From IMG/VR virus record IMGVR_UViG_3300037255_000025, positions 105,749 to 169,748 of that record: DNA of 64,000 nucleotides; one strand, given 5' to 3'. This document shows positions 1-64,000 of this stretch, one piece after another (within the stretch, counting starts at the first letter, position 1; each line of letters begins with the position of its first letter). This DNA comes from a virus. Its lineage: Duplodnaviria > Caudoviricetes. The notes below the pieces were generated by a model, which was not told the DNA's origin, ran no database searches, and saw only the letters and a program-made list of their open reading frames with translations. Both the position numbers and the translations under genes were made by a program.

Positions 1-858
1 ATGGCCGGCAAGGCCGCGCTGGGGTTCGCCCGGACGCTGCGTCGGATCCTGCGGGAGCGACGTCCGGGTTACCTGGCGGTTGCGGTCGACAACGCGCTGC
101 CGACGTTCCGCCACGACCTGTTCCGGCAGCACTCGGCCATGTTGGGCGCCGAGGACTACAAGGCCGACCGGGTCAAGCGGATCAAGCCCCACGAGCGCGC
201 GGCCGTGTTGGAGCAGATTCGCACGGCCCAGGAGCTGCTCGAAGACGCGTACGGCGTCCGGTGCCTCGCGGCCCGGGGGTACGAGGGGGACGACGTCTTG
301 GCGACGCTGGCCCAGCGCGGGCTCGACGCTGGGCTGAAGGTCGTGGTGGTCGCGTATGACAAGGACATGTTCCAGCTCGTGCAGCAGGACCGCTGTTGGG
401 TCTGGGATGGCGAGGGTCGGGTGTTCGACGCCGCGGCGGTCGAGGCCAAGCTCGGGTGCGCGCCGGACCGCGTGGTCGACTTCATGTCGATCGTGGGCGA
501 CTCGACCGATGGCGTGCGGGGCGTCGTCGGGGCCGGACCGGTCGCGGCGTTGAAGGTCTTGGCGGCGTTCCCAACGCTCGATGCCGCGCTAGAGTCGGCG
601 GAGCGTGGCGACCAGGACCACCCGCTGTGGCAGCAGGATCCGCGGCTCTGGGCCAAGGTGGTGTCGCAGCAGCGTCAAGCGCAGCTTTGCCGCCAGCTTG
701 TGACGCTCGCGCGTGACGTCCCGCTGGCCGTGACGCTCCAGGAGCTGAGCCTGTCGGCCTCGATGGCGGTGGAGCTAGCGCTCCAGGACACGACGGCGTC
801 CGAGGCCGACCCTGTTGACGGTCCCGAGGCGTTCGAGTGGTCGGTGGCGGATGTTTAG
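1..858 (+). CDS. 5'-3' exonuclease / flap endonuclease (Pol I N-terminal-like), possibly 5'-truncated
   Basis: Motifs AVAVD, TFRH, YKADR, GYEGDD, DKDMFQL and GDSTDGVRGVVGAG (helix-hairpin-helix). Confidence 0.9.
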   Translation: MAGKAALGFARTLRRILRERRPGYLAVAVDNALPTFRHDLFRQHSAMLGAEDYKADRVKRIKPHERAAVLEQIRTAQELLEDAYGVRCLAARGYEGDDVLATLAQRGLDAGLKVVVVAYDKDMFQLVQQDRCWVWDGEGRVFDAAAVEAKLGCAPDRVVDFMSIVGDSTDGVRGVVGAGPVAALKVLAAFPTLDAALESAERGDQDHPLWQQDPRLWAKVVSQQRQAQLCRQLVTLARDVPLAVTLQELSLSASMAVELALQDTTASEADPVDGPEAFEWSVADV

Positions 859-884
859 TCGCACCGCGGGGTAAGGTGGACGAA

Positions 885-1688
885 GTGAGCATCCTATCTG
901 ACAGCGCGGTCCTGGTCGCCATGGACCAAAAGCGCATCGTGATCGATCCGTTCGACCGAGCGCGCCTGGGGTCAAACAGCTACGACGTTGCGCTCGGCCC
1001 GCGCCTGCTGGTCTACGAGACCGAGGAGCCGATCCTGCGTCCGGATGGCCGCGTTTTCTTCCCGGGCGCGCCGACCATCCTGGACGTCCGAAAGCAAAAC
1101 CCGACGATGACGGTCGACATCCCGGAGTCCGGGATCGTCCTGCACCCCGGGCAGCTCTACCTGGGCTCGACGATTGAGCGGACCGAGAGCCACGACTTCG
1201 TGCCGGTGCTGTGTGGCAAGAGCAGCCTCGGTCGGTTGGGCCTTTCCGTGCACGTTACCGCAGGATTCGGGGATGTAGGATTCTGCGGGGCATGGACGTT
1301 GGAGCTGATGGTCGTGCGCCCGCTCCGCATCTACGCCGGCATGCCGGTGGCGCAGATCGCCTGGCACACCGTCGAGGGTTTGGTTCTGCGACCGTACGGG
1401 TTCAAGCCGGGGGCGAAGTATGCGAACCAGTCGGCGGACCCGGTGGCGTCGGAGATGTGGCGGAACTTCGACGGCCTGAAGCCTGACGAGTGGCGACCGA
1501 CCCCTAGCCGCGACCTTCCGCCGTTTAAGCTCAAGCCCGACGAGCGATCACAGCGCTGGCGCGACGCCGAGGCCCTGTGTGGTCCAGGCTACTGCCCACC
1601 CGACGCGCTCAAGATCATCGAGGAAGAGCAGGCCGCGTACGACGCCAAGCTGTCCGCAGTAAACCTCGACGGTGTGGGGCGGCCGTGA
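885..1688 (+). CDS. dcd: dCTP deaminase
   Basis: ILSD N-terminus, NSYDV, GKSSLGRLGL.VHVTAGFGDVGF.G.WTLEL, KY.NQ; GTG at 885 follows GGGTAAG motif. Confidence 0.92.
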   Translation: MSILSDSAVLVAMDQKRIVIDPFDRARLGSNSYDVALGPRLLVYETEEPILRPDGRVFFPGAPTILDVRKQNPTMTVDIPESGIVLHPGQLYLGSTIERTESHDFVPVLCGKSSLGRLGLSVHVTAGFGDVGFCGAWTLELMVVRPLRIYAGMPVAQIAWHTVEGLVLRPYGFKPGAKYANQSADPVASEMWRNFDGLKPDEWRPTPSRDLPPFKLKPDERSQRWRDAEALCGPGYCPPDALKIIEEEQAAYDAKLSAVNLDGVGRP

Positions 1689-1933
1689 GCTACGTGGTCC
1701 GGATATCAAGCGGGTATGACCGCTTGGCCTCCTTTTACGTGGCCGACGACGGGAGGATCACGGCGCAATTCGAGGATGCTAAGGAGTACCCGACGGTGGA
1801 GGCGGCCGAGCGAACGACGTTCTGGGTTGCGCGTGTCTGGGTAGGTTATGACGTACGTGTCGTAGACCTTGCGGAAGAACTCCTGACGCGAGAAGCCGCG
1901 CGTCAGGTTGGCGTCGAGGACCCGCTGTGGTGA
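1685..1933 (+). CDS. small paralogue family member (VVxLADExLExEA family)
   Basis: SYVVRI...AKEYPTVEAA...VVDLAEELLTREAAR; GTGA overlap with dcd stop. Confidence 0.75.
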   Translation: MSYVVRISSGYDRLASFYVADDGRITAQFEDAKEYPTVEAAERTTFWVARVWVGYDVRVVDLAEELLTREAARQVGVEDPLW

Positions 1934-2235
1934 GCGGCGCCGCGTGGTTGTTGGTGATGCCGCGACCCCCGGGGGTGAGCCGGCCTGCGCTGATGTGGTA
2001 TGTTGGGGGCGCAACCTGGACGTACGACGCGCTCCGCGCGACCGCGTTCCCGACCGCCGAGGCCGCCAAGGCCCAGGTCGACGCCGCCGCGATGGGGCTC
2101 GGCCCCAAGGTCGCGTTGCGCGTCCGGGCGGTGCTGTTCGCGGAGGTGCTGCGCGAGAACGAGGCGGTGCTGCGGCGTGCGGTGCCTGTCCTGACGGACC
2201 CACGGGGCGGTCCTGGGGGACGGGGCCGTGGTTAG
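1927..2235 (+). CDS. small paralogue family member
   Basis: AWLLVM...WY...ATAFPTAEAA...VLFAEVLRENEA. Confidence 0.7.
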   Translation: MVSGAAWLLVMPRPPGVSRPALMWYVGGATWTYDALRATAFPTAEAAKAQVDAAAMGLGPKVALRVRAVLFAEVLRENEAVLRRAVPVLTDPRGGPGGRGRG

Positions 2236-2487
2236 GCGCCAAGGGCCTTTCGTCGTTCGGGTCGAGACCTGGGAGGAAGACAAGCCCGTGGCCTTCTGCC
2301 GTTGTCACCCGCGTGCTCGCGGCGAGGTCGCCTGACGCGTCACCCGTCGTTGGCCGCGGCGTTCGCGGTCGTTGGCCAAGCAAACGTTCTGGCCACCCGA
2401 TACGCCCGAAAGTACGGGTGGACCCGCACCTCGCGCGTTGTCCCGCTCGCTGATGCCCTGTTGGAGGTTGAGGCGGGCCTTGTCTGA
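2228..2487 (+). pseudogene. frameshifted paralogue family member
   Basis: PFVVRV frame stops at TGA 2333; VVPLADALLEVEAG is in another frame; one extra G (TGG ACG) would restore it. Confidence 0.6.
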
Positions 2488-2752
2488 GTTCTTGATCCGG
2501 TTACACAGAGACGGAGTCTGGCCGTACTACTGGACCCAGTATTACTTGGGTTGGGTGACAGAGCCCTCGCGGGCGACCCCCTACTTGGAGGAGGAAGCGC
2601 GCGAGGAACTCAAGCGCGTGATCCACTACTTGGAGGAGGACGCGCGCGAGGCACTCAAGCGCGTGATCCGTCGGACAAGTCAGCCGAGTCTCGACGTCGT
2701 TCCGTTGTCCGACGCGATGTTGGACCGGGCCGCGCGCTATCCCAACCTCTAG
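2480..2752 (+). CDS. small paralogue family member with internal 45-bp duplication
   Basis: EFLIRL...YYLGWVTEPSRATPY; YLEE.ARE.LKRVI twice; VVPLSDAMLDRAAR. Confidence 0.7.
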   Translation: MSEFLIRLHRDGVWPYYWTQYYLGWVTEPSRATPYLEEEAREELKRVIHYLEEDAREALKRVIRRTSQPSLDVVPLSDAMLDRAARYPNL

Positions 2753-2994
2753 CCCAACGCCTCCTCTTCGAAGTGGCGCAGGCCGTGGAGGGACCTCGGC
2801 GCGCGCAACGCGGCGCTCGGGCGCGAGCGTGCGACCGCCGCCCAGACGGCCTCCGCGGCTTCCTCAGCCGCCGACAGGATCGGCGGCGGGTACTCGAGCG
2901 CGCTCAGGGGGGCCGTGACCCGCGTACGCCTCGCCGGGTACGGGGCCGCGTAGGGGTTGCAGATTTTGGCAGACTGGGGCACAAAGCTCATCAC
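2749..2994 (-). CDS. hypothetical protein, opposite strand inside array
   Basis: 81 aa ORF filling a gap between paralogues. Confidence 0.4.
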   Translation of the reverse strand: MMSFVPQSAKICNPYAAPYPARRTRVTAPLSALEYPPPILSAAEEAAEAVWAAVARSRPSAALRAPRSLHGLRHFEEEALG

Positions 2995-3241
2995 GTTGAC
3001 CTCTTGCTCAGGTTGACCAGGCCCTCGGCGTTACCCGCGCCGGGGGCTTTCGTTCGTCTGAGAAGCTAAAACCGGGCCGGAGTCGCGGCCCTGGTAACTT
3101 AAGGCTTTTCTAGCAATTCTGCACGGCCGGTAGACGCAAAAACGCATCACACGTCCTACAATTGCGCATCGGGGCGATCAACCCCGGGCGTAAGGGCGGC
3201 GCGGGTTCCGAAGCGTCGCCCGCGGGGGTAAGGATCCGGGC

Positions 3242-3490
3242 GTGGGCGAACAGCATGTCGGCGCGTGGATCGTGAAAGTAGTCGGCGGACACGTAGACGT
3301 GTCCGCGGCGTGGGTGGTGCGCATCGGCGCGATGACAGGGGCCAGCCGCGTCACGACCGAGCCCGGGAAGGCGGTGTTCACCACCCGAGCCACGGCGCTC
3401 GACTGGATGAAGGCAAACCACGCGTCCGCGGGGTGCGCGGTTCCGCTGGCTGATGAGCTGCTTGAGTGCGAGGCCCGACGGACGCCATGA
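3242..3490 (+). CDS. small paralogue family member
   Basis: AWIVKV...KAVFTTRATA...AVPLADELLECEARR; GGGTAAG motif upstream. Confidence 0.75.
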   Translation: MGEQHVGAWIVKVVGGHVDVSAAWVVRIGAMTGASRVTTEPGKAVFTTRATALDWMKANHASAGCAVPLADELLECEARRTP

Positions 3491-3750
3491 AGCAAGCGTG
3501 GATCCTGCGGGAGTTGCCTGACGAGCCTGACGTGGCGCTCTCGTCGGTCTGGCGGAGACCTACGCTCTACGTAAGCGTGTACGGTGACGATTGCGCGGTC
3601 TTCGCCCTTTCGGCAGCAAAGGTGTTCCGGTCGGCAGCTTGCGCAGAGCGTCACCGTCGTCGTCTTTTGATGCCCGATCGGTGGACCGTGGTTCCGTTCG
3701 CGGACGCGATGCTCGATTACGAGGCGGCGCGCCATGAGGCGGCCCGATGA
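3487..3750 (+). CDS. small paralogue family member
   Basis: AWILRE...AKVFRSAACA...VVPFADAMLDYEAAR; ATGA overlap. Confidence 0.75.
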   Translation: MKQAWILRELPDEPDVALSSVWRRPTLYVSVYGDDCAVFALSAAKVFRSAACAERHRRRLLMPDRWTVVPFADAMLDYEAARHEAAR

Positions 3751-4010
3751 GCCGCGATGCTGGCTGGGTCCTGAAGTCGCGGATGACGGCGGAGTACTTT
3801 GTGGCTGGGGTTCGGACGGGAGGTACTTGGTACACCGGGGTTCGGACGGGAGGTGCTTGGTACACCGTCGCGCCCTACTGTTCGATGGGCCGCGTGTTCT
3901 GGACGGAAGCCGACGCCCAGGAGGCCCGCGGTCGCCTCGACGACCCGGAGACGTGGATCGTGGTCCCGTTGGCGGATGAACTGCTGGAACAGGAGGCCCG
4001 ACGCCGATGA
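3747..4010 (+). CDS. small paralogue family member with 30-bp tandem duplication
   Basis: GWVLKS...(GVRTGG.WYT)x2...VFWTEADA...VVPLADELLEQEARR. Confidence 0.75.
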   Translation: MSRDAGWVLKSRMTAEYFVAGVRTGGTWYTGVRTGGAWYTVAPYCSMGRVFWTEADAQEARGRLDDPETWIVVPLADELLEQEARRR

Positions 4011-4297
4011 CCTGGGTCTTGGTCTGTAGACGCCCCGGCGCGCAACGCGGCGCGCAACGCGGCGCGCAACGCGGCGCGCAACGCGGCGATACTTATTACG
4101 CCCGGGACCTGCGTTCGCACGGTGAAGACTGGCCATACACGCTCATGCTCGACTTCGCCCAGGAGTTCTCGACCGAGCAAGCCGCGCTCGCGCATCGGAT
4201 AGAGCACCCCAGCGATGATCACGAGCTTGTGGTGGCGGGTCCTTGGATCGTGGTTCCGCTGGCGGATGAGCTGCTGGAACGGGAGGCGCGGCGCTGA
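4007..4297 (+). CDS. small paralogue family member with (GAQR)4 repeat
   Basis: TWVLVC...AQEFSTEQAA...VVPLADELLEREARR; 12-nt repeat GGCGCGCAACGC x4. Confidence 0.75.
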   Translation: MTWVLVCRRPGAQRGAQRGAQRGAQRGDTYYARDLRSHGEDWPYTLMLDFAQEFSTEQAALAHRIEHPSDDHELVVAGPWIVVPLADELLEREARR

Positions 4298-4575
4298 TGA
4301 GCTGGGTCCTGAAGCAGGCGGCGTTCCACGACGGCCGTGTACCTAAGGAGCCCCCCGCGCCGTACTACCTGGGCAGGACTCGCCCCGTGGCTCAGGACTC
4401 CGCGGCGGCGTGGTACACGAGTCCTGGGGACGCGATCGAATTCACGACCGAGCAGGATGCACGGGACTTCGTTCAGGAGCGGGGGATCCTCGGGGAGTGG
4501 CGACCCGTTGATCTCGCGGGTGAACTGCTGGCGCGCGAGGCTGCGGGCCCGAGCGGCAAGCCGGACCGCGGATGA
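4297..4575 (+). CDS. small paralogue family member
   Basis: SWVLKQ...YYL...AIEFTTEQDA...PVDLAGELLAREAA. Confidence 0.75.
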   Translation: MSWVLKQAAFHDGRVPKEPPAPYYLGRTRPVAQDSAAAWYTSPGDAIEFTTEQDARDFVQERGILGEWRPVDLAGELLAREAAGPSGKPDRG

Positions 4576-4582
4576 GGACCCG

Positions 4583-4807
4583 ATGCCCTGGATCCTGAAG
4601 CAGGACAGACCCTGGCCCTGGTACGTGTGGCGCGCGTTCCCAGCGCTCGTCGCCAACGGGGCGTACCACATGACCGATAGCCCCGGGAGGGCGCTCGCGT
4701 TTGACACGTGGGCCGAGGCCGACCGCTTCCGTAGCCCCAGTCTCGACCTCCATTGTGTCAACCAGGCGGACGAGACGCTGTCGTGGGCCGCGGCCCAGCA
4801 CCCGTGA
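4583..4807 (+). CDS. small paralogue family member
   Basis: PWILKQ...ALAFDTWAEA...VNQADETLSWAAA. Confidence 0.7.
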   Translation: MPWILKQDRPWPWYVWRAFPALVANGAYHMTDSPGRALAFDTWAEADRFRSPSLDLHCVNQADETLSWAAAQHP

Positions 4808-5069
4808 AGGCCGCGAAGCCCGTGTGGATCGTGAGATTCGGGTCGCGACGATCGACGATGTGGGCCTGCCTTGCTGGCTTTACTTGTACATGGACGCCAA
4901 CGACGACGTTGAGGCGACGAGCTGGCTTGACCTCGCGACCGAGTTCCCTCGTTCGGGGGAGGCGCGCCGGCTTCTGAAGCGGGGGGGTCTAGGCCCCGTG
5001 GGCTGGGAACCCGTGGACCTCGCGGACGAGATGCCTGAACACGCGTTGGAGCACGAGTCGCGGCGCTGA
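4804..5069 (+). pseudogene. frameshifted paralogue family member
   Basis: VWIVR in one frame, ATEFPRSGEA...PVDLADEMPEHALEHE in another; shift near 4840. Confidence 0.55.
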
Positions 5070-5096
5070 GTCGCGGCGCTGAGTCGCGGCGCTGAG
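5055..5096. repeat. 13-bp tandem repeat (GAGTCGCGGCGCT)x3
   Basis: Seen directly at the end of array A. Confidence 0.85.
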
Positions 5097-5332
5097 CAGA
5101 AACCTGTCTGCGGGGCGTTCGGGCTCAACGGCGTAGGCGCGCTCTAGCGTGCGTCTCCGTGGAGCCTCCTTGGGAACCCGGGCCAGTATATCGCCGGACG
5201 CGCCAGAAGCGTCTCGTGTGGCCGCGACGCCCCCCGGGCGCCCGCTCGGAGCTTCCTCGGAGCTTCCTCGGAGCCTCCTCCCGCGCCCCACGCTTGCGGC
5301 AAGGGCTGCCGCGCCGGTACAATGCCCTCTCC

Positions 5333-6187
5333 ATGCCGAGAAAGTTCCGTCCCCCGGTCGACCCCGCGCTGCGCCAGAAGCGCCCCGCGCTGCCCCGTAC
5401 GCGCGCGCTCTACGATGAGTATGTCGAGCAGTTCCGCCGGGATAGCCGCATCGCCCGGGTCGCCGCCCACTTCGGCGTCACGTGGACGACGGCCCGGATC
5501 GTCTACCACGACGGGTGGGTCGGGATCCCCTGGGCCCGGCCGATCAAGAAGGTCCTGGAGCAGGACGTCTTCGAGGAGGAGAACCGGTCCCGGGAACAAG
5601 CCCGCCGCGACCGCGCCCGGGAGCTAGAGGCCCGGGAAGCCGAGCAGGAAGCGAAGCGCGAGGCCCTGAAAGCCGAGCGACAACGGGCCCAAAACGAAGA
5701 GGCCACGCTGGTCACCAGCACCCGCCGAGGCCTCCAGCAGCTTGCCTCAGTCGTGCTGGCGCTGAGCCCCGCGGCGGCCCAGATGGTCCGGGTCGTGATG
5801 CGCGAGGCGTTCGACGAGACCGTCGGGCCGGACGGCAAGCCCCAGTACACGCCCAAAGCCATCCCGACGATCAAGCCCGACGCCGCGATGAAGTACCTGA
5901 ACGCCATGGCCCAGATGGCGGCCCGCGTGACCGTCGCGGGCGTGGATCTTTCGCACTTTGCCGCCGAACGCCGTGGGCCGGAGCCCACGGTGGGCGCGGT
6001 TGAGATGACGGAGGAGGAGAACGAGGAGGCGTTGCAGCACGCCCGCTCCATCCTGTGGAGCCTCGACGAGGAGGCCCGGCTGAAGCGGGAGGACGCGTAC
6101 CCGCGGCCCGAGGCCCCGGCGGTCGCGCGGGAGGACGCCCCGGACAAGCCCTCGATCGGGCCCCAAAACCCGGGCGAAGTGCACTAA
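5333..6187 (+). CDS. HTH plus coiled-coil protein; candidate terminase small subunit or DNA-binding protein
   Basis: IARVAAHFGVTWTTARIVYHDGW helix-turn-helix pattern followed by helical region; TACAAT upstream. Confidence 0.5.
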   Translation: MPRKFRPPVDPALRQKRPALPRTRALYDEYVEQFRRDSRIARVAAHFGVTWTTARIVYHDGWVGIPWARPIKKVLEQDVFEEENRSREQARRDRARELEAREAEQEAKREALKAERQRAQNEEATLVTSTRRGLQQLASVVLALSPAAAQMVRVVMREAFDETVGPDGKPQYTPKAIPTIKPDAAMKYLNAMAQMAARVTVAGVDLSHFAAERRGPEPTVGAVEMTEEENEEALQHARSILWSLDEEARLKREDAYPRPEAPAVAREDAPDKPSIGPQNPGEVH

Positions 6188-6188
6188 A

Positions 6189-6252
6189 GGTATATACCTT
6201 TGCTTGCGGGTATATACCTTTGCTTGCGGGTATATACCCGAAGGTATATACC
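6189..6252. promoter_or_regulatory. array of four GGTATATACC palindromes
   Basis: Copies at 6189, 6209, 6229 and 6243 in an AT-rich intergenic gap. Confidence 0.75.
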
Positions 6253-6260
6253 CCGGATTC

Positions 6261-6677
6261 ATGGCAGCTAAACAGAAGCGACTGTTGGTTTGGTCGGCGA
6301 GGGCAGAGGCGGCCCTTCGTCGCGCGGAAACGGAGCGGAGGGCCTCCTTGGGTCGGGAGCTTCTCCCGCGCGAGAAGTCTGCAAGCTCCGTTGTGCTCTG
6401 GGCCCTTGAGTCGGTCGGGTCTCCGCGACCTACTATCCGTGAGCGTGTCCGCGAGAAGGTTGTGCAGGCTCATGTGTATCTTGAGGGCGACCCCGTGGGC
6501 GAGCAACACGACGCTGCCGTCGCCATGGCTAGGCTGCGCGAGATCGAGGCGCACCCTGAGCGCCTCGTGAGGGGCGAAGAACTGGGGAAGCTCCTTGATG
6601 GGCTGGCGGAGTTCCCCGAGCCCTTGGTCGAGTACGACGACCCTCGGGTTGCCGCGAAGAAGGCCCGGCGCGGGTAA
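6261..6677 (+). CDS. hypothetical, possible DNA-binding regulator
   Basis: Basic N-terminus; directly follows the palindrome array. Confidence 0.5.
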   Translation: MAAKQKRLLVWSARAEAALRRAETERRASLGRELLPREKSASSVVLWALESVGSPRPTIRERVREKVVQAHVYLEGDPVGEQHDAAVAMARLREIEAHPERLVRGEELGKLLDGLAEFPEPLVEYDDPRVAAKKARRG

Positions 6678-6687
6678 GGACCGGGGC

Positions 6688-7020
6688 GTGCCCTGGATCA
6701 TCAAGCTCACGGAGCTGGCCACGACGCACTGGCCCTCCCCGGGACGGACGGCGTACCTGCGGGCGTGGCCCCAAGGCCCTGTTGGGTGGCGCGCCGTCCA
6801 GATGACGCACATCGTCGCGACCGACGGCGCGGCCGTTTGGGTGCCAGAGCTGAGCCTGGCGAAGGTGTTCGCCACCGAGGAGATCGCGCGCGCCGCGGCG
6901 GACCGATGCCGGTCCAAGATCGGGGAGGCGCGGTTTGTGCGGCTTGAGTTCGCGGACTGGGCGGGGGAACTGTTGGAGCGAGAAGCCGCCCACGCTGGGG
7001 GTAAGGGACCGCGAACGTGA
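6688..7020 (+). CDS. small paralogue family member
   Basis: PWIIKL...AKVFATEEIA...WAGELLEREAA; stop overlaps tnpB start. Confidence 0.75.
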   Translation: MPWIIKLTELATTHWPSPGRTAYLRAWPQGPVGWRAVQMTHIVATDGAAVWVPELSLAKVFATEEIARAAADRCRSKIGEARFVRLEFADWAGELLEREAAHAGGKGPRT

Positions 7021-8240
7021 AGATCCTCCGAGCGTACAAGACCGAGCTGGACCCCACGGTCTCCCAGACCGAGCAGCTCCTACAGCACGCCGGTTGCGCT
7101 CGCTGGGCTTACAACTGGGGTCTCCGAAGGAAGATCGAGTCCTACGAAGCTACGGGCAAGAGTCCGTCCTGGGTGGATCTCAACCGCGAGCTGAACGTGA
7201 TCAAGAAGCTCCCCAAGGAAGCCGGCGGGGTCCCGTGGATGTACGAGTCCTCGAAGTGTGCCCCGCAGGAAGCGCTCCGAAACCTTGATCGAGCCTTTGA
7301 GGGCTTCTTTCGTCGGTGTAAGAGCGGCTCGAAGCGGAAAGGCTTCCCTCGGTTCAAGTCTCGTAAGCGGGGCATCGGTAGCTTCAAGTTCAGCGGAACG
7401 ATTCATGTAGAAGAGCGACGGGTTCAGCTTCCCCGTCTCGGGAAGATCAAGCTCAAGCAACGCGGGTACCTCCCGACCTCGGGGGTGAAGATCCTCTCAG
7501 CTTCGGTCTCGGAGCGAGCGGGGCGGTGGTTCGTTTCGATCCAGGTTGAACAGGGGCTACCGGATCCCGCACCCAAGCCCACGTCGGTTCTCGGGATCGA
7601 CGTTGGGATCAAGAATCTCGGGGTCACCAGCGAAGGCGAGGTCTTCTCCAACCCGAAGGCGCTCCTGGCAGCGCAGAAGCTTCTCCGAGCGCGTCAGAAG
7701 TCTCTCGCGAGAAAGACCAAAGGATCGAACAACAGGAGGAAAACGGCCGCTAGGGTCGCCCGTCTACACGCTAGGATCTCCAATATCCGGAGGGATTCGA
7801 TCCACAAGATGACGACTGCGATCACCAAGCAGGCGTCGGTTCTCGTGATCGAGGATCTCAACGTCCTTGGGATGCTGAGAAACCACTGTCTCGCCCGGTC
7901 TCTGTCGGATGCCTCCCTCGGGGAGATCCGCCGGCAGCTCACCTACAAGAGCAAGTGGCGCGGGGTCGAGCTTCGGGTAGCGGACCGCTTCTATCCAAGC
8001 AGCAAGAGGTGCTCGGGGTGTGGAGCGGTCAAGGTCTCGCTCTCGTTGGCCGAGAGGGTCTACCGATGCGAGCTTTGTGGTCTCGTGATCGATCGAGACC
8101 TGAACGCTGCCCTCAACTTGAAAGATTTGGCCGGGAGTTCCCCGGTGCAAGCCTGTCGCCCTGGAGGCTCTGGTGCTGCTCTTACGAGCGGTACGAAACC
8201 TCTGGTTGGGCAGGAACCGAACCGGGAGGCTTCCTCGTGA
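7017..8240 (+). CDS. tnpB: RNA-guided endonuclease TnpB, copy 1
   Basis: RAYKTEL N-terminus; RuvC GIDVG / IEDL / DRDLNAA; CxxC-CxxC zinc ribbon. Confidence 0.95.
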   Translation: MKILRAYKTELDPTVSQTEQLLQHAGCARWAYNWGLRRKIESYEATGKSPSWVDLNRELNVIKKLPKEAGGVPWMYESSKCAPQEALRNLDRAFEGFFRRCKSGSKRKGFPRFKSRKRGIGSFKFSGTIHVEERRVQLPRLGKIKLKQRGYLPTSGVKILSASVSERAGRWFVSIQVEQGLPDPAPKPTSVLGIDVGIKNLGVTSEGEVFSNPKALLAAQKLLRARQKSLARKTKGSNNRRKTAARVARLHARISNIRRDSIHKMTTAITKQASVLVIEDLNVLGMLRNHCLARSLSDASLGEIRRQLTYKSKWRGVELRVADRFYPSSKRCSGCGAVKVSLSLAERVYRCELCGLVIDRDLNAALNLKDLAGSSPVQACRPGGSGAALTSGTKPLVGQEPNREASS

Positions 8241-8281
8241 AGCAAACCGGCCCGGAGAACGTATTCGGTCCGTTCTTTCAA
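8129..8281 (+). ncRNA. omegaRNA of tnpB copy 1 (scaffold ends GGAGAACG at 8261; guide TATTCGGTCCGTTCTTTCAA)
   Basis: Identity among four loci ends at GGAG(A/G)ACG; covarying hairpins; 5' boundary approximate. Confidence 0.75.
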
Positions 8282-8764
8282 GTCGTCGACTGCGCGGCCG
8301 ATGCCCCGCCGGCCGCGGCGGTCTCGCCCATCGACTTCCTCAACGCCCAGCTCACCCAAGTGACGCAGGAGCTCGACGAGGCGCTGGAGAAGCTCGAACG
8401 GATGCCGTGCGGTCACGCGCGGTTCGAGCAGCACCGAGAGATGCACGCGAGCGCTACGCCGTACTGCACGGTCTGCCGGATCAACCACGACTACCGGGTA
8501 CTCGAAGAAGAGGAAGCGCGTCTCGACCTAGCGCTCGAGAAGACCCAACAGGAACTCGATCGTGTCCGCACCGCGCTGCAAGAGGCCTCCGTGGTTGCGA
8601 CGAAGGCCACCGATAGGCTTCTGGATTCCCTGCCCGGTCGGGTCCTTCGCCCGTTGCGCGAGGCGGTCGATGCGCTGCGCAAGTCCGGCGACATCGAGGG
8701 CGTGATGAACGCTCAGCGCGACATCATCGATGCAGCGCTTGTGCTGTTCCCAGAAGCAACCTAG
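8237..8764 (+). CDS. coiled-coil hypothetical protein
   Basis: GTGA overlap with tnpB stop; CGH...CxxC motif; start uncertain. Confidence 0.55.
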   Translation: MKQTGPENVFGPFFQVVDCAADAPPAAAVSPIDFLNAQLTQVTQELDEALEKLERMPCGHARFEQHREMHASATPYCTVCRINHDYRVLEEEEARLDLALEKTQQELDRVRTALQEASVVATKATDRLLDSLPGRVLRPLREAVDALRKSGDIEGVMNAQRDIIDAALVLFPEAT

Positions 8765-9462
8765 CGATCAGCCCGTTCGGCACGGGCGATCATGTCGTCG
8801 TTCGCCGCCCTGTGGGCTTCCCTGTCGTGGTGATCTTCCGCGTGCGCGTGAGTCGACGCCATCAACGTGTTGCTGGCCTTCTTCCACGCGTCCTTCGCGT
8901 CGGAGTGGGCTTGGGCTGCGTTCTGGTGAAGCTCTTCGAGGGTTTGGTCACCGCGAGTGACCCCCGCGTTAGCCAACTTCGTGGCAGCGTTAGCGGCCGC
9001 CGACGCGGTCTTCGCCGCGTTTTCCTTCGCCGATGTCTTCTGCGCCGCCACGTCTAGGGTCTTCGCGTCGCCTTGGTGCGCGGTCGCGGCCGCTTCGTGC
9101 GCCGTGGCCGCTTTGTCGTGTTGCTCGACGGCGTTCTCGTGGGCGTATGCCATGTCCGGCGTATCTGTCTTCTTCTGCTTCTCATGGTCCGCGGAGGCTT
9201 CCTTGTGGGCCCCCGCAGCCTTCAGGTGCGCGGCAGCCGCATCCTTGTGCGCGGAAGACGTACCCTTGTCCTGGGCCGCGCGCGTCGCGGCCCCAGCTGC
9301 TTGTGACAGTTTCGCCGCGGCCCCCGACTTCCCGCCGAGGTCTTCAGTTCCCGAACCGCGGCGCTCCGCCGCGTTACCCGCGCCGGTAGACGCGAACCGG
9401 CCGTGTTCATCACGCTCGGCCTTCGTCACCAGGAAGCTCAACCGCTTTCGAGTCGTTTCCAT
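8761..9462 (-). CDS. Ala/His-rich helical protein with RDEHGRF motif (putative virion-internal)
   Basis: VTKAERDEHGRF; HxxAAxAH repeats. Confidence 0.65.
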   Translation of the reverse strand: METTRKRLSFLVTKAERDEHGRFASTGAGNAAERRGSGTEDLGGKSGAAAKLSQAAGAATRAAQDKGTSSAHKDAAAAHLKAAGAHKEASADHEKQKKTDTPDMAYAHENAVEQHDKAATAHEAAATAHQGDAKTLDVAAQKTSAKENAAKTASAAANAATKLANAGVTRGDQTLEELHQNAAQAHSDAKDAWKKASNTLMASTHAHAEDHHDREAHRAANDDMIARAERADR

Positions 9463-9490
9463 CGCAGGTACCTTACCTCAAGCGGGTGTT

Positions 9491-10306
9491 TTAACGGAGA
9501 CCGAGCGCTCGGAGCTTCTTTTCCACAGTTGAGCGGGCACGGCCGAGATCCCGGGGCCAGTCGACGACCTTGACGATCTCGAGGCGCTCGAGCGCCGCGT
9601 TGCGCGCGGGAGTCGGCTCGGGCTCGGCCTTCCAAAGACCGTTGACGCCAAGCCGGCTTCGCTCCGCCGTTTGCTCCGGGGGCGCCGCGCTGGGCTCCTG
9701 GCACTTCTTGACCCGGCCGTCCGCGACGTCATCGATTTGCTCCGCCGGCAGGACCTCGTTCCCCGCGTCGGCGTCGACGCCCGCCCGGAGGAACAAACCA
9801 CGGGTCCGCGCCGACCGGGAGGAACTCGACTTGGCCGTGGGTCCCGCCGCGGGGGCCCCGGGTTCAACGATCTCGGCCAGCATCCACAGCGGCTTGTTCA
9901 GTTCGTGCAGGACGTCATCGAGCACGCGGTACGTGTCGGGATCGCGCTCGCCCGCGACGCTCGCGCGCGTGCTGCTGAGCCGCCGCACGACCGTCTGGAG
10001 CATCGTCCGGATCGCCGCCGCGACCGCGATGCCCGTGAGACCCTCGAACGACGGCGTGGGCAAGTCGGTCACGACGGTCTCGGCGACGCCGCCCAGCGCC
10101 CGCACGCGCTCCATCACGGCGTCGGCATGCTCGGTCAGCAGCCCCTCGTAGAGCCGCTCGAGGAACCGATGGAGCGCCAGGAACTGCGGGCCCGTGACGT
10201 TCACGTGCGCGTTGTGCGCCGCCAACCCAAGCGCGTTCAGCTCCGAGGCACGCCGGTTCAGCTCCGCCACGAGAGAAGATCGCTCAACGTCGGGCATCGT
10301 CATCAC
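9491..10306 (-). CDS. dps: Dps/ferritin-like protein with C-terminal extension
   Basis: AHNAHVNVTGPQFLALHRFLE and DAVMERVRALGG Dps signatures. Confidence 0.85.
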   Translation of the reverse strand: MMTMPDVERSSLVAELNRRASELNALGLAAHNAHVNVTGPQFLALHRFLERLYEGLLTEHADAVMERVRALGGVAETVVTDLPTPSFEGLTGIAVAAAIRTMLQTVVRRLSSTRASVAGERDPDTYRVLDDVLHELNKPLWMLAEIVEPGAPAAGPTAKSSSSRSARTRGLFLRAGVDADAGNEVLPAEQIDDVADGRVKKCQEPSAAPPEQTAERSRLGVNGLWKAEPEPTPARNAALERLEIVKVVDWPRDLGRARSTVEKKLRALGLR

Positions 10307-10391
10307 CTTGTACCTCTACCAGCGAGACGCGCGGACCGCGAGTTCTTCGGACCAAGAGCTGCGCGCAGTTGAGAGCCAAAGGCGGAAAGAG

Positions 10392-13300
10392 CTAGACGGG
10401 CGTTCGCCTAGCCAAACCACTGATGCTCCAACCAGTGTACTGGCCCGCCTTGATCTGCGCCCAAATCTCGTCGTCGACCACCCTACAGGCGAGCAACCAA
10501 GTCCCCTTCGCGACCTTACGGCCGTTGATGATCAGGTCACAGGGTGCGATGTAACTTTCTACCGGTCGCAAATGCCCGTTCACGAGGACCTTATGCTGGA
10601 GATCGATGTTCCGGTAGTCCTCCATCCAGCGGTGCGCCGACTTGGCGATCTCATCGGCGTCGTAAGTGTCGAATTGCGCGTCCACCGACGGGGACGGCTT
10701 CAGCACAATTCCAAGGATGTACCGCTGCTCTACTGGAGCCGCGTCGTCGGCTTTCCCGACCTCGACGATCTCGACCTCGCGCTCGTCGGCCTTACGGACG
10801 TGGCGCTCGTTGATGAACCCTGGGTCGCCCGTACCCTCGGCTGCGGGCACGACCGGGATGAACGGCCGCGTCATCGAGTCCGCGGAGTCGCTGGCCTTCT
10901 GGGCGAGACCTTCGAGTGAGCGGTCTGGCGTCGGCGTGTTGCCCTCGGCGGCGCGCAACGCGGCGCGCACGTCAGGACCCGCGGCCTTTTGGGCGAACTT
11001 CCCGTCGTCCTCGCGTGGCTGGTCACCGCCAGACCCCGCGCCCTTGTCGTCCGCCTTTGAGCCGGTTCCGTCGGGCTTCGCCACCGCGACCTTCTCGGCG
11101 TGAGCCTGGCCCGCGTCGAGTTCTCCCTGGAGGTCGGCCCAAGCCTTCGGGTCGTCGATGTCCGAGTGGAGCCGGTCGAGCGCGTCGTGGGTCTTCTCGG
11201 CTGCGGTCTTGTGACCCTCGGCGGCCTCTTGGTGGCGCTCAACGCCCGCCTTGTCGCCCGCCTCGGCGGCCGCGACGGCGGCGCGCGCGTGCTCCGCCGC
11301 GGCTTGCTCGTGGTCCCCGGCGACCTTTGCGGCCGCGGCGGGGTCGGGCTTCGCGGCCTTGTCCCCGTTGAGCTTGTCTCCGCCGGGCTTCTTTCCGTCA
11401 GCGGCGATCTGCCGCGAGGTCGTGCCCGCGCGATCGGAGGCGTGCTGCGAGACGATGTCGAGTGCGTTGGACACGACGTTCAGCGTCGAGTGGAGCAGGC
11501 TCCGGGCATCGGTGATCTGTGCGGCCTCGTGCAGCAGGTCTAGCCCATGGCCCGCGCGGGGTGCGGCTCCGTTGGCCGTGCTACCGCTTCCCGAAGCGCG
11601 CGGGGTCTTACCGCCCGAAGCCGCCCGCGGGGCCCGGTCCTCGCCCGACAGGGGCGCACGGCGGTCGTGTTCGCTCACGCGCGCGCCGGTCGAGCGATGG
11701 TGCTCGTCGACGTGGACCGACGCCTTCGCGACCGCGGCCTCGTTGATGTCGTCGAGGAGCTTGCGCGCGGCAGCCGAGCACGACGCCTTCACGTCCGCCG
11801 GCAGGTTTGACTGCGGGATCCGCGCGAGCGCGTTGCGCACGTGGGCCGCGTCGGGCTTGCCGTCCGGACCCCGGACCGGGAAGTGCCGGAGCGTCTTGGG
11901 CGTCGTCTTGCCGTCGACCTTCTCGCCGCCGGACTCGACGTGGAGGAACGCGGAGTCCGGAAGGTCGTTTACCTCGGCAGAACTCCACTCGGCTTTGCGA
12001 ACCTCGGCGAGGTCGAGCGCCGCCGCCACTGAGTCCTCAAACGCGTCCGCCAGGAGCGCCTTCGTGACCTCGGCGGGTTCGAGACCCAACAGGGCCTTCA
12101 CCATCTGCACCGACGTGGTCTGGATGCACTTCAAAGTCGCCGAGGGCTCGTGTTCTTCGAAGGCTGCCGCCGCCTTGTCGGCGTCCTCGAAGCCAAAGAG
12201 GATTGCGTACTCGGAAAACTGGCTGTCGGCTTTCTGGTGTACGGCCCATTGGGCGCGAGTATCGTTCGCCTTCGGCCCGAGGAAGACGTCCAGGCCCGTC
12301 CCGACATCCCCCGCGATCCCGGGGATGAATCCGTAGTCGAACTTGTAGACCAAGTCGCCCAATTCACTCTTCTGAACGAACCCCGCGGGGCGGTCGACGT
12401 GGACCGGGACGCCTTGGTAGTCGACCTTCTTGATGACGGGACCGCGGGGTGCGCGTCCCGTCGGAAGTGGCTGGCCGGGGGCGTCGTAGCCCTCGGTGTG
12501 CCCCTCCTCGCCGACGACCTTCTGCGATACCGCGTAGCCCACGGGGGTGTCGCGCCGGACCGTGTAGCCCGCGCCGGGCTCGGCTCCGCCGACGCGCTCG
12601 TCAGGACCGGGAACCTGCGGGCTGTTCTTCGCCGCGGGCTCGATGCCGTCGTCCTCATCCGACGGGAGCTTCGCTCCCTTACCGGGCGCGGGAGGCCGCG
12701 GCTTTCCCGGAGCCTTCGGGGTCCTGGCCGCAACGCCGCTCTTCGGCGGCCCCGCCGTGGTGTCCGCGGGGTCCTCCCCAGGCGGGGCCTTGCCGTCGGG
12801 ACCCGTCTGGTCCTCGCCCTGTCCGGCGAAGTCGCCCAGGCCCGCGCCTTCGGCGGAGTCCGTCGGCGCAACGCCACTCGTCAGGTCGTCCCAGTCCTTG
12901 TCGGTCATGGACGCCAACGCGTCCTGGATGCCGGCGAGGATCGTGTTGGTGAACAGCTCGGTCCCGTCGTCATCGCCGAGGTCGGCCTTGAACGTGACGC
13001 CGATGGCACGCTGGGCCGCGTGCTTCGCCAAGTGCTCGACCGTGTGTTCGGCCGCGTGAGCCGCCAGGTGGTGCGCCAGGGCCTCGGCAAAGTGCGGGAC
13101 GGCGTGCTCGATCGCGGACCCAACGGCGTGTCCGACGCCGGGCAACGCGGCACCAACGGCGGCGAACGCGAGCTTGACCGCGACCTTGAGCGCGACGGTC
13201 CGCATCGCGGCCTTCTGCTCTGGCGTGACTTCTTTGCCCGTAACGGCGCTCTTGAGCCCCTGAGCCGCGGTCTTGACCAATCCGACCTCGTGCATGACCG

Positions 13301-13883
13301 CGCCCTTGAGCGCCTGGGGCGCGCCCTTGATCTTCTCGACCGCGGACGCCAGCGCGCCCTTGACCCCGGCGGCGAGCTTCGCCGCGCCCCCGGCGGCGCG
13401 CCACGCCGCGACCTCGGCCTTGTTCGGCTGGGTCAACGGGGTCGCGCGCGGGTCGGGTGAACCGTTCGGCTTGGCGCCCGCGGGACCCGCGTCGGGCTTG
13501 TCCCCAGCCGGCTTGGCGCCCGCGGCCCGACCCTTAGGCTCCTTCGCGGGGTTCACGTCGGTGTACTGGTTGTGATGCGCCTTGCTGACGTCCCAGTCCT
13601 TCAGCAGGCGCGTGAACTTGTCCTCGTGCGCCTGGTCCGGGACCAGCATTCCACCCGAGGCCAAGTCGCTCTCGCCCACCGGACCCCCGGCGAGCTTGTG
13701 GAGCGACTGGACCGCCGACTTGGCCGCGCGGGCGAGCCGGTCCTGGGCAGCGCTTTGCGCCATCGCGATCTCGGCCGCGAGGTCACCCCGCAGGCTCCGC
13801 ACGACCTGGCCCGCCCGGGCCGACAGCGCCGCGGGCGTGATCTCGGATTCCTCACGCGGCGTGAGCTTCGTCGGCAGGGGCAT
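10392..13883 (-). CDS. multidomain head protein: PPase-like domain, LPDSAF domain and C-terminal XkdF-type prohead protease
   Basis: DYGFIPG..GLDVFLGP; NDLPDSAF..HVRNALAR; VDAQFD..IDLQH..VESYIAP..KGTWLL..TGWSISG. Confidence 0.8.
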   Translation of the reverse strand: MPLPTKLTPREESEITPAALSARAGQVVRSLRGDLAAEIAMAQSAAQDRLARAAKSAVQSLHKLAGGPVGESDLASGGMLVPDQAHEDKFTRLLKDWDVSKAHHNQYTDVNPAKEPKGRAAGAKPAGDKPDAGPAGAKPNGSPDPRATPLTQPNKAEVAAWRAAGGAAKLAAGVKGALASAVEKIKGAPQALKGAVMHEVGLVKTAAQGLKSAVTGKEVTPEQKAAMRTVALKVAVKLAFAAVGAALPGVGHAVGSAIEHAVPHFAEALAHHLAAHAAEHTVEHLAKHAAQRAIGVTFKADLGDDDGTELFTNTILAGIQDALASMTDKDWDDLTSGVAPTDSAEGAGLGDFAGQGEDQTGPDGKAPPGEDPADTTAGPPKSGVAARTPKAPGKPRPPAPGKGAKLPSDEDDGIEPAAKNSPQVPGPDERVGGAEPGAGYTVRRDTPVGYAVSQKVVGEEGHTEGYDAPGQPLPTGRAPRGPVIKKVDYQGVPVHVDRPAGFVQKSELGDLVYKFDYGFIPGIAGDVGTGLDVFLGPKANDTRAQWAVHQKADSQFSEYAILFGFEDADKAAAAFEEHEPSATLKCIQTTSVQMVKALLGLEPAEVTKALLADAFEDSVAAALDLAEVRKAEWSSAEVNDLPDSAFLHVESGGEKVDGKTTPKTLRHFPVRGPDGKPDAAHVRNALARIPQSNLPADVKASCSAAARKLLDDINEAAVAKASVHVDEHHRSTGARVSEHDRRAPLSGEDRAPRAASGGKTPRASGSGSTANGAAPRAGHGLDLLHEAAQITDARSLLHSTLNVVSNALDIVSQHASDRAGTTSRQIAADGKKPGGDKLNGDKAAKPDPAAAAKVAGDHEQAAAEHARAAVAAAEAGDKAGVERHQEAAEGHKTAAEKTHDALDRLHSDIDDPKAWADLQGELDAGQAHAEKVAVAKPDGTGSKADDKGAGSGGDQPREDDGKFAQKAAGPDVRAALRAAEGNTPTPDRSLEGLAQKASDSADSMTRPFIPVVPAAEGTGDPGFINERHVRKADEREVEIVEVGKADDAAPVEQRYILGIVLKPSPSVDAQFDTYDADEIAKSAHRWMEDYRNIDLQHKVLVNGHLRPVESYIAPCDLIINGRKVAKGTWLLACRVVDDEIWAQIKAGQYTGWSISGLARRTPV

Positions 13884-13967
13884 GGTGGGGCGAAGCCTAC
13901 ATCGGAAGACGCCGCGGCGTCACCTCACCCGCGCTAAGGCGGCGCCGACCGGGTAAGATGCTTCGCG

Positions 13968-14165
13968 ATGCCCTACCGCCTGACGATCGACCTTTCCGAC
14001 GCCTACGCGGCGAAGCTCCGGGCGCTCGCGGAGACCCGGAAGCGGTCCCCCGAACAGTGCATCCTGGACTTCCTCGCGGCCTGTCAGCCCGGCGGGTCGG
14101 GTTGGCGTAACCCCGCGGACGACCACCACGAACGGGCAGACGAACCTGAAGGTGAAAAACCGTGA
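13968..14165 (+). CDS. ribbon-helix-helix (CopG-like) protein
   Basis: RLTIDLSD..AKLRALA...RSPEQ. Confidence 0.6.
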   Translation: MPYRLTIDLSDAYAAKLRALAETRKRSPEQCILDFLAACQPGGSGWRNPADDHHERADEPEGEKP

Positions 14166-14386
14166 CCCCGACGGCGTCTCAGCAGCGCGTGCTCGAGTGT
14201 CTACGGGCGACGCCGGGTTGGCTGAGCCGCATGGCGATCGTCCGCGCGACAGGCTTGGGCCGCGAAGTTGCGGCGGAGGCGCTACACGCCCTACGACGCG
14301 CTGGCCTCGTGGAGCGGACGTTCGAGGACAGTGGGATCTGGCGATGGGTGCAAACGAGCACCCCCGGGGGTAAGGGGCCCGTATGA
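14162..14386 (+). CDS. winged-helix DNA-binding protein
   Basis: IVRATGLGREVAAEALHALRRAGLVER..WRW. Confidence 0.65.
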   Translation: MTPTASQQRVLECLRATPGWLSRMAIVRATGLGREVAAEALHALRRAGLVERTFEDSGIWRWVQTSTPGGKGPV

Positions 14387-14622
14387 AGCCCGCCGAAGTA
14401 ACGATGCCCGCCCCCGCCCGCATGACCAAGATGCTGAACGACGCCGCCTACGACGTGGAGCTGGTGGTGCGACGCCGCGCCGAGTCCACTGCGGACCCTG
14501 ACGCGCTCACGATGCCGTTCGAGATCCCGATCGGCGCCGATGAGCAGCGCAAGATCCAGGGCCTCATCGCCGCGAGCCAAGAGGGCGACGAGGGCCCAAA
14601 GTTCGGACCGCCCGCGGAGTAG
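14383..14622 (+). CDS. hypothetical protein
   Basis: Coupled ORF with GGGTAAG motif upstream. Confidence 0.55.
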   Translation: MKPAEVTMPAPARMTKMLNDAAYDVELVVRRRAESTADPDALTMPFEIPIGADEQRKIQGLIAASQEGDEGPKFGPPAE

Positions 14623-15255
14623 CTACTCCGACGAGAACTTTCCGTGGTCGTCGCGGTGGACGCCCGGGCCAGTCTTCGGCCTAGGGTTCCCACTCGTCGT
14701 TGCCATGTTTTTGAGGCCCTCGGCCACCGCTCGGGACAACGCAACCCCGCGTGCGCCGCCGTACTGAGCGCGGAACGCCTTCGCGGCCTCGGCGGCGCGC
14801 TTTCCCGCTTCCATGTCGATGACGCGCTTGGCCTGGTTCCGTAGGGCCTTCCAGTCGATCGTTACACCGGAGGCTTTGGCGTACGCGGTCCACTGCCGCG
14901 TCGTCTTGTCCTGCTTGGCGCTGTTACAGGACAAGCAGCAAGTCAGCATGTTCTTCGCGTCGGACCCGGCACCATCAAGGTTGCGCGCCAGGATGTGGTC
15001 GATCGTGAGCCCCACGCCCTGCCCAGTCGGGTCCTTCGTGTGGCAGTAGGCGCACGAGTGCCCATCGCGGGCGTACACGGCGTGGCGCGTGGGCTCATAA
15101 ATCTTCACCGTTTTGGCGCTCTTGCGGAGGAACGCGAGGGCTTTGCGGGTCGCGCGGACCGCCTTCATCTCGTGACCCGGCGGCGCCACGGCGTTCTCCG
15201 GCTGCGAGACCTCCTGGAGCTTCGCGGGCTCGGTACCTAGAAGGAAGTGGCGCAC
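14623..15255 (-). CDS. HNH endonuclease with C-terminal RDDHGKF motif
   Basis: RDGHSCAYC...TIDHI...NMLTCCLSCNSAK. Confidence 0.85.
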   Translation of the reverse strand: MRHFLLGTEPAKLQEVSQPENAVAPPGHEMKAVRATRKALAFLRKSAKTVKIYEPTRHAVYARDGHSCAYCHTKDPTGQGVGLTIDHILARNLDGAGSDAKNMLTCCLSCNSAKQDKTTRQWTAYAKASGVTIDWKALRNQAKRVIDMEAGKRAAEAAKAFRAQYGGARGVALSRAVAEGLKNMATTSGNPRPKTGPGVHRDDHGKFSSE

Positions 15256-15267
15256 GGTCCGAGAGCG

Positions 15268-16176
15268 TCAGGCCGGGACGTAGCTGACGCGGACCTGGAC
15301 GGGGTTCTCGCCCAGCATCGCGACCTTGCCGTCGAAGATGTACGGGACGCTGTAGAATGTGTCCTGGTAGCAGTACACGACCGAGTCGACGTAAACCTCG
15401 CGGGGCCACGGTCCCTCGCCGCACATGTTCCCGGTCTCGGGCTTCGGCGGGTACCGGAGGTTGAGCGCGGCGCGGATCGCTCGCTCGACGGTGTCGAACG
15501 AGGGCCCGACGGCCTTGGCGACGCCGCGCATGTCGAGCGCCTGGTCTTGCTTGGTGACCTCGCGGACCGGGACCACGCCACCCTCGACCTTCCCGCGGTC
15601 GGTCGGCTCGGGCTCCTTGGTCTGCGCCCGGACGTCGTCGCCCGTGCTTCCCTTCTGAGCCTTGGCCTTCTCGGATTCTTCCTCCTTGGCGATCTTCGCG
15701 GCCTTCTCGATGGCATCGTCGCGGCGCGAAGGGTGGCCCTTGAACGCCGCCGCGAGGTCCTGGGGCCACGCCTTCGCAGAGGCTTCGAGCGCGGCCTTGG
15801 CCGCCATCTCGACCTCGGTCGAGTCCCCGCCGTCGTCGTCTTTCTTGGCGGGCGCGGGCGGCGCCTTCATCTTGCCCACGAGGTCGAGCGCGGCCTTGGC
15901 GGCGGCCGAGAGCTTGAGCGGGGTCTGCTCGCCCTGGATGTTGGCGGAGGCGTTGGGCTTGACCTCGTTGGCGTCCGCGGCGGTCGACGAGTCGTGCGTC
16001 GTGGCCCAGGGCATCTCGGTCTTGGCCACCGGGATCAGTTCGTCGCCCCGCCGGTGCGTGAGGTCCTGTGCCGCCTTCGCGACGGAGCTGTACGTGGCGG
16101 TCACCGGGGCAGGCGCGACGCGCTCCCGGAGCCTACGCGCCTTCGCTTCTGCCGCGACGTCTTCGATGATGGCCAT
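15268..16176 (-). CDS. putative head morphogenesis/scaffold-like protein
   Basis: Ala/Lys-rich with several VxKA motifs; first gene of the head-associated operon. Confidence 0.5.
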   Translation of the reverse strand: MAIIEDVAAEAKARRLRERVAPAPVTATYSSVAKAAQDLTHRRGDELIPVAKTEMPWATTHDSSTAADANEVKPNASANIQGEQTPLKLSAAAKAALDLVGKMKAPPAPAKKDDDGGDSTEVEMAAKAALEASAKAWPQDLAAAFKGHPSRRDDAIEKAAKIAKEEESEKAKAQKGSTGDDVRAQTKEPEPTDRGKVEGGVVPVREVTKQDQALDMRGVAKAVGPSFDTVERAIRAALNLRYPPKPETGNMCGEGPWPREVYVDSVVYCYQDTFYSVPYIFDGKVAMLGENPVQVRVSYVPA

Positions 16177-16262
16177 GTCGGGCAGCCTACACGCGCCCGC
16201 CTAGGTGTTCAACGTCGTGCTGTCCCGGCGCGCCCGGGCGAGGTAGGCTGCCCGACATGGCC
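16171..16262. promoter_or_regulatory. divergent promoters within a perfect 20-bp inverted repeat (GTAGGCTGCCCGACATGGCC)
   Basis: Arms 16171-16190 and 16243-16262 each contain TAGGCT-N7-ATG of the divergent genes. Confidence 0.8.
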
Positions 16263-16691
16263 GACGACCCGTACCGTTACGCCGCCCCCACAGGGAACAC
16301 ACCAAAGAAGGACGGCGCCACGGCGTGGTCGGTCGCCGGGCCCCACGGCGAGGCCTGGATGCGGAGCCTGTCCCCGATCGACGCCACGAACTTCAACGCG
16401 ACCGGCGCGATCAACACGGTCCCGACGGGCTACTCGACCTATCCCAGCGCCCCCGGGATCGACCTCGTGGCGCTGAGCAAAGCGCGCAAGAGCGACTCAA
16501 ATGGCGATGGCACCGGTGTGGGGCGCCGCGCCTCGGGGTTCCTCGCGGCCGACAGCACGGGCGGGACCGTCGTGTTTACGACAGGATCGGGCCAGGTTGA
16601 GACCTGGGTCGTGCCGGCGGGCGGTGGGGCCTCGGTCGAGATGACGCACCTCGCCGCATACAGTGGCACGAACCTGATCGTGTTCTGGTGA
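16257..16691 (+). CDS. hypothetical virion-associated protein
   Basis: Beta-rich ORF heading a fibre operon. Confidence 0.55.
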   Translation: MADDPYRYAAPTGNTPKKDGATAWSVAGPHGEAWMRSLSPIDATNFNATGAINTVPTGYSTYPSAPGIDLVALSKARKSDSNGDGTGVGRRASGFLAADSTGGTVVFTTGSGQVETWVVPAGGGASVEMTHLAAYSGTNLIVFW

Positions 16692-17995
16692 GCGCCGCGA
16701 TGAACCGGCCAACGAAGCTCGCGCGAGGACTCGCGATCCTCGCGCTGGGCCTCACGATCGGTGCGTGCGGTCAGTGTGGCCCCGCACCGACGCGCGTGGC
16801 GTCGACGTCGGAGACCAGCACGAGCGCCGGCAAGCTCGTCGTCCCGGAGGTGCAGTTCCCGGTGAACGGTCGGAGCCCGTGGCAACCCGGCGGTGTGGAG
16901 GGTCCCGGGGGGCCGTCCATCATCGCCTCCGCCAACTTCACCGCGCTGGCGACGAGCGGAGGGGTGTTCACCGTGCCCCCGTCGTGGCTGTCGATCTCGT
17001 GCGCGACGACGGGCCGAACGGTCCAAACGAGCGCCTCGACGATCGTGTCGGGAATCGGCGCGAACGCCTGGCGAGCCCGTAACGTCGGTAGCGGGCTTGG
17101 TCTATCCGTCGAGTCGAACCGTACCAATTTCGCCACATATGGAGCGTCCGGGACCTCGGGGTGGTCCACAAACGGGGCCACGATCACGGCAGCATCCGGG
17201 CCAGACGGAACGGCGAATGCTGCCGTCACCGTCGCGTGGACCGCAGGCACGTCCGTCGCGGGATACGCCGGCGGAGGAGCCTCCAGCAATGCCGTCTCGT
17301 TTTGGGAGCGCGACTTGGGCGGGTCTCAGACCATCGGCTTTTTCGACATCCAAACAGGCTCACCGACGATGGTGCTCAATACCGCGCCGACATGGGCTCG
17401 GTACTCGACCTCTGCGTGGGCTGCTATCAGTCCACAAGGGCTGGGTTGGGGCTCGTGGTCGGGAGCGCCAAATCCAAACGGTTCTGGGACTGTGTGGGGA
17501 TCGCAAATCGAGACAGGGCTATATCCGTCGAGCGTGATCCCAACGAACGGGTCTGAGGACATCCGCGCCGCTGACACGCTGAGCACGACGACCGCGATCG
17601 CGCCGTCTGGGCGGCTCAACATGACCGAGGTCGTCGCGCCCAACTTCGCGAGCGGCGAGCAGGGTGTTGACTCGCCGATCCTTTGGTGGAGCTCGACGAA
17701 TCAGATATACCTCCAGCAGAGCACCGGCAAGGTCGTCGTCGATGTCGGTGGCTCGCCGGTCCTCACGAGCGCGGCGCTCACGTGGTCGCGCGAGCAGGCG
17801 ATTACCGTTGCCGTTCACCTCACGCCCTCCGGCGCGCTCTCCCTCACCGTGAGTGGAGCGACGACGGGCAACGGCACCGTCAACACCACCGGCGTCGGCA
17901 CCTTCAGCACGGGCGCGACCTCCTATCTGCTCGGTACGTCGAGCGGCGCGCAAGAATGCGCAGACCTCCGCAGCGTGAGCTTCGCGGCGCCATGA
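16688..17995 (+). CDS. fibre/spike-like lectin-fold protein with N-terminal lipoprotein-like signal
   Basis: GLSVESNRTN and YPSSVIPT..RAAD patterns seen in phage spike/fibre proteins; LGLTIGAC. Confidence 0.6.
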   Translation: MSAAMNRPTKLARGLAILALGLTIGACGQCGPAPTRVASTSETSTSAGKLVVPEVQFPVNGRSPWQPGGVEGPGGPSIIASANFTALATSGGVFTVPPSWLSISCATTGRTVQTSASTIVSGIGANAWRARNVGSGLGLSVESNRTNFATYGASGTSGWSTNGATITAASGPDGTANAAVTVAWTAGTSVAGYAGGGASSNAVSFWERDLGGSQTIGFFDIQTGSPTMVLNTAPTWARYSTSAWAAISPQGLGWGSWSGAPNPNGSGTVWGSQIETGLYPSSVIPTNGSEDIRAADTLSTTTAIAPSGRLNMTEVVAPNFASGEQGVDSPILWWSSTNQIYLQQSTGKVVVDVGGSPVLTSAALTWSREQAITVAVHLTPSGALSLTVSGATTGNGTVNTTGVGTFSTGATSYLLGTSSGAQECADLRSVSFAAP

Positions 17996-19629
17996 TCATC
18001 GACCGATACCCGAAGCTTTCCGCCGCGCTCATGGTGGTCCTCTCGGTTACGTTGGCCGTATCCATCACGCAGCTCCTCGGACTTCTCGGGCTCGACGCCC
18101 GCGCCCCCGCGTACGCGCCTATTGCGCACCCCGTAACGGCACGCGTAACGACGTACAGCGACGCCACGGTGGTCGACACGGTCCTGGGGCCGCTGGACGG
18201 CGGGTTCCGCACCGGTGACCTCGCGACGCTGGCTCGCGGGTCGACCGGGCTGTCTGCGTCTACGGTGTTCGCGACCGGGGCCATGACCGCAGGAGACGGC
18301 GCGGGAGGAACGTTTATCTGGGCCCCCTCGGCTCCCACGGCCGACGACGGCTGCACCGTGATCGTGCCAATCGACAGCTCTGGACACCCGTCGCCTGGTG
18401 CGTGGGTCCGCCAGTGGTCCGGTCCGATCGACGTGCGCTGGTGTGGCGCAAGTAGCTTCGGATCCGCCGCCGCAAACACCGTCGCGATCAACAACGCCTA
18501 CAAGCTCGCCGTGGCGCGACAGAGCGCATACCTCGGCCAGTCCGCGGTGCTCCTCAGCGGCTCGTTTCGCATCTCCGGGACGATCCTGGTAGGGGCACCG
18601 GGTGGCGGTTACACCTCGGTCAGCACGATCGGGGAGGGCAATTTCGCGAGCGGGCTGCAATGGGATCCGTCTGACGAGGCACTCGACGCCGGTGTGGGCG
18701 ACGCGGGCACCGATGCCGGCGTCGACGGGTTGCCGGTCGCGCAGAACATCGCCGTGCTGTATTGGAACAATATCGGCGCGACGATGCGAAATGTTACGAT
18801 CCAGTATGTCGGCGCGACACCCGCGACAAATTCTGTAGGGCTAGCGTTGTCTGGCCCGACCGCGTCGATGGATTCGAACCAAGACACCTTCGACACAGTG
18901 ACCGTGTACGGCTTCGCTACCGACGTGGCCGTTGGTGGCGTCAACACTGCGGTGGCGGGCCAAGACTGTGCGGCTCAGATCGCCTTCAACGATACCTATC
19001 TCGAGGGCGCGACCTATGCCGGAATCCAAGGCGGCGGGGACGGTAACTCTCTGGAGATCAGCTTCAAAAATGGCGGATTGGCCGGAAACTACATTGGGGC
19101 TGCCCTGGGAACAGCGGGGGGTTGGTCATTCGAAGGCGGCGGCAGCAGTGGCAACACCTTCGCCACCTTCGTTTTCCTAAGCGAGTGGCAAGGTCCGTTC
19201 AGCTTGCGAGACTGGCGCTTTGAGATGGCAGCCGGCGAGATCGCGATGAGCGGCGCGACGCAAGCCACCGTTGACGGCTGCACATTCCAGATGACCGCCG
19301 CGCCGACTGGATACAACGTGCCGATCTCGCTGTCTGGATATACGGCTGCCAAGATCACAATCCGCAACTGCGCCTTCGCCAATAACTTCGGATCCGACTA
19401 CCCCGAAATCGCGGCCCCGTCGAACACCACAGGGTCGGTTAGCGCGATCGAGTTCGTCAACAATCGACTCGATAACCCTGCTTCTGTGCCGTTCTTTTTG
19501 TACCCAGGTGGCGCATCCAACGGGATGCGCTACTCGATGTGGGGAAACTACCTCGACGGCGGGAATCAGGGGCTGCACATCGGCACGATCGTCGACGGCG
19601 GAATGGTCGACTCGGTGTCGTCACCGTAG
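17992..19629 (+). CDS. tailspike-like beta-helix protein (pectate lyase-like) with hydrophobic N-terminus
   Basis: GDGAGGTF.W..DDG..IVP..G.WVRQ..IDVRWCGA tailspike N-domain followed by beta-helix-like repeats. Confidence 0.7.
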   Translation: MIIDRYPKLSAALMVVLSVTLAVSITQLLGLLGLDARAPAYAPIAHPVTARVTTYSDATVVDTVLGPLDGGFRTGDLATLARGSTGLSASTVFATGAMTAGDGAGGTFIWAPSAPTADDGCTVIVPIDSSGHPSPGAWVRQWSGPIDVRWCGASSFGSAAANTVAINNAYKLAVARQSAYLGQSAVLLSGSFRISGTILVGAPGGGYTSVSTIGEGNFASGLQWDPSDEALDAGVGDAGTDAGVDGLPVAQNIAVLYWNNIGATMRNVTIQYVGATPATNSVGLALSGPTASMDSNQDTFDTVTVYGFATDVAVGGVNTAVAGQDCAAQIAFNDTYLEGATYAGIQGGGDGNSLEISFKNGGLAGNYIGAALGTAGGWSFEGGGSSGNTFATFVFLSEWQGPFSLRDWRFEMAAGEIAMSGATQATVDGCTFQMTAAPTGYNVPISLSGYTAAKITIRNCAFANNFGSDYPEIAAPSNTTGSVSAIEFVNNRLDNPASVPFFLYPGGASNGMRYSMWGNYLDGGNQGLHIGTIVDGGMVDSVSSP

Positions 19630-20913
19630 CTAGCCGCGGGGCTTGGGCCGCTCGAGGACCAGTTCCGAGCCGGTCGCGCTCAACGTCCCACCGCACCCGT
19701 GGCACTTCACCGACTTGGTCGAGCGCATCGACGTCGGGTGTTCAAAGTCCCGCACGGCGGGCGTCGGGTTGGTCCGCGAGGGCTCGCCGACGGGCGCGCA
19801 GCTCGTCGTCACGCCGGACTCCTCGAGCCCCCAGTCGTCCGCCAGTACCATGATGGGCTTGCGGCACCCCGGGCAGCAGACGACGTAGCTGAAAGCCTTG
19901 CCCTTGTGGGCCCAGCGGCGTGCATCACCAGGCAGCATCTTCTGGGCACACCCCCACGGAGGGTACGGGCGGATCAGGGCTCGGACGACCGGTTCGAGCG
20001 GGCTCAGTTTCACCGTCGACCCGAGCGCGCTGCGCGATAGATATCGACGGCGGCGTCCGTAGGGTCCGCGTCAAACCAACCGAGGTTTTCTTGGTCCGAA
20101 AACAGGACCCCGCGATACCCCTTGGGCGACGCCCGGACCGTGTCACCGATCCCGACCGCTTCAGTGTGGTACACGACCGCGATGCCTCGCGCGTCCAAGG
20201 CAGCCCACGTGTTGGAACCCCGCCAAGGTTTCGCCGGACCCCACGTCGCGCCAGGTAGGCGGGGGGCCGTCACGGCTCCACCATGAGCCGTGCGACCGTT
20301 GCGGTCAGTTCAGCCACACGACCGAGCGCGCTGTGTAGCTCCACCCGCAGACGCAGCGCCTCTTCCTCCCAGGTTTCGACCCGACCGACACGGCCGTCCT
20401 CGAACGTGACCGAGGTCGCGCGGCCCCCGCGGTCGACATCACTGATCGGGTAGGTCTCGCGCGGCTGCTTGCGGCCGAAGCCTTGGCGTGGCGGGCGTTC
20501 GAGCCTGACCTGCGCCGAGGCCGACACGTACTCGGGCAGGGTCGCTAGACCGCCCTCGTGCCAAACGGGAACGTCGTGGTGCCGACCCATCAGCGCGTCT
20601 TCTTTGCGGGCTTCGGCTTCGCCGGCCGCACCGGAACCTGGAGGAAGTCTTTCACTTCCTTTCGGGTTGCCGCCAACCGCGCGAGCTGTAGCGCTTCGCC
20701 GAACCCTCGTGCGTACCCCGCGGCCTCCTCGAGCGTTGCGCCCCCGAAAAACACAGCATCGGGCGAGACTCCCAGGACCACGAGGTGTTCGGACGGACCG
20801 TACACGAAGAGGTGGTCGTAGCCGCGTTCGTTCGTCTTCGGTCCGTCGAGGTAGGGCGAAACCTTCACCCGGTTCAGAAGGCTGTTGAGCGTGTCGTAGT
20901 CGCGTGTGTTCAT
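19630..20913 (-). other. four coupled hypothetical ORFs (20590-20913, 20270-20590, 20010-20273, 19630-20013)
   Basis: Overlapping start/stop codons; GGGTAAG motif before the first. Confidence 0.6.
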
Positions 20914-20944
20914 ACGCGGGCCCCTTACCCGCCGCGGCGCGCGT

Positions 20945-22915
20945 TCATTCGCCCGAGGGCGTCACCCACTCAAGTAGCTTGGCCACCGAGACCTGGACCT
21001 TCGTGATGTTGTGGCGCTTGAAGTAGGCCGCGAGCGCGTCATCACCGCCTGGCTCGGCCGCGGCTCCACCGGAGCCCACTGAATTGGGGAGCGGCGCGCC
21101 CGCGGGGGCTGTCTTGGGTTCCTGGTCGTCGCCGGGCTTGCTCGCCCCCGGCGGGGGTCCGCCCGGAGGGGCCGAACCGTCGCCGCCAGGCTCTCCCGGT
21201 GCCCCCGGAGCGCCGCCCGCGGGGGGTGTGGCCGCGCCTCCGTCGAGGCCCATGATGCCCTGGAGCACGAGAGGAAATGGCGCGTCGGCCCAAGGGGTGT
21301 CCAGCTTCTTGAACTCCTTGTTGAGCGCTTCGCTCGCGGCGGCCCGGACCTCGTTGGTCGTCAGGCCCCCGGCGGTCGCCAACTGGGTCACGAGCGTAAC
21401 CAACTGCGTCGGGTCCGAGGCGGGCGCGGAGTTGGTCTTGAACGTCCAGTACCGGATGCCCATGTCGGCCAACACGCGGCGGTTCATCACGTGGTCGAAC
21501 TGTTCCCGGAGCGGCTCGAAGACCTGCTGCTCCGCGAACTGGAGCACCGCCTGGGCCTGGGCCCGGTTGACCTCCTGCGATACGCCGCGGAGCAGCTCAG
21601 GCAGCCGGAACTGGCTGCCGATCTTGCTCGTCCCGTTCTTCTCGTACTCCTGGAACAGGGCATCCTTGAGCTGGGCCTCCGTGAGGGGTCGCAGCTCCAC
21701 CTTGACGCGCGACGCGCTCGACATCGCCTGGGCCGGGTTGGACTCGGCCTCGATCAGCAGGACCGAATGGAAGTTGGCGCGGCCCTGGATGGTCTCCTTG
21801 AGATGGTTCTTGATGAGGTCCACGGCCCCCGCCTTGAGCGAGCCGCCGCTCACGAGGATGGCCATCGGCGGGATGCACTTCTGGTCGAAGTAGCTGAAGT
21901 TGATTTCCTCGGACGCGCGCAGCCCCAACACGTTCATCGTCGCCCCGACCCAGCGCGGGATCCCGTACGGTCCGATGGGGCTGAAGACCGACCACCACAG
22001 GATCTCTGTGGCCTCGACCGCTAGCTCGCCCTCCTTGTCCTTCAACTCCTCGGGCGACGCATAAAAGTTGCCCGTCTTGGCCGACAAGATGCGGGTGTCG
22101 CCGAACTCCTTGAAGTACACGGCGATCAACCCGTTCACCAACTGCACGAACGTCCTGAAGCGCCGCGGGACCGGTACGGTCGTGTACTTCAACGGGCTCA
22201 TCTTCTGGGGCGTGTCGACCAGCACGTGCTCGATGTGGATCGGACGCAGCCGCATCGTCACGGCGTCGATGCGCTCGAATTGCTGGATCTGGCGGTTGCC
22301 GTTCCGGATGACCTCCCAGTAGGCGTTGCCCGTCGTTTCCAGCTCCAGCCGGGTCTGCATCCTCATCTCAACGAACGAGGTCGTGGGGTTGCAGTAGGCG
22401 AAGAACCGCTCCAGCGCGAACTTCTCGCGTTTCATCTCCGCCCGCATGGTCTCAATCGTGGCCGTGACGTGGTCGTCGTCGACCGGGTCGACGCTGTGGT
22501 CGTAGATGCGCTGCATCAACAGCGCGTCCCGGACCAGATCGCTGGCGTCGGACTTGTCGAGGTCGATGACGGGAACGAGCGTGAACCCGTAGCCGTCGAT
22601 GTTGGCTGCGTACGCATCGACGCAAGGACGGAGCGCCGAGCTGTTCTCCCACGTCCGCACCGTCGCCCACGGGTCGTACCGGGGGATGAGCGCACCAGCT
22701 CCTAGGAACCAGTTCGCCTCGGATTCGACAGAAGGCCTGTTATTTCCAGCGGAAACCACCTCGGTACCGCTGACCGAGATGACGATCGCCTTCTCGACAG
22801 GGTCGCCGTTTTGATGGGTCGCTACAACACTTGAAGGCTGATTTTCCGAGGCCGACTTAACGACCTCTTGGTACTCGCCGGTGAGGGAACGGAGAAGGTC
22901 AGGTTCGATAGCCAT
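20945..22915 (-). CDS. portal protein
   Basis: LETTGNAYWEVIRN, YGIPRW, N.SYF...PPMAILVSGG, FRLP.LLRG..NRA pattern. Confidence 0.85.
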   Translation of the reverse strand: MAIEPDLLRSLTGEYQEVVKSASENQPSSVVATHQNGDPVEKAIVISVSGTEVVSAGNNRPSVESEANWFLGAGALIPRYDPWATVRTWENSSALRPCVDAYAANIDGYGFTLVPVIDLDKSDASDLVRDALLMQRIYDHSVDPVDDDHVTATIETMRAEMKREKFALERFFAYCNPTTSFVEMRMQTRLELETTGNAYWEVIRNGNRQIQQFERIDAVTMRLRPIHIEHVLVDTPQKMSPLKYTTVPVPRRFRTFVQLVNGLIAVYFKEFGDTRILSAKTGNFYASPEELKDKEGELAVEATEILWWSVFSPIGPYGIPRWVGATMNVLGLRASEEINFSYFDQKCIPPMAILVSGGSLKAGAVDLIKNHLKETIQGRANFHSVLLIEAESNPAQAMSSASRVKVELRPLTEAQLKDALFQEYEKNGTSKIGSQFRLPELLRGVSQEVNRAQAQAVLQFAEQQVFEPLREQFDHVMNRRVLADMGIRYWTFKTNSAPASDPTQLVTLVTQLATAGGLTTNEVRAAASEALNKEFKKLDTPWADAPFPLVLQGIMGLDGGAATPPAGGAPGAPGEPGGDGSAPPGGPPPGASKPGDDQEPKTAPAGAPLPNSVGSGGAAAEPGGDDALAAYFKRHNITKVQVSVAKLLEWVTPSGE

Positions 22916-22941
22916 CGCGGACCCAGCCTACCACGCGATGG

Positions 22942-23807
22942 CTACTGCTCGTCGACGTCGATCCAGCCCGGACCTCGGCGAGAGCTAGCCGCAGCGCTCA
23001 TGCGGGCACGAGTCTCTTCCGGTACTCCGAAAACGCCGCGGTTGTGGGCGGGTCGCCCCTTTGCGGTAGCGCTAATCTTTTCTCTCGATTCCGCCGACCA
23101 CACACGTGTCCTGTTTCGCGCCGCGAGCGCGGCGCTGAAAGCTGGTCCCATCTTCTTACCAAGTTGGGCCGCTCCGATCTTCGCGCGTTGTTCGGCCGGG
23201 AGCGTCTTTCCTAGGTGTGACGCGCGCATCTTCGCCCTCGTCTCGTCGGTCGGGTGGCTCATCAGCTCGCGATGACGCGCGAGCTGCTCCGGCGTCCGCT
23301 TCTTTCCTCGGTTCGCGTCGCCGATCTTCTTCGGGCCGCTGGGTCCTCGAAGCGCTTCTTCTGCACCACGCTTCTCGCGAGAAGTGACGCCGCGTAGCCC
23401 TCGGGGTCCATTAGGCGCCGCCTCGCGTGTCCGTCGCGGATCGCCTTCTTCGCCTCCTCGGATAGAGCCCCGCCTGCTCCGCCGAACCGGCGGTTGAAGC
23501 CCTTCGGATCCATCGCGTCTAGCTCACGGATCCAGAAGGTCTCGGCCTCGTTGAGTTCACGCTGGGTCACGCCCTCCACGACCTCAAGGATCGTCTCCCG
23601 GAAGGCCCCACGGCCAACCTGTCGCAGGTAGAGGTCGAAGGGCGCGACCCTGCCGATGAGGTGGCCGCGCATGCGCGTCTCGAAGTCCCGCGCCTGGCCG
23701 ACGTAGTGCCGACCCGTCGTGACCTCGGTCAGGAGGTAGATGACGGCGCGGGTGACGATCCTCGCCTCATGGGCAATCGTCCTGGCGCTCTTCTTGGCTG
23801 CTGCCAT
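22942..23807 (-). pseudogene. GIY-YIG homing endonuclease with NUMOD3 repeats, split by a frameshift near 23330
   Basis: VIYLL..HYVGQ..R.R.H; KKIGDANRGKKRTPEQ lies upstream in the frame of ORF 22942-23262. Confidence 0.8.
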
Positions 23808-23830
23808 ACGCGCGCGGGCTCCCTACCCGA

Positions 23831-24544
23831 TCAAGCCCACGCCCTCACGCGCTCGTACTCGCGGAAGACCAGCGGGTACTGGCCACCGCCGAGGAGCTTC
23901 GCCTGGCGGGCCGCCTTGTCGCTCGGTCGTGTCATGTGGCCCCTGACGGCTTCGTAGCCGTGAAGGCACGCGAGCGCGGCCTTGAACGATATCGCGGCCG
24001 TATCCTGGTTGTCCTGACCGGGGGCCTCGAACAGCGCGAGGATCGCGGCCCGGCGCGTGACGGCGTACGCCGGGTGTTGGCGCGCGTCCTCGGACAGCAC
24101 CGCGTCGACCTCGGCCCGCAGGCGCTCGCGCGACGTACGGGAGTCTGTCGGTTTGGCCGCTTCGGGCTCGGGCACCACGTGCTCGTCGCGGACCAGCGGC
24201 CATCCAGCGACAGTGCTCGCGGGATAAGGAAGCTCCGTCGTGAGACCAGCCAACGTCCTGCCCACCAACGTTACCTCTTCGTACGCGCGGACGCGGTGGA
24301 CCAGAACACTCGGAAGGACGCCCAGACCCGGCGGAGGGATCCGGACCTCGCCCAACATGACACGACCGTTCCGGGTTTCGATGCCGATGCAAGACCAATC
24401 ACGCCCGTGCAACAGCATCTGTGTGATGCCCCACAACGACGTCTTGAACGAAACGCGATCCCCTGGACCCACCCCGTCAACGGTGTACTGCTCAGAGTCC
24501 TTCCCCCAAATCTGCCCAACCTCGACCCTGCTCGGCTTCGTCAT
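23831..24544 (-). CDS. hypothetical protein
   Basis: GGAGG RBS and GGGTAAG upstream of ATG 24544. Confidence 0.6.
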   Translation of the reverse strand: MTKPSRVEVGQIWGKDSEQYTVDGVGPGDRVSFKTSLWGITQMLLHGRDWSCIGIETRNGRVMLGEVRIPPPGLGVLPSVLVHRVRAYEEVTLVGRTLAGLTTELPYPASTVAGWPLVRDEHVVPEPEAAKPTDSRTSRERLRAEVDAVLSEDARQHPAYAVTRRAAILALFEAPGQDNQDTAAISFKAALACLHGYEAVRGHMTRPSDKAARQAKLLGGGQYPLVFREYERVRAWA

Positions 24545-24581
24545 CGTCGCACCTCCAGCGGCCCCCCTTACCCTGACGCCC

Positions 24582-24620
24582 AAAAGAAAGGGCCACCGAG
24601 GCGAAACCCTCGGTGGCCCT
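24582..24620 (-). terminator. Rho-independent terminator
   Basis: AGGGCCACCGAGG-GTTTCG-CCTCGGTGGCCCT followed by TTCTTTT. Confidence 0.85.
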
Positions 24621-24641
24621 GATGCCTGGTCGCGAACGAGG

Positions 24642-24989
24642 TCAGCTCGCGGGTGCAGCCGGGGCGGGCGTGACCGGAGCCGCCGGAGCCGCGGGGGCTT
24701 GAGCGGGCGTGTTGGCCGTGATCGCAGCACCCAGCGCGGCCGCGCTGGTGTTGAGCTGCGTGACCAGCGAGGCGAGCGCCGCGGGGTCGGTCCCGGCGGC
24801 GGCGATCTGGGCCGCGAGGCCCTGGATGAGCGTGATCGCGCTCTGCTCGACCGTGACGGATGCGGCGACTTGAGCTTCGAGGGCGGTGAGGTCTGCCATG
24901 GTGTCTTCTCCTTGATTGAGGAGCAGCCGTAGCAGCTCCAGGACGGCGTCCAGCTTGGCCTCGATACGGTCGAGCTGCGACTTGTTCAC
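24642..24989 (-). CDS. Ala-rich helical phage protein (alternative start 24900)
   Basis: MADLTALEAQVAASVTVEQSAITLIQGL; followed by a terminator. Confidence 0.65.
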   Translation of the reverse strand: MNKSQLDRIEAKLDAVLELLRLLLNQGEDTMADLTALEAQVAASVTVEQSAITLIQGLAAQIAAAGTDPAALASLVTQLNTSAAALGAAITANTPAQAPAAPAAPVTPAPAAPAS

Positions 24990-25067
24990 CCGGGGTGAAG
25001 TAACGCACCGAGCGGGGCGCCGCAAGCGAACCCGGCGCCACGGGGGGTAAGGAGCCCGGCGGAGGTC

Positions 25068-26423
25068 GTGATGATCGAGATCAGCGGACACAGCGACGAC
25101 GTCGTGTGCATCGGGGGCGACGTGAACGATGAGGTAGCGCCGGGGGCGATCCTGTTGGTCGGGACCAAGCAGGCGGGCGTCGAGGTCAAGATGCAGTACC
25201 TGTCGACCGGCGTTTGGGCCGCGCGGGTGAGCCAGGTCGACGACGGCGCACCGATCCCGTGGCCTGTGTCGATCTGCGAGTCCGAGCCGACGGGGCTCAA
25301 GGACAACCGGACGCCGCCCTACACCGTGGTGGTCCGGATCGACTGCCCGCCCGGGACCCCGGTCTACCGAGGTTCTCTACGGCTCGGAGTCGCGAAGAAG
25401 AAGAGGGGTACGTGATGCGCAAAGAGAACGAACCGTCGGACGGAAACCACGGGCCCGGGTGCGCCGCGACGATCGTCGCGGGCCTCGTCGTGTGGGCCTT
25501 CCTGTTCGGCGTCACGTGGGACGGGCGCCACTACGACGTCTCGTGTACGTGCCGCCGCGGCGTCGTGGTCAACCAGAAGGCCGCGCCGTGAAGAACGTCA
25601 CCTCATTGGTCGCCTCCCAACTCGTCTTCGACCGGGCGAAACCAGAGCACAACCAAGACCACCCGCGGGCGCTCTTGGTTGTGCCCTCGCTCGTATCCAC
25701 GAGCGAGATGTGCGCGGCGGTGATGCTGGATCTGACGCGCCAGCACCCCGCGCTGGGGATTCGCCGGGCCGCGTCGGGGTCTCACTTGACAGTCGAGAGG
25801 GGCAGCACGTCGCCGCTCCTGGAAGTGCGGCACGTTCGAGACGACCTCGTAGGAAACCGATTGGACGTCGTGTTCGTCTGGGTCGAGGTGCGAGGCCTCA
25901 AGGAGGACCCGTCGTTGCTCGACCCCTGGTGGCGTCAGGTCGTCATGGGCCGGCTCGTCGCAGGCTACCGTGTCGTGCGATTCGGTGATTCGTGGGGTGT
26001 ACTAAAGGAGCGGGCGTGTTGGCCGTGAAGTCCGCCGCGTGGGGCCCTGGTCCCTGGGACGATGAGCCCGACAGACTCGAGTGGGTGCATGCGGGCCTTC
26101 CTTGTGTCATCCGGCGCAACCGGACCATGGGTGTGCTCCTGGGTTACGTCGGGATCCCCACGGGGCATCGCGTGGCCTCGATGATGTTGGGCGCGTCGGA
26201 AGACCTTCGGGTCCACGACGGCGTCACGTTCCACCAGCACGGCTCGGTCGAGCTAGAGCTTGACCCCGATCTCTACTGGGTCGGATTCGACTGTGGCCAT
26301 GCGGGCGACCTCTCGCCGTTACTCGGTCTATCCAGGTCCGGGTACGGGGTGTACCGCGACATCACGTACGTCCGCAGCGAGACCGAGCACCTCGCGGACC
26401 AGTTGGCCGCGCTCGACCGTTAG
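25068..26423 (+). other. four coupled hypothetical ORFs (25068-25415, 25412-25591, 25588-26028, ~26025-26423)
   Basis: Coupled stops/starts; the last has GYVGIP..VHDG.TF..W.GFDCGH motif. Confidence 0.6.
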
Positions 26424-26791
26424 TCCGCCACCGTCTGGTCTGCGAGCGTCGGGTAGACCTCGACGCTGTAGCCCGCGACGCCGCGCGAGGAAGTCGGGAA
26501 CGTCTCGACCAAACCTCCCGGGTACGTCACGAGCCACACGGCGTCATAGACCCCGGGGTACTGTGTATCCGCCGCCTCGAACGAGACCGTGACCTGGTTG
26601 CCGTTGGTGCTGAACGGGCTGTTCGCGAGCGCGACCGCGGCGGGCGTAACCGAGTGCCGGGTCTGCCGATGCACCATGTTGAAGACGCACGTCGTGCCGC
26701 CCGGGATGATGACGTCGCTGCCGTCCTGGTTCTTCAACAGCACGACGAGGGGACGACCCGTGTCGCCGGAGCGGATGGTGAACTCAGCCAT
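26420..26791 (-). CDS. BppU-N-like virion protein
   Basis: FTIRSGDT...DT..PG.Y.A.W.VTYPGG..ETFPT. Confidence 0.65.
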   Translation of the reverse strand: MAEFTIRSGDTGRPLVVLLKNQDGSDVIIPGGTTCVFNMVHRQTRHSVTPAAVALANSPFSTNGNQVTVSFEAADTQYPGVYDAVWLVTYPGGLVETFPTSSRGVAGYSVEVYPTLADQTVAD

Positions 26792-26805
26792 CCACCCACG
26801 CTAGC

Positions 26806-28029
26806 TCAGCTAGACCGCCGCCACACGCGTCGAGCGGTACCGCCGAGCGTCTTCACCTGGCGCGCGGGCTCGTTCGAGGACCAGACCCGCTTCGCCGCGC
26901 CGCCGAACGTCTTCACCCGACGCTCGGGCGGGCTGCTGGACCACACGTGCCGAGCGGCACCGCCGAGCGTCTCGACGGCGCGGACCGGGATCGGGACCGG
27001 CGGCGAGTACGGGATGTCGCCCGAGAGGTTCGCAACCGCGGCCGCTACGCCGGAGAGGTACCCCGCGCCCGCGAGCGCGGCGGAGACCTCTGCGTCGGCA
27101 TACGCCAGCCCAGAGAGCGCCCCCGCGCCCGCGACGCTCGCGTTCGTCGACGTACCCAGCGACACGGCGCCCGAGACCTGACGGATCACGGTGGGAAGAG
27201 CCGTTTGGTTCGCGACCAGAGAAGCCGTGCCCGCTATAGCGGCGATCCCAACGATGCTGGCGGCCGAACCAGCCGCCAGCGTGGCCGCGCCCGACACGGC
27301 CGGCGTGATGGCCGACACCGCGGACAACGTTGCGGTCCCCGTGACGCTCGGCACCGCTGTCGTGCTCGTCGTCAACGCCACGGTCCCGGCGACGAGGGCG
27401 GACCCGGCCAACGAGCCCGCGACGGCGCCCGTAACGCCCGCGGACCCCGTGAGACCATCGGACGCGGACCCGGTCGCGGTCGCGCTCGCGCCCAAGGACG
27501 CAGCCCCGAAGATCCCCAGGGTCGCCAAAGACGTCGCTGAACTTGGCGCCGTTCCCGAGACCGCGCCGGCCCCGCGTGCGGTAGCCGACGCAGACGACGT
27601 CGTCGCGATCGAGCCCGCGAGTGCGCCGCTTCCACCCAGCGTCCCAGAAGACGAGCAGGACTCCGCCGCGGTACCCGACAAAGAGCCAACGCCGCCCAGG
27701 ACCGCTACAACCGACGTCGCAACCGACGCAGCACCCCCAAGCGCCCCCGCGCCGCGTGTCACGCCGGTAACGAACGCAGAGGCCGCAGCGGCCCCCGACA
27801 CCGTCGAGGTCGCGGTGCTCGCCGCAGCCGCGGACGCAGCGCCCCCTAGTCCACCAACGCCAAACAGCGCCCCCGCGCTCACGGTCGCGGCTACGACGGT
27901 GCCCGTGAGCGTGACGGAGTCGAACGCGGTGGTCTTGTCGAACCAACTCGACTCCGCGGTTGCGGCCGTCGGGTCGAACCACCCGGCGCCGGTCTGGGTC
28001 TGGCCGAACCACCCGGCGCCCGCAGTCAT
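26806..28029 (-). CDS. Gly/Ala/Ser-rich virion protein with three C-terminal V.T.GG.A..VW repeats
   Basis: Composition and repeats; lies in structural cluster. Confidence 0.6.
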   Translation of the reverse strand: MTAGAGWFGQTQTGAGWFDPTAATAESSWFDKTTAFDSVTLTGTVVAATVSAGALFGVGGLGGAASAAAASTATSTVSGAAAASAFVTGVTRGAGALGGAASVATSVVAVLGGVGSLSGTAAESCSSSGTLGGSGALAGSIATTSSASATARGAGAVSGTAPSSATSLATLGIFGAASLGASATATGSASDGLTGSAGVTGAVAGSLAGSALVAGTVALTTSTTAVPSVTGTATLSAVSAITPAVSGAATLAAGSAASIVGIAAIAGTASLVANQTALPTVIRQVSGAVSLGTSTNASVAGAGALSGLAYADAEVSAALAGAGYLSGVAAAVANLSGDIPYSPPVPIPVRAVETLGGAARHVWSSSPPERRVKTFGGAAKRVWSSNEPARQVKTLGGTARRVWRRSS

Positions 28030-28030
28030 G

Positions 28031-29518
28031 TCAGATCCAATAACCCTTGACCGTCACGCCGACCGTGATGGCACCCGTGCTCGTCACGACGCCGAGGTTG
28101 CGCGCCACGATCGCGATGTGCTCGCTAGGGTTCGCCACCACCGGCGACTGCGTGAGGTCGAGGTCGATCGGGACCGACGAACCCAGCACACCCACGGCGG
28201 CCGTTGTCGCGTAGGTGTCGATGCCGATGAAAATCTTCCTCGGCGCCTTGGTCGTGCCGGTCGCAAAGGATGCGCTCTCGCCCGTCGCCAGTGAGGTTGC
28301 GGTGTGACCGACGGCGAGCTGATACAGGAACGCCACCGGACCGCCCGCCAGGATGACCGAGACGCATCCTTGAATCTGCACGCCGGTGATGACGAACTTC
28401 CGCGGGACCTGAGAAACACCGCCCGCCGGAACCGTATAGTCGAACAGCAGTCCGTCGTTGTTCACCGCGTAGGTCGGAAGGATTGCCGCGATGCCCCCCA
28501 GCCCCGTGACGTTCGCGGTCGTGTTGTTCAACACGGCCGCAGTAGGGCCCGAGCCCGCAGCGGAGTTGGGAAGGTTTGCCGTCGAACCGACGGTGCCGCC
28601 CTCCTGTCCCTGGTAGCCCATCAGGCCCGCCAGCCCGGCGAGATGGCTAGACGACAGGCCCGTCTGGAGGTCGGTCTGCTGAACGTGAATTCCGAACACC
28701 TTGAGCTGCGCTTGCGTGCCCGAAACGACGCCGCTGTTGCGCTGCTGCACGGTCACGGGCAGGGCACACGTCGACGAGGGCGCGCCGTTGCCCGCGGGGG
28801 TCGGGATGCTACCCACGAGCGTGTAGGGGCCGGTCCCCGACGTCGAGATCCAGAACTCCGTGACGAAGTCGGCAACGACGATACGGAGGTGGTAGGTGGT
28901 GCCGGCCGCCAGCGCAGCGCTGGCGACGGGGCCGATCGGGGTCTCGTTACCGTTGAAGTTGACGATTCCGTACGTCCCGGCGCTGGTGATGCGGAAGTAA
29001 AACCCGTCGACCGGTGTCGTCGTGGCGGTGGGTAGAAACGCGCCGATCTCGATGATCTGTCCGGCCTCGACCGGGGACACCCCCGCGATGTTGACCACGA
29101 ACCCCAGCACCAACTGGGCGCCGCCCTGCTGCTTGAAGTAAGGCCACGAACTCACCGCACAGCCCGTCGAGGTCGTGGCGGTCGAGTTGGCGTTCAGGAG
29201 CAGCGACCCGCCGGACTCCGTGACGGTCATGGTGGTGAAGAGGCACCTCCATTGGCCCGTCGCCTGGGCCGTGCCATTGAAGTCCCAATCCAGGAGGGGC
29301 GTGGGCGAGCCGACCTGCGCCCGGTTGTCCACGGAGGACACGATCGGGCGCATGCTGCGCGTGCCCGTGATGCTGCCGTGGTCGTTCTCGCACGCCAAAG
29401 CCGCGAACCCGGCCTGCGCTTGGACGAGCGGCGTCGTAACGTTCAGGTTGTAGTTCGCGTCGACGTTGGCTTGGCCCGTCGTGCTGGAACCGCCTGTGAT
29501 GACCGAGGGAAGAGGCAT
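28031..29518 (-). CDS. virion structural protein (lectin-like)
   Basis: Thr/Gly-rich beta-type sequence in structural cluster. Confidence 0.55.
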   Translation of the reverse strand: MPLPSVITGGSSTTGQANVDANYNLNVTTPLVQAQAGFAALACENDHGSITGTRSMRPIVSSVDNRAQVGSPTPLLDWDFNGTAQATGQWRCLFTTMTVTESGGSLLLNANSTATTSTGCAVSSWPYFKQQGGAQLVLGFVVNIAGVSPVEAGQIIEIGAFLPTATTTPVDGFYFRITSAGTYGIVNFNGNETPIGPVASAALAAGTTYHLRIVVADFVTEFWISTSGTGPYTLVGSIPTPAGNGAPSSTCALPVTVQQRNSGVVSGTQAQLKVFGIHVQQTDLQTGLSSSHLAGLAGLMGYQGQEGGTVGSTANLPNSAAGSGPTAAVLNNTTANVTGLGGIAAILPTYAVNNDGLLFDYTVPAGGVSQVPRKFVITGVQIQGCVSVILAGGPVAFLYQLAVGHTATSLATGESASFATGTTKAPRKIFIGIDTYATTAAVGVLGSSVPIDLDLTQSPVVANPSEHIAIVARNLGVVTSTGAITVGVTVKGYWI

Positions 29519-29531
29519 GATCGTTTCCTTA

Positions 29532-30245
29532 CTACGTCCAGATCCAGCGGACGGTGAACGAACCAGAGAACGCGTCCACCGCGGTCGCGTCGATGTTGAA
29601 CCCGACCCCGGCCGTTGGGACGCTGCATGTGAACGCGATGAAAAGGGCCGCGTATTGATGGTCAGCGGCGGTGTAGCTGCTCGACGTGTCCTCCATGAGG
29701 AACGCCTGGCACGTCGACGTCGACAGGATCGTTGTCTGCCCCGTCACCGCGACCGTCGCGGTGTTAGACCCGGGGGCTGCGCCGAAGTTGATCGTCGCCG
29801 TGCCGGTGTTCCCCGCGTTCGTTCCGTTGGTGCCGTTCGTCCCCGCAGTTCCCTGAAGACCTTGGACGCCGCGGGTGTTACCGTTCGAGTCCACGACGTA
29901 GAAGCCGATTGACTCGGCGTCGTAGAACAGCGTGTAGCCCGCTTGGAGCGGGACGCTGATGAGCGGGATCACCACCGACCCGTCGGTCTGCTCAACCGTA
30001 ACCTGGCACGTCACGGACGCGTCCGTGTTGCGGAAGGCCATGAAGCGGCAGTTGCGCTCGGCCCCACTCGCGGGGCTCCCGACGATCGTCGTCGTCCCGG
30101 CCCCGGCGATGATCTGGTTCGGCGGCGACCCGGGCTGGTATGTGCCGTTCGAAAGTGCGTCGACGTAGTCCGCCTTGACCGCGATGGCCTGGGCCCCGCC
30201 GGTGATGAGCGTGATCAAGCTGGAAGTGTTGGACAGCAAGATCAT
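29532..30245 (-). CDS. virion protein with short collagen-like segment
   Basis: GVQGLQGTAGTNGTNGTN. Confidence 0.55.
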   Translation of the reverse strand: MILLSNTSSLITLITGGAQAIAVKADYVDALSNGTYQPGSPPNQIIAGAGTTTIVGSPASGAERNCRFMAFRNTDASVTCQVTVEQTDGSVVIPLISVPLQAGYTLFYDAESIGFYVVDSNGNTRGVQGLQGTAGTNGTNGTNAGNTGTATINFGAAPGSNTATVAVTGQTTILSTSTCQAFLMEDTSSSYTAADHQYAALFIAFTCSVPTAGVGFNIDATAVDAFSGSFTVRWIWT

Positions 30246-30625
30246 GGGCTGGGCGAAGGCTACAGCCAGCGGCGCCGCGGGTCTACTGGCCGAGACCACT
30301 ACTCCACGAAGGGGCCGCTGAGCGTGTCAACGCGGCGGACTTGGATCGGAAGCGGCGGATATCGCCCGAAAGAGACGCGCCGCCGCGACGCCCGAAAGGT
30401 ACCCGGCCCCCGAAAGCAGCGCGTAGGCCTGCGCCGAGGCTTCGACGGCCCCGGACAGGGTAAGGGTCGCGGCCGTGATAAGCGCGTCGAAGGCCGTGCT
30501 CATCACCGTCACGGTCGGCGTACCGACCGTGACGATCTGGAGCAGTTCGTTCGTCGCGTTGAGGGTCAGGTTCGCCAAGTGCCGCAGCCCTCGTTTCGCA
30601 GCTAACTACGCGGTATTGGTCAGGA

Positions 30626-31771
30626 TCACGTGAGAGACGCGGTCAAGGCCGAGATGGCGAAACTTGGCGTGATGCCGTTGGACACGGCGAGCGACGACGT
30701 CAGCGCCCCGAAGCCGTAGACGACCCCGGCGCCGCTCGTGAGCGAGCCGAAGGCGAAGTAGGTCTCGGTCTCGGACCCGCCGGTGGCGGCCGGGAACGTG
30801 ATCGCCGCAGCGTTGACGGCGTTGATCGGGTTGTTGCCCGAGATGGTCCAACCGCCCGAAGACCGCGCGACCGCGACGCGGGCGTAGCTCGTGTACCCGG
30901 CCTCGCTGGTCGTCTGTGAACCGGTCTGCCCCGGGTTCGCCGTGTGGAGGCTGATGTAGAAGCTGCCCGCGCTCGAGCTGCCCTGGATGACCGGCGCCTG
31001 GGCGAAATTGGTGTTCTGGAACACCAGGTCCCACATCGAGGTCTCGCCCGAGTTGCTCCAGGAGAACGACTGGCCGCCGAGCAGCCTCGCGATGTCCTCC
31101 ATCGCCTCCTTGGCCGTGCCCCAGACCTTGCCAGCGAACTCGCGCAGCGGCTCGAACGGGTCGACCGCCGCGATCGACGCACAACCGTTGAGATCGATCG
31201 CGAGCCCGGAGCACTCGCGGTCGAGCGCCTCCCGCGCGAGACCGCCGCCAGTGGGCGGAGCGCCACCCCCGCGGACTGCGCGCTGAGACGCCCTCTCCGC
31301 GAGGTGCTGCTTGAGGAGGCTGTCGATGCCTTGGCACGCCGAATCGACCAACACGTCCGTCGCGGCCCACAGGTCTTTGCCGTGTTGCTTCTGGACGAAG
31401 TGGATCGCGTCCTTGTGGTCGTCGGCGCGGCCCGTCCGGGCCCGCTCAGACGCAATCATGACCTCGGGCGTCAGTTGGCCGAAGAGCGACGCCACCCGGG
31501 TGGCGTGGTCCTGGTCTTTCGCGTTGCACTCCCGTTGGGCCAGCGCGGCGTCGTGGACCCGGTAGCCGTCCGCGTCCTCCACGATGCCTTCGAGGTTGAA
31601 CACGCGGCTCGGCGGTGGCATCGGCAGCGGCGTCGGGTTCTGGGCGTGGATGAGGCTGTGGACCTCGGTGCGCGTGCCCTGGAGGGCCTCGGCCGGCTTG
31701 CGCCCGGCCGCGAGGTGCTCGGCGTAGATGCGCGTGACGTCGTCGGCCGTGACGGTGTGGACGAGGGCCAT
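30626..31771 (-). CDS. virion protein with C-terminal phage tail-type domain
   Basis: YISLHTANPG..SE..YTSYARVAV..N.AAITFPAATGG pattern. Confidence 0.65.
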   Translation of the reverse strand: MALVHTVTADDVTRIYAEHLAAGRKPAEALQGTRTEVHSLIHAQNPTPLPMPPPSRVFNLEGIVEDADGYRVHDAALAQRECNAKDQDHATRVASLFGQLTPEVMIASERARTGRADDHKDAIHFVQKQHGKDLWAATDVLVDSACQGIDSLLKQHLAERASQRAVRGGGAPPTGGGLAREALDRECSGLAIDLNGCASIAAVDPFEPLREFAGKVWGTAKEAMEDIARLLGGQSFSWSNSGETSMWDLVFQNTNFAQAPVIQGSSSAGSFYISLHTANPGQTGSQTTSEAGYTSYARVAVARSSGGWTISGNNPINAVNAAAITFPAATGGSETETYFAFGSLTSGAGVVYGFGALTSSLAVSNGITPSFAISALTASLT

Positions 31772-31830
31772 GGGCGCCAGGCTAGCACTTCGACGCCGTC
31801 GCCGGGAAGCTGCGAAGAGGGCGGGCCCCG

Positions 31831-32322
31831 CTACCGTCTTGAACGTGGCGGAGCTTCACCCGACGATGGTACCAGGGCCGCGGGCATCAGGGAAACCTGC
31901 TCCAGTTCAGCGCTCGCGCCGAGCATGTCGAAGATGTCCGACTGAAAGAACCGGTATTCTCCGCCGCGGTATGGCCCCAGAAGCAGCGCCGAGGCCTCGA
32001 GCGAGTCGCGTAGACCGGGGTCTCGACCAACCGTCGCCAGAACATCGGCGAGCATCGGAAGATAAAACGGCGCGAAAACCTCACAAGCAACCGCGTAAGC
32101 CCAAAACGGGACCCAGACGTCTGATCGAGACGTCCCGTGGCCACGGACGACAACACGGCCGCCCGCGGCCTTTACAACCTCGCGTACAACCCCTTCCCGG
32201 TGAACGTGACTTCGCTCGAGCAACCAGAGCCCCGCGGTCTGGGCGTCAGACCCCTCTCGACTCCTCATCCCAACCCCAGGATCCGGCGAACATCTCGGTT
32301 TTCGACGTCGAACGTTAGGCAC
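31831..32322 (-). CDS. hypothetical protein
   Basis: ORF filling gap; start uncertain. Confidence 0.4.
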   Translation of the reverse strand: MPNVRRRKPRCSPDPGVGMRSREGSDAQTAGLWLLERSHVHREGVVREVVKAAGGRVVVRGHGTSRSDVWVPFWAYAVACEVFAPFYLPMLADVLATVGRDPGLRDSLEASALLLGPYRGGEYRFFQSDIFDMLGASAELEQVSLMPAALVPSSGEAPPRSRR

Positions 32323-32461
32323 GTTCGACCAAGGAAGAATGTCAAGCCGCGAAACCGCTCCCGCGCGACCTGTAGCGCCGCTTCGTCCTGGTCCAGGCCG
32401 GTCGTCTTCACGTCCGGATCCTTACCCTGGACACGGGCGATTCAGCCGAACACGCGGTCGC

Positions 32462-33142
32462 TCACGTCGAGGGCTCCGCGGGAACGCTCAGACAGACCCA
32501 AGAGGGCAGCGCCTTGAAGCGCGAGACGTCGCAGGGCTGCGCGATGCCCGGGACTGAGCCCTTGCTGGTGTACTGCCAGGCCAAGACGTTCCCCGCCGGA
32601 TCATCCCAAGCGCCCCACGGCGCGCACGGCGGTGGGTCCGACTGCGTGTACGACGGGACCCACAGCGGGTACTGCTTCAGCTCCGGGTGAGCCCCGAGGC
32701 CCATCGGGGTCGCAACCCACGCGGCCGTGTAGATGAGCGGCACGACATCGAGCGCGGTCGACACCGCGTCGAGGAAGTCCAGGAGCGTGTCGAGCGTCGG
32801 GATGCGTCCCGCGGCACCGACGGAGCGCTCCACGTCCACCATCGGGCAGAGCGTATGGCCACAGCCGTCAATGGTCGCGAGGAAGTGGGCCGCTTGGTCC
32901 CGACCCGCGCTGAAGGGGGAAAGAAAGTGATAGGCCGAGAGGGGCAAACCTGCCGCGACGACGCCCGCGGCATTCCTTGCGAACGTCTCGACGGTCGAGC
33001 CCGCGCCGGTCGCGCCTTCAGAGGCTTTTACCGCCACCCCGGCGACCTTCGGGTACAGCGAGCCCGCGACTCGGGCCCAGTCTGGAAGACCCTGCGAGGG
33101 CCCGATGTCCAACAGCGTGTAGGGTGCGTCCGGTGTCGCCAT
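32462..33142 (-). CDS. GH25 muramidase endolysin
   Basis: VKASEG, AYHF, DVE, LIYT, LWVPSY, WQYTSKG.VPGI..CD. Confidence 0.9.
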   Translation of the reverse strand: MATPDAPYTLLDIGPSQGLPDWARVAGSLYPKVAGVAVKASEGATGAGSTVETFARNAAGVVAAGLPLSAYHFLSPFSAGRDQAAHFLATIDGCGHTLCPMVDVERSVGAAGRIPTLDTLLDFLDAVSTALDVVPLIYTAAWVATPMGLGAHPELKQYPLWVPSYTQSDPPPCAPWGAWDDPAGNVLAWQYTSKGSVPGIAQPCDVSRFKALPSWVCLSVPAEPST

Positions 33143-33152
33143 GCCGGCGATA

Positions 33153-33748
33153 CTACACGCGCCGCAACGCAGGCATCAACCAAGCGGGCGGGTCGTCGCC
33201 CGCGGTCTGAACCAGCTCGAACGACACGCCGGCCTCCGAGCGGGTCACGAGCGCGCGCATGCCCCGGCCGCACGAGCCGCAGACGGCGCCCCGCTCGTAC
33301 GCGGTCTCGGGGTCCGTGATTGCGTGCACGATGAAGTCCGGCTCGGCGCAGAACGGACAAGGCACGTGCACCTGGGCCTCGAAGCCGAACCCGCTGATGG
33401 TCGAGTTCCGGTGGAACTTCTCCTCGTACGCGGCAAACTCTGGGCTTTTCTCTGTCGTCACTCGTCCTCCTGGTTTGTGGCGTCCTGGTCGACCACGATC
33501 TGCGTGACCCTGCGCTCCGCCGCCGACTGGACGATCTCTTGAACGAGGTCCGCGATGGGCCGGTCGTAGTCCTCAGGCGAGAGGAACCACGTAGCCCAGT
33601 AGTCGCCAGGGTCTCGGTAACCGCCGAGGCACACCTGGAGCGCTGGGTTCCCCTCGTTGTCGATGACCATGAGCGCATGGCGCTCGCGCAGGACCTTCCG
33701 CGGGAAGGCCTCCTCGAGCTTCTGTAGGAACAGGAGAGCGTTGCGCAT
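33153..33748 (-). other. two coupled hypothetical ORFs (33458-33748; 33153-33461 with CxxC pairs)
   Basis: GGGTAAG motif upstream; GTGA overlap. Confidence 0.6.
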
Positions 33749-34146
33749 ATCGGCCCCTTACCCCCCGCGGCGCCGTCTTTAGAGCGCAGGGGGCCGGTCC
33801 ACGGTCCGCGCCAGCTCAAAGTCGGCGTGGGCCATGAACAACTTGAACCCGTCGTGCTCATGGAACTTCGCCACTGACGCCACGACCACGTGCGGGCTTG
33901 ACCACCGGCGAAACAAACGCGCGTAGCTCAGCGCGACATCGCTCATGTCACGCAGCACCTTGCCCCACTCGACGTCTTGGGCCGCTTGGGCCCGGCCCCG
34001 CAGCCGGTCAGCGTAGTCGGTCGCGAGGCCCACGTGGGACCGCCACTGGCCCGTCGAGGCCCGGGGGGTCTTCTCGGGCTCCTCGGCCTTGTCGACACGG
34101 TCGTCCAGCTTGCTCACCCGGGCAACGATAGCAGAAGACGCCCCGG

Positions 34147-34458
34147 CTAGCCCCGCGCCTTCGCGTCGGGCGTCTCCGCGGTCGTGGTCGGTGCCGAGGG
34201 CATCGTGGTCGGGGAAGACCGGTCCGAGTCGGCTGGCGTGCCCCAGGACAGCGCCCCGCGCAGCCGTTGCACCAACAACGGGTGCTGCTCCAAGTCCTCG
34301 ATGACCGCGAGCGCTATGCCGACGGGCACGTACGAGAGCTTCGCGGGCACGACAGGGCGCGGGACAACGTGCCGGTACACCGCCCATACCCCGCGCACGA
34401 ACGCGTACCCCAGCCCGACCACCGCGAACGCCGTCTGGAGGTACTCGGGTGCCGACAT
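34147..34458 (-). CDS. small membrane protein (holin candidate)
   Basis: One N-terminal hydrophobic helix near the endolysin. Confidence 0.4.
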   Translation of the reverse strand: MSAPEYLQTAFAVVGLGYAFVRGVWAVYRHVVPRPVVPAKLSYVPVGIALAVIEDLEQHPLLVQRLRGALSWGTPADSDRSSPTTMPSAPTTTAETPDAKARG

Positions 34459-34527
34459 CCTTGCTAGAGCATCACCCGAACCCGGCGCTACGTCGAGAGC
34501 CGATACGCCACACTGCGGTCATCCCGC

Positions 34528-35235
34528 TCACGAGGTCGTTGGAATCGGTGGTGGCGGGCCGTAGTCCCGGCGGGTCCGGGACGCGAGCGCGGGGAACCGC
34601 GCGCACTGAAGCTCGACCGCGTCGACCCAACCCGACCCGTCGAGGCGCGCGAGCCACCGAGGCACGAAGTCGTAGAAGCACTGGCTGTAATCTTGCTCGT
34701 CGAAAGCGTGGCGTCCGCCCGGGGTCTGATCCGGTTGGCCGTTGGGCTCGACGAACCCGAAGTTGCACGCGCCGTCCGCGCCCTGCTCCGACATCATAGG
34801 GTCGACGTACCAACATTTCATTGCGCCGCGGCCCCACTCGCCCGGAGCGTATCCCGCGACCTCGGCGTCGCGCAGGTCCTCGGCGCGCTCGAGGAACGCG
34901 AGCGTCCCCATGGCGTACGCGTCGGCCGCGGTCACGACCAGCTCTACTGGCTTTTGCTTCTTGGGCGCGGCCTTCCACACGGCCTGCGCCCACGCGACCG
35001 TCATCGAGGCCCACCCCTGCGCGCGGCAGAGCCGGACCTGCTCGCGGTAGCTACACGGCACCCGCATGACCCGGCCGCCCGCCTGGGGGAACGGCATCCT
35101 GAGGGCGTCGGTGGGCACGACCAACAGGACCCCGTCGGGCTCGTACGGGACCGTCACCCACGAGATCGGCTCCGCGACGCCGGCCGCGACCGCCGCGGCG
35201 AGCCCCCAGGAAGCCGGCGCGTTCGGGTTCCCCAT
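34528..35235 (-). CDS. hypothetical protein, possible cell-wall enzyme
   Basis: Q...GRH...DYSQ C-terminal motif; lysis neighbourhood. Confidence 0.45.
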   Translation of the reverse strand: MGNPNAPASWGLAAAVAAGVAEPISWVTVPYEPDGVLLVVPTDALRMPFPQAGGRVMRVPCSYREQVRLCRAQGWASMTVAWAQAVWKAAPKKQKPVELVVTAADAYAMGTLAFLERAEDLRDAEVAGYAPGEWGRGAMKCWYVDPMMSEQGADGACNFGFVEPNGQPDQTPGGRHAFDEQDYSQCFYDFVPRWLARLDGSGWVDAVELQCARFPALASRTRRDYGPPPPIPTTS

Positions 35236-36638
35236 CACGGAAACACCGGGAAGTTTCCCAACGTCGTCGCCGTGCAGTTGCACAGCGCGGTGTATGCGGC
35301 GCGACGCGGACAGCTTGGCCCGTGTCTCAGCATCTCCTCGGCCAGCGCGCGCGAGAGCGCAACCGGGTCAGGTCGGGTCTCGCCCACCCAGACGTACGAA
35401 CTACAGTAGCAGGGTCGCATGTTGCACTTGCAGCAGAAACCGTCGTAGCTGATGTCGCTCACGGACCTAGACTACCACGGGCCAGCCCGTCACGACTTCG
35501 GGTCGGTCGCGTCGCCGTGGGCTAGCACGACACCGCCGCCCAGCAGCGAGAACAGCATCTGGACATCTGCGAGCGTCAGCGTTAGTTGTCGGTTGGGCGG
35601 TGTTCCCTGGCGCGCGACCTCCAAGAGGTAGTCCGGGGCCTCGACGACAACGCTTCCGTCGCCGTTCACGGAAGCCGATAGCGCGGGGTTCGGGAGCTGG
35701 TGCATCAGACGGCTTTCGCGGCCGACACGAGGCCGACGCCGCCCGTAACGGCGCCGAGGATGGTCGCGACCGGGCCGAGGATCTTGGCAGCGAGCGCGAG
35801 CCACGCCTCGAAGCGCTCGAGCCCCGTCGGAACGTGCCCCGCCGCGGCCTCCTTCCACCCCTCGAGCTGAAGCTGAACCTCGCCCAGCGTCGAGACCCGG
35901 ACGTCCTCCGCGGACTGCCCCGTGAGGCCCGCGAACGCGATCACACCCTGCTCGACCTCCTCCGGCGTCATCGGCTCCGCGTCGAACGGCGTCAAGGTGG
36001 TCACTTCGATCGATCCTCGCCGGCTTGCGGCAAGACGACTGTCGTCACGACAGGCCCTTGCGCGACCCCGGGCGTGCACGGCGCGGGTAGGTCCTGGCCG
36101 CCGTCGACGCCGTTGCGTCGCAGGATGCCCTGAACCTCGGCGCGGGCAGGTCGCAGGTCGGCGCGGGCCCGGGCAACCCAGGGTGCTCCGGCGTCGCCCG
36201 GTACCTGGCCGAGGTCACACACCGCGGCGTCGATGAGCCGGCGGCTCGTGTCGAGCCCCGTGGTGTCTTGGGCGGCCAAGCCGTAGCAGCCAGCATCCAC
36301 GACGCCGATCATGAACACCGCAGCGAACGCGAGACGGGACCCGGACTTCATCGCCACAGCCTACCAGGCACCACCGCGCCCCGCTAGCCCGCGGCGTCGC
36401 CCGAGACCGCCGCGAGATTGGCCAGGGCCGCCGCGGTCGCGGTCTGGGCCGCGGTGTAGCGCGCCTGGTCGTTCACGAGCTGCGCGGCTTGGGCCGCCGC
36501 CTGAGCGGTTACGAACGCGACCCGGTCGGCCGACGCCGCGACGTTCTGCTGCGCGACCGTAACGGCTTGGCCCGCCTGGGCCTCTGCCGTGAGGGCCGCC
36601 TGGTACTGCACCATCGCGGCGACGACTGCCTGGCTCAT
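35235..36638 (-). other. cluster of small ORFs (36384-36638, 36001-36351, 35705-36004, 35490-35705, 35235-35462), some membrane-associated
   Basis: Coupled ORFs with hydrophobic segments; TAGNCT motifs upstream of two. Confidence 0.55.
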
Positions 36639-36698
36639 ACACGACAAGGTACTGCACGCCCCGGCGGAACGGCAACCGCCCCGGGTAAGAGCCCTTAT

Positions 36699-37214
36699 AT
36701 GACGCAGCCGAAGAACCCCGCGAAGGCTTACCAGGTCTTGTGGGAGAATAGCTTCATTGGTCCGTTCTACCGGGGACGGCGGCGCACGCTGCTAGACCAA
36801 GGAGACTTCGTCGATGTTGATCTGCGCCCAGACCCCGCACCCCTGCTGAGCGAACTGTGCCGCCGGTTTCCGCAGACAACGCCATCGATCGTCAACAGCA
36901 GCGCTGCCGACCCGATCCTTATCGTGTTTGAGCCGCGGGACCTACCGGTCCGCCGAGCGGCGAACCGTCTCCGCAAACCCCTGCGCGATCTAAACGACGC
37001 CGGACACTACACGTCGTTCTTTGCGCTGGTCACGCGCGACCCCGCCGACACCCTGCTGCTCCAGGGTGCCTGGCTTCTCGACTCGCAGCTCTACTGGACC
37101 AACGAGGTTTCGAGCCCCGCGCGCCGCAGCTCCCGTGTACCCGGCTGGGACGGCGTCAAGCCCATCCTCGATCGCCTCACGGCCGCGGGTCGCGTCTTGC
37201 TCCGCTGCGACTAG
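36699..37214 (+). CDS. hypothetical protein
   Basis: GAAC-N12-GGGTAAG upstream of ATG 36699. Confidence 0.55.
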   Translation: MTQPKNPAKAYQVLWENSFIGPFYRGRRRTLLDQGDFVDVDLRPDPAPLLSELCRRFPQTTPSIVNSSAADPILIVFEPRDLPVRRAANRLRKPLRDLNDAGHYTSFFALVTRDPADTLLLQGAWLLDSQLYWTNEVSSPARRSSRVPGWDGVKPILDRLTAAGRVLLRCD

Positions 37215-37221
37215 TCGTTCG

Positions 37222-40035
37222 TTAGTCGGGCGAGATCACGCGCGCTCCGACGGAGCCCGCCTGGATCGCGTGTTGAATCGCGCACTGGCGCGCGAAGCAC
37301 ATCGCGGCGATGCGGTCGGGTGTGTGGGCCGCGGGGTCGTAGCTGAACAGGTTCGACAGCCACTCGCTGGTCTCGCGGTCGCGCTGCTTGCCGTCGTGAC
37401 CCGTGGGGATGATCCACTTCTTGTTCATCATCTCGACCGCCACGGCCTCGACGACGAATTCGAGTGACGGGTTGACGCCCGAGCCGGTCCGGTAGGGCAC
37501 GACCGTGATGGCGCTGCGTCGGCTTAGCATGTCCAACATGCCCAACTGCGCCCCGACGGACTCGACCATGACGATCGACCCGAAGCGCTCGGCCGCGCTC
37601 TCGACCTTCGCGATCGTGTCGGGGCTGGTCCACCGGCCCGCCTCGACCTCGAGCACCCGCCGGTCCCCGTTGGGCATGACCGCGATCGTGAAGATGCATG
37701 ATAGGTCCGCCGCCGCCTTCTTGGAGAACGCCAAGTCCACGCCCGTGTAGATCCCGATGCGGTCCAGCGGACCCTCGGCGTGGTCCCCGAGGAGCCGCGC
37801 CGACTCAGCGGCAAGCTGCTGGTCGGCCCAGTCAGGGTGTCGCTCGAGCAGCTCATCGAACAGGTCCCCGGCCGAGTGACACGGGCGCAACCCCTCACCG
37901 CGCGCGCAACAAGCGTCCACCCACTCGCGCTTGAACCGCAAGCTCTCGTCGTCGCGCGCCTGGCACAACAGGGCCCGCGCGAACTCGAACGGCCCCATGT
38001 CCATGCGCTTCTGCTCGATGCGCTTCGGGGTCCACCGCTCGGGCCAGGCGACGACGCCCTGCTCGTCGTAAACCGGGAACCGGTACAACGCGAAACCCGG
38101 CTTCTTGGAAAGCCGGTGAACGAGGTCGTCCGGGTGCCAAGCGTTACTGAGTACAACCACGCGGGCCGAGCCCGTGAGCCGGCCCATCAGGGTCGCCTGC
38201 ACCCAGTTCCATAGGTGGTCGCGCGGGGTCTGGGTCCGGGTGTTCTCCGAATCCAACACGTCGTCCAGGATCAGGTCGTCGATGCGGGCGCCGTGGATGT
38301 TGCCGAAGATGCCCGTGGCCTGGACGCTCGGGTCCTTCGCGAACACGGTCCGCTCGACCGTGAGCTGGTGCAGGTTGAACGGCATCCGGACGTCCTTGGA
38401 CCGGACGAGGTTCGGGAAGACCTCGTGTAGCTCGTCGGACTGCTGAATGTACTGCCCGATGCTCCGGACGATCTTCTGGGCGAGCTGGCTCGTCTTGGTG
38501 ACGATGACGACGCGGCGGTTGGGGTTGCGCCCCAGGTTCCACAGCGTCCGACCCACGGACATCTGCACGGTGTTGTGCGTGACGATGTAGTCGCGGCCCG
38601 CAACGTACGTGCAGTCCGGCGAGGCCTCCGGGTCTACCGCGATGCAGCGCATCGGCACCGTGTCGACCCGGTCGATCGCTACAACGCACCGATACGTCAC
38701 GCGCGCGCCCCGCGCCGAGACCTCGCCGGTCTCGTGCATCGCTCGCTTCCGCGGAGACCAAAAGACGGGGTCGTGACTCGTGAAGCACACGCGCCAATTG
38801 GGCCCCATGTCCTGCCCGTTGAGCGTCGCCCGCTCCGTCGCGATGGTCGCCTTGATCCCGAGAGACCGCGCTAGCTCCAACACCGAGACGGCCAAGCGCT
38901 GCGTCGTGCTCGAGAATTCTACCCGTGCGCCTGCCGCCGACCCGTCGGTGTCGAGTAGTCCCGCGAGCAAGTCGCGCCGCTGCTCGACGGACCCGATGAG
39001 GTAGTCGGCCGGAACGTGCTTGTCCTCGAGCACGCCAACCTGCCGAAGCTTGTCCCGAAGACCCAACGCCCTAACGCCGCGCCGCCCGCCGCCGATCGTC
39101 ACCGTTACCGCGTTCGAACCCCTCTTGTCGTACGGCCAAACGCTCACCGGCGGGAGCCCCAGAAGCTCGTGACACCGGTCGGCCACCGCGCGGTCCTCAC
39201 CGTTGAACGTGACCGTAGCCTTGCCGACGGACCCGTTCCCAAGCCAGACCCCCAACACGTAAGGCGGCACCAGGTACGCGCGCGCCGGGTATTCCACCGG
39301 CGCCGTCAGCGGGATCCTCCAGTTGTAGAGGTCGTACCGCGACCCGTCGGCGCGTTTAGCCCCAGACCGCCGCGTCAAGCCCGCGTCGATCATTTCCTGC
39401 GTTGTCACGACGCGCCAACCGTCCTCCGAGAGTTCAGCTCGACTCGCGGCTTTGCGACGTGCCGCGCTCGCGGCCAAGCCATCGAGGAAAGCCTGCGACG
39501 GCGGCCGCTTCAGCTTACTCGGATCAGTGCGACGAGGTCGCTGTACCCGGCCGGTCTTTTCCGACGAGAGCCGGCCGACATCCGCCAAGTTGCGTGCGAC
39601 CCAGCGGTGCTCGTCCGACGCCACGATCGAGGCCCCGTCGTCAAACGTGAGCCGGTAGGTGACGTGGTCTAGCTCGACGGGGCCCGCCCACGTCACGCGA
39701 CACGCGCGGCCGTTGCGCCCGAAGACGACGTCGCCCGCAGCGAGGTCCCCCATGGTCCGCCAACCACCCGGCGTCGGGACCGGCGTGTCGACCGCGAGGT
39801 GCTTCCCGCTCTCAATCGCCGCAAGTATGAGTAATCGTTCATGTTTATCGAGAAGACCATGCCACGCGACGTGCTGCGGCGCGTTCGTGATGCGCTTGCC
39901 CGTCGACTCGTCGCGCAAGACGAACTGGTTGAACGCGACCGCGTTCGTCCGGGCCCGGACCGCAAGATTGCGCAGGACCTGATGGCCGACCGCGCTGTCG
40001 CGCGCGACCACGTGTTCTTCGGGCCAGTCAGCCAC
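37222..40035 (-). CDS. terL: terminase large subunit containing an intein
   Basis: Walker A ESGK|T, Walker B LILDDVLD, NAWHPDDL, nuclease GVDLA; GGAGG before GTG 40035. Confidence 0.9.
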   Translation of the reverse strand: MADWPEEHVVARDSAVGHQVLRNLAVRARTNAVAFNQFVLRDESTGKRITNAPQHVAWHGLLDKHERLLILAAIESGKHLAVDTPVPTPGGWRTMGDLAAGDVVFGRNGRACRVTWAGPVELDHVTYRLTFDDGASIVASDEHRWVARNLADVGRLSSEKTGRVQRPRRTDPSKLKRPPSQAFLDGLAASAARRKAASRAELSEDGWRVVTTQEMIDAGLTRRSGAKRADGSRYDLYNWRIPLTAPVEYPARAYLVPPYVLGVWLGNGSVGKATVTFNGEDRAVADRCHELLGLPPVSVWPYDKRGSNAVTVTIGGGRRGVRALGLRDKLRQVGVLEDKHVPADYLIGSVEQRRDLLAGLLDTDGSAAGARVEFSSTTQRLAVSVLELARSLGIKATIATERATLNGQDMGPNWRVCFTSHDPVFWSPRKRAMHETGEVSARGARVTYRCVVAIDRVDTVPMRCIAVDPEASPDCTYVAGRDYIVTHNTVQMSVGRTLWNLGRNPNRRVVIVTKTSQLAQKIVRSIGQYIQQSDELHEVFPNLVRSKDVRMPFNLHQLTVERTVFAKDPSVQATGIFGNIHGARIDDLILDDVLDSENTRTQTPRDHLWNWVQATLMGRLTGSARVVVLSNAWHPDDLVHRLSKKPGFALYRFPVYDEQGVVAWPERWTPKRIEQKRMDMGPFEFARALLCQARDDESLRFKREWVDACCARGEGLRPCHSAGDLFDELLERHPDWADQQLAAESARLLGDHAEGPLDRIGIYTGVDLAFSKKAAADLSCIFTIAVMPNGDRRVLEVEAGRWTSPDTIAKVESAAERFGSIVMVESVGAQLGMLDMLSRRSAITVVPYRTGSGVNPSLEFVVEAVAVEMMNKKWIIPTGHDGKQRDRETSEWLSNLFSYDPAAHTPDRIAAMCFARQCAIQHAIQAGSVGARVISPD
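38572..39801 (-). mobile_element. class-3 intein (410 aa) with LAGLIDADG homing endonuclease domain
   Basis: HLAVDTPVPTPGGW start; HRW, MRCI, VTHN|T; LGVWLGNG and LLAGLLDTDG blocks. Confidence 0.9.
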
Positions 40036-40867
40036 GGAGCCTCCGCAGGACCTCGGCGGCGGCCCACCAAGCAAGCACACCGCCCACGCGGCCCCCGCCG
40101 GTCGCGACCACGATACCGGGCGACGCCTCTCGCACGGTGGGCTCGGGCAGGACAGGGCGCATCCCCCAGATTGAACCACGATCCTCAAGCGTGCCCACAG
40201 CTTCTTGGAGCGGACCCAACGCCCGCACGCGCATTTTCTCTGTGTAGTCGTGCGCGCGCGATGGATCGCGCTCCAAAGTCTCGCCAAGCCGCACGACACC
40301 CAACCCCCACGAACGCGCCGCGTAGGCAAAGTACGACGTCACCGGGACCAGCATCGTCCGTGCGGGCGTTCGCTCCGCCTTGAACAAGAGACCGCGCCCG
40401 CCGAGCGCCTCGACGCCCACGAGGGCAAGCCCGCTTGCGTTCAGAATCTGGTCCGTCCAGACGCCCGCGGCGAGCACAACAAGCCCGCCCTCGACAACGT
40501 CGCCCCCCTGGAGGTGTACGCGGCCGCGCTCGACGCGCGTGACCTTCCCCGCAGCCCGCTCTGCGTAGAGCGCCAAAACGTCCTCGGGCCAGAACGTCGC
40601 CCAGTCCAACCGTGCCTTGCGTCCGACGACATCGGCACCGTCGAAGTCAAAAACAGCCCCGTGTTGCCGTCCGAGCGACTCGGCTGCGCGCGCTCGCTCG
40701 GCCCAAAGGCCCTTGTACCAAGAGCGCGCGTAATAGCCGCTCGCCGCTCGTGAGGCCGCGCTGGGCTCCGCCGAGTCGATCAAGGTAACAGACGCGCCTG
40801 CGTCGGCCGCGACCCGCGCGATAGCGGTCCCCCAGAAGCCGCCGCCCACCACGACGAGGTCCTTCAA
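40028..40867 (-). CDS. FAD-dependent oxidoreductase (DAO/glycine-oxidase-like)
   Basis: VVVGGGFWG dinucleotide fold, ASRAASG, VLAAGVW, WGMRP. Confidence 0.85.
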   Translation of the reverse strand: MKDLVVVGGGFWGTAIARVAADAGASVTLIDSAEPSAASRAASGYYARSWYKGLWAERARAAESLGRQHGAVFDFDGADVVGRKARLDWATFWPEDVLALYAERAAGKVTRVERGRVHLQGGDVVEGGLVVLAAGVWTDQILNASGLALVGVEALGGRGLLFKAERTPARTMLVPVTSYFAYAARSWGLGVVRLGETLERDPSRAHDYTEKMRVRALGPLQEAVGTLEDRGSIWGMRPVLPEPTVREASPGIVVATGGGRVGGVLAWWAAAEVLRRLRG

Positions 40868-41757
40868 AGCCCCACCAGCCTTCCGGTGTCCCGATAGACC
40901 GACTTCAGCACGGGCCGGACGCCAGACCAGCCCATCGCCTCGCCGCGGTAACGGGCGGGGAACGAAGCGGCGCGCGCAGCCCACCATACGGGGCCCAGGT
41001 TGTCGCGTACCAGCGTCTCTTGCTGTTCGTCGATGTCCTTGCCCAGGTAGTAATTCCCGCGGCACAGGCTGTTGTAATCGCACAACGCGGTCTCAAGCTG
41101 ATCGAGCGCGTTGAGCCCCGCGCCGCCGTCTTGGGCGCGCTTGAGCAAGTCGTGCTGGCGCTGCGGGTCGCAGCACTCCTGCCAGGTCATGCCCGTGAGC
41201 CGCACCATCCCGGGGATCGGCCCCGCGGTCTCGCCCAACTTTGAGCCGATGTCGGGCGCCGTGATGGGCAGCCCGTGAACCGACTTCAACAAGTCGGCCC
41301 ACTTGTAGCTCGCCCAAGGTCCCGCGTTCGGTACCGCCTCCAGCGCCGTCCGGACCTTCACCCAGCCCTCTTCCGGCGAGCCGCCCCGGGCGAGACCCGA
41401 GACCCAACCGTCGAGCGTCGCGGTGCCCACGGCTTCGAGTACCCCGTTGAGGAACGCCGCGGCTTTGGCTCGGCCAGCGTCGCCCCGGACGCCTCGACGC
41501 TCGATGCCGGTGGGCAACACCGGAAGCCGCGCAGGATCTATGGGCTCCGGAACGGGGTACACGAGCCCGACTTTTGCGGCGCTTCCGAGCGAGTACCAGG
41601 CCAAGTACAGGAGCGTCCGCCAAAGGCGGTCGGACTCCGGAAGATGCTGGTAGACGCGCGCCAACACGGGGTACGTCGGGTCCAGGTCACCCGACTCGAC
41701 CTGCCCGCGGGAGAACCGGCAAAAGTCTCGGAACGAGTCGCGCCCGTGCAGCGTCAT
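40864..41757 (-). CDS. amino acid:DNA transferase (aGPT-pyrophosphorylase clade-2-like)
   Basis: DLDPTY, GPWASYKWADL HhH-like, LETALCDY, YY.GKDIDE. Confidence 0.8.
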   Translation of the reverse strand: MTLHGRDSFRDFCRFSRGQVESGDLDPTYPVLARVYQHLPESDRLWRTLLYLAWYSLGSAAKVGLVYPVPEPIDPARLPVLPTGIERRGVRGDAGRAKAAAFLNGVLEAVGTATLDGWVSGLARGGSPEEGWVKVRTALEAVPNAGPWASYKWADLLKSVHGLPITAPDIGSKLGETAGPIPGMVRLTGMTWQECCDPQRQHDLLKRAQDGGAGLNALDQLETALCDYNSLCRGNYYLGKDIDEQQETLVRDNLGPVWWAARAASFPARYRGEAMGWSGVRPVLKSVYRDTGRLVGL

Positions 41758-42194
41758 GGGAACAGGTAGCAGCACAGGGCTCGGCGCTGATCGCTCTTGG
41801 CTCGCGCGCGCCCCATCAAGACGCCCCCGAGGCTGACGTAGAACGCGTTGCTCGCTAGGTTGGTGGCGTCGGTCTTGAGTTCAAGAGGTCGAGGCATAGA
41901 ACCCACCAAGGCACGCGCGAACCCTTGACGCCGCGCCGCGGGCAGGACTCCAATCTCGCCCAGGACCGCGACGCCGTCGCGCGCCCGGACTCTGTAATGG
42001 GCGAACGCCGCACCCTCGACACCCACCCAGTGCTCGCGTGCGACCTTGTGGGGCGTCGACGTGCGCGCTTTCTGATAAACGTACCAGGCGCGCGCCCCCA
42101 CGACGAACCAGGACCCGATGTCCGCCTCGACCGAGGTCCAGACACGCTTGAGCCACTCGGTGTCGGTGGGCTCGAGCCCACGAACAACCGTCAC
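41754..42194 (-). CDS. GNAT acetyltransferase
   Basis: EIGVLPAARRQGFARALV; N..SNAFY.SLG. Confidence 0.85.
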   Translation of the reverse strand: MTVVRGLEPTDTEWLKRVWTSVEADIGSWFVVGARAWYVYQKARTSTPHKVAREHWVGVEGAAFAHYRVRARDGVAVLGEIGVLPAARRQGFARALVGSMPRPLELKTDATNLASNAFYVSLGGVLMGRARAKSDQRRALCCYLFP

Positions 42195-43144
42195 GCGTCA
42201 GACTCCTCTGGCTCAACAACCTGGGGCTCGTCCTCCTCGTCCTCTTCGAGCGGCCCGCCGAGGGCCCCACGGAGGTTCTTCGCGCGCTCCCGCTCCTCCG
42301 CAGGGCTCAGGCAATCGAGCATGCCAGTGCGGAAGTAGAAAACTACCGAAATCCGCTCGTGGCCCCCGTGGTCTGGGTCGCCCGCGGGGCCGACGGCGCC
42401 GTGTATGGGCGTGTTGCCGTGGACCTCGTGCGGGTCGAACGCGATGACGTCACGGTCCTGGAGATCCACCGCGACGCCGAAGCGCGGGAATACCAATTCG
42501 CCCCCGCGATAGCTACCCTGACGCAAGACGCTGATGATGCCGAACCCCTCGGGTAGGTCGCCTGCGTCGCGATGGCAACCGCCAGCGAAGGTGTTGTTGA
42601 CCGTGAGGGTCGTGAAGGGCGTGCCGGGGACCACGTACGCCGGGTGCGTCTTGGCGGCCGCCACCATTTGAGCCGCGTACCGGTCCGGCGCGACCGACTC
42701 GAACACCCGCGCGACCTGCTGGACGTATGGAAAGCACGCGGCCCACTCTTCCGGCCGCTCCATCGAGGCCGCGCAGGCCCGACAGTACGGGATGCGCGCG
42801 TAGCGGTCCGACGAGCCTACGACGGCCGACGCTACAGGTTGACCACCAATGTTCGTGCGAGAAAGCTGGCCCGACGCCAAGACACGCTTGTTGCGACCAG
42901 AGGCGCCGAAGTGCCCACGGTTGTTGGTCTTGCGGTTGCGAAGCCAGTGAAGGAACGGGTAAGCGGCGTCCGCGGCCTCGCGGTTCACGGCGGCGCGCCG
43001 GAGCGTCAACAGGCGCTCGCCTGACGGCTTGTAGACCGTGCAGTCGCCCTCGGCCTTCAGGACGATGTCCTGGGGCAGCATCCGGCGCCCCAGCATGGCC
43101 TCAACCTCTGCTGCGGGCCGCTGCCCTCTGAGCTGTACGATCAC
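42191..43144 (-). CDS. TET/JBP-family 2OG-Fe(II) dioxygenase
   Basis: TPFTTLTVN, HRD.GD (HxD), HEVHGNTP, RISVVFYFR. Confidence 0.88.
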   Translation of the reverse strand: MIVQLRGQRPAAEVEAMLGRRMLPQDIVLKAEGDCTVYKPSGERLLTLRRAAVNREAADAAYPFLHWLRNRKTNNRGHFGASGRNKRVLASGQLSRTNIGGQPVASAVVGSSDRYARIPYCRACAASMERPEEWAACFPYVQQVARVFESVAPDRYAAQMVAAAKTHPAYVVPGTPFTTLTVNNTFAGGCHRDAGDLPEGFGIISVLRQGSYRGGELVFPRFGVAVDLQDRDVIAFDPHEVHGNTPIHGAVGPAGDPDHGGHERISVVFYFRTGMLDCLSPAEERERAKNLRGALGGPLEEDEEDEPQVVEPEESDA

Positions 43145-43884
43145 GCTTCCCCGGGGAGCCCCGCGACAGCCTGCGCAACCGCGGCCAACACGGCCTCCGT
43201 GACGTTCGGCGTACCCCAGGCGGCGTTGAGCCGCTGGCATTCCGCCAAGAACTTCGGCTGCGTCGTCGAATCCAGGTAGAGCTGCACCATGCGAGTCTGC
43301 GCCACCCCCGCGTCAGGCGTGTCGCTACCCTGGTGGAGGTTCTGCCTCGGCTCGTCTTGCTCGCCCAGCGCAGGGTTTTCACCGTCACCGACGGTCGACA
43401 CCTCCATGGGCGCGACCGCCAGCATCTTCATCAGCTCCTCCTCACCGAAGCCGAGGTCGATCGCGCTCAGGGCCTCGCCCCCTTGGTCAAGGCCGCGCAG
43501 CAAGTCCTCCAGCTTCGTCGGGTCCCACTGGCCACGCTTCTGGTTCATCTTGACCGTGAGCTTCTTGGCCTCGGCCTCGGTCAAGCCGTTCAGGAAGACC
43601 ATCGGACCGGACTTCAGCCCCAACTCGGTCGCGGCAGCCCAACGGTGCTCCCCGTCTACAATCAGGTCACGCTTCGCCCCGGTCTCGTCCGTCCCCCAGA
43701 CAAGCAGCGCCTGGGACGCGAGCCAGCCGTCCTCGAGCAGGCCGTGCTTCAGGCTCTCGGCCTGGGCGGGCGTCATGACGTTCGGATTGTACCCGTTGGG
43801 CTTGACGCTCTTGAGGGGTCGCATCACGACCTCGCCCACGACCCGGGCCTTCTTCTCCACCGCGGGCTCTTGCTCGACGCTCAT
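43141..43884 (-). CDS. ParB/Srx N-terminal domain protein
   Basis: PNGYNPN, IVDGEHRW, N..RG. Confidence 0.85.
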   Translation of the reverse strand: MSVEQEPAVEKKARVVGEVVMRPLKSVKPNGYNPNVMTPAQAESLKHGLLEDGWLASQALLVWGTDETGAKRDLIVDGEHRWAAATELGLKSGPMVFLNGLTEAEAKKLTVKMNQKRGQWDPTKLEDLLRGLDQGGEALSAIDLGFGEEELMKMLAVAPMEVSTVGDGENPALGEQDEPRQNLHQGSDTPDAGVAQTRMVQLYLDSTTQPKFLAECQRLNAAWGTPNVTEAVLAAVAQAVAGLPGEA

Positions 43885-43899
43885 GCCCGCACTGTCTCA

Positions 43900-44009
43900 G
43901 AGACGTCTCAAACTTGCAACGTTCTCCGGGGGGTTCAGCAAGCTGATACCCGGTTCGGTTCCTGCCCAACCAGAGGTTTCGTACCACGCTTACGCGCAGC
44001 ACCAGAGCC
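43900..44009 (-). ncRNA. orphan omegaRNA-like element without tnpB (guide TTGCAAGTTTGAGACGTCTC)
   Basis: 90-nt homology (43920-44009) to tnpB 3' ends, with compensatory stem changes, ending GGAGAACG. Confidence 0.75.
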
Positions 44010-44181
44010 GCCCCGGTACCGCCGCCCTGGCTTCCGCCTCTGTATTGAATACCCAGGCGAACTCAACCAACGGCGTGAACGAACGCGCGGCCGTGAGATC
44101 GCTGTTGCGTAGGTAGTAGTAGTACCCTGGCTTCTGTTCCGGACGACCTAGTTCACCCGCTCTGTATCGGACGACCCACAC
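43990..44181 (-). pseudogene. paralogue family member truncated by the omegaRNA element
   Basis: VWVVRY...YYYYL...AWVFNTEAEA, then runs into the omegaRNA; lacks the VVxLAD tail. Confidence 0.6.
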
Positions 44182-44189
44182 GGGGGCGG

Positions 44190-44945
44190 CTACTTGGAGC
44201 AGAGCGCGGGCGAGAACAACTTCCCCGGCCACTGCACGGCGAAGCCCGCTCGGGCGTCTCGGACACGCGCCTCGGCCGCGACGATGTCGTCGCCCGCTTC
44301 CTTGACCTCGTAGAGGTTGACGACGCCGAAGCGCGCGCCGTTCGCCCGGATGTGCGCGAGCCGGGCCTGCTGATACCGGAGGTTCGCGAGGGCGTCGCAA
44401 GTCGCACGCGCGTCGTTCGCGATATGCTCGGCCGTCCTTCGGACCATGCAAGCCCGGTCGGGTCGGCACGCCCGCTCCTCCACCAGGAGCTTCTCGTAAG
44501 CGTTGAGCGCCATCGAGAGCTTCACGTCGTCCGGCGGGGCCTCGTCGCACGTGTCCTTGAACGCGCTCCTCGCCAGGGTGAACCGCTCACGCGCGTCCGC
44601 TAGATCCCGCTCGCGCGACTCGATGTCGCCGAAGAACGGGTCGATGCGCGTGACGATCTCGACCGACGCCAGCTTGGCCTCAAGCGCCTTTCGGGCCTTC
44701 AGGCACTGCATCGCCTGCTGCCCGTCCGCCACGCCCTTGGCCGCCATCGCGAGGGCCTGCTGGTTGCGCGCGGCCTGTTCGTCACGCATCCGCTGGAAGT
44801 TGGCCTCCCGGGCCTGCGCCCGGGCCTCGGGACTCGGGCCGGTTGTGTGCGGTGCGGGGTTGCGCTGCCCAACCGTGATACCGCCGAAGTCGCAACCTGC
44901 GCACGCGAGCAAAACGAAGAAGAGACCTAGCTGTAGCGGTTTCAT
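44190..44945 (-). CDS. lipoprotein
   Basis: MKPLQLGLFFVLLACAGC signal/lipobox. Confidence 0.7.
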   Translation of the reverse strand: MKPLQLGLFFVLLACAGCDFGGITVGQRNPAPHTTGPSPEARAQAREANFQRMRDEQAARNQQALAMAAKGVADGQQAMQCLKARKALEAKLASVEIVTRIDPFFGDIESRERDLADARERFTLARSAFKDTCDEAPPDDVKLSMALNAYEKLLVEERACRPDRACMVRRTAEHIANDARATCDALANLRYQQARLAHIRANGARFGVVNLYEVKEAGDDIVAAEARVRDARAGFAVQWPGKLFSPALCSK

Positions 44946-45409
44946 CAGACGGTTCCTTTGTTGGTCGTGACCTTGCGGCGCTGCTGCACCGGGCGCACGG
45001 GTTTCGGGTAAGTCATTGACGAGCCGTCCGCGAACCTATCGCGAGCCGTCTTTGACGGGGTCTGCGAGGGTCGCGCCCAGGAGAACGCCTGGAACAGCAC
45101 GGACCAGACGTCGTGGTAAACGTCGGCTCGTGCGTGCCCTTGCTTCGAAGCGACTGCGTTCTTGAAGTTGTCGTACTTGAGCCCCTCGAGCAGGAACCGC
45201 CCGACGAAGGCCGCGAGCGCGTCCCGCTTGACGACGACCCGGAACGGGTAGTCAGTCACGGCCGACGTCAGGACCTTCGAGGTTTCGAGCCCCGCGCGCC
45301 GCAACGCCAGGAGGTCCTCCCGGACGCGGGACCGGACCAACAGCTCATCCGCCGCCGCGGGCTGCTTGGAGACGACAGAGAAGACACCAATGGGCAAAAA
45401 AATCCACAC
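44945..45409 (-). CDS. conserved-looking phage hypothetical protein
   Basis: WIF...FSVV..LLVRSR..DL..TDYPFR..Y.NFK. Confidence 0.6.
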   Translation of the reverse strand: MWIFLPIGVFSVVSKQPAAADELLVRSRVREDLLALRRAGLETSKVLTSAVTDYPFRVVVKRDALAAFVGRFLLEGLKYDNFKNAVASKQGHARADVYHDVWSVLFQAFSWARPSQTPSKTARDRFADGSSMTYPKPVRPVQQRRKVTTNKGTV

Positions 45410-45507
45410 GACGATGCTCAACCTTTCACGTAGCCCCTGGTGCCTCCCAATCAGCCGCGCGAGCCACCCCAGCGTGAACGCCATCCGCGGTGAGAGGCGC
45501 GGCCATG

Positions 45508-46712
45508 TCAGGCGTACCCCGCGTACCGATCCTCGCGGTCGCTGTCCCCGTCGCACTCGCGGCACAGGCCCACCTCCGGCGCCTCGGAGGCCGTCTCGCG
45601 CGTGCCATCGACGAGCACGAATCCGCGCGTGACGGCCTTGCGGCGGGGGTGCCGCACGCAATGTCTACGGTCCGCCTTGCCGCGCGCGGCCTCGCTCTCC
45701 GTGACGCGGATCACGAGAACACCTTGCCGTCTACGACGTAGACGGCCTCCGGCTCGACGCCGGGCGGCGCCGCCCCGTCCGGGACGTAGACCCAGACATC
45801 AATGGCTGGGTCTAGATACGCGAGGACCAGGCCCGTTCCGTGGATCTCGTTGAGGGATGCCTCGACGAGATCCTGACTTGGATCTCCCGCCAGGACGGCG
45901 GCGTCCTCGCCTCTCATGACGATTCCGCAGGAATCGCCGATGGCCTCCTCCCGGAGGCGCTGATCTGCTGCGGAGCGCGGCTCCGCGTCGTGGGACGCGA
46001 CCCACGCGAGCGCTTGGCGGTTCGTCACGATGTCACCTCCGTGAGAGCAGCGAGAGCCGCTCTCTTGTCTTTTCTCGTAGTCCCCACGTGTTCCCACATG
46101 CCGGAGCCCTCCACTCCGTCGTCGTGGGACAACCGACGGACCCAGCCGTCCATGCGCTCCGTGAGCGGCTGCCCGAGCCGGCGCGCGCGCTCCTCACGAG
46201 GCAGCGAGAGCCACGCCGCGAGCAGCGCCGTGCGAAGCACCCGGCCCTCCCCAGGGGGGCCAGCGTACCGCTCGCTGAGGTAGCAGCGAGGGTCACCGCA
46301 GTCGCCGCGGTCGATGCCGCAGGCCATGCATTCGTTGCTCTTCGCGATGCACGCGCTATGCGCGGGCATCCCATCGACGGTGGTGTCCGGGTCGATCATG
46401 ATCTTATTCGCTTCCTTCTGCGCCTCGGCGCAGCACAACCGGCTGGGGCGAAACGACGGACCCGCGCTAGTCGCGCGCGAAGCTATGGAGGTCGCCGAGG
46501 CGGACAACGATCTTGCGCCCGTCCGCGGTCGTGACGTCGACCAGCGTATCGGGCGACTGGGCGTGGAAGGCGAAAACGTCCGACATCTCGACCTCGACCT
46601 CGGTGTGACCCGCGAGGCTCGTCGCGCCCGCGGCGTCGGTGACGACCTCGCCCCCAAGGAAGCAGCAGTGGATCGAGGTCTCGGTCACCAGGTTCGTCGT
46701 CTCGTTGCTCAT
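45508..46712 (-). other. small hypothetical ORFs (46467-46712, 46025-46399, 45711-46028, 45508-45714)
   Basis: Mostly coupled ORFs downstream of a sigma70-like promoter. Confidence 0.55.
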
Positions 46713-46763
46713 GTCTAGAACTATAAGACGAGTTAGGCAGAGCGCAAGTGTTAGAAGAGAATT
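46713..46763 (-). promoter_or_regulatory. sigma70-like promoter, copy 1 (TTGCGC-N16-TATAGT-N7-ATG)
   Basis: Conserved with 59871-59921, including upstream AATTCTCTTCTAACAC. Confidence 0.8.
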
Positions 46764-46778
46764 AAGTTCAGGGGACGT

Positions 46779-47291
46779 CTATCTGGGTTCCCTCCCACAC
46801 GGCCGCCAGACGACGACGACGCTCGCGAAAAACCCGCTGGCTCGGTACGGCCCCCCGGTCAGGAAGCGAACGCGGCCCCGGATGTACCGGACCTCGGCGT
46901 GACCGATCACGTCCTCGTGCCACCACGCCAGGTCCGTCGATGCAGGCAGCAGGCCGACGACGAGCGCGCCGCGCGCAGCCTCGTTGCGAGCCTTCCTCGT
47001 CCAGGCGTAGACCTCGCGCCCGTAGGGCGGATTCATGAAGACCCTCTCTCCCGACCAACTCGCCGAGAGCCCGTCCGACGCCTCGTCGAAGTAGCGCGGA
47101 CACTTCGCCGTCTGGGTGGTCGCGCAGGGGTCGAGCGTGAAGGCGAACTCCGCGTGAAGCGGGTCGAAGACCTCCGGCGGCGTCTCCCAATGCCGGCCAT
47201 TTCCGTTGTACCGCCCATTGTTTTTCGCGCGCGCTCCGCCGAGTACCGCGGGGTTGTCGGTCGCGGCGATAGTTCTGCGGTTCGCACTCAT
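46779..47291 (-). CDS. phage N6-adenine DNA methyltransferase (Dam-like)
   Basis: WETPPEVF, FTLDPCA, FMNPPYG, LLPASTD..WW. Confidence 0.88.
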   Translation of the reverse strand: MSANRRTIAATDNPAVLGGARAKNNGRYNGNGRHWETPPEVFDPLHAEFAFTLDPCATTQTAKCPRYFDEASDGLSASWSGERVFMNPPYGREVYAWTRKARNEAARGALVVGLLPASTDLAWWHEDVIGHAEVRYIRGRVRFLTGGPYRASGFFASVVVVWRPCGREPR

Positions 47292-47728
47292 CAGGGGACG
47301 TACTTCCCGGCCGCTCGGCGGCGCAGGACCAGCTCGCCGAACGCGTGCTCGAAGTCCTGCCAGTGCTCGGCGTTGCGCTCGTGGAGCGCGATGAGGTCGC
47401 GCTCGCTGACGTAGGAACCGTCGTCCATCGCGGTGTCCATCCACGCCATCGCGCCCGGGATGTCCTCCTCGGGCGGGTACGGCTTCGGCTCCGGCGGCGA
47501 CAAGCGCGGGGGCTCACGCACGGTCGCACCCACGAAGCCCGGGACATCCATGGTCTTGGGCCCCGTCGCGTGCTGCGTGTACTGCTTGAACCAGAGTCCG
47601 CGCCGGGAGCGCGTCAGCGGGTCGTCCGCGCCCTCGTCCAGCTCGATCTCCTTGTGGAACAGCTCGCCCGCCGCCTTGGCGAGCGACGCGTCCGTGTAGC
47701 CCAGGATCGTCAGCTCTGCGTAGTACAT
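47291..47728 (-). CDS. hypothetical protein
   Basis: GGAGG and GGGTAAG upstream; coupled to the methyltransferase. Confidence 0.6.
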   Translation of the reverse strand: MYYAELTILGYTDASLAKAAGELFHKEIELDEGADDPLTRSRRGLWFKQYTQHATGPKTMDVPGFVGATVREPPRLSPPEPKPYPPEEDIPGAMAWMDTAMDDGSYVSERDLIALHERNAEHWQDFEHAFGELVLRRRAAGKYVP

Positions 47729-47768
47729 CTTGAGGCCTCCGCCGGTCCCTTACCCCCCGCGGGCCCCG

Positions 47769-50700
47769 TTAGTCGAAGTTGATGCCGCCTGCCTTCATCG
47801 CCTTGAACAGGCTCTCGCGGTCTTGGTACCCGTAGGTCTTACCCTTGTACTGGACATCGTGGTCCTCCTTGGGCAGCACCAGGCCGTTGTTGTGTCCCGG
47901 CCCCGCGATCATCTCGCGCTCGTGCTTGTAGGTTGAGGAGAACGTGCCGTCGTCCAGGACCTGGTCGAAGGCGGTGTGGTCGATCGGGCACTTCCACCGG
48001 AGCAACACACCATTATGGCCGGCGAAGAAGTCCTTGGAGTGCTTCTCTCCCATCGACCAGCTCGCCAGCTCCGCGTGTTTCTTGATCGTGACGGTGCTGA
48101 CGGTGTCGTCCTTCCAAGCCTTGGCCATCTCGATGGCGGTCTCGGGCTCGTACTGCATGCCCCGCGTGAGGTCGAAATGCGTTGGGGCCTGGGCGTCCTT
48201 CACGCCCACATGCTCCAGCATCGCCTTCCACCGCGCCGCCCGCGTCTCGACCGCCGCCGCCATCGTGGCCTTGGTGTTCGGCAAGACCGGCTGCCGAGGC
48301 GCGCCCTTCTCGGTCACGTCCGCGAACGCGGCGTAAACACGTCCGTGGGCACCGCCGTCGGAGTGGCCCTGCGCGGTCCACTCCTTAACGATGCTCTTGA
48401 TCGCGTCGTGGGTCGCGCTTGAGAGCCCGACCCCCTTGTTGACCGCGGCGATGGCTTTGTTTTGCTTCGTGGAGCTGACCGGTAGCTCGGCGAGCGCCGC
48501 GGCAACCTTGTCGTGGGCACCGCCGTCGATCGCGTTCTTCAGGCTCAAGACCTTCTCGGGCGGCGCGACCGGCTTGGGCTTCGACGCCTCGTACGCGTCG
48601 CTCGCCTCCTTCAAGAGGCGCCCGCGGGTCTCCAGCATCTCGACCACCTTGGCGTGGTCCTTGGGCGCGAGGTCCGGGATGCGGTCCTGGACGTACTTGG
48701 TCCAGCCGCCCGGCGCGGCCGCGAGCTTCGTGATGCGCTCGACCTGTTGCCGGAAGCCCGGGGCCTCGAACGCGTTCTTGACGCCCGCGGCCTCGAGCAC
48801 CTTCGCGTACTGGGGCGCGACGGACTTGTCGAAGCTGCTCGTCAGCTCTCCGACCTCGAGCTTCCCGGGCTTGTCACCGCCCTGGGCCTTGAACAGCAAC
48901 ACGCCGCCGTTGTCGACGCGCGCGATCGAGCCGTCCGGGAGCTTGAGGACGTTGTCGCCGCTATACCCGATGACGTCCCGGTTCGCCAAGAAGACGTCGG
49001 CGGCGAACCCCTGGGCGACCTCGCGCGCGTCGCCCTTCGATGGCGACAGCCCCAGCGGCAAGCCCCCCGGGAGGATCGTCGACGCGTACAGCGTCTTGCC
49101 CTCGTGCTGGAAGACTTGGCTCTCCGGCGCCTTCACGCCCAGGTCGTTATAAAGCTGGTTGGCGAGGTGCTCGACGTGGGCCTGCGACGGGTTCGCATAC
49201 TCCTTGATGTAGCGCTGGACGCCGTCGGTCCCGAGCCAGAAGCCGCTCTTGCCCAGGGCGTTGCTCCCGGCGGCGCCGCCGGTCTTGGTACCCAGGACGG
49301 TCGTGCCGACGCTCTTGACGGGCGGGGCGTAGTCCCGGCTGAGCAGATCGGGCTGCTTCGCCAGCTTGGGCCCCAGCTCCGCGAGGATCTTCTTGTCGCG
49401 GTCCATGTTGAGAAGCCCCGCGGCGTCCTTCAGCGTCGTGAGCTTGACCGCTTGGGTCTCGGCCATGCCGCCGGGCGGCGCCTTCAGGCCGTCCCGAGGG
49501 TCACCGCCGACCCGCTGGGCGATGTAGTAGCGGGTCGTGCTGACGCTGCCCTTGTAGTCGCCCATGAGGCCGACGATCCGCACCTTCAGCCCGCTCTCCT
49601 CGTGGACCTCCTTGAGCGCGTTCTGCTGCGGCGTCAGGCTCTCGCCTGCGTCCATCTTGCCCTTGGGCCATGTGTTCTGCGCACCACCGAAGTGGCCCTT
49701 GGGCTCGTAGATCCACATGCGCCCGTCAGGCTCCATGACGATGCAGCCGGTCGAGATGTGCGACCCGGTCGGCATCGGTCCCTCGCCGACCTCAACGTCC
49801 TGGGTGTGCTTCCAGAAGCCCCCCGCCTCGGAGTTCAACGGCACGCCGTTCAGCGTCGTCGGCGCTGGCGGTCCGAGAGCGATGCCATCCGCGGAGACGC
49901 CCTTGTCCCCCCAGGCGCACAGTGCCTTCGGGTCCCCCAACGGGTTCGGGGGCTCCGGGGGCGACACCACGGGATCGGGCGGCGCCGGGGCTGCGACCTT
50001 CGCCGCATCGGCCTCGGCCCGGAGCGCCGCCTTGATGGCGGCCCCGTTGGCCTCGTTGTGCGCGTTGGCGGCGTTCACCAAGGCGTCGACGCCCGCGAGC
50101 CCGTGCTTGCCGTTCGTGGCGGACTCGGTCTTGATCGCGTTGACCAGCGCCTCGCGCGCGGTCTCGTGCGCGTCGGCGGCGGCCCGGTAGACCTCCGGGG
50201 TCTTCTCCAACTCCGCCTTGGCGGACAGTCTGTTGGCGTCGCGGCTGGCGTTGATCGCCGCGACCATCGCGACCTCATGGGCCGCGTGTTCCGGCTTGAT
50301 GTCGCCCGCGCCCTTGACCAGGTAGTTCTTGCCCGCCCGGGCGTGAAAGTCCTTGGCCCGCTGGGCCGCGGCCGCGGTCATCTCGAGCTTCTTGAGCGCC
50401 TTGGCGTGCTGCTCCGGGGGCAGCGTCTTGAGCGTGGCGTCGATCTTCTTCAGCAGCGCCTCGTGGGCCGCGGCCGTGATGACCTTGCCGGCGACGACCT
50501 TGCCCAGCGCTTCGGCGTTCTGCGCGGCCTTCTTGGCCCCGGCGATGAACTTGCCGTGCTCGTCGCGGATGACCGTAGATTCGTCGAAGTCGCCCGCCTT
50601 CTCGACCGCGAAGCTCAGCTGCACCGGGGCCCACGCGGCGCGCAACGCGGCCTTGGTAACCTCGGGGTCAAGCGGGGGTGCGTTCGGTACGGGTGCGCCA

Positions 50701-51077
50701 AGTACACCGCGAGCGCGCGCCAGCGCCTTGAACAACCGGTCACCGGACGCCTCCGGGGGCGCCGCCTCGTGGACCGACCTGGACGCCGTGTTGTGCGCCG
50801 CGGTCTTCTCGAAGCGAGCCCCGACGAGCGCCCACGCAGCAGCCCCCCGCGCGTTCTCGGCTACGCCGGGCCCGTCGTCCGGTTTAGCCTCGGCGGGTGC
50901 CTGCTGGGCCTTCGCGACCGTTTGGAACGCCTGCGTGACCGCGGCCCACACGGTGTCGCTCAGGGCCTTCTCGACCACCGCGCGGGCCGCCGGGTCCGCC
51001 GCGCTCAACGCCTCCTTGGCCTGTGCCAACGCGGCGGCGATCTTGGTCTGGGCTTCGCTGGCGTCCATCTCGCGCAC
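47769..51077 (-). CDS. multidomain protein: Nudix hydrolase, PI3/4K-HipA-like kinase and probable ADP-ribosyltransferase
   Basis: PKGKMDAGESLTPQQNALKEVHEESGL; EHLANQLY..LANRD..DN..VDNGG; LTRG..ASWS..HEREM (R-S-E). Confidence 0.75.
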   Translation of the reverse strand: MREMDASEAQTKIAAALAQAKEALSAADPAARAVVEKALSDTVWAAVTQAFQTVAKAQQAPAEAKPDDGPGVAENARGAAAWALVGARFEKTAAHNTASRSVHEAAPPEASGDRLFKALARARGVLGAPVPNAPPLDPEVTKAALRAAWAPVQLSFAVEKAGDFDESTVIRDEHGKFIAGAKKAAQNAEALGKVVAGKVITAAAHEALLKKIDATLKTLPPEQHAKALKKLEMTAAAAQRAKDFHARAGKNYLVKGAGDIKPEHAAHEVAMVAAINASRDANRLSAKAELEKTPEVYRAAADAHETAREALVNAIKTESATNGKHGLAGVDALVNAANAHNEANGAAIKAALRAEADAAKVAAPAPPDPVVSPPEPPNPLGDPKALCAWGDKGVSADGIALGPPAPTTLNGVPLNSEAGGFWKHTQDVEVGEGPMPTGSHISTGCIVMEPDGRMWIYEPKGHFGGAQNTWPKGKMDAGESLTPQQNALKEVHEESGLKVRIVGLMGDYKGSVSTTRYYIAQRVGGDPRDGLKAPPGGMAETQAVKLTTLKDAAGLLNMDRDKKILAELGPKLAKQPDLLSRDYAPPVKSVGTTVLGTKTGGAAGSNALGKSGFWLGTDGVQRYIKEYANPSQAHVEHLANQLYNDLGVKAPESQVFQHEGKTLYASTILPGGLPLGLSPSKGDAREVAQGFAADVFLANRDVIGYSGDNVLKLPDGSIARVDNGGVLLFKAQGGDKPGKLEVGELTSSFDKSVAPQYAKVLEAAGVKNAFEAPGFRQQVERITKLAAAPGGWTKYVQDRIPDLAPKDHAKVVEMLETRGRLLKEASDAYEASKPKPVAPPEKVLSLKNAIDGGAHDKVAAALAELPVSSTKQNKAIAAVNKGVGLSSATHDAIKSIVKEWTAQGHSDGGAHGRVYAAFADVTEKGAPRQPVLPNTKATMAAAVETRAARWKAMLEHVGVKDAQAPTHFDLTRGMQYEPETAIEMAKAWKDDTVSTVTIKKHAELASWSMGEKHSKDFFAGHNGVLLRWKCPIDHTAFDQVLDDGTFSSTYKHEREMIAGPGHNNGLVLPKEDHDVQYKGKTYGYQDRESLFKAMKAGGINFD

Positions 51078-51090
51078 CGTACCACGATCG

Positions 51091-51378
51091 CTAACGACCT
51101 CGGGGGCGACCGCCCTTCCGACCGATCGCGCTCAGCTCCGCCGCGGACAGGTTCCGGGCCCGAGCCTCGCCGCCCCGTCGACCTAGCGCCCTCATGTGCT
51201 CCCGCGCGCTCTCCGCCAAGCAAGCCATCAGTTCGTTGGGCGTCACGGAATGCCGAACCATGCGCCGTACCGCCTCCACGGCACACGTTCGCGCCTCTTC
51301 CTCGGGCGTTGTGTTGTGTGATGCCCGCGCGATAAGTGCTTGGATCTGCGAGAGAATCTTTGGATCTGTCGGGCTCAT
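51091..51378 (-). CDS. DUF2786-like helical domain plus KGG-type repeat
   Basis: KIL..I.ALIARA....PEEEA; GRRGG..IGRKGG. Confidence 0.55.
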   Translation of the reverse strand: MSPTDPKILSQIQALIARASHNTTPEEEARTCAVEAVRRMVRHSVTPNELMACLAESAREHMRALGRRGGEARARNLSAAELSAIGRKGGRPRGR

Positions 51379-51505
51379 GAGGTCGCGATAACCTAGCGGC
51401 TAGGTTTCACAACGTGATCGCCGATGTAGCCCAGGGGGTTCTCCGCCGTCATGGGCGCAACCCCTCCGGGGGAGCTTTCGATAAGCTCCGCGACCTCATC
51501 GTCGG

Positions 51506-52108
51506 TCATGTGGTTGGGTTGGGCTGGGCCGTGTCGAGGAACCCGATCAGCTCCGACAGCAGGTCCTGAACCGGCTGGGAGGCGTCGAACTGGTGCCCAA
51601 GATTCGGCCCAGTGCCCCAAGCCTCCGCAAACCGGCGGGACTTCGTCGCGCGGCCCAGCATCCAGTTGGGGTTCTGGTTCGAGCCCCGGGCGGCGCGCCT
51701 CTCCGCCAACAACGGCTCAGGCGCGACCAGGTGCGCGACCGCGAGCGTGGCCCCGGGGCCCGGTCGACATTGGCCCGCTACGGAGCTGCGGTCGAAGAAC
51801 CGCGCGACCTTCTCGAGGCTAAACCGGTCACCGTCGAAGACGGTCAACGGGCAGCCGTGGAGCGCCGGGTCCGCGGCCCATGAGTCCAGCGAGGCCTCGA
51901 CGCCGTTGTACGGGACCGTGTCGGCGCCGTCGAACGTTCCGCCCGTGTAGTGTCCCGCCGCGACCATAGCGCCCGGCACGACGGTCCACTTGGGCTTGGG
52001 CGTGCCATAGCGAAGTTGACCGGAGTCGAGCCAATCGAGCAGCGCCCGAACCAACGTCGTCTTGCCGCACCCCGGCGCACCAACGACCCATAGAATGGTG
52101 GGCGTCAC
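51506..52108 (-). CDS. P-loop kinase, 5-hydroxymethyluracil DNA kinase-like
   Basis: GAPGCGKTT, GHY.GGTFDGAD, FDGDRF, RR.ARGS.QN..W..GR.TK. Confidence 0.75.
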   Translation of the reverse strand: MTPTILWVVGAPGCGKTTLVRALLDWLDSGQLRYGTPKPKWTVVPGAMVAAGHYTGGTFDGADTVPYNGVEASLDSWAADPALHGCPLTVFDGDRFSLEKVARFFDRSSVAGQCRPGPGATLAVAHLVAPEPLLAERRAARGSNQNPNWMLGRATKSRRFAEAWGTGPNLGHQFDASQPVQDLLSELIGFLDTAQPNPTT

Positions 52109-52338
52109 GACCACGACCGCGACCGCGACCACAACCCCGACCCCGACCGCGACCCCGACCCCGACCACGACCACGACCACGACCTCGACCACGACCGCGA
52201 CCGCGACCCCGACCGCAACCGCGACCCCGACCTCGACCCCGACCACGACCCCGACCGCGACCTCGACCGCGACCCCGACCACGACCCCGACCGCGACCTC
52301 GACGACTCGAAGCCTGCTCGCATGACCGCCGCGTTCAC
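52105..52338 (-). CDS. Ser-Arg/Gly/Trp dipeptide repeat protein
   Basis: SRSGSWSG repeats encoded by 6-nt repeats; coupled to both neighbours. Confidence 0.65.
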   Translation of the reverse strand: MNAAVMRAGFESSRSRSGSWSGSRSRSRSGSWSGSRSGSRLRSGSRSRSWSRSWSWSWSGSGSRSGSGLWSRSRSWS

Positions 52339-52685
52339 TTCGTCACCTTGGGCAATTCATGCAGCCACGGGAATGCGTCGCAGATAGCTCCACGCCCGAC
52401 GACGAACCAACTCGGAGCCCGCTCGAACTCGTTGAGCTTACCGCTTGTCAGCATCTCCGAGAAGCGACCCGTGTCGGCCACCCACCCGCCGTCCTCCAGC
52501 GAGATCCAGTCACGGCCAACCGCCTTCACCCGTCCAATGTCGATCATCGTCACGGTGCGGATGAGTACTGCGTCCCCAGGGCCGAACGGAAACGGAGGCG
52601 CCTTCTCCGCCGACGCAGCCTTCAGCACCGGCATCATCGCCTGAATCTCGCGCAACTGCTTCACCGTCAAATCGTCGATGTTCAT
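52335..52685 (-). CDS. small beta-barrel (Sm-like) hypothetical protein
   Basis: VLIRTVT...GRV..V....L.D..W.ADTGRF; start may be 52739. Confidence 0.6.
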   Translation of the reverse strand: MNIDDLTVKQLREIQAMMPVLKAASAEKAPPFPFGPGDAVLIRTVTMIDIGRVKAVGRDWISLEDGGWVADTGRFSEMLTSGKLNEFERAPSWFVVGRGAICDAFPWLHELPKVTK

Positions 52686-52749
52686 GTCGTTTCCTTTTCG
52701 TTGTCTAGCCCGGACAAGCCTCCGGACGCCGGTTCCCATGTCAGCTCCC

Positions 52750-53931
52750 TTACCCCGAGCCCGACGGCTCACCCTGGGTCCTCAGGACCGTCGGCTCGTA
52801 CCCGACCTCGGCAGCGTACGCGGTCGCCGCCTTGCGGCCCGCGACCTGCCCGTCGCGGTAGCCGCGTTGGTACGCCTCGGTGTCGGCGCCGCGCTCCACC
52901 CTCATCGCGCGCCTCCCGGCACCGTCCTGGAACCCGCGGCAGTACAGTTGGTACAGCTCCGCCGGTCGCCAGGCTCGCGGCGCGGCGTCAGTCAGCCCTT
53001 GGGCCAGTCGACGCGTCACGCGCTCGCCCCGGCGTCGGGATCGACAGCCTTGTGGCCGCACACGCGGCACGTGAGGGTCATGCCTGGGCCGTGCTGAACG
53101 CCACACGCCGGGCAGTCGTGGAACCCGTACCGGAGCAACCTCCGCTGCCGCTCCTCGTTCGCGATCCGCATCCTTTCGATCCACGCCGGAGAGCCCCAAT
53201 CCTCCTCGTACACCCAACCGGGCGGACGCTTCCAGCCCGGGTTGCGCTTCGGGTCCGCCGTCATCGGACGTCCTCCGCGGCGAGTTCTTGGGCGAAGTAG
53301 TCCACGCTCGGTTCGGCGCGGACCTCGAAGCGCTGCTCCGGCGATCCCTCGCGGTCCTCCGCGACCATCACCACGTAGGTCGCGCCGCGCGCGAGGTCGT
53401 AGTCGCCGCGTTGGTCGTAGTTCTGGCCCCACTGTCGGGCCGCGGCCTCAGCGCTGACGGCTCGGATTGTCCCTGCACCGTCGCGGCCGCCGCCCAGCTC
53501 CGGACACCACACGATCCACGCCGTCACCGTCATTTGTCCACCTTCTTCGTCAGCTCAGCCTCGGCCAACATACGCGCGGCCGCGAAGCCCGTGGTCTCGT
53601 ACTCGACGCCGTCGAGCCGCACGAACTCTTCGGCCGCACTGGCGCCTTCGTGCTCAGCCCGTGAATAGAGGCTGAACGGGTACCACGACACCGTCCGGTA
53701 CGTGAACGACACGGTCCGACCGGGCTTATCGTAGCAGTACAGCGTAACCGACGCGCGTTGGGGTACCGCGTCGAACCGTTCCCACAGCGTCGGGCGGCCC
53801 GGCTCGTGCTCCGACCAGACCCAGATGACGCCGTCACACTGTCGGTCGCTTTGCACCCGGGTCGGGCAGAACTTCGTCCCCGCGACCTCGACGGAGAAGT
53901 TGTACCTCACGTACAGCAACGAGGGCGCCAC
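52750..53931 (-). other. hypothetical ORFs (53530-53931, 53261-53533 and two smaller downstream)
   Basis: Coupled ORFs downstream of tnpB copy 2. Confidence 0.55.
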
Positions 53932-54078
53932 GCGCTACCCCTTACGTTCTCCGGGGCCGGTTTGCTTCACGAGGAAGCCTCCCGGTTCGGTTCCTGCCCA
54001 ACCAGAGGTTTCGTACCGCTCGTAAGAGCAGCACCAGAGCCTCCAGGGCGACAGGCTTGCACCGGGGAACTCCCGGCC
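53925..54078 (-). ncRNA. omegaRNA of tnpB copy 2 (scaffold ends 53945; guide TAAGGGGTAGCGCGTGGCGC)
   Basis: Shared 3' boundary with the other copies. Confidence 0.75.
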
Positions 54079-55190
54079 AAATCCTTCAAGTTGATAGCAG
54101 CGTTGAGATCCCGATCGATCACGAGACCACAACGCTCGCATCGGTAGACCCTCTCGCTCAACGAGAGCGAGGTCTTCACCGCCCCACACCCAGAACACCT
54201 CTTGCTGCTTGGGTAGAAGCGGTCCGCGGTCCTTAGCTCGACCCCACGCCACTGACTCTTGTAGGTGAGCTGTCGGTGGATCTCCCCGAGGGAGGCGTCC
54301 GACAGAGACCGGGCAAGACAGTGGTTTCTCAACATCCCGGCGACGTTGAGGTCTTCGATCACGATTACTGACGCCTGCTTGGTGATCGCAGTCGTCATCT
54401 TGTGGATCGAATCCCTCCGGATATTGGAGATCCTAGCGTGCAACCTCGCGACCTTCTGGGTCGCTTTCCTCCTGTTGTTGGACCCCTTCTGTTTCCTCGC
54501 GACCGCTTGTTGTCTCGCTCGGAGAAGCTTTTGAGCCGCCTGGAGAGCTTTTGGGTTCCTAAAGACCTCCCCCTCGCTGGTGACCGCCAAGCTCTTGATC
54601 CCAACGTCGACCCCGAGGACCGACGTGGGCTTGGGTGCGGGATCCGGTAGCTCTTGCTCCACCTGGATCGAGACGTACCAACGTCCCGCCTTCTCGGAGA
54701 CCGAAGCTGAGAGGATCTTCACCCCCGAGGTCGGGAGGTACCCGCGTTGCTTGAGCTTGATCTTCCCTAGCCTTGGGAGCTGAACGAGACGCTCCGAGAC
54801 CTTGATCCCCTCGCTGAACTTGAAGCTACCGATGCCCCGCTTACGAGACTTGAACCGAGGGAAGCCTTTCCGCTTCGAGCCGCTCTTACACCGACGAAAG
54901 AAGCCCTCAAAGGCTCGATCAAGGTTTCGGAGCGCTTCCTGCGGGGCACACTTCGAGGACTCGTACATCCACGGGACCCCGCCGGCTTCCTTGGGGAGCT
55001 TCTTGATCACGTTCAGCTCACGGTTGAGACCCACCCAGGACGGACTCTTGCCCGTAGCTTCGTAGGACTCGATCTTCCTTCGGAGACCCCAGTTGTAAGC
55101 CCAACGAGCGCAACCCGCATGCTGTAGGAGCTGCTCGGTTTGCTTCACCGTAGGATCCAGCTCGGTCTTGTATGCTCGAAGGATCTTCAC
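53967..55190 (-). CDS. tnpB: RNA-guided endonuclease TnpB, copy 2
   Basis: 407 aa, highly similar to copy 1; RuvC D/E/D intact. Confidence 0.95.
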   Translation of the reverse strand: MKILRAYKTELDPTVKQTEQLLQHAGCARWAYNWGLRRKIESYEATGKSPSWVGLNRELNVIKKLPKEAGGVPWMYESSKCAPQEALRNLDRAFEGFFRRCKSGSKRKGFPRFKSRKRGIGSFKFSEGIKVSERLVQLPRLGKIKLKQRGYLPTSGVKILSASVSEKAGRWYVSIQVEQELPDPAPKPTSVLGVDVGIKSLAVTSEGEVFRNPKALQAAQKLLRARQQAVARKQKGSNNRRKATQKVARLHARISNIRRDSIHKMTTAITKQASVIVIEDLNVAGMLRNHCLARSLSDASLGEIHRQLTYKSQWRGVELRTADRFYPSSKRCSGCGAVKTSLSLSERVYRCERCGLVIDRDLNAAINLKDLAGSSPVQACRPGGSGAALTSGTKPLVGQEPNREASS

Positions 55191-55999
55191 AAGAGCTTTC
55201 GACCCTTACCCGGCGCGGCGGACTTTCGGGCCCGCAGGACCTTCACCAGGTGCCAGATCCAACCGTCCGGGACCGCGACGCCCCAAAGCCGCTGGGACAC
55301 GCGGCTCAACAGGCGGTTGTACTCCGTCGTTACATCTACGTACTCCGTCGTTACATCTACACCGCCAGCCGTGCCGCTAACCTCGACGGCCCCGTACCCC
55401 GCCAGTTCCTTCACCACCTCGGCCCAAACCCACGCGGCGTCCGCGTCCCGCGACAACACCAGGCCACCCCCGACCGGCGCATGTTTGTGGCCTGTGTAGT
55501 CCACGTTTCCCAACCGTTGACTTCGTCGGCTCGTCGCGACCGACACCGAGGGCATCGTTAGGCGGATCGAGTGCGGTCTCTCTCGCCACGGGCACCAATG
55601 AGCATGAATCCCCCCAGGAAAGCGGGGATTAGGTCCAACCACGCCGCAGTTGCACACGCGCTGCTCCGCCTCAAGCATCCGATGGGCCTCGGCGGCCCGT
55701 AGGTCCGGCAGCAACGCGCACCAGACCCGACGCACGACCTTCCGGACGTCAAGACCCGCCCGGGTCCATAGGGTCTCCTTGCGGGCGGCTTCCTCGGCGC
55801 GCGTCGACTTGGCCCGGAGCTTTTGCTTGGCCGCCGTCTGGACCCGGGCACGCTCGCGCGCAGGGCACACGAGGCGAACCAGCCGGTGGTCCTGGGCCTT
55901 GGTGCTACACGGCAAGCAGTACGCGCGGGCATCGTCCGCGCGAGGGCGTTCGGGCGCGAGCTTCCCCACGCGGCACCGGGGACAGACCCAGCGCTTCAC
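55187..55999 (-). CDS. Zn-finger hypothetical protein with a 21-bp tandem duplication
   Basis: CPRC..CLPC; VDVTTEY twice; stop overlaps tnpB start. Confidence 0.6.
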   Translation of the reverse strand: MKRWVCPRCRVGKLAPERPRADDARAYCLPCSTKAQDHRLVRLVCPARERARVQTAAKQKLRAKSTRAEEAARKETLWTRAGLDVRKVVRRVWCALLPDLRAAEAHRMLEAEQRVCNCGVVGPNPRFPGGIHAHWCPWRERPHSIRLTMPSVSVATSRRSQRLGNVDYTGHKHAPVGGGLVLSRDADAAWVWAEVVKELAGYGAVEVSGTAGGVDVTTEYVDVTTEYNRLLSRVSQRLWGVAVPDGWIWHLVKVLRARKSAAPGKGRKLL

Positions 56000-56170
56000 T
56001 CGAGCGGCTCCCCGGCGAGCGCGAGGCGGCGGAACCGCGCTCGCAGCACAACCGGCAGGACCGTCTTGTTGAAGGTTCCGAAGCTGCCCGAACGGTCCTC
56101 GTGCAAGACGCGCCAGGCATAGTACTCGGGCGACATCCAGTTCCTCGTGTTCGCCTTCATGGTCGCGACG

Positions 56171-57036
56171 CCTCTTCTTCCCTCTTGGGCGGCTTCTTCG
56201 GGCGCTACCGCGGTGTGGGCCGCGATCCCGAGAACCGAATTGAACGCCGTCAGCGGAGCCGCTCCAGGTAGGTCGCGCACGCCGCGTCGGTCGGAAAGAC
56301 CTTCTGAAACTCGGGGAGCGACGTGGGGAAGCCTCGGGGGTCCATCAGGTCGCCTGCGCGTCGAGCCAGGCCGGCTGGCCATACCCGCCCGCCCGGCCCT
56401 CGACGTATCCGTGGATGGCCGCCTCTAGTGCTAGTTCTCGGTCGCGGTCGGATTCGAGCGCTGAGAGGTCGACGTCGAAGTGGGCATCCAGGATGCTCGC
56501 GAGGTCCCGTTCGAGTTCACTGGCGGGCGCGTCCACCGCTACGTTCCCGGCCCGCTCGTCTTCGCGTCGGGCCGAGTCTCCCGCGTCCCACCACGCGCGC
56601 TGGTCGATCACGACGGCACCCGCGTGTAGACGACGCCCTCGTGGTCCGTGAACGTCGCTGCCTGCGCGGGCGCCACGATGGGTCCGGGAGCCTCGCACAC
56701 CTCGCAGACCGACGCCTCGCAGAGGCCGACACTGCCCTCCGACGCCTCGGATACGGCGCGCTGCGCGTTCGTGGCACCGCGGACACTCACCACGCGAACC
56801 GTCGTCAGCGCGGCGATCTGCTCGGCCGCCATACCCTTCCGGTCCGCCTTCGATACGGTCTCCCACTCCGGGGTGACCTGCGCCGCCACGAACTCCGGCT
56901 CGTCCCACGCCTGCGCCTCGTAGGGGCTGCCCGGCCGCAGGTAGAGAACCGCGCCCACCGTGTACCGCCCGCTCAGTTCGAGCGTGTTCACTTTCATGAG
57001 TCTTCCTCTTCTTCCCTCTTGGGCGGCTTCTTCGGG
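56171..57036 (-). repeat. 32-bp direct repeat pair (56171-56202 and 57005-57036)
   Basis: Identical CCCGAAGAAGCCGCCCAAGAGGGAAGAAGAGG upstream of ATGs 56160 and 56997. Confidence 0.85.
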
Positions 57037-59870
57037 AGTGACCGCGGGTCGTACCCGTGGGTGCTCGACGGCGGCGGGGCCTCGGGCAGCGGCGGCAGCG
57101 CCTCGAGCCCCAGGATGTTCAGCAGGGCCTGGCGCTGCTTCGGGGTCAGCACCGAGAATGACCCGCCGACGCTCAGACCCCGCAACAGGTCCTTCGTAAA
57201 GTAGAAGACCTGGGCTGAAGACGATGCGGGTCGCGAGCCGTCCTGGGGCACCCCCGCGTTGCGCGCCGCGATGGCTCTCTTGGTCATGTTCTTCCGGGCC
57301 AAGCGGTTCGCCGCCGCCGCCAGCGCGAAGTCCCGGTCATGCTCTGGATTGCCCCGGCGCTCGTGGATCGCGATCGTCGCGTGACCCCCGCCGTGGTTGC
57401 TCTTCTGTACGAGGCGGCTCATCCGCCCGCACCCCGACGCGCCCTTGCAGACAGCGTCACGAGTAGCCGTCGAACGACCTCGGGCAAGTCGTGGTCCGAG
57501 GCTTTGGCAAAGCTGCACAGCGCCGTCAGGCCAATCAGGGCCAAGTCCTGCTGCCCCGTGGCGCCCGTGATGTGGTGCAGCCGGGCGAGGAAGTCCGCGA
57601 CGGCCTCGCGCGTCTGGGCCCCCATGGCGGCGTCCGGCTCGCGCGCGCCTTCGGGTGTATTCGAGGTAGGCATCGTCCCCTCCTAGCTGTCGAAGTAGAA
57701 GAGCAGCCGCAAGTCCTGGGGCCCGACGCCCTCCCGGGTCGCGGTGGCGTTCAGCGCCGGGAGGTGCTGCGTGACGAACTCGGGAACATGCTCCGCGTAG
57801 GGTACGTCCCGCGTGACCGTGACGTAGGCCCCGTGGTACCGCGGGTCTTGCCGGATGCTCTCGCGGAGCAATAGCTGCGCAGCTTCTCCGGTCGCGCTGG
57901 CAAGCATCGCATCGGCGTCAGCCTTCGAAACCTCGGACCCAACGGGGTAGGCCCAGATGTCATGTCGCTGACGACACGCTAAGTAGTCGGGCAACGCCAC
58001 CCGGCCCTCGACCGGGATCGTCTGCTGCCAGTCGAACGCGTTCAGCTCCGACAGCAACAGCCAATGGCCCGAGTGGTCCTCTTGCTCGTCCTTCAGGTCG
58101 GGACACCGGTCCTCGGGCCAGCCGCGCAGACCCGTCTCGCCCGACGGCACCGGGTACTCGACGACCGTGCGGTACTCGCCCCGCCGGACGCCGGCCAGGA
58201 TACCGAACAGCGCGTAGTTCCGGTCGATGTGCCACGCGGCCATGTAGCGATTATGGTCGCGTCGGTCCACTTCCGTCTCGCCCGGGTTCTTCTCTCCGTA
58301 GGCTTCATCCGCCCACCCGCTGAACCCCGGCTCGCCTCGGCGCGACGGTACCAACGCCCAGGCGCCGTCGACGCGCTTCTCGACCCAACAGTGAATGTCA
58401 CAGCCCATGGCGGTTCTCCTGCGGGGCCGCGTCCCAGTCCGCGCCCCAGTAACGGCGGATGTAGTGCTCGTCGGTCAACTCGACCGCGCCCCGACACCCG
58501 CACGGGGGTCGCCCGACCCAGGGGCGGTCTTGAAGCCAACGCTGGACGAAGCCACAGGGGCAAGTCATCGCGGTCACGCGGTCCCGGTCACAGTCCTGCG
58601 CGTGGACGTGCGGATCGGCCCGACGCTTCTCCGGCGTGTCGTGCGTGTAGGTCTCCAATGCTAGCAGGACGGCCTCGATCCGCGGCGCGTCTCGGTCGAC
58701 CATCACGACGCCTCCGAGAGCGCGTGCTGCGCCCAGAACGCGACGGACTCCGCCATCTCCCGGCCGACGAGCGCCACGAGCGCCAGGTCCCAAGGCTCGC
58801 GCGGCGCCAACGGGCCGCCGTACGCCGTGTACAGGACGCACGGCTCGTCGCCGAAGGGGCCCGCGATGACGGTGATGATTCGGACATCGCGCGACGAACG
58901 CGAGCAAACGCGCGAAGGACCCTCGCGGCCGTTCCGGACGACCTGACGACATTCGGCGTCCGGGACCGGTTCGTCGCCCATCGCGGGTCCGTGGAGAGCA
59001 CACGGCAACGCCGGAAGCTCGGGCGGGATCGCGACCGTCTCGGCGAAGAACCGCGTCCGGTCGCCGAACCGCTCGAGCAACCAGGCGATGTGCTGGTCGT
59101 TCAGGTGGTGGTCGACGTGGCTTTCTGCTGCGAGTTTCATCGTTCCTCCTAGGTGTTGAATAGCTACTCGGACGCGCCGACGTTCACGAGCGCGCCCGCC
59201 TCGTCGAAGACGAAGCTGGACACGAAACCCGTGTAGCCAGCGCGGGGCTCTTTTTGATCTCCCTCAATGACGACGGACCGAAAACCGCGCCATTTGGAAC
59301 GGTCTTCGATCGGGACGCCCCTGCCCTCCAGGACCTCAAACTCGATACCCGCGCGGCCCAACATCGCCTTCAACGCTTCGAAATCGGACATGGTCATCTC
59401 CTAGTTCTCGAGCCAAAGCAACGCGCGTCGGGCCCGCTCGACCGCCTGGACCTCCGTGGGCTCGACGCCCTCGACGGCCTGGCCCGCGCGTAGCGCGCCC
59501 ACGACCTTGTCGACCAGCAACAGCGCGGTCTTGGCGTCCGGATCGCGCGCCGGGTCGAACTGGCCGATCGTCGGGAACCGCGGCGCGCCTTGGGACGTGG
59601 TGCGGCAGTGGTGGCGGTACACCTTGCTGCCCGGCTTCACGAAGCCGCCCGGGGCGCGCGCCAGATCCAGGCCGATTCAGTCGGGCCGACCCCGTGCTCG
59701 CGCGGCCCGAAGTAGACGATACGCGCCTTGCCCGACGCGATGATCGCCAGGACGCGCTCTTGGATCCGGTCCGCCGGGACCCGGACGGCGCGGCGCGGGT
59801 GGTGCCCGGCTCCGCTCCGGAGCCCGGGGTAGGTCACGAACAGCGTCACGGTCTCGGTCGCGTTGCTCAT
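56345..59870 (-). other. run of hypothetical ORFs (incl. 59637-59870, 59401-59640, 59164-59397, 58703-59140, 58398-58703, 57683-58408 MGCDIH-type, 57419-57673, 56608-56997)
   Basis: Co-oriented, mostly coupled; downstream of a sigma70-like promoter. Confidence 0.6.
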
Positions 59871-59921
59871 GAGTAAAACTATAAGACGTCTGTACCGAAG
59901 CGCAAGTGTTAGAAGAGAATT
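59871..59921 (-). promoter_or_regulatory. sigma70-like promoter, copy 2
   Basis: AATTCTCTTCTAACAC-TTGCGC-N16-TATAGT-N7-ATG. Confidence 0.8.
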
Positions 59922-62900
59922 ATCTTCCGCCAAGCCTCAGCATCACGCTCGAGTACGGGATCTCGACACCGTCGACCGTAACGGTGCCCCACCGGGACGC
60001 CCCCGCCGCCCGCTCGAGCAGCACGTCGGCCTCGTGGGCCGGCGTCAACTCCCCGGCACAGGCCACGTGCTCAGCGCAGCAAGCCAGCGCGGCCTCCTCG
60101 GTCTCGAACCGGGTCGCGTCCATGAAGAGGCCCCCGTGGGCCACGACGCAGCCCGACCCGCGGAAGTGCCGCAGGAAGGCGCCGCCACGCACCCAGGGCC
60201 GGGCGCACCTCAAGACCCAGAACATCAGCACCCCCTGCGCTTCCTCGCCGTGGCTCGGTCCTGGTGCGCGATTTCACGCTCCAGCATCTCCTCGGCCTGG
60301 TCAACGACGTACAGATCAGGCATACCGCTCGACGCCGCAAACGCCTCCGCGGCCTCAAGGGTGTCGAACGTCAGACACCCTTGCTCCCGCGAAACGAGGG
60401 AGAAGATCATCGGACCCCCGACCCAATCGGTCCTAACCGCCAGGTAACAGACGTCGTTGTGGCGCCGGGCTTTGACGAGGAAGCTCACGTGAGCCCCAGC
60501 GCCTTACGGACCCTGAGCAGGTACGACAACGTAATCGTCGCGCTATCCAACCGGGTACGCGCGACCTCCCGATCCAGCATCCGCGCGGACTCCCCCCGGC
60601 GCCACGCTTTCTTTCGGCTGCGGCTGCTCAAGAGTTCACCAAGCGCCAGCCGATATTGTCGGCGAAGGTGAGCGTGCTGCCGACCGGAAGATGTGCTGCC
60701 GTCCGGTGGATACTGCGGTTGTGGCGCACCGCGACGTCGGCCTCGCCCGGGCCCAAGTTGACGATGCTGACGGCCCCCGGCGGCTCGTGAACCAACGGGG
60801 TCCAGCCCACGCCCGCGACGCCAGGCCAACCCGGTCGCGCGCCCGCCGGGCCTCTTGCGCCGTCGAGAACACGTCAGCTTGGTCTGGGTGGTGCGTGATC
60901 ATGACCTGGCGCTTGGGCCCCAGCCAAAAGTACCGGGTTCGAAACGCCCGGTCTGGCGGGAAACGCAAGACCCACGGCATCAGGAGCACCTGACGACCAG
61001 CAACGGAAAAGCCTCATTTTCCAGCAGCAACGCCGCCAGGTCCAGAACCTCGACGGTCCCGTACGGCGCCGTGGTGTCGTGTCTTTGCATAAACGCCGTC
61101 GCGTCTTGCTCGGTACGGAAGACGACGGCATCCGACAGCGCGCCCCACCACAAGACGTCTCTTCTCTTCGGCGTCACGACGAAGTCCCCGGGGGCGGTGT
61201 GAACGACGAGGTAGCGCCAGGGGCGATCCTGGTGGTCGGGACCGAGGGCTCTACGCAGGACGAACGGCACGACCGCTACCTTACCTCCGAGAGCCAAGCT
61301 TCGGTCGCCAACATGGCGTCCGCCAGTGCGATCGGGACACAGCGGCTTAGACCCCCCAACCGAGGCGCCGCCCGACGCCAGGCCGCAAGCGCCGCAAGCG
61401 CCTCGCCCTCAGTCAGGAATCCCATCGCGGCTGCCGGGTATTCCGTGACGTTGAGCCAAGGCTCCTCGAGCGGCGTTCTCTTGTAGAACCAACGAACGTA
61501 CTCAGGCTGCCACGAGTCCTGGCGACCGGCGGGCTCGAGCAAGAGGAGCCAAGTCATCGCCTGGCCCTCGCCGCCAAGGCCTGCCGCTCCAACGCGTGTT
61601 CCAGCATCTCGCCTGCAAGGTCCACGACCTTCCACCGGTGGCCGCGAAGCGCGACCAACGTGGGCGCCGAGGCCTCGGCTTCTTCCCGGGTATCGTACAC
61701 GCGGGCCGACGTTGGCCGAGCGCACCACGTCCCAAGCGGACCGAGGTACGGCGCGTAGCTTGGTGTTCGCTTGATAACCCACACGGTCAGGACCCCGCGG
61801 CGCGTGCCGCGTTTCGCGCAGCGTAGTCGAGCATCGCCCCGGCCTGGTCCACAACGTCCAAGTCGAGCCCCGGACGCCACGGGCAAGACTCGATGTAGTG
61901 GCAAGCCTGATCCGCCGTCTCGAACACGTCAGCCCCACCGGGCGGCCCCCAACCGAACGACACCCGGGGGGCCGTCGTGTAGTAGTAGTCGTGACGGGCG
62001 CTCCCCACGCTGATGAGGATACGGCGGCGGATGATGAACATCAGGTCTCCCCCGCGGCCCAGCCCAACATGGCGTCAGCCAAGCGAACAACGAACAGGCG
62101 CCGACCTTCCTTGTTGTGGCGCTTCACGTAGTCCCCCGCGGCCTCGGCGGTCTCAAACGTCAGGGCATTGCCCGGTGACCCCCAGGGGCTCATGGCCGCC
62201 GTCCAGTAGTCGTGGCGCACGGCTCCCATGAGGTCAGTGACCCGAATTTGGCGGCAAATGACCCAACTCATCCCGCCTCGCGCGCCAGCAGTTCGTCCGC
62301 GAGGTCCACGATCTCCAACGGGCCCGAGATCCGCAATCGTTTGATGAACACCCACGCGGCCGCTACATCCTCGAACACCTTCGCGTCGGACGCCCGCGGC
62401 GTGACGAACCACGACAGCTCCCCCGACGCGACGAGTTGGTCATCCACGACGTAGCTGTATCCCTGACGATACAGGGGTCGCTCAGTGTCGCGCGGCGTAC
62501 GCTTGATGCAGTACGGCACGATCAAGCTCCCCCACGCTCGGCTTCTCGTTCCAAGAGCACCGCCGCGAGGTCCACGACTTCGTAGAGGTCGAGGCCGATT
62601 GTGCGCGCGGTCCACCGCGCCTGGGCCTCGGTCTCAAACCGCTCGGCGAACAAGGGGAGCGGCACCAGACCGGTTTTGTCCCACGTGTTGGGTCGGACGT
62701 AACCCCAACCCTGGTTTGTCCAGCCCCGCAGTTGCACACGTAGGATGAACATCACCGGGCCGCCTTCCGCGCTTCTCGCTCCAACAGGTACTCCGCGAGG
62801 TCGCACACCTCGACGGTCGAGATCGTGCGGTTCGCAATCTGCCACGATCGACAGTAAGCCCGCGCCGCCGCCTCGCTCGCGAACTCCGTGGCGTCAGAGA

Positions 62901-62994
62901 CCCAGTGGGACCAGTCTGCAACGGCGCGTTCGCCCCGCAGGTACAGCGGGAAGGGTGACTGGCCTTGCGACGGCATTCGTACGATCCAAGTCAC
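59920..62994 (-). other. array B: 11 tandem paralogues (62752-62994, 62522-62752, 62268-62519, 62041-62271, 61787-62041, 61554-61784, 61276-61557, 60980-61270, 60636-60980, 60225-60488, 59920-60225)
   Basis: Each has a W/F-V/I-hydrophobic N-strand and A..F.T..EA; most end VVDLA..LLE.EA; coupled or abutting start/stop codons. Confidence 0.8.
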
Positions 62995-63140
62995 GACGGT
63001 CCCTTACGTCCTCCGGGGCCGGTTTGCTTCACGAGGAAGCCTCCCGGTTCGGTTCCTGCCCAACCAGAGGTTTCGCGATCCTCTTACGAGAACCGCCAGA
63101 GCCTCCAGGGCGACAGGCTGACACCGGGGAACTCCCGGCC
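62987..63140 (-). ncRNA. omegaRNA of tnpB copy 3 (scaffold ends 63007; guide TAAGGGACCGTCGTGACTTG)
   Basis: Shared 3' boundary; distinct but base-pair-preserving hairpin. Confidence 0.75.
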
Positions 63141-64000
63141 AAATCTTTCAAGTTGATAGCAGCGTTGAGATCCCGATCGATCACGAGACCACAACGCTCG
63201 CATCGGTAGACCCTCTCGCTCAACGAGAGCGAGGTCTTCACCGCCCCACACCCAGAACACCTCTTGCTGCTTGGGTAGAAGCGGTCCGCGGTCCTTAGCT
63301 CGACCCCACGCCACTGACTCTTGTAGGTGAGCTGTCGGTGGATCTCCCCGAGGGAGGCGTCCGACAGAGACCGGGCAAGACAGTGGTTTCTCAACATCCC
63401 GGCGACGTTGAGGTCTTCGATCACGATTACTGACGCCTGCTTGGTGATCGCAGTCGTCATCTTGTGGATCGAATCCCTCCGGATATTGGAGATCCTAGCG
63501 TGCAACCTCGCGACCTTCTGGGTCGCTTTCCTCCTGTTGTTGGACCCCTTCTGTTTCCTCGCGACCGCTTGTTGTCTCGCTCGGAGAAGCTTTTGAGCCG
63601 CCTGGAGAGCTTTTGGGTTCCTAAAGACCTCCCCCTCGCTGGTGACCGCCAAGCTCTTGATCCCAACGTCGACCCCGAGGACCGACGTGGGCTTGGGTGC
63701 GGGATCCGGTAGCTCTTGCTCCACCTGGATCGAGACGTACCAACGTCCCGCCTTCTCGGAGACCGAAGCTGAGAGGATCTTCACCCCCGAGGTCGGGAGG
63801 TACCCGCGTTGCTTGAGCTTGATCTTCCCTAGCCTTGGGAGCTGAACGAGACGCTCCGAGACCTTGATCCCCTCGCTGAACTTGAAGCTACCGATGCCCC
63901 GCTTACGAGACTTGAACCGAGGGAAGCCTTTCCGCTTCGAGCCGCTCTTACACCGACGAAAGAAGCCCTCAAAGGCTCGATCAAGGTTTCGGAGCGCTTC
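63029..64000 (-). CDS. tnpB: RNA-guided endonuclease TnpB, copy 3 (5' end outside window)
   Basis: Near-identical to copy 2; RuvC D/E/D intact. Confidence 0.95.
   Translation of the reverse strand, partial: EALRNLDRAFEGFFRRCKSGSKRKGFPRFKSRKRGIGSFKFSEGIKVSERLVQLPRLGKIKLKQRGYLPTSGVKILSASVSEKAGRWYVSIQVEQELPDPAPKPTSVLGVDVGIKSLAVTSEGEVFRNPKALQAAQKLLRARQQAVARKQKGSNNRRKATQKVARLHARISNIRRDSIHKMTTAITKQASVIVIEDLNVAGMLRNHCLARSLSDASLGEIHRQLTYKSQWRGVELRTADRFYPSSKRCSGCGAVKTSLSLSERVYRCERCGLVIDRDLNAAINLKDLAGSSPVSACRPGGSGGSRKRIAKPLVGQEPNREASS

Follow-up and report, generated by a model that had tools for sequence, protein, structure and literature searches.

Truncated TnpB guide-RNA scaffold beside the promoter-like element of a phage ParB operon is probably a deletion relic

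Between a truncated small gene and a ParB-headed operon of a phage that occurs in peat metagenomes lies a remnant, on the minus strand, that is homologous to the 3' part of the omegaRNA scaffold overlapping the end of each TnpB gene in the window. With a probability that we put at about two in three, this remnant is a deletion relic of a transposase-less, IS607-derived TnpB cassette, and what would be its guide appears to coincide with the -35 box and spacer of a promoter-like element that is conserved ahead of the ParB operon. An earlier note on this DNA had described an orphan omegaRNA-derived scaffold, devoid of its own tnpB and followed by its own flank, and this description is confirmed. 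The note also allowed for two roles, a fourth guide usable in trans or a relic; the relic is the better reading, and the trans guide is unsupported given a left junction inside a gene, missing invariant parts, the lack of a detectable promoter of its own and the absence of any other match to the guide in IMG/VR or the phage. The window analysed here is the last 64 kb of a 169,748-bp IMG/VR virus record that has a 210-bp terminal overlap, and positions are those of the window (Table 1) unless given as genome positions.

Table 1. Features of the remnant locus and of related sequences in the window.
Feature	Position	Strand	Remarks
Upstream 251-aa gene	44190..44945	-	same strand as the remnant; sole possible origin of read-through transcription
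Truncated small gene, 63 codons	43990..44181	-	homologue of the whole 86-aa gene of L210
Left junction, small phage gene to scaffold	44004..44012	-	imperfect microhomology ending in CTGG
Retained 3' part of TnpB omegaRNA scaffold, about 92 nt (about -92 to -1 from the guide)	43920..44011	-	alignment to copies 1-3 and orphan 2; repeat family D4; model R1
Stem 1	43982..44001	-	8 bp and GUAA loop
Stem 1, version of copies 1 and 2	8174-8193 and 54014-54033		
Stem 1, version of copy 3	63076-63095		
Invariant 23-nt scaffold core	43957..43979	-	3' strands of helices P2 and P3; 5' partner strands missing
Stem 2	43935..43946	-	variant common to the remnant and orphan 2 only
Scaffold 3' end GGAGAACG	43920..43927	-	flank differs from the next base on
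Nominal 20-nt guide	43900..43919	-	-35 hexamer TTGCAA (43919-43914) and most of the 17-nt spacer; contains the palindrome
10-bp palindrome	43900-43909		
-10-like GACAGT (43896-43891), 6 nt, ATG of ParB-like gene	43882..43896	-	
ParB-like gene	43141..43884	-	Pfam and PHROGs; first gene of the TET/JBP, ADDT, oxidoreductase and terminase block
TnpB copy 1	7017-8240	+	407 aa
TnpB copy 2	53967-55190	-	407 aa
TnpB copy 3	from 63029, runs over the ends of the record	-	407 aa
tnpB ends of low synonymous divergence, overlapping the scaffold	8063-8240 and 53967-54143		
GGGTAAGGG sites	6999, 14368, 20922, 24565, 30458, 33755, 47747, 52747, 55203		

The three TnpB genes of the window are about 90% identical to one another, and all hold HTH, OrfB_IS605 and TNB domains together with the RuvC D/E/D triad. 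Likeness to the TnpB of ISDra2 (PMC8612924, PMC10097598) includes length, the triad, and an alignment of copy 2 over residues 5-370 (E 3e-66), and dN/dS between the copies is about 0.16 (codons 1-340). The resident genes are intact and under purifying selection, and the genome of the remnant holds a cognate, catalytically intact nuclease in three copies. Where tnpB overlaps the scaffold, over its last 67 codons, synonymous divergence between the copies drops about fourfold, to 0.10 from about 0.38. The closest relatives of these proteins are encoded on two viral contigs at 72-73% amino acid identity and on one at 59%, followed by Chloroflexota MAGs at about 52-56%. In the closest relatives (59-73%), a serine-recombinase tnpA stands directly 5' of tnpB, which is the layout of IS607 elements such as CboIStron (10.1101/2023.11.20.567912), and their scaffold ends in ..CGG, comparable to the UCGG end of the Cbo element.

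The phage copies share with IS607 elements the G-rich DNA 5' of tnpB, but differ in having no intron and no adjacent tnpA (none was found in the neighbourhood of copies 1-3), in beginning, as far as likeness between the copies extends, only about 20 nucleotides 5' of the start codon, and in a right end that reads ..ACG followed by T rather than GG. They are thus not IS607 insertion sequences with a serine-recombinase tnpA and ends in GG, and the only two tnpA genes of the phage genome are of the Y1 type and adjoin distant TnpBs elsewhere. The resident cassettes appear to be an IS607-derived module minus its serine-recombinase tnpA. Among other repeated sequences, GGGTAAGGG is found nine times in the window versus 0.27 expected, including sites 5' of tnpB copies 1 and 2, and TAAGG(G) follows the scaffold end in four of the six genome copies. 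A 71-nt AT-rich direct repeat in the otherwise GC-rich genome (46699-46769 and 59857-59927, 80% identity) heads a gene block at each of its copies, and a long run of 6/12-nt CGACCN-type repeats lies within an ORF at 52072-52330.

Scaffold and tnpB overlap, as in ISDra2, at the 3' end of the gene, and the sequence immediately beyond the right end serves as the guide. When JGI metagenomes were scanned for the invariant 23-nt core, 31 loci emerged, and 22 distinct scaffolds were aligned, with the remnant left out, giving a consensus structure and a covariance model (R1). In the consensus, P1 is a 5' hairpin, P2 and P3 are long-range helices in which the core pairs with a conserved 5' segment, and these are accompanied by the variable stem 1 and by a helix that closes around the variable stem 2; 96% of cells pair in the 22-member family versus 82% in shuffles. 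All seven pairs of stem 1 and four of the five pairs of P1 covary among the 22 members; P2, which is invariant, is 100% paired and P3 99% paired, and neither can be proved by covariation because both barely vary. The AGUUC loop of P1, near the 5' end, is able to pair with GAAC beside the guide in 86% of cells, resembling the ISDra2 pseudoknot, though no covariation was found for this pairing of loop and scaffold tail in the 22-member family, with which it is compatible only. At the 3' end, GGAGAACG is constant in all 22 members, bar an A-to-G change in two rows of this phage, and the flank of every copy changes immediately after it. Rfam matched no family, either at gathering thresholds over the window or in E-value mode with a full copy.

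Model R1 scores copies 1-3 at 131-133 bits, the remnant at 49.5 bits (E about 2e-10), and orphan 2, a complete scaffold with no tnpB that lies outside the window (genome 85123-85296; L002:1423-1596), at 132 bits. The remnant also belongs to a 64-nt repeat family (D4), with identities of 91% and 83%, and its match to the scaffold is far above chance. The covarying stem-1 hairpin, which stands between the 5' segment and the core, is present, and the versions that the earlier note had read in the remnant, in copies 1 and 2, and in copy 3 were all located. Relative to copies 1 and 2, stem 1 of the remnant carries five changes, consisting of a U-A to G-C double change, a G-C to G-U change, and two changes in the loop; the hairpin survives all five, and the U-A to G-C replacement represents a compensatory pair. 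The 33 nucleotides after stem 1 are identical between the remnant and copies 1 and 2, and the invariant core and the GGAGAACG end, directly 5' of a variable flank, are likewise in place, the 3' boundary being kept as had been claimed. Stem 2 differs from that of copies 1-3 and still folds; the two-nucleotide loop ascribed to it is impossible, so the stem is one of 4 bp with a CUUG loop. Orphan 2 is a mosaic with the stem 2 of the remnant and the stem 1 of copies 1 and 2.

Every invariant base is present in the retained 92 nucleotides and all substitutions within them are structure-neutral, a pattern that fits a selected RNA but can equally reflect an origin before the truncation, or gene conversion between copies. 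The compensatory changes indicate that the lineage evolved as a constrained RNA, but do not imply constraint after the truncation, because stem modules also reassort between copies.

The remnant has neither P1 nor the 5' strands of P2 and P3; the 5' hairpin is absent, as had been noticed, and the loss is larger than was supposed. Phage-gene sequence stands where the conserved 5' segment would close on the core through P2 and P3, P2 is broken according to R1 (its pairs are non-canonical), and in place of P1 with its AGUUC loop the model aligns merely an unrelated 5-bp hairpin from the gene. No tnpB overlaps the scaffold in cis; the upstream DNA is a phage gene, and tblastn at the remnant recovers just TnpB residues 383-403, which are internal to the scaffold itself. 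The 116-nt scaffold of ISDra2 depends on its 5'-most stem 1 (-116 to -111) and on a pseudoknot strand (-105 to -103), both within the protein-bound conserved core, and only RNA 5' of -117 is dispensable (PMC10097598; PMC13639567). The remnant is unlike ISDra2 in that it stops at about -92, within the region that ISDra2 needs (-116 to -1), in that it is without a tnpB in cis, and in that its RNA family has no Rfam match. By analogy, the missing parts would build the stem-1/pseudoknot core gripped by TnpB, and the remnant is most likely not a working guide RNA because it has lost these parts, which do not vary across the family, its stand-alone metagenomic copies included; the need for P1 and P2 in this scaffold family is argued from the ISDra2 analogy.

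The origin of the truncation is best seen by comparison with a 6.6-kb JGI contig (Ga0643771_0020538, here L210) that carries the nearest relative of the ParB-like protein (78% amino acid identity) and is the sole match in a homologue search with the upstream 251-aa protein. Positions 45035-44001 of the window correspond to L210:133-1163 at 92% identity, and positions 43929-43185 to L210:2957-3711 at 84%. The switch from the small gene to the scaffold falls just before stem 1, at a point where the L210 gene runs on, and stem 1 contains the last few codons of the window's truncated gene together with its stop, a TAA in the loop. Positions 44013-44190 were considered as decayed tnpB coding DNA, a candidate that is ruled out by their being the small phage gene, 92% identical to L210. 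A search upstream of the remnant found no left end, and a "phages" BLAST of the remnant locus gave no match.

From these observations we infer both an order of events and a loss of function. A full cassette would once have abutted, by its right end, the -35 box of the promoter for the ParB, TET/JBP, ADDT and terminase genes. A single deletion, or an aborted copying event, would then have removed the 3' end of the small gene, the whole of tnpB and the first third of the scaffold, joining CTGG microhomology in the small gene to the scaffold. Left over would be stem 1, the conserved core, stem 2 and the scaffold end, next to a "guide" that represents the promoter DNA which the cassette had abutted. 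That the junction is instead an assembly chimera made at the repeated scaffold core is scarcely credible. The core is repeated five times in the genome, and short-read contigs from other samples break within it, but the stem-1 variant is unique to this locus and contiguous with both flanks, a 673-nt contig from another sample covers 43309-43981 with zero differences, and two sequencing runs hold 99% of the sampled words. Support for the junction itself comes only from the source assembly and from two runs out of which that assembly may have been made.

On the right side, the remnant is followed by a distinct guide with a 10-bp palindrome, as the earlier note had it; the flank is unique, and the palindrome is not enriched in the window (four matches at up to one mismatch versus 5.5 expected). 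The flank forms part of the arrangement TTGCAA-N17-GACAGT-N6-ATG upstream of the ParB-like gene, of which TTGCxx-N17-GAxAGT is kept in L210, L211, L230, L212 and L231 while the remaining sequence diverges. A strict consensus scan for promoters and terminators over 43600-44500 called nothing, the promoter-like element included, and gave no promoter-like site of the remnant's own. The operon encodes the ParB-like protein, TET/JBP, ADDT, an FAD-oxidoreductase and an intein-bearing large terminase, the gene for the large terminase subunit (37222-40329, minus strand) being interrupted by a LAGLIDADG / Hom_end intein.

L210 is identical over the 38 nucleotides that separate the scaffold end from the ATG, and there an intact 471-aa TnpB of another family, unmatched by R1, occupies positions 1524-2967 and ends at the exact junction of the remnant. 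No TnpB is present at this position in L211, L212/213, L230 or L231; a 484-aa gene upstream of ParB in L230 was considered as a candidate and is not a TnpB. Homology of the last 30 nucleotides of the L210 cassette to stem 2 of the remnant, about 70% by eye, was also considered, and was set aside when neither MAFFT nor the model supported it.

The presence of a protein partner and the commonness of stand-alone scaffolds in this family are points against a relic, and are in keeping with a working guide in trans, whereby read-through transcripts of the remnant would be loaded by TnpB copies 1-3. Such a guide would cut co-infecting relatives in which the same promoter stands behind a G-rich TAM and the insert is absent, favouring inheritance of the modification-terminase block. 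Nothing is missing from the retained scaffold core, the two hairpins or the 3' end, and the TnpB genes are intact and under purifying selection; protein-less IS605 elements (PATEs) with omegaRNAs used in trans have been proposed (10.1101/2023.03.14.532601); orphans are frequent, one 300-nt module occurring with three flanks; and the other TnpB abutting the same flank in L210 shows a site that attracts such elements. Read-through transcription is likely, as an operon precedes the remnant in the sense orientation. We nevertheless consider a working trans guide unlikely, since the P1 and P2/P3 strands that it is without are kept by nearly all other orphans, the fold predicted for the remnant in a longer sequence context is without stem 1, ribosomes ending the truncated gene run into stem 1, the consensus scan detected no promoter of its own, and searches of the phage and of IMG/VR gave no target that matches. 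In one leaf-litter RNA run, two 151-nt contigs map to the upstream gene (44552-44882) and the remnant is covered by none, contigs being uninformative on expression and on RNA ends.

The guide search that the earlier note had suggested was run on the phage and on IMG/VR and returned no second target. In a seed search of the phage with all six guides, the remnant guide matched only itself, and the 16 hits of an IMG/VR scan with guide 15-mers are all chance, none extending past the 15-mer. It is quite unlikely, in our estimate, that the remnant and orphan 2 are both still loaded by the phage TnpBs, with the remnant guide cutting the promoter of rivals' hypermodification and packaging genes; were this true, a single nuclease family would run a small dispersed guide set, approaching the CRISPR-like arrangement of "one effector, many guides".

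As in PATEs (10.1101/2023.03.14.532601), the remnant is a guide-RNA scaffold without a nuclease gene, able to act, if at all, only through a TnpB encoded elsewhere in the genome. PATEs, however, are moved by TnpA and have a whole omegaRNA as well as both transposon ends, between which no coding gene lies, whereas the remnant has a truncated scaffold and no left end, its left edge being a junction in a broken gene. Like the guide RNAs of TldRs, which are nuclease-dead TnpB repressors (PMC10705468), the nominal guide covers a promoter-like element; unlike TldRs, the phage TnpBs keep the catalytic triad, and the guide matches only its own DNA, preceded by the scaffold end rather than a TAM, with no match at a second promoter.

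The remnant is one member of a series. As the earlier note had proposed, the phage carries several scaffolds, orphan 2 being the fifth. About twelve metagenomic cores have no tnpB upstream. The right-end homology retained by 11 metagenomic orphans amounts to 82, 105+, 113, 116, 121, 129, 159, 190, 200, 256 and 417 nt, and that of the phage's own orphans to 174 nt (orphan 2) and 93 nt (the remnant); most of these 13 keep at least the whole scaffold, only the remnant and L186 being shorter, and five orphans without tnpB coding sequence upstream still carry the 5' segment. Truncated copies all keep the exact right boundary and vary on the left only. The copies of the phage, with this boundary in common, run from full length (three copies) through 174-184 nt and 93 nt to 26 nt, the shortest being a scrap of the scaffold 3' end outside the window (genome 8317-8342, minus strand), which is immediately followed by TAAGG and, 7 nucleotides later, an ATG.

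Other stand-alone arrangements were seen among the metagenomic loci. The contig of L182 (QGNH01001869.1) is 95% identical to the phage genome at 2-15 kb and bears a degenerate orphan scaffold (9604-9735, 86.6 bits) at a position where the phage has merely an N-terminal tnpB scrap (genome 12345-12539). In L192 (4694-5184) and L201 (4137-4583), two cores lie about 420-470 nt apart on one strand, a full cassette being followed by a second, tnpB-less scaffold with its own flank. The loci L185 (1790-2106), L190 and L204 carry one module of about 300 nt with three right flanks and two left flanks, in which a TTGACA-N17-TAAGAG-like start is combined with a scrap of the tnpB C-terminus and a whole scaffold; its "own promoter", read by eye, was uncalled by the promoter scan. 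Such a module may represent a guide-only gene that is spreading or swapping guides.

The existence of this mini-module in several contexts raises the question of whether the remnant arrived already truncated, as a mobile guide-only module or as a partial gene-conversion tract after a break, with no deletion of a full cassette in situ. Repair synthesis that starts from the right flank and aborts would yield the exact right boundary that is always kept, and the reassortment of stem modules between copies also fits. Arrival in truncated form is nonetheless distinctly improbable, as the small gene is cut at the junction, and an insertion alone would spare both its 3' end and the DNA that L210 has there; nor was any allele seen with an intact gene and the remnant.

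A further possibility is that the remnant was co-opted as a cis element independent of TnpB, either a 3'-end stabiliser of the upstream mRNA or an insulator before the ParB promoter. Its place between the last gene of one transcription unit and the promoter-like element of the next, and the two stable hairpins predicted in it, would suit such a role, but the absence of a U-tract and of a terminator call, a folding z-score of only -1.3, and the fact that relatives do without the remnant make it extremely improbable.

As a deletion relic, the remnant is on its own an ordinary mobile-element fossil, and its context is more useful. The locus illustrates the decay of transposase-less TnpB cassettes in a phage, in which the exact right boundary persists as the left side is lost, and shows that such cassettes lodge against phage promoters, two unrelated TnpB lineages having come to lie, in two sister phages, at exactly one junction, the -35 box of a promoter. 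The metagenome survey suggests that guide-only modules of this scaffold family are usually trimmed to just the whole scaffold, as would be expected were selection to preserve complete stand-alone guides. The remnant falls below the length of the whole scaffold, and as such provides a natural negative control for how much scaffold TnpB needs.

Follow-up and report, generated by a model that had tools for sequence, protein, structure and literature searches.

Transposase-less TnpB cassettes of IS607 ancestry at a gene-start motif in a phage genome

Introduction

Insertion sequences can create hybrid promoters by means of an outward-facing -35 in the element end. In the phage cassettes described here, a promoter-like motif likewise has its upstream half in the right end, correctly spaced from the junction, although this motif is the phage's own and non-canonical, and the left end also completes the motif for the element's own gene.

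The closest described systems are the TnpB/omegaRNA elements of the IS607 family, which come with a serine TnpA (CboIStron, bioRxiv 10.1101/2023.11.20.567912; ISFba1, PMC11061315). The phage cassettes belong to the same TnpB lineage and share with this family a right-end scaffold, a core dinucleotide at both junctions, a G-rich flank motif, and a scaffold end that differs at position -3. They depart from it in carrying no TnpA, in a core of GT instead of GG, in a reduced left end, and in ends that each mimic one half of a phage gene-start motif. According to the published IS607 logic, the TAM is the target of TnpA (TGGG), the scaffold ends in UCGG, and self is told from non-self at position -3; the TAMs reported for IS607 TnpBs are TGGG and AGGAG/GAGGG (bioRxiv 10.1101/2023.11.20.567912; PMC11061315).

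A second comparison is with the restorative homing of IS200/IS605 TnpBs (PMC10055086; ISDra2 TnpB, PMC8612924, PDB 8H1J/8BF8). Both have a guide that matches the vacant site and a TAM (a predicted one, in the phage) in the left flank. The vacant sites of the phage cassettes, however, lie in other phage genomes and are not donor joints left after excision, and the Y1 transposases encoded by the phage belong to two unrelated IS605 elements. The free-standing homing endonuclease genes of T4-like phages (Seg and Mob; "intronless homing", PMC13565253) provide a third comparison: here too a nuclease gene lies between conserved phage genes, is polymorphic among relatives, and would be expected to spread when infections are mixed. 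In contrast with Seg and Mob, the target of the phage TnpB would be read by an RNA, so that position retargets each copy, and insertion occurs at a regulatory motif that is repeated in the genome. The role of tnpB genes in phages is a long-standing question, for which the present cassettes provide defined targets for tests.

Results and discussion

Cassette copies and their ancestry

The window, i.e., the whole stretch of 64,000 nt that was analysed, is part of a high-GC (0.675) phage genome of 169,748 nt (~170 kb). It contains three intact tnpB genes of 407 aa, in cassettes c1, c2 and c3, and one right-end remnant; three further remnants are found outside the window in the same genome, which brings the total to four. 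Cassette c2 (positions 53944..55207, minus strand; 1,264 nt) comprises a left end, tnpB and a guide-RNA scaffold, and was delimited by aligning the copies and by four cassette-free alleles (L014, L015, L016 and L105), with GGGT bounding its left side and its right end closing in ACGT. Cassette c1 (7003..8262, plus strand) follows a GGGT at 6999-7002. Cassette c3 (63006..64000, minus strand) leaves the window and resumes at genome positions 211-~536. The remnant in the window (43919..44030, minus strand) is a truncated scaffold, and a solo scaffold that adjoins the primase gene (o85) is complete. At genome position 8321, a 20-nt fossil of a right end is preserved directly upstream of a gene, and L014 bears another decayed copy in the form of a deletion scar.

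The tnpB gene of c2 (53967..55190, minus strand) encodes a 407-aa protein with Pfam matches to OrfB_IS605 (1e-31), a Cas12f1-like TNB (zinc-ribbon) domain and an HTH domain. Its RuvC D/E/D positions align with those of ISDra2 TnpB (PDB match, 3e-66), and the catalytic triad is intact. All three copies are open frames, and dN/dS among them, with the comparison of c2 against c1 included, is 0.17-0.21. The nearest relatives of this TnpB (55-73% amino acid identity; 57-73% for L019-L032) reside in elements of the IS607 type that encode a serine recombinase: the upstream ORF in L023 has a Resolvase match (5e-16), as expected of TnpA, and the relatives' elements have a GG...ACGG layout and flanks ending in RGGG/AAGG. 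An earlier note on this DNA had invoked the G-rich TAMs reported for IS607-type TnpBs, and an IS607 ancestry and a G-rich TAM are both supported by the Resolvase-type TnpA beside the nearest TnpBs, by these flanks, and by the published IS607 TAMs. Serine TnpA (PF00239) had no match anywhere in the 169,748-nt genome. Judging from these comparisons, the phage cassettes are non-autonomous, transposase-less derivatives of an IS607-type element.

Mobilisation by the Y1 TnpAs of the phage was considered and rejected, given that these are part of two complete IS605 elements whose ends are classic hairpins and whose tnpBs are only 30-37% identical. The best match among GenBank phages, LR745208 (63% amino acid identity), was also set aside, as its surrounding context is unrelated and low-GC. 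No GenBank phage was retrieved by megablast with a 5-kb query, and scans of IMG/VR, in which both flanking proteins and a scaffold word of 24 nt served as queries, were likewise without result.

The guide-RNA (omegaRNA) scaffold of c2 (53944..54113, minus strand) overlaps the 3' end of tnpB and ends in ...GGAGAACGT. It was defined in an alignment of the phage scaffolds with those of 13 IS607 relatives (alignment A1), for which RNAalifold predicts 25 pairs, 15 of them with compensatory changes; no Rfam family matched the scaffold at E<=1. The scaffold is kept in all full cassette copies, and its terminus is ACGG in all 13 relatives versus ACGT in all seven phage right ends.

Junctions and cassette-free alleles

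At the left junction of c2, GGGT (55211-55208) is followed by AAGGGTCG, and the GTG of tnpB is at 55190. At its right junction, ...GGAGAACGT closes at 53944; AAGGGGTAGCGC comes next, and the following gene has its GTG at 53931. The sequence confirms these junctions as the earlier note first described them, and the cassette-free site that the note had predicted for c2 exists in exactly that form in the four contigs named above. The note was also right that the right junction of c3 equals that of c2 (last base of ACGT at 63006, GTG at 62994), and that c1 (ACGT|ATTCGG) and the remnant in the window (ACGT|TGCAAG, ~43919) have no AAG at the junction. A reading in which the right end includes the AAG that follows ACGT was discarded, since this AAG is missing at these last two junctions and is present in empty alleles.

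GGGT precedes every insertion, and AAGG opens every left end. The core dinucleotide GT recurs in the GGGT of the left junction and in the ACGT of the right end, and three empty alleles each contain it once. The note's division of this sequence into a GGG TAM and a guide starting with TAAGGG is one base off: because the right end stops at ACGT by homology with the relatives, the flank motif is GGGT and the predicted guide starts at AAGGG. The left end before tnpB is 14-17 nt long in c1 and c2, and ~75 nt in c3. A left junction of c3 at GGTAGGG, 17 nt before the GTG, was rejected, as the empty allele places it ~60 nt further upstream. In the gene upstream of c2 (55187..55999, minus strand), the left end of the cassette adds four codons, and the resulting TGA overlaps the GTG of tnpB; in the empty allele the same gene stops at TAG.

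Cassette-free alleles are found among related phage contigs for all three sites. Site X, which forms the left flank of c1 and the right flank of c3, is empty in L015 and L017. Site Y, which lies inside a 189-aa gene, forms the right flank of c1 and, as was read beyond the window, the left flank of c3; it is empty in L101. Filled alleles are present in other samples (L099, L100 and L104), so that both carrier and empty alleles exist among environmental relatives, and the flanking homology to relatives is 85-98%. An exact look-up of the c1 protein retrieved no other contig. Presence or absence alone does not separate gain of a cassette from its precise loss.

Given that the right flank of c3 joins the left flank of c1 in the empty allele, the flanks of c1 and c3 appear, as read from one assembly, to have been exchanged by an inversion of ~55 kb. 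TnpB copies would then be candidate drivers of large inversions in phage genomes.

Guides and the proposed homing

The predicted 20-nt guide template of c2 (53924..53943, minus strand) runs from the remaining part of the motif through the spacer and the GTG into the opening codons of the next gene. Its first 16 nt match L015, L016 and L105, and its first 15 nt match L014, each match adjoining GGGT. The predicted guide template of c3 (62986..63005, minus strand) matches L015 and L017 at 20 of 20 positions beside GGGT, and at site Y the first 18 nt of the guide match, again beside GGGT. In silico, the guide-matched sequence is preceded by GGGT in the empty alleles and by ACGT in the carrier, a difference that by analogy parallels that between TGGG and UCGG at position -3 in the IS607 family.

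The sequences show the anatomy, the ancestry, the empty alleles and the guide matches; the identity of the TAM, the cutting and the homing, as well as the promoter activity considered below, are inferred. Insertion would occur directly after GGGT, with GT in the role of the relatives' GG core and GGGT as the predicted target-adjacent motif. The first ~16-20 nt of the right flank would serve as the guide, which should therefore match the uninterrupted site of cassette-free relatives, with GGGT preceding; the ACGT before the same sequence in the carrier should spare the carrier. When carrier and empty phages infect the same cell, TnpB would cleave the cassette-free allele close to the downstream gene's start codon, and repair of the break by recombination with the carrier genome would install the cassette there. 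We regard this account as probable, in which the transposase-less descendants of IS607-type elements, resident in one phage lineage, would spread by homing and have ends that patch the motif. Two points weigh on the homing part: homing by itself creates no new sites and the genome has no serine recombinase, which counts against it, and thymine hypermodification in the phage might be an obstacle to cutting.

One alternative, which is rather unlikely, is that the cassettes are passive relics placed in the past by a trans-acting serine recombinase with a preference for GGGT, that TnpB no longer cuts anything relevant, and that the promoter association reflects the survivorship of insertions that kept their neighbours expressed. 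A genome without TnpA_S, the many decayed copies (four remnants and the L014 deletion scar), one intragenic insertion, and a tnpB GC content of 0.60 versus 0.675 for the genome, which suggests import, would all fit such a history. It accounts poorly for three intact 407-aa copies with a dN/dS of 0.17-0.21 and an intact catalytic triad, for a scaffold conserved across the full copies, and for guides that still match the relatives' empty alleles beside GGGT.

The guides span gene-start regions in related phages, and the solo scaffold by the primase gene is complete; together with the interference competition by a phage intron endonuclease, as cited in a review, this would suit a TnpB kept, with its guides (those of solo scaffolds included), mainly to damage or silence cassette-free competitors at gene starts and not to copy the cassette. 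We consider this improbable, since flanking homology of 85-98% would let repair copy the cassette, although the outcomes are hard to tell apart, and since the relative's allele at the o85 site reads GCGT with an indel within the guide match.

Under the homing reading that we favour, the phage would present a natural, sequence-documented case of an RNA-guided nuclease cassette that resembles a phage homing endonuclease gene and has no transposase. One would also expect from it a compact TnpB whose GGGT motif is unusual.

The start-proximal motif and its reconstruction

No heptamers of the genome are more over-represented than GGGTAAG, GGTAAGG and GTAAGGG, with 30-38 occurrences observed versus 6-10 expected. 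Of 64 GGTAAG sites, 35 have A at -16 and 31 at -15 relative to GGTAAG, where the background is ~16% A, and AA-N16-TAAG peaks at 34 sites versus ~6 at other spacings. At 12 of the 26 full sites, a GC3-supported ORF has its first start codon 8-40 nt after the T of the motif, mostly at 12-14 nt, compared with a background of 3%. The natural motif is written AAC-N12-GGGTAAGG, 12-14 nt before start codons. The earlier note had recognised a real motif, but its spacing of AA-N12-GGGTAAG is to be corrected to AAC-N12-GGGTAAG, i.e., AA-N13-GGGTAAG.

Given that searches with Pfam sigma-70 r2 and r4_2 found no phage sigma factor, and that Rfam returned no match, the label "promoter" is a positional one. 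It is nonetheless very unlikely that the motif is a stop/restart, processing or protein-binding signal, with a cassette that merely prefers GGGTA and a promoter "rebuilding" that is a misreading: the motif does overlap the upstream gene's stop codon at several sites (TAA at X, and TAG just past the c2 site) and no sigma factor was found with those profiles, but an AA at a constant 13 nt before GGGTAAG and a constant 12-14 nt to the start codon fit a -35/-10 pair with a leaderless or short-leader transcript, and a separate GGAGG stands between motif and ATG at some sites.

Taking the motif as promoter-like, GGGT would be the first half of its core, and most surviving insertions would therefore split it. 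The resident upstream half at c2 (55208..55227, minus strand; AA at 55226-55225, GGGT at 55211-55208) is identical in the empty alleles and now precedes tnpB. Joined to it, the AAGG of the left end would give a complete motif for tnpB, the left end also carrying a stop codon that overlaps the tnpB start. On the other side, AAC-N12-ACGT from the right end and AAGG from the flank would yield a near-copy of the motif for the next gene. At c2 this rebuilt motif (53941..53962, minus strand), in which the right end's AAC-N12-ACGT is joined to the flank's AAG, would serve the downstream gene of 133 aa (53530..53931, minus strand). Downstream of c3, an 80-aa gene (62752..62994, minus strand) has its GTG 12 nt past the T of ACGT. 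With ends that mimic both halves of the host's gene-start signal, the cost of insertion would be avoidable.

The claim that the right end supplies the upstream half of the motif is supported: AA occurs at the motif's -16/-15 position in all four phage right ends, which are of two different types, versus none of the 13 relatives. Five of the seven right ends abut the AAG of the phage motif, compared with only 15% of GGGTA sites followed by AAG (binomial P 0.0013, for seven right ends that may not be independent events), and in four of those five junctions a start codon follows 12-13 nt after the T. The rebuilt motif may be weak or inactive, because it has C where the natural AA-N16-TAAG sites have an invariant G (25/25); the forms to compare are GGGTAAGG and ACGTAAGG.

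That the phage promoter is itself the target, as the note had proposed, is not supported. The target appears to be GGGT(A), one insertion being intragenic at GGGTA|TTCGG, and promoters would accordingly be unnecessary as targets; the left end itself brings AAGG, and a motif is formed even where none existed. The original observation is in this way confirmed and extended, and its interpretation partly supported.

A bolder version of the favoured reading is doubtful: that the cassette family co-evolved with the phage transcription signal into a multi-locus RNA-guided drive, in which the core changed from GG to GT and the target thereby became the first half of the promoter core, both ends became promoter halves, related promoters became landing sites that stay functional after invasion, and solo scaffolds act as extra guides for the same nuclease. 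If true, decayed solo scaffolds, such as the complete one by the primase gene, would be a step towards a phage-borne guide array.

At c1, a 175-aa ORF (8237..8764, plus strand) has its GTG start inside the right end of the cassette, overlaps the tnpB stop, and reads into the remainder of the gene that has 189 aa in relatives, as established by comparing P0006 with P0007 and by the empty allele at L101 4060-4085.

Copies and relics of the tnpB cassette

The virus record is 169,748 nt long with 67.5% G+C, and the window is its final 64 kb. The two ends of the record share a 210-nt overlap (2 mismatches) within tnpB of cassette c3 (window 64000; genome 1-210), and they are spanned by L100, a separate contig from another sample and a near-identical phage. 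Given this overlap and the crossing contig, the genome is circular or permuted, though the record is labelled linear, so that c3 can be read whole. Its left junction, which the earlier note proposed to read, has a GGGT(A) flank followed by an AAGG(G) end, as in the other copies.

The three full copies of tnpB (c1, window 7017-8240, +; c2, window 53967-55190, -; c3, window 63029 to the record end and on from the record start, -) all have 407-aa open frames. Pfam and PDB searches identify the product as TnpB: it has all three domains, matches ISDra2 TnpB at 3e-66 and carries catalytic D/E/D residues in alignment with those of that protein. The dN/dS ratio of c1 against the other two copies is 0.17-0.21, and c2 and c3 are identical across the central 720 nt.

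The ending ...GGAG(A/G)ACGT is common to all seven right ends in the genome. These are the right ends of c1, c2 and c3, a truncated right end (the orphan, window ~43919), a solo but complete guide scaffold to which the end of the primase gene is fused (genome 85117-85296; L008 1501-1680), a mini-element of 190 nt comprising the left end, ~150 nt from tnpB and the final 35 nt of the right end (genome 12423-12557, L009, -), and a 20-nt fossil (genome 8321, -). An ATG lies 12 nt downstream of both the mini-element and the fossil. The same phage carries two complete IS605 elements with Y1 TnpA, tnpB and hairpin ends (genome 19597-21097 and 34484-35988) and another solo tnpB (27541-28716; loci L005-L007, L011 and L012), which were rejected as kin of the cassette family, being only 30-40% identical and having classic hairpin ends.

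Empty alleles and insertion sites

Close homologues of the protein encoded downstream of c2 occur on contigs from other samples. The c2 site is empty in L014, L015, L016 and L105, where the upstream and downstream genes adjoin at GCCGGGTAAGGGGTAGCGCGTG; the empty allele predicted earlier by removing the cassette matches all four exactly. The same site is filled in L104, from another sample. Site X is empty in L015, L017 and L018, where CTGGGGGTAAGGGACCGTCGTG precedes the gene downstream of c3 and its left part is the left flank of c1; these relatives run colinearly from genome 110745-112759 directly into 168773-168457. Site Y is empty in L101, where a 189-aa gene directly follows the upstream genes of c3, codons 24 onward form the right flank of c1, and the junction falls between CGGGTA and TTCGGTCC. 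These empty alleles define three insertion sites.

In this record c1 and c3 are mutually inverted and their flanks are exchanged, which amounts to an inversion of the ~55-kb intervening segment (window 8263-63005; genome 114011-168753) relative to L017, L018 and L101. It could have arisen by genuine recombination, or the assembler could have picked one of two isomers, since the copies have ~180 nt of identical sequence in common.

L014 carries a scar (423-480) in which the left end and the initial 25 nt of tnpB are joined to downstream DNA. The scar lies at a further motif site, whose motif stands before a different gene in this phage. In relatives, then, other motif sites have also carried cassettes. 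The alignment of L015 breaks off at genome 153964 and resumes at 148200 (window 42452-48216), so this relative may lack or replace ~5.7 kb including the orphan right end. In the gene upstream of c2, a 21-nt unit (GTAGATGTAACGACGGAGTAC; window 55336-55377, -) is tandemly duplicated and is single in L016; a long 6-nt/12-nt repeat run of CGACCN units lies within an ORF at window 52072-52330.

The gene-start motif and its reconstruction

GGGTAAG and its neighbours head the genome's over-represented heptamers. Enrichment of AA falls exactly 14 nt upstream of GGTAAG, with AA-N16-TAAG forming a spacing peak (34 sites), and a start codon follows the motif T by 12-14 nt in 12 of 26 cases, versus 3% at random positions. 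Since no phage sigma factor was found in the phage genome, we can only infer from position and architecture that the motif is a promoter.

All left flanks end in GGGT(A) and all left ends begin with AAGG(G). Site Y has no motif when empty and insertion makes GGGTAAGGG there, so it is the element that brings the second half of the motif preceding tnpB. At X and the c2 site, resident DNA provides the first half together with its AA. The left end also contributes a few codons and a stop overlapping the tnpB GTG.

As for the right end, its proposed role in supplying the upstream AA of a new motif is borne out: AA stands at -16/-15 from the junction in both of two structurally different right-end types of the phage, and in 0 of 13 relatives. 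AAG directly follows five of seven right ends (P = 0.0013 under random hits on GGGTA sites), and four of these five have a start codon 12-13 nt past the T. Motif statistics suggest that both patched motifs would function as promoters, with the caution that the rebuilt right-hand motif has C where G is otherwise invariant: the bases preceding TAAG in 25 natural sites are GGG (19) or AGG (6), and all five occurrences of ACG before TAAG are TnpB right ends.

At Y the right end instead gives a GTG overlapping the tnpB stop, in frame with the truncated gene because the c1 right end lacks one C that those of c2 and c3 have. The split gene, encoding a 189-aa Cys-rich protein in relatives, is cut after codon 23, and its remainder restarts at this GTG (window 8237-8764, +; L101 4001-4570).

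IS607-type ancestry and the guide scaffold

The cassettes are of IS607-type ancestry. Among 337 TnpB relatives from a scan of metagenome contigs, the closest (57-73% aa identity) lie in ~1.9-kb elements that start with GG, end with ...GGAGAACGG and encode a Resolvase-domain protein immediately 5' of tnpB, which is the IS607 layout; no serine recombinase is present in the phage genome. The relatives' left flanks end in RGGG or AAGG. When the last 170 nt are aligned, the terminus is ACGG in 13/13 relatives versus ACGT in all phage copies. RNAalifold predicts 25 pairs, 15 of which show compensatory changes, and the right end is therefore a real guide scaffold, which by homology terminates at ACGT.

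As reported for IS607 elements, TGGG serves both as TnpA target and as TnpB TAM, the scaffold end is UCGG, and self is told apart from non-self at -3; for other IS607 TnpBs the TAMs AGGAG/GAGGG are reported. The phage pair of GGGT in the flank and ACGT at the right end has the same form as TGGG/UCGG, yet the cassettes have GT where IS607 elements have the GG core.

Predicted guides and proposed homing

The guide template was defined as the 20 nt following ACGT. An earlier split into a GGG TAM and a TAAGGG guide is supported as to the G-rich flank, but its boundary shifts by one base, given the flank GGGT and the scaffold end ACGT assigned by homology. Against the empty alleles, the guide matches 20/20 at X and over the first 18 nt at Y; at the c2 site the match covers the first 16 nt for the L015 type and the first 15 nt for L014. 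GGGT precedes every match. In the carrier genome each guide is present once, with ACGT before it.

A reading in which TnpB would cut the empty alleles and repair would copy the cassette in closely fits the published model. New sites, Y above all, would need a transposition-like step, for which the phage encodes no enzyme. We found no paper on TnpB cassettes adapted to phage promoters. At the primase site, a relative's allele has GCGT and an indel within the guide match. The first 12 guide nt of the solo scaffold there (genome 85117-85296) recur, with GGGT before them, at genome 136207 (window ~30459), another motif site.
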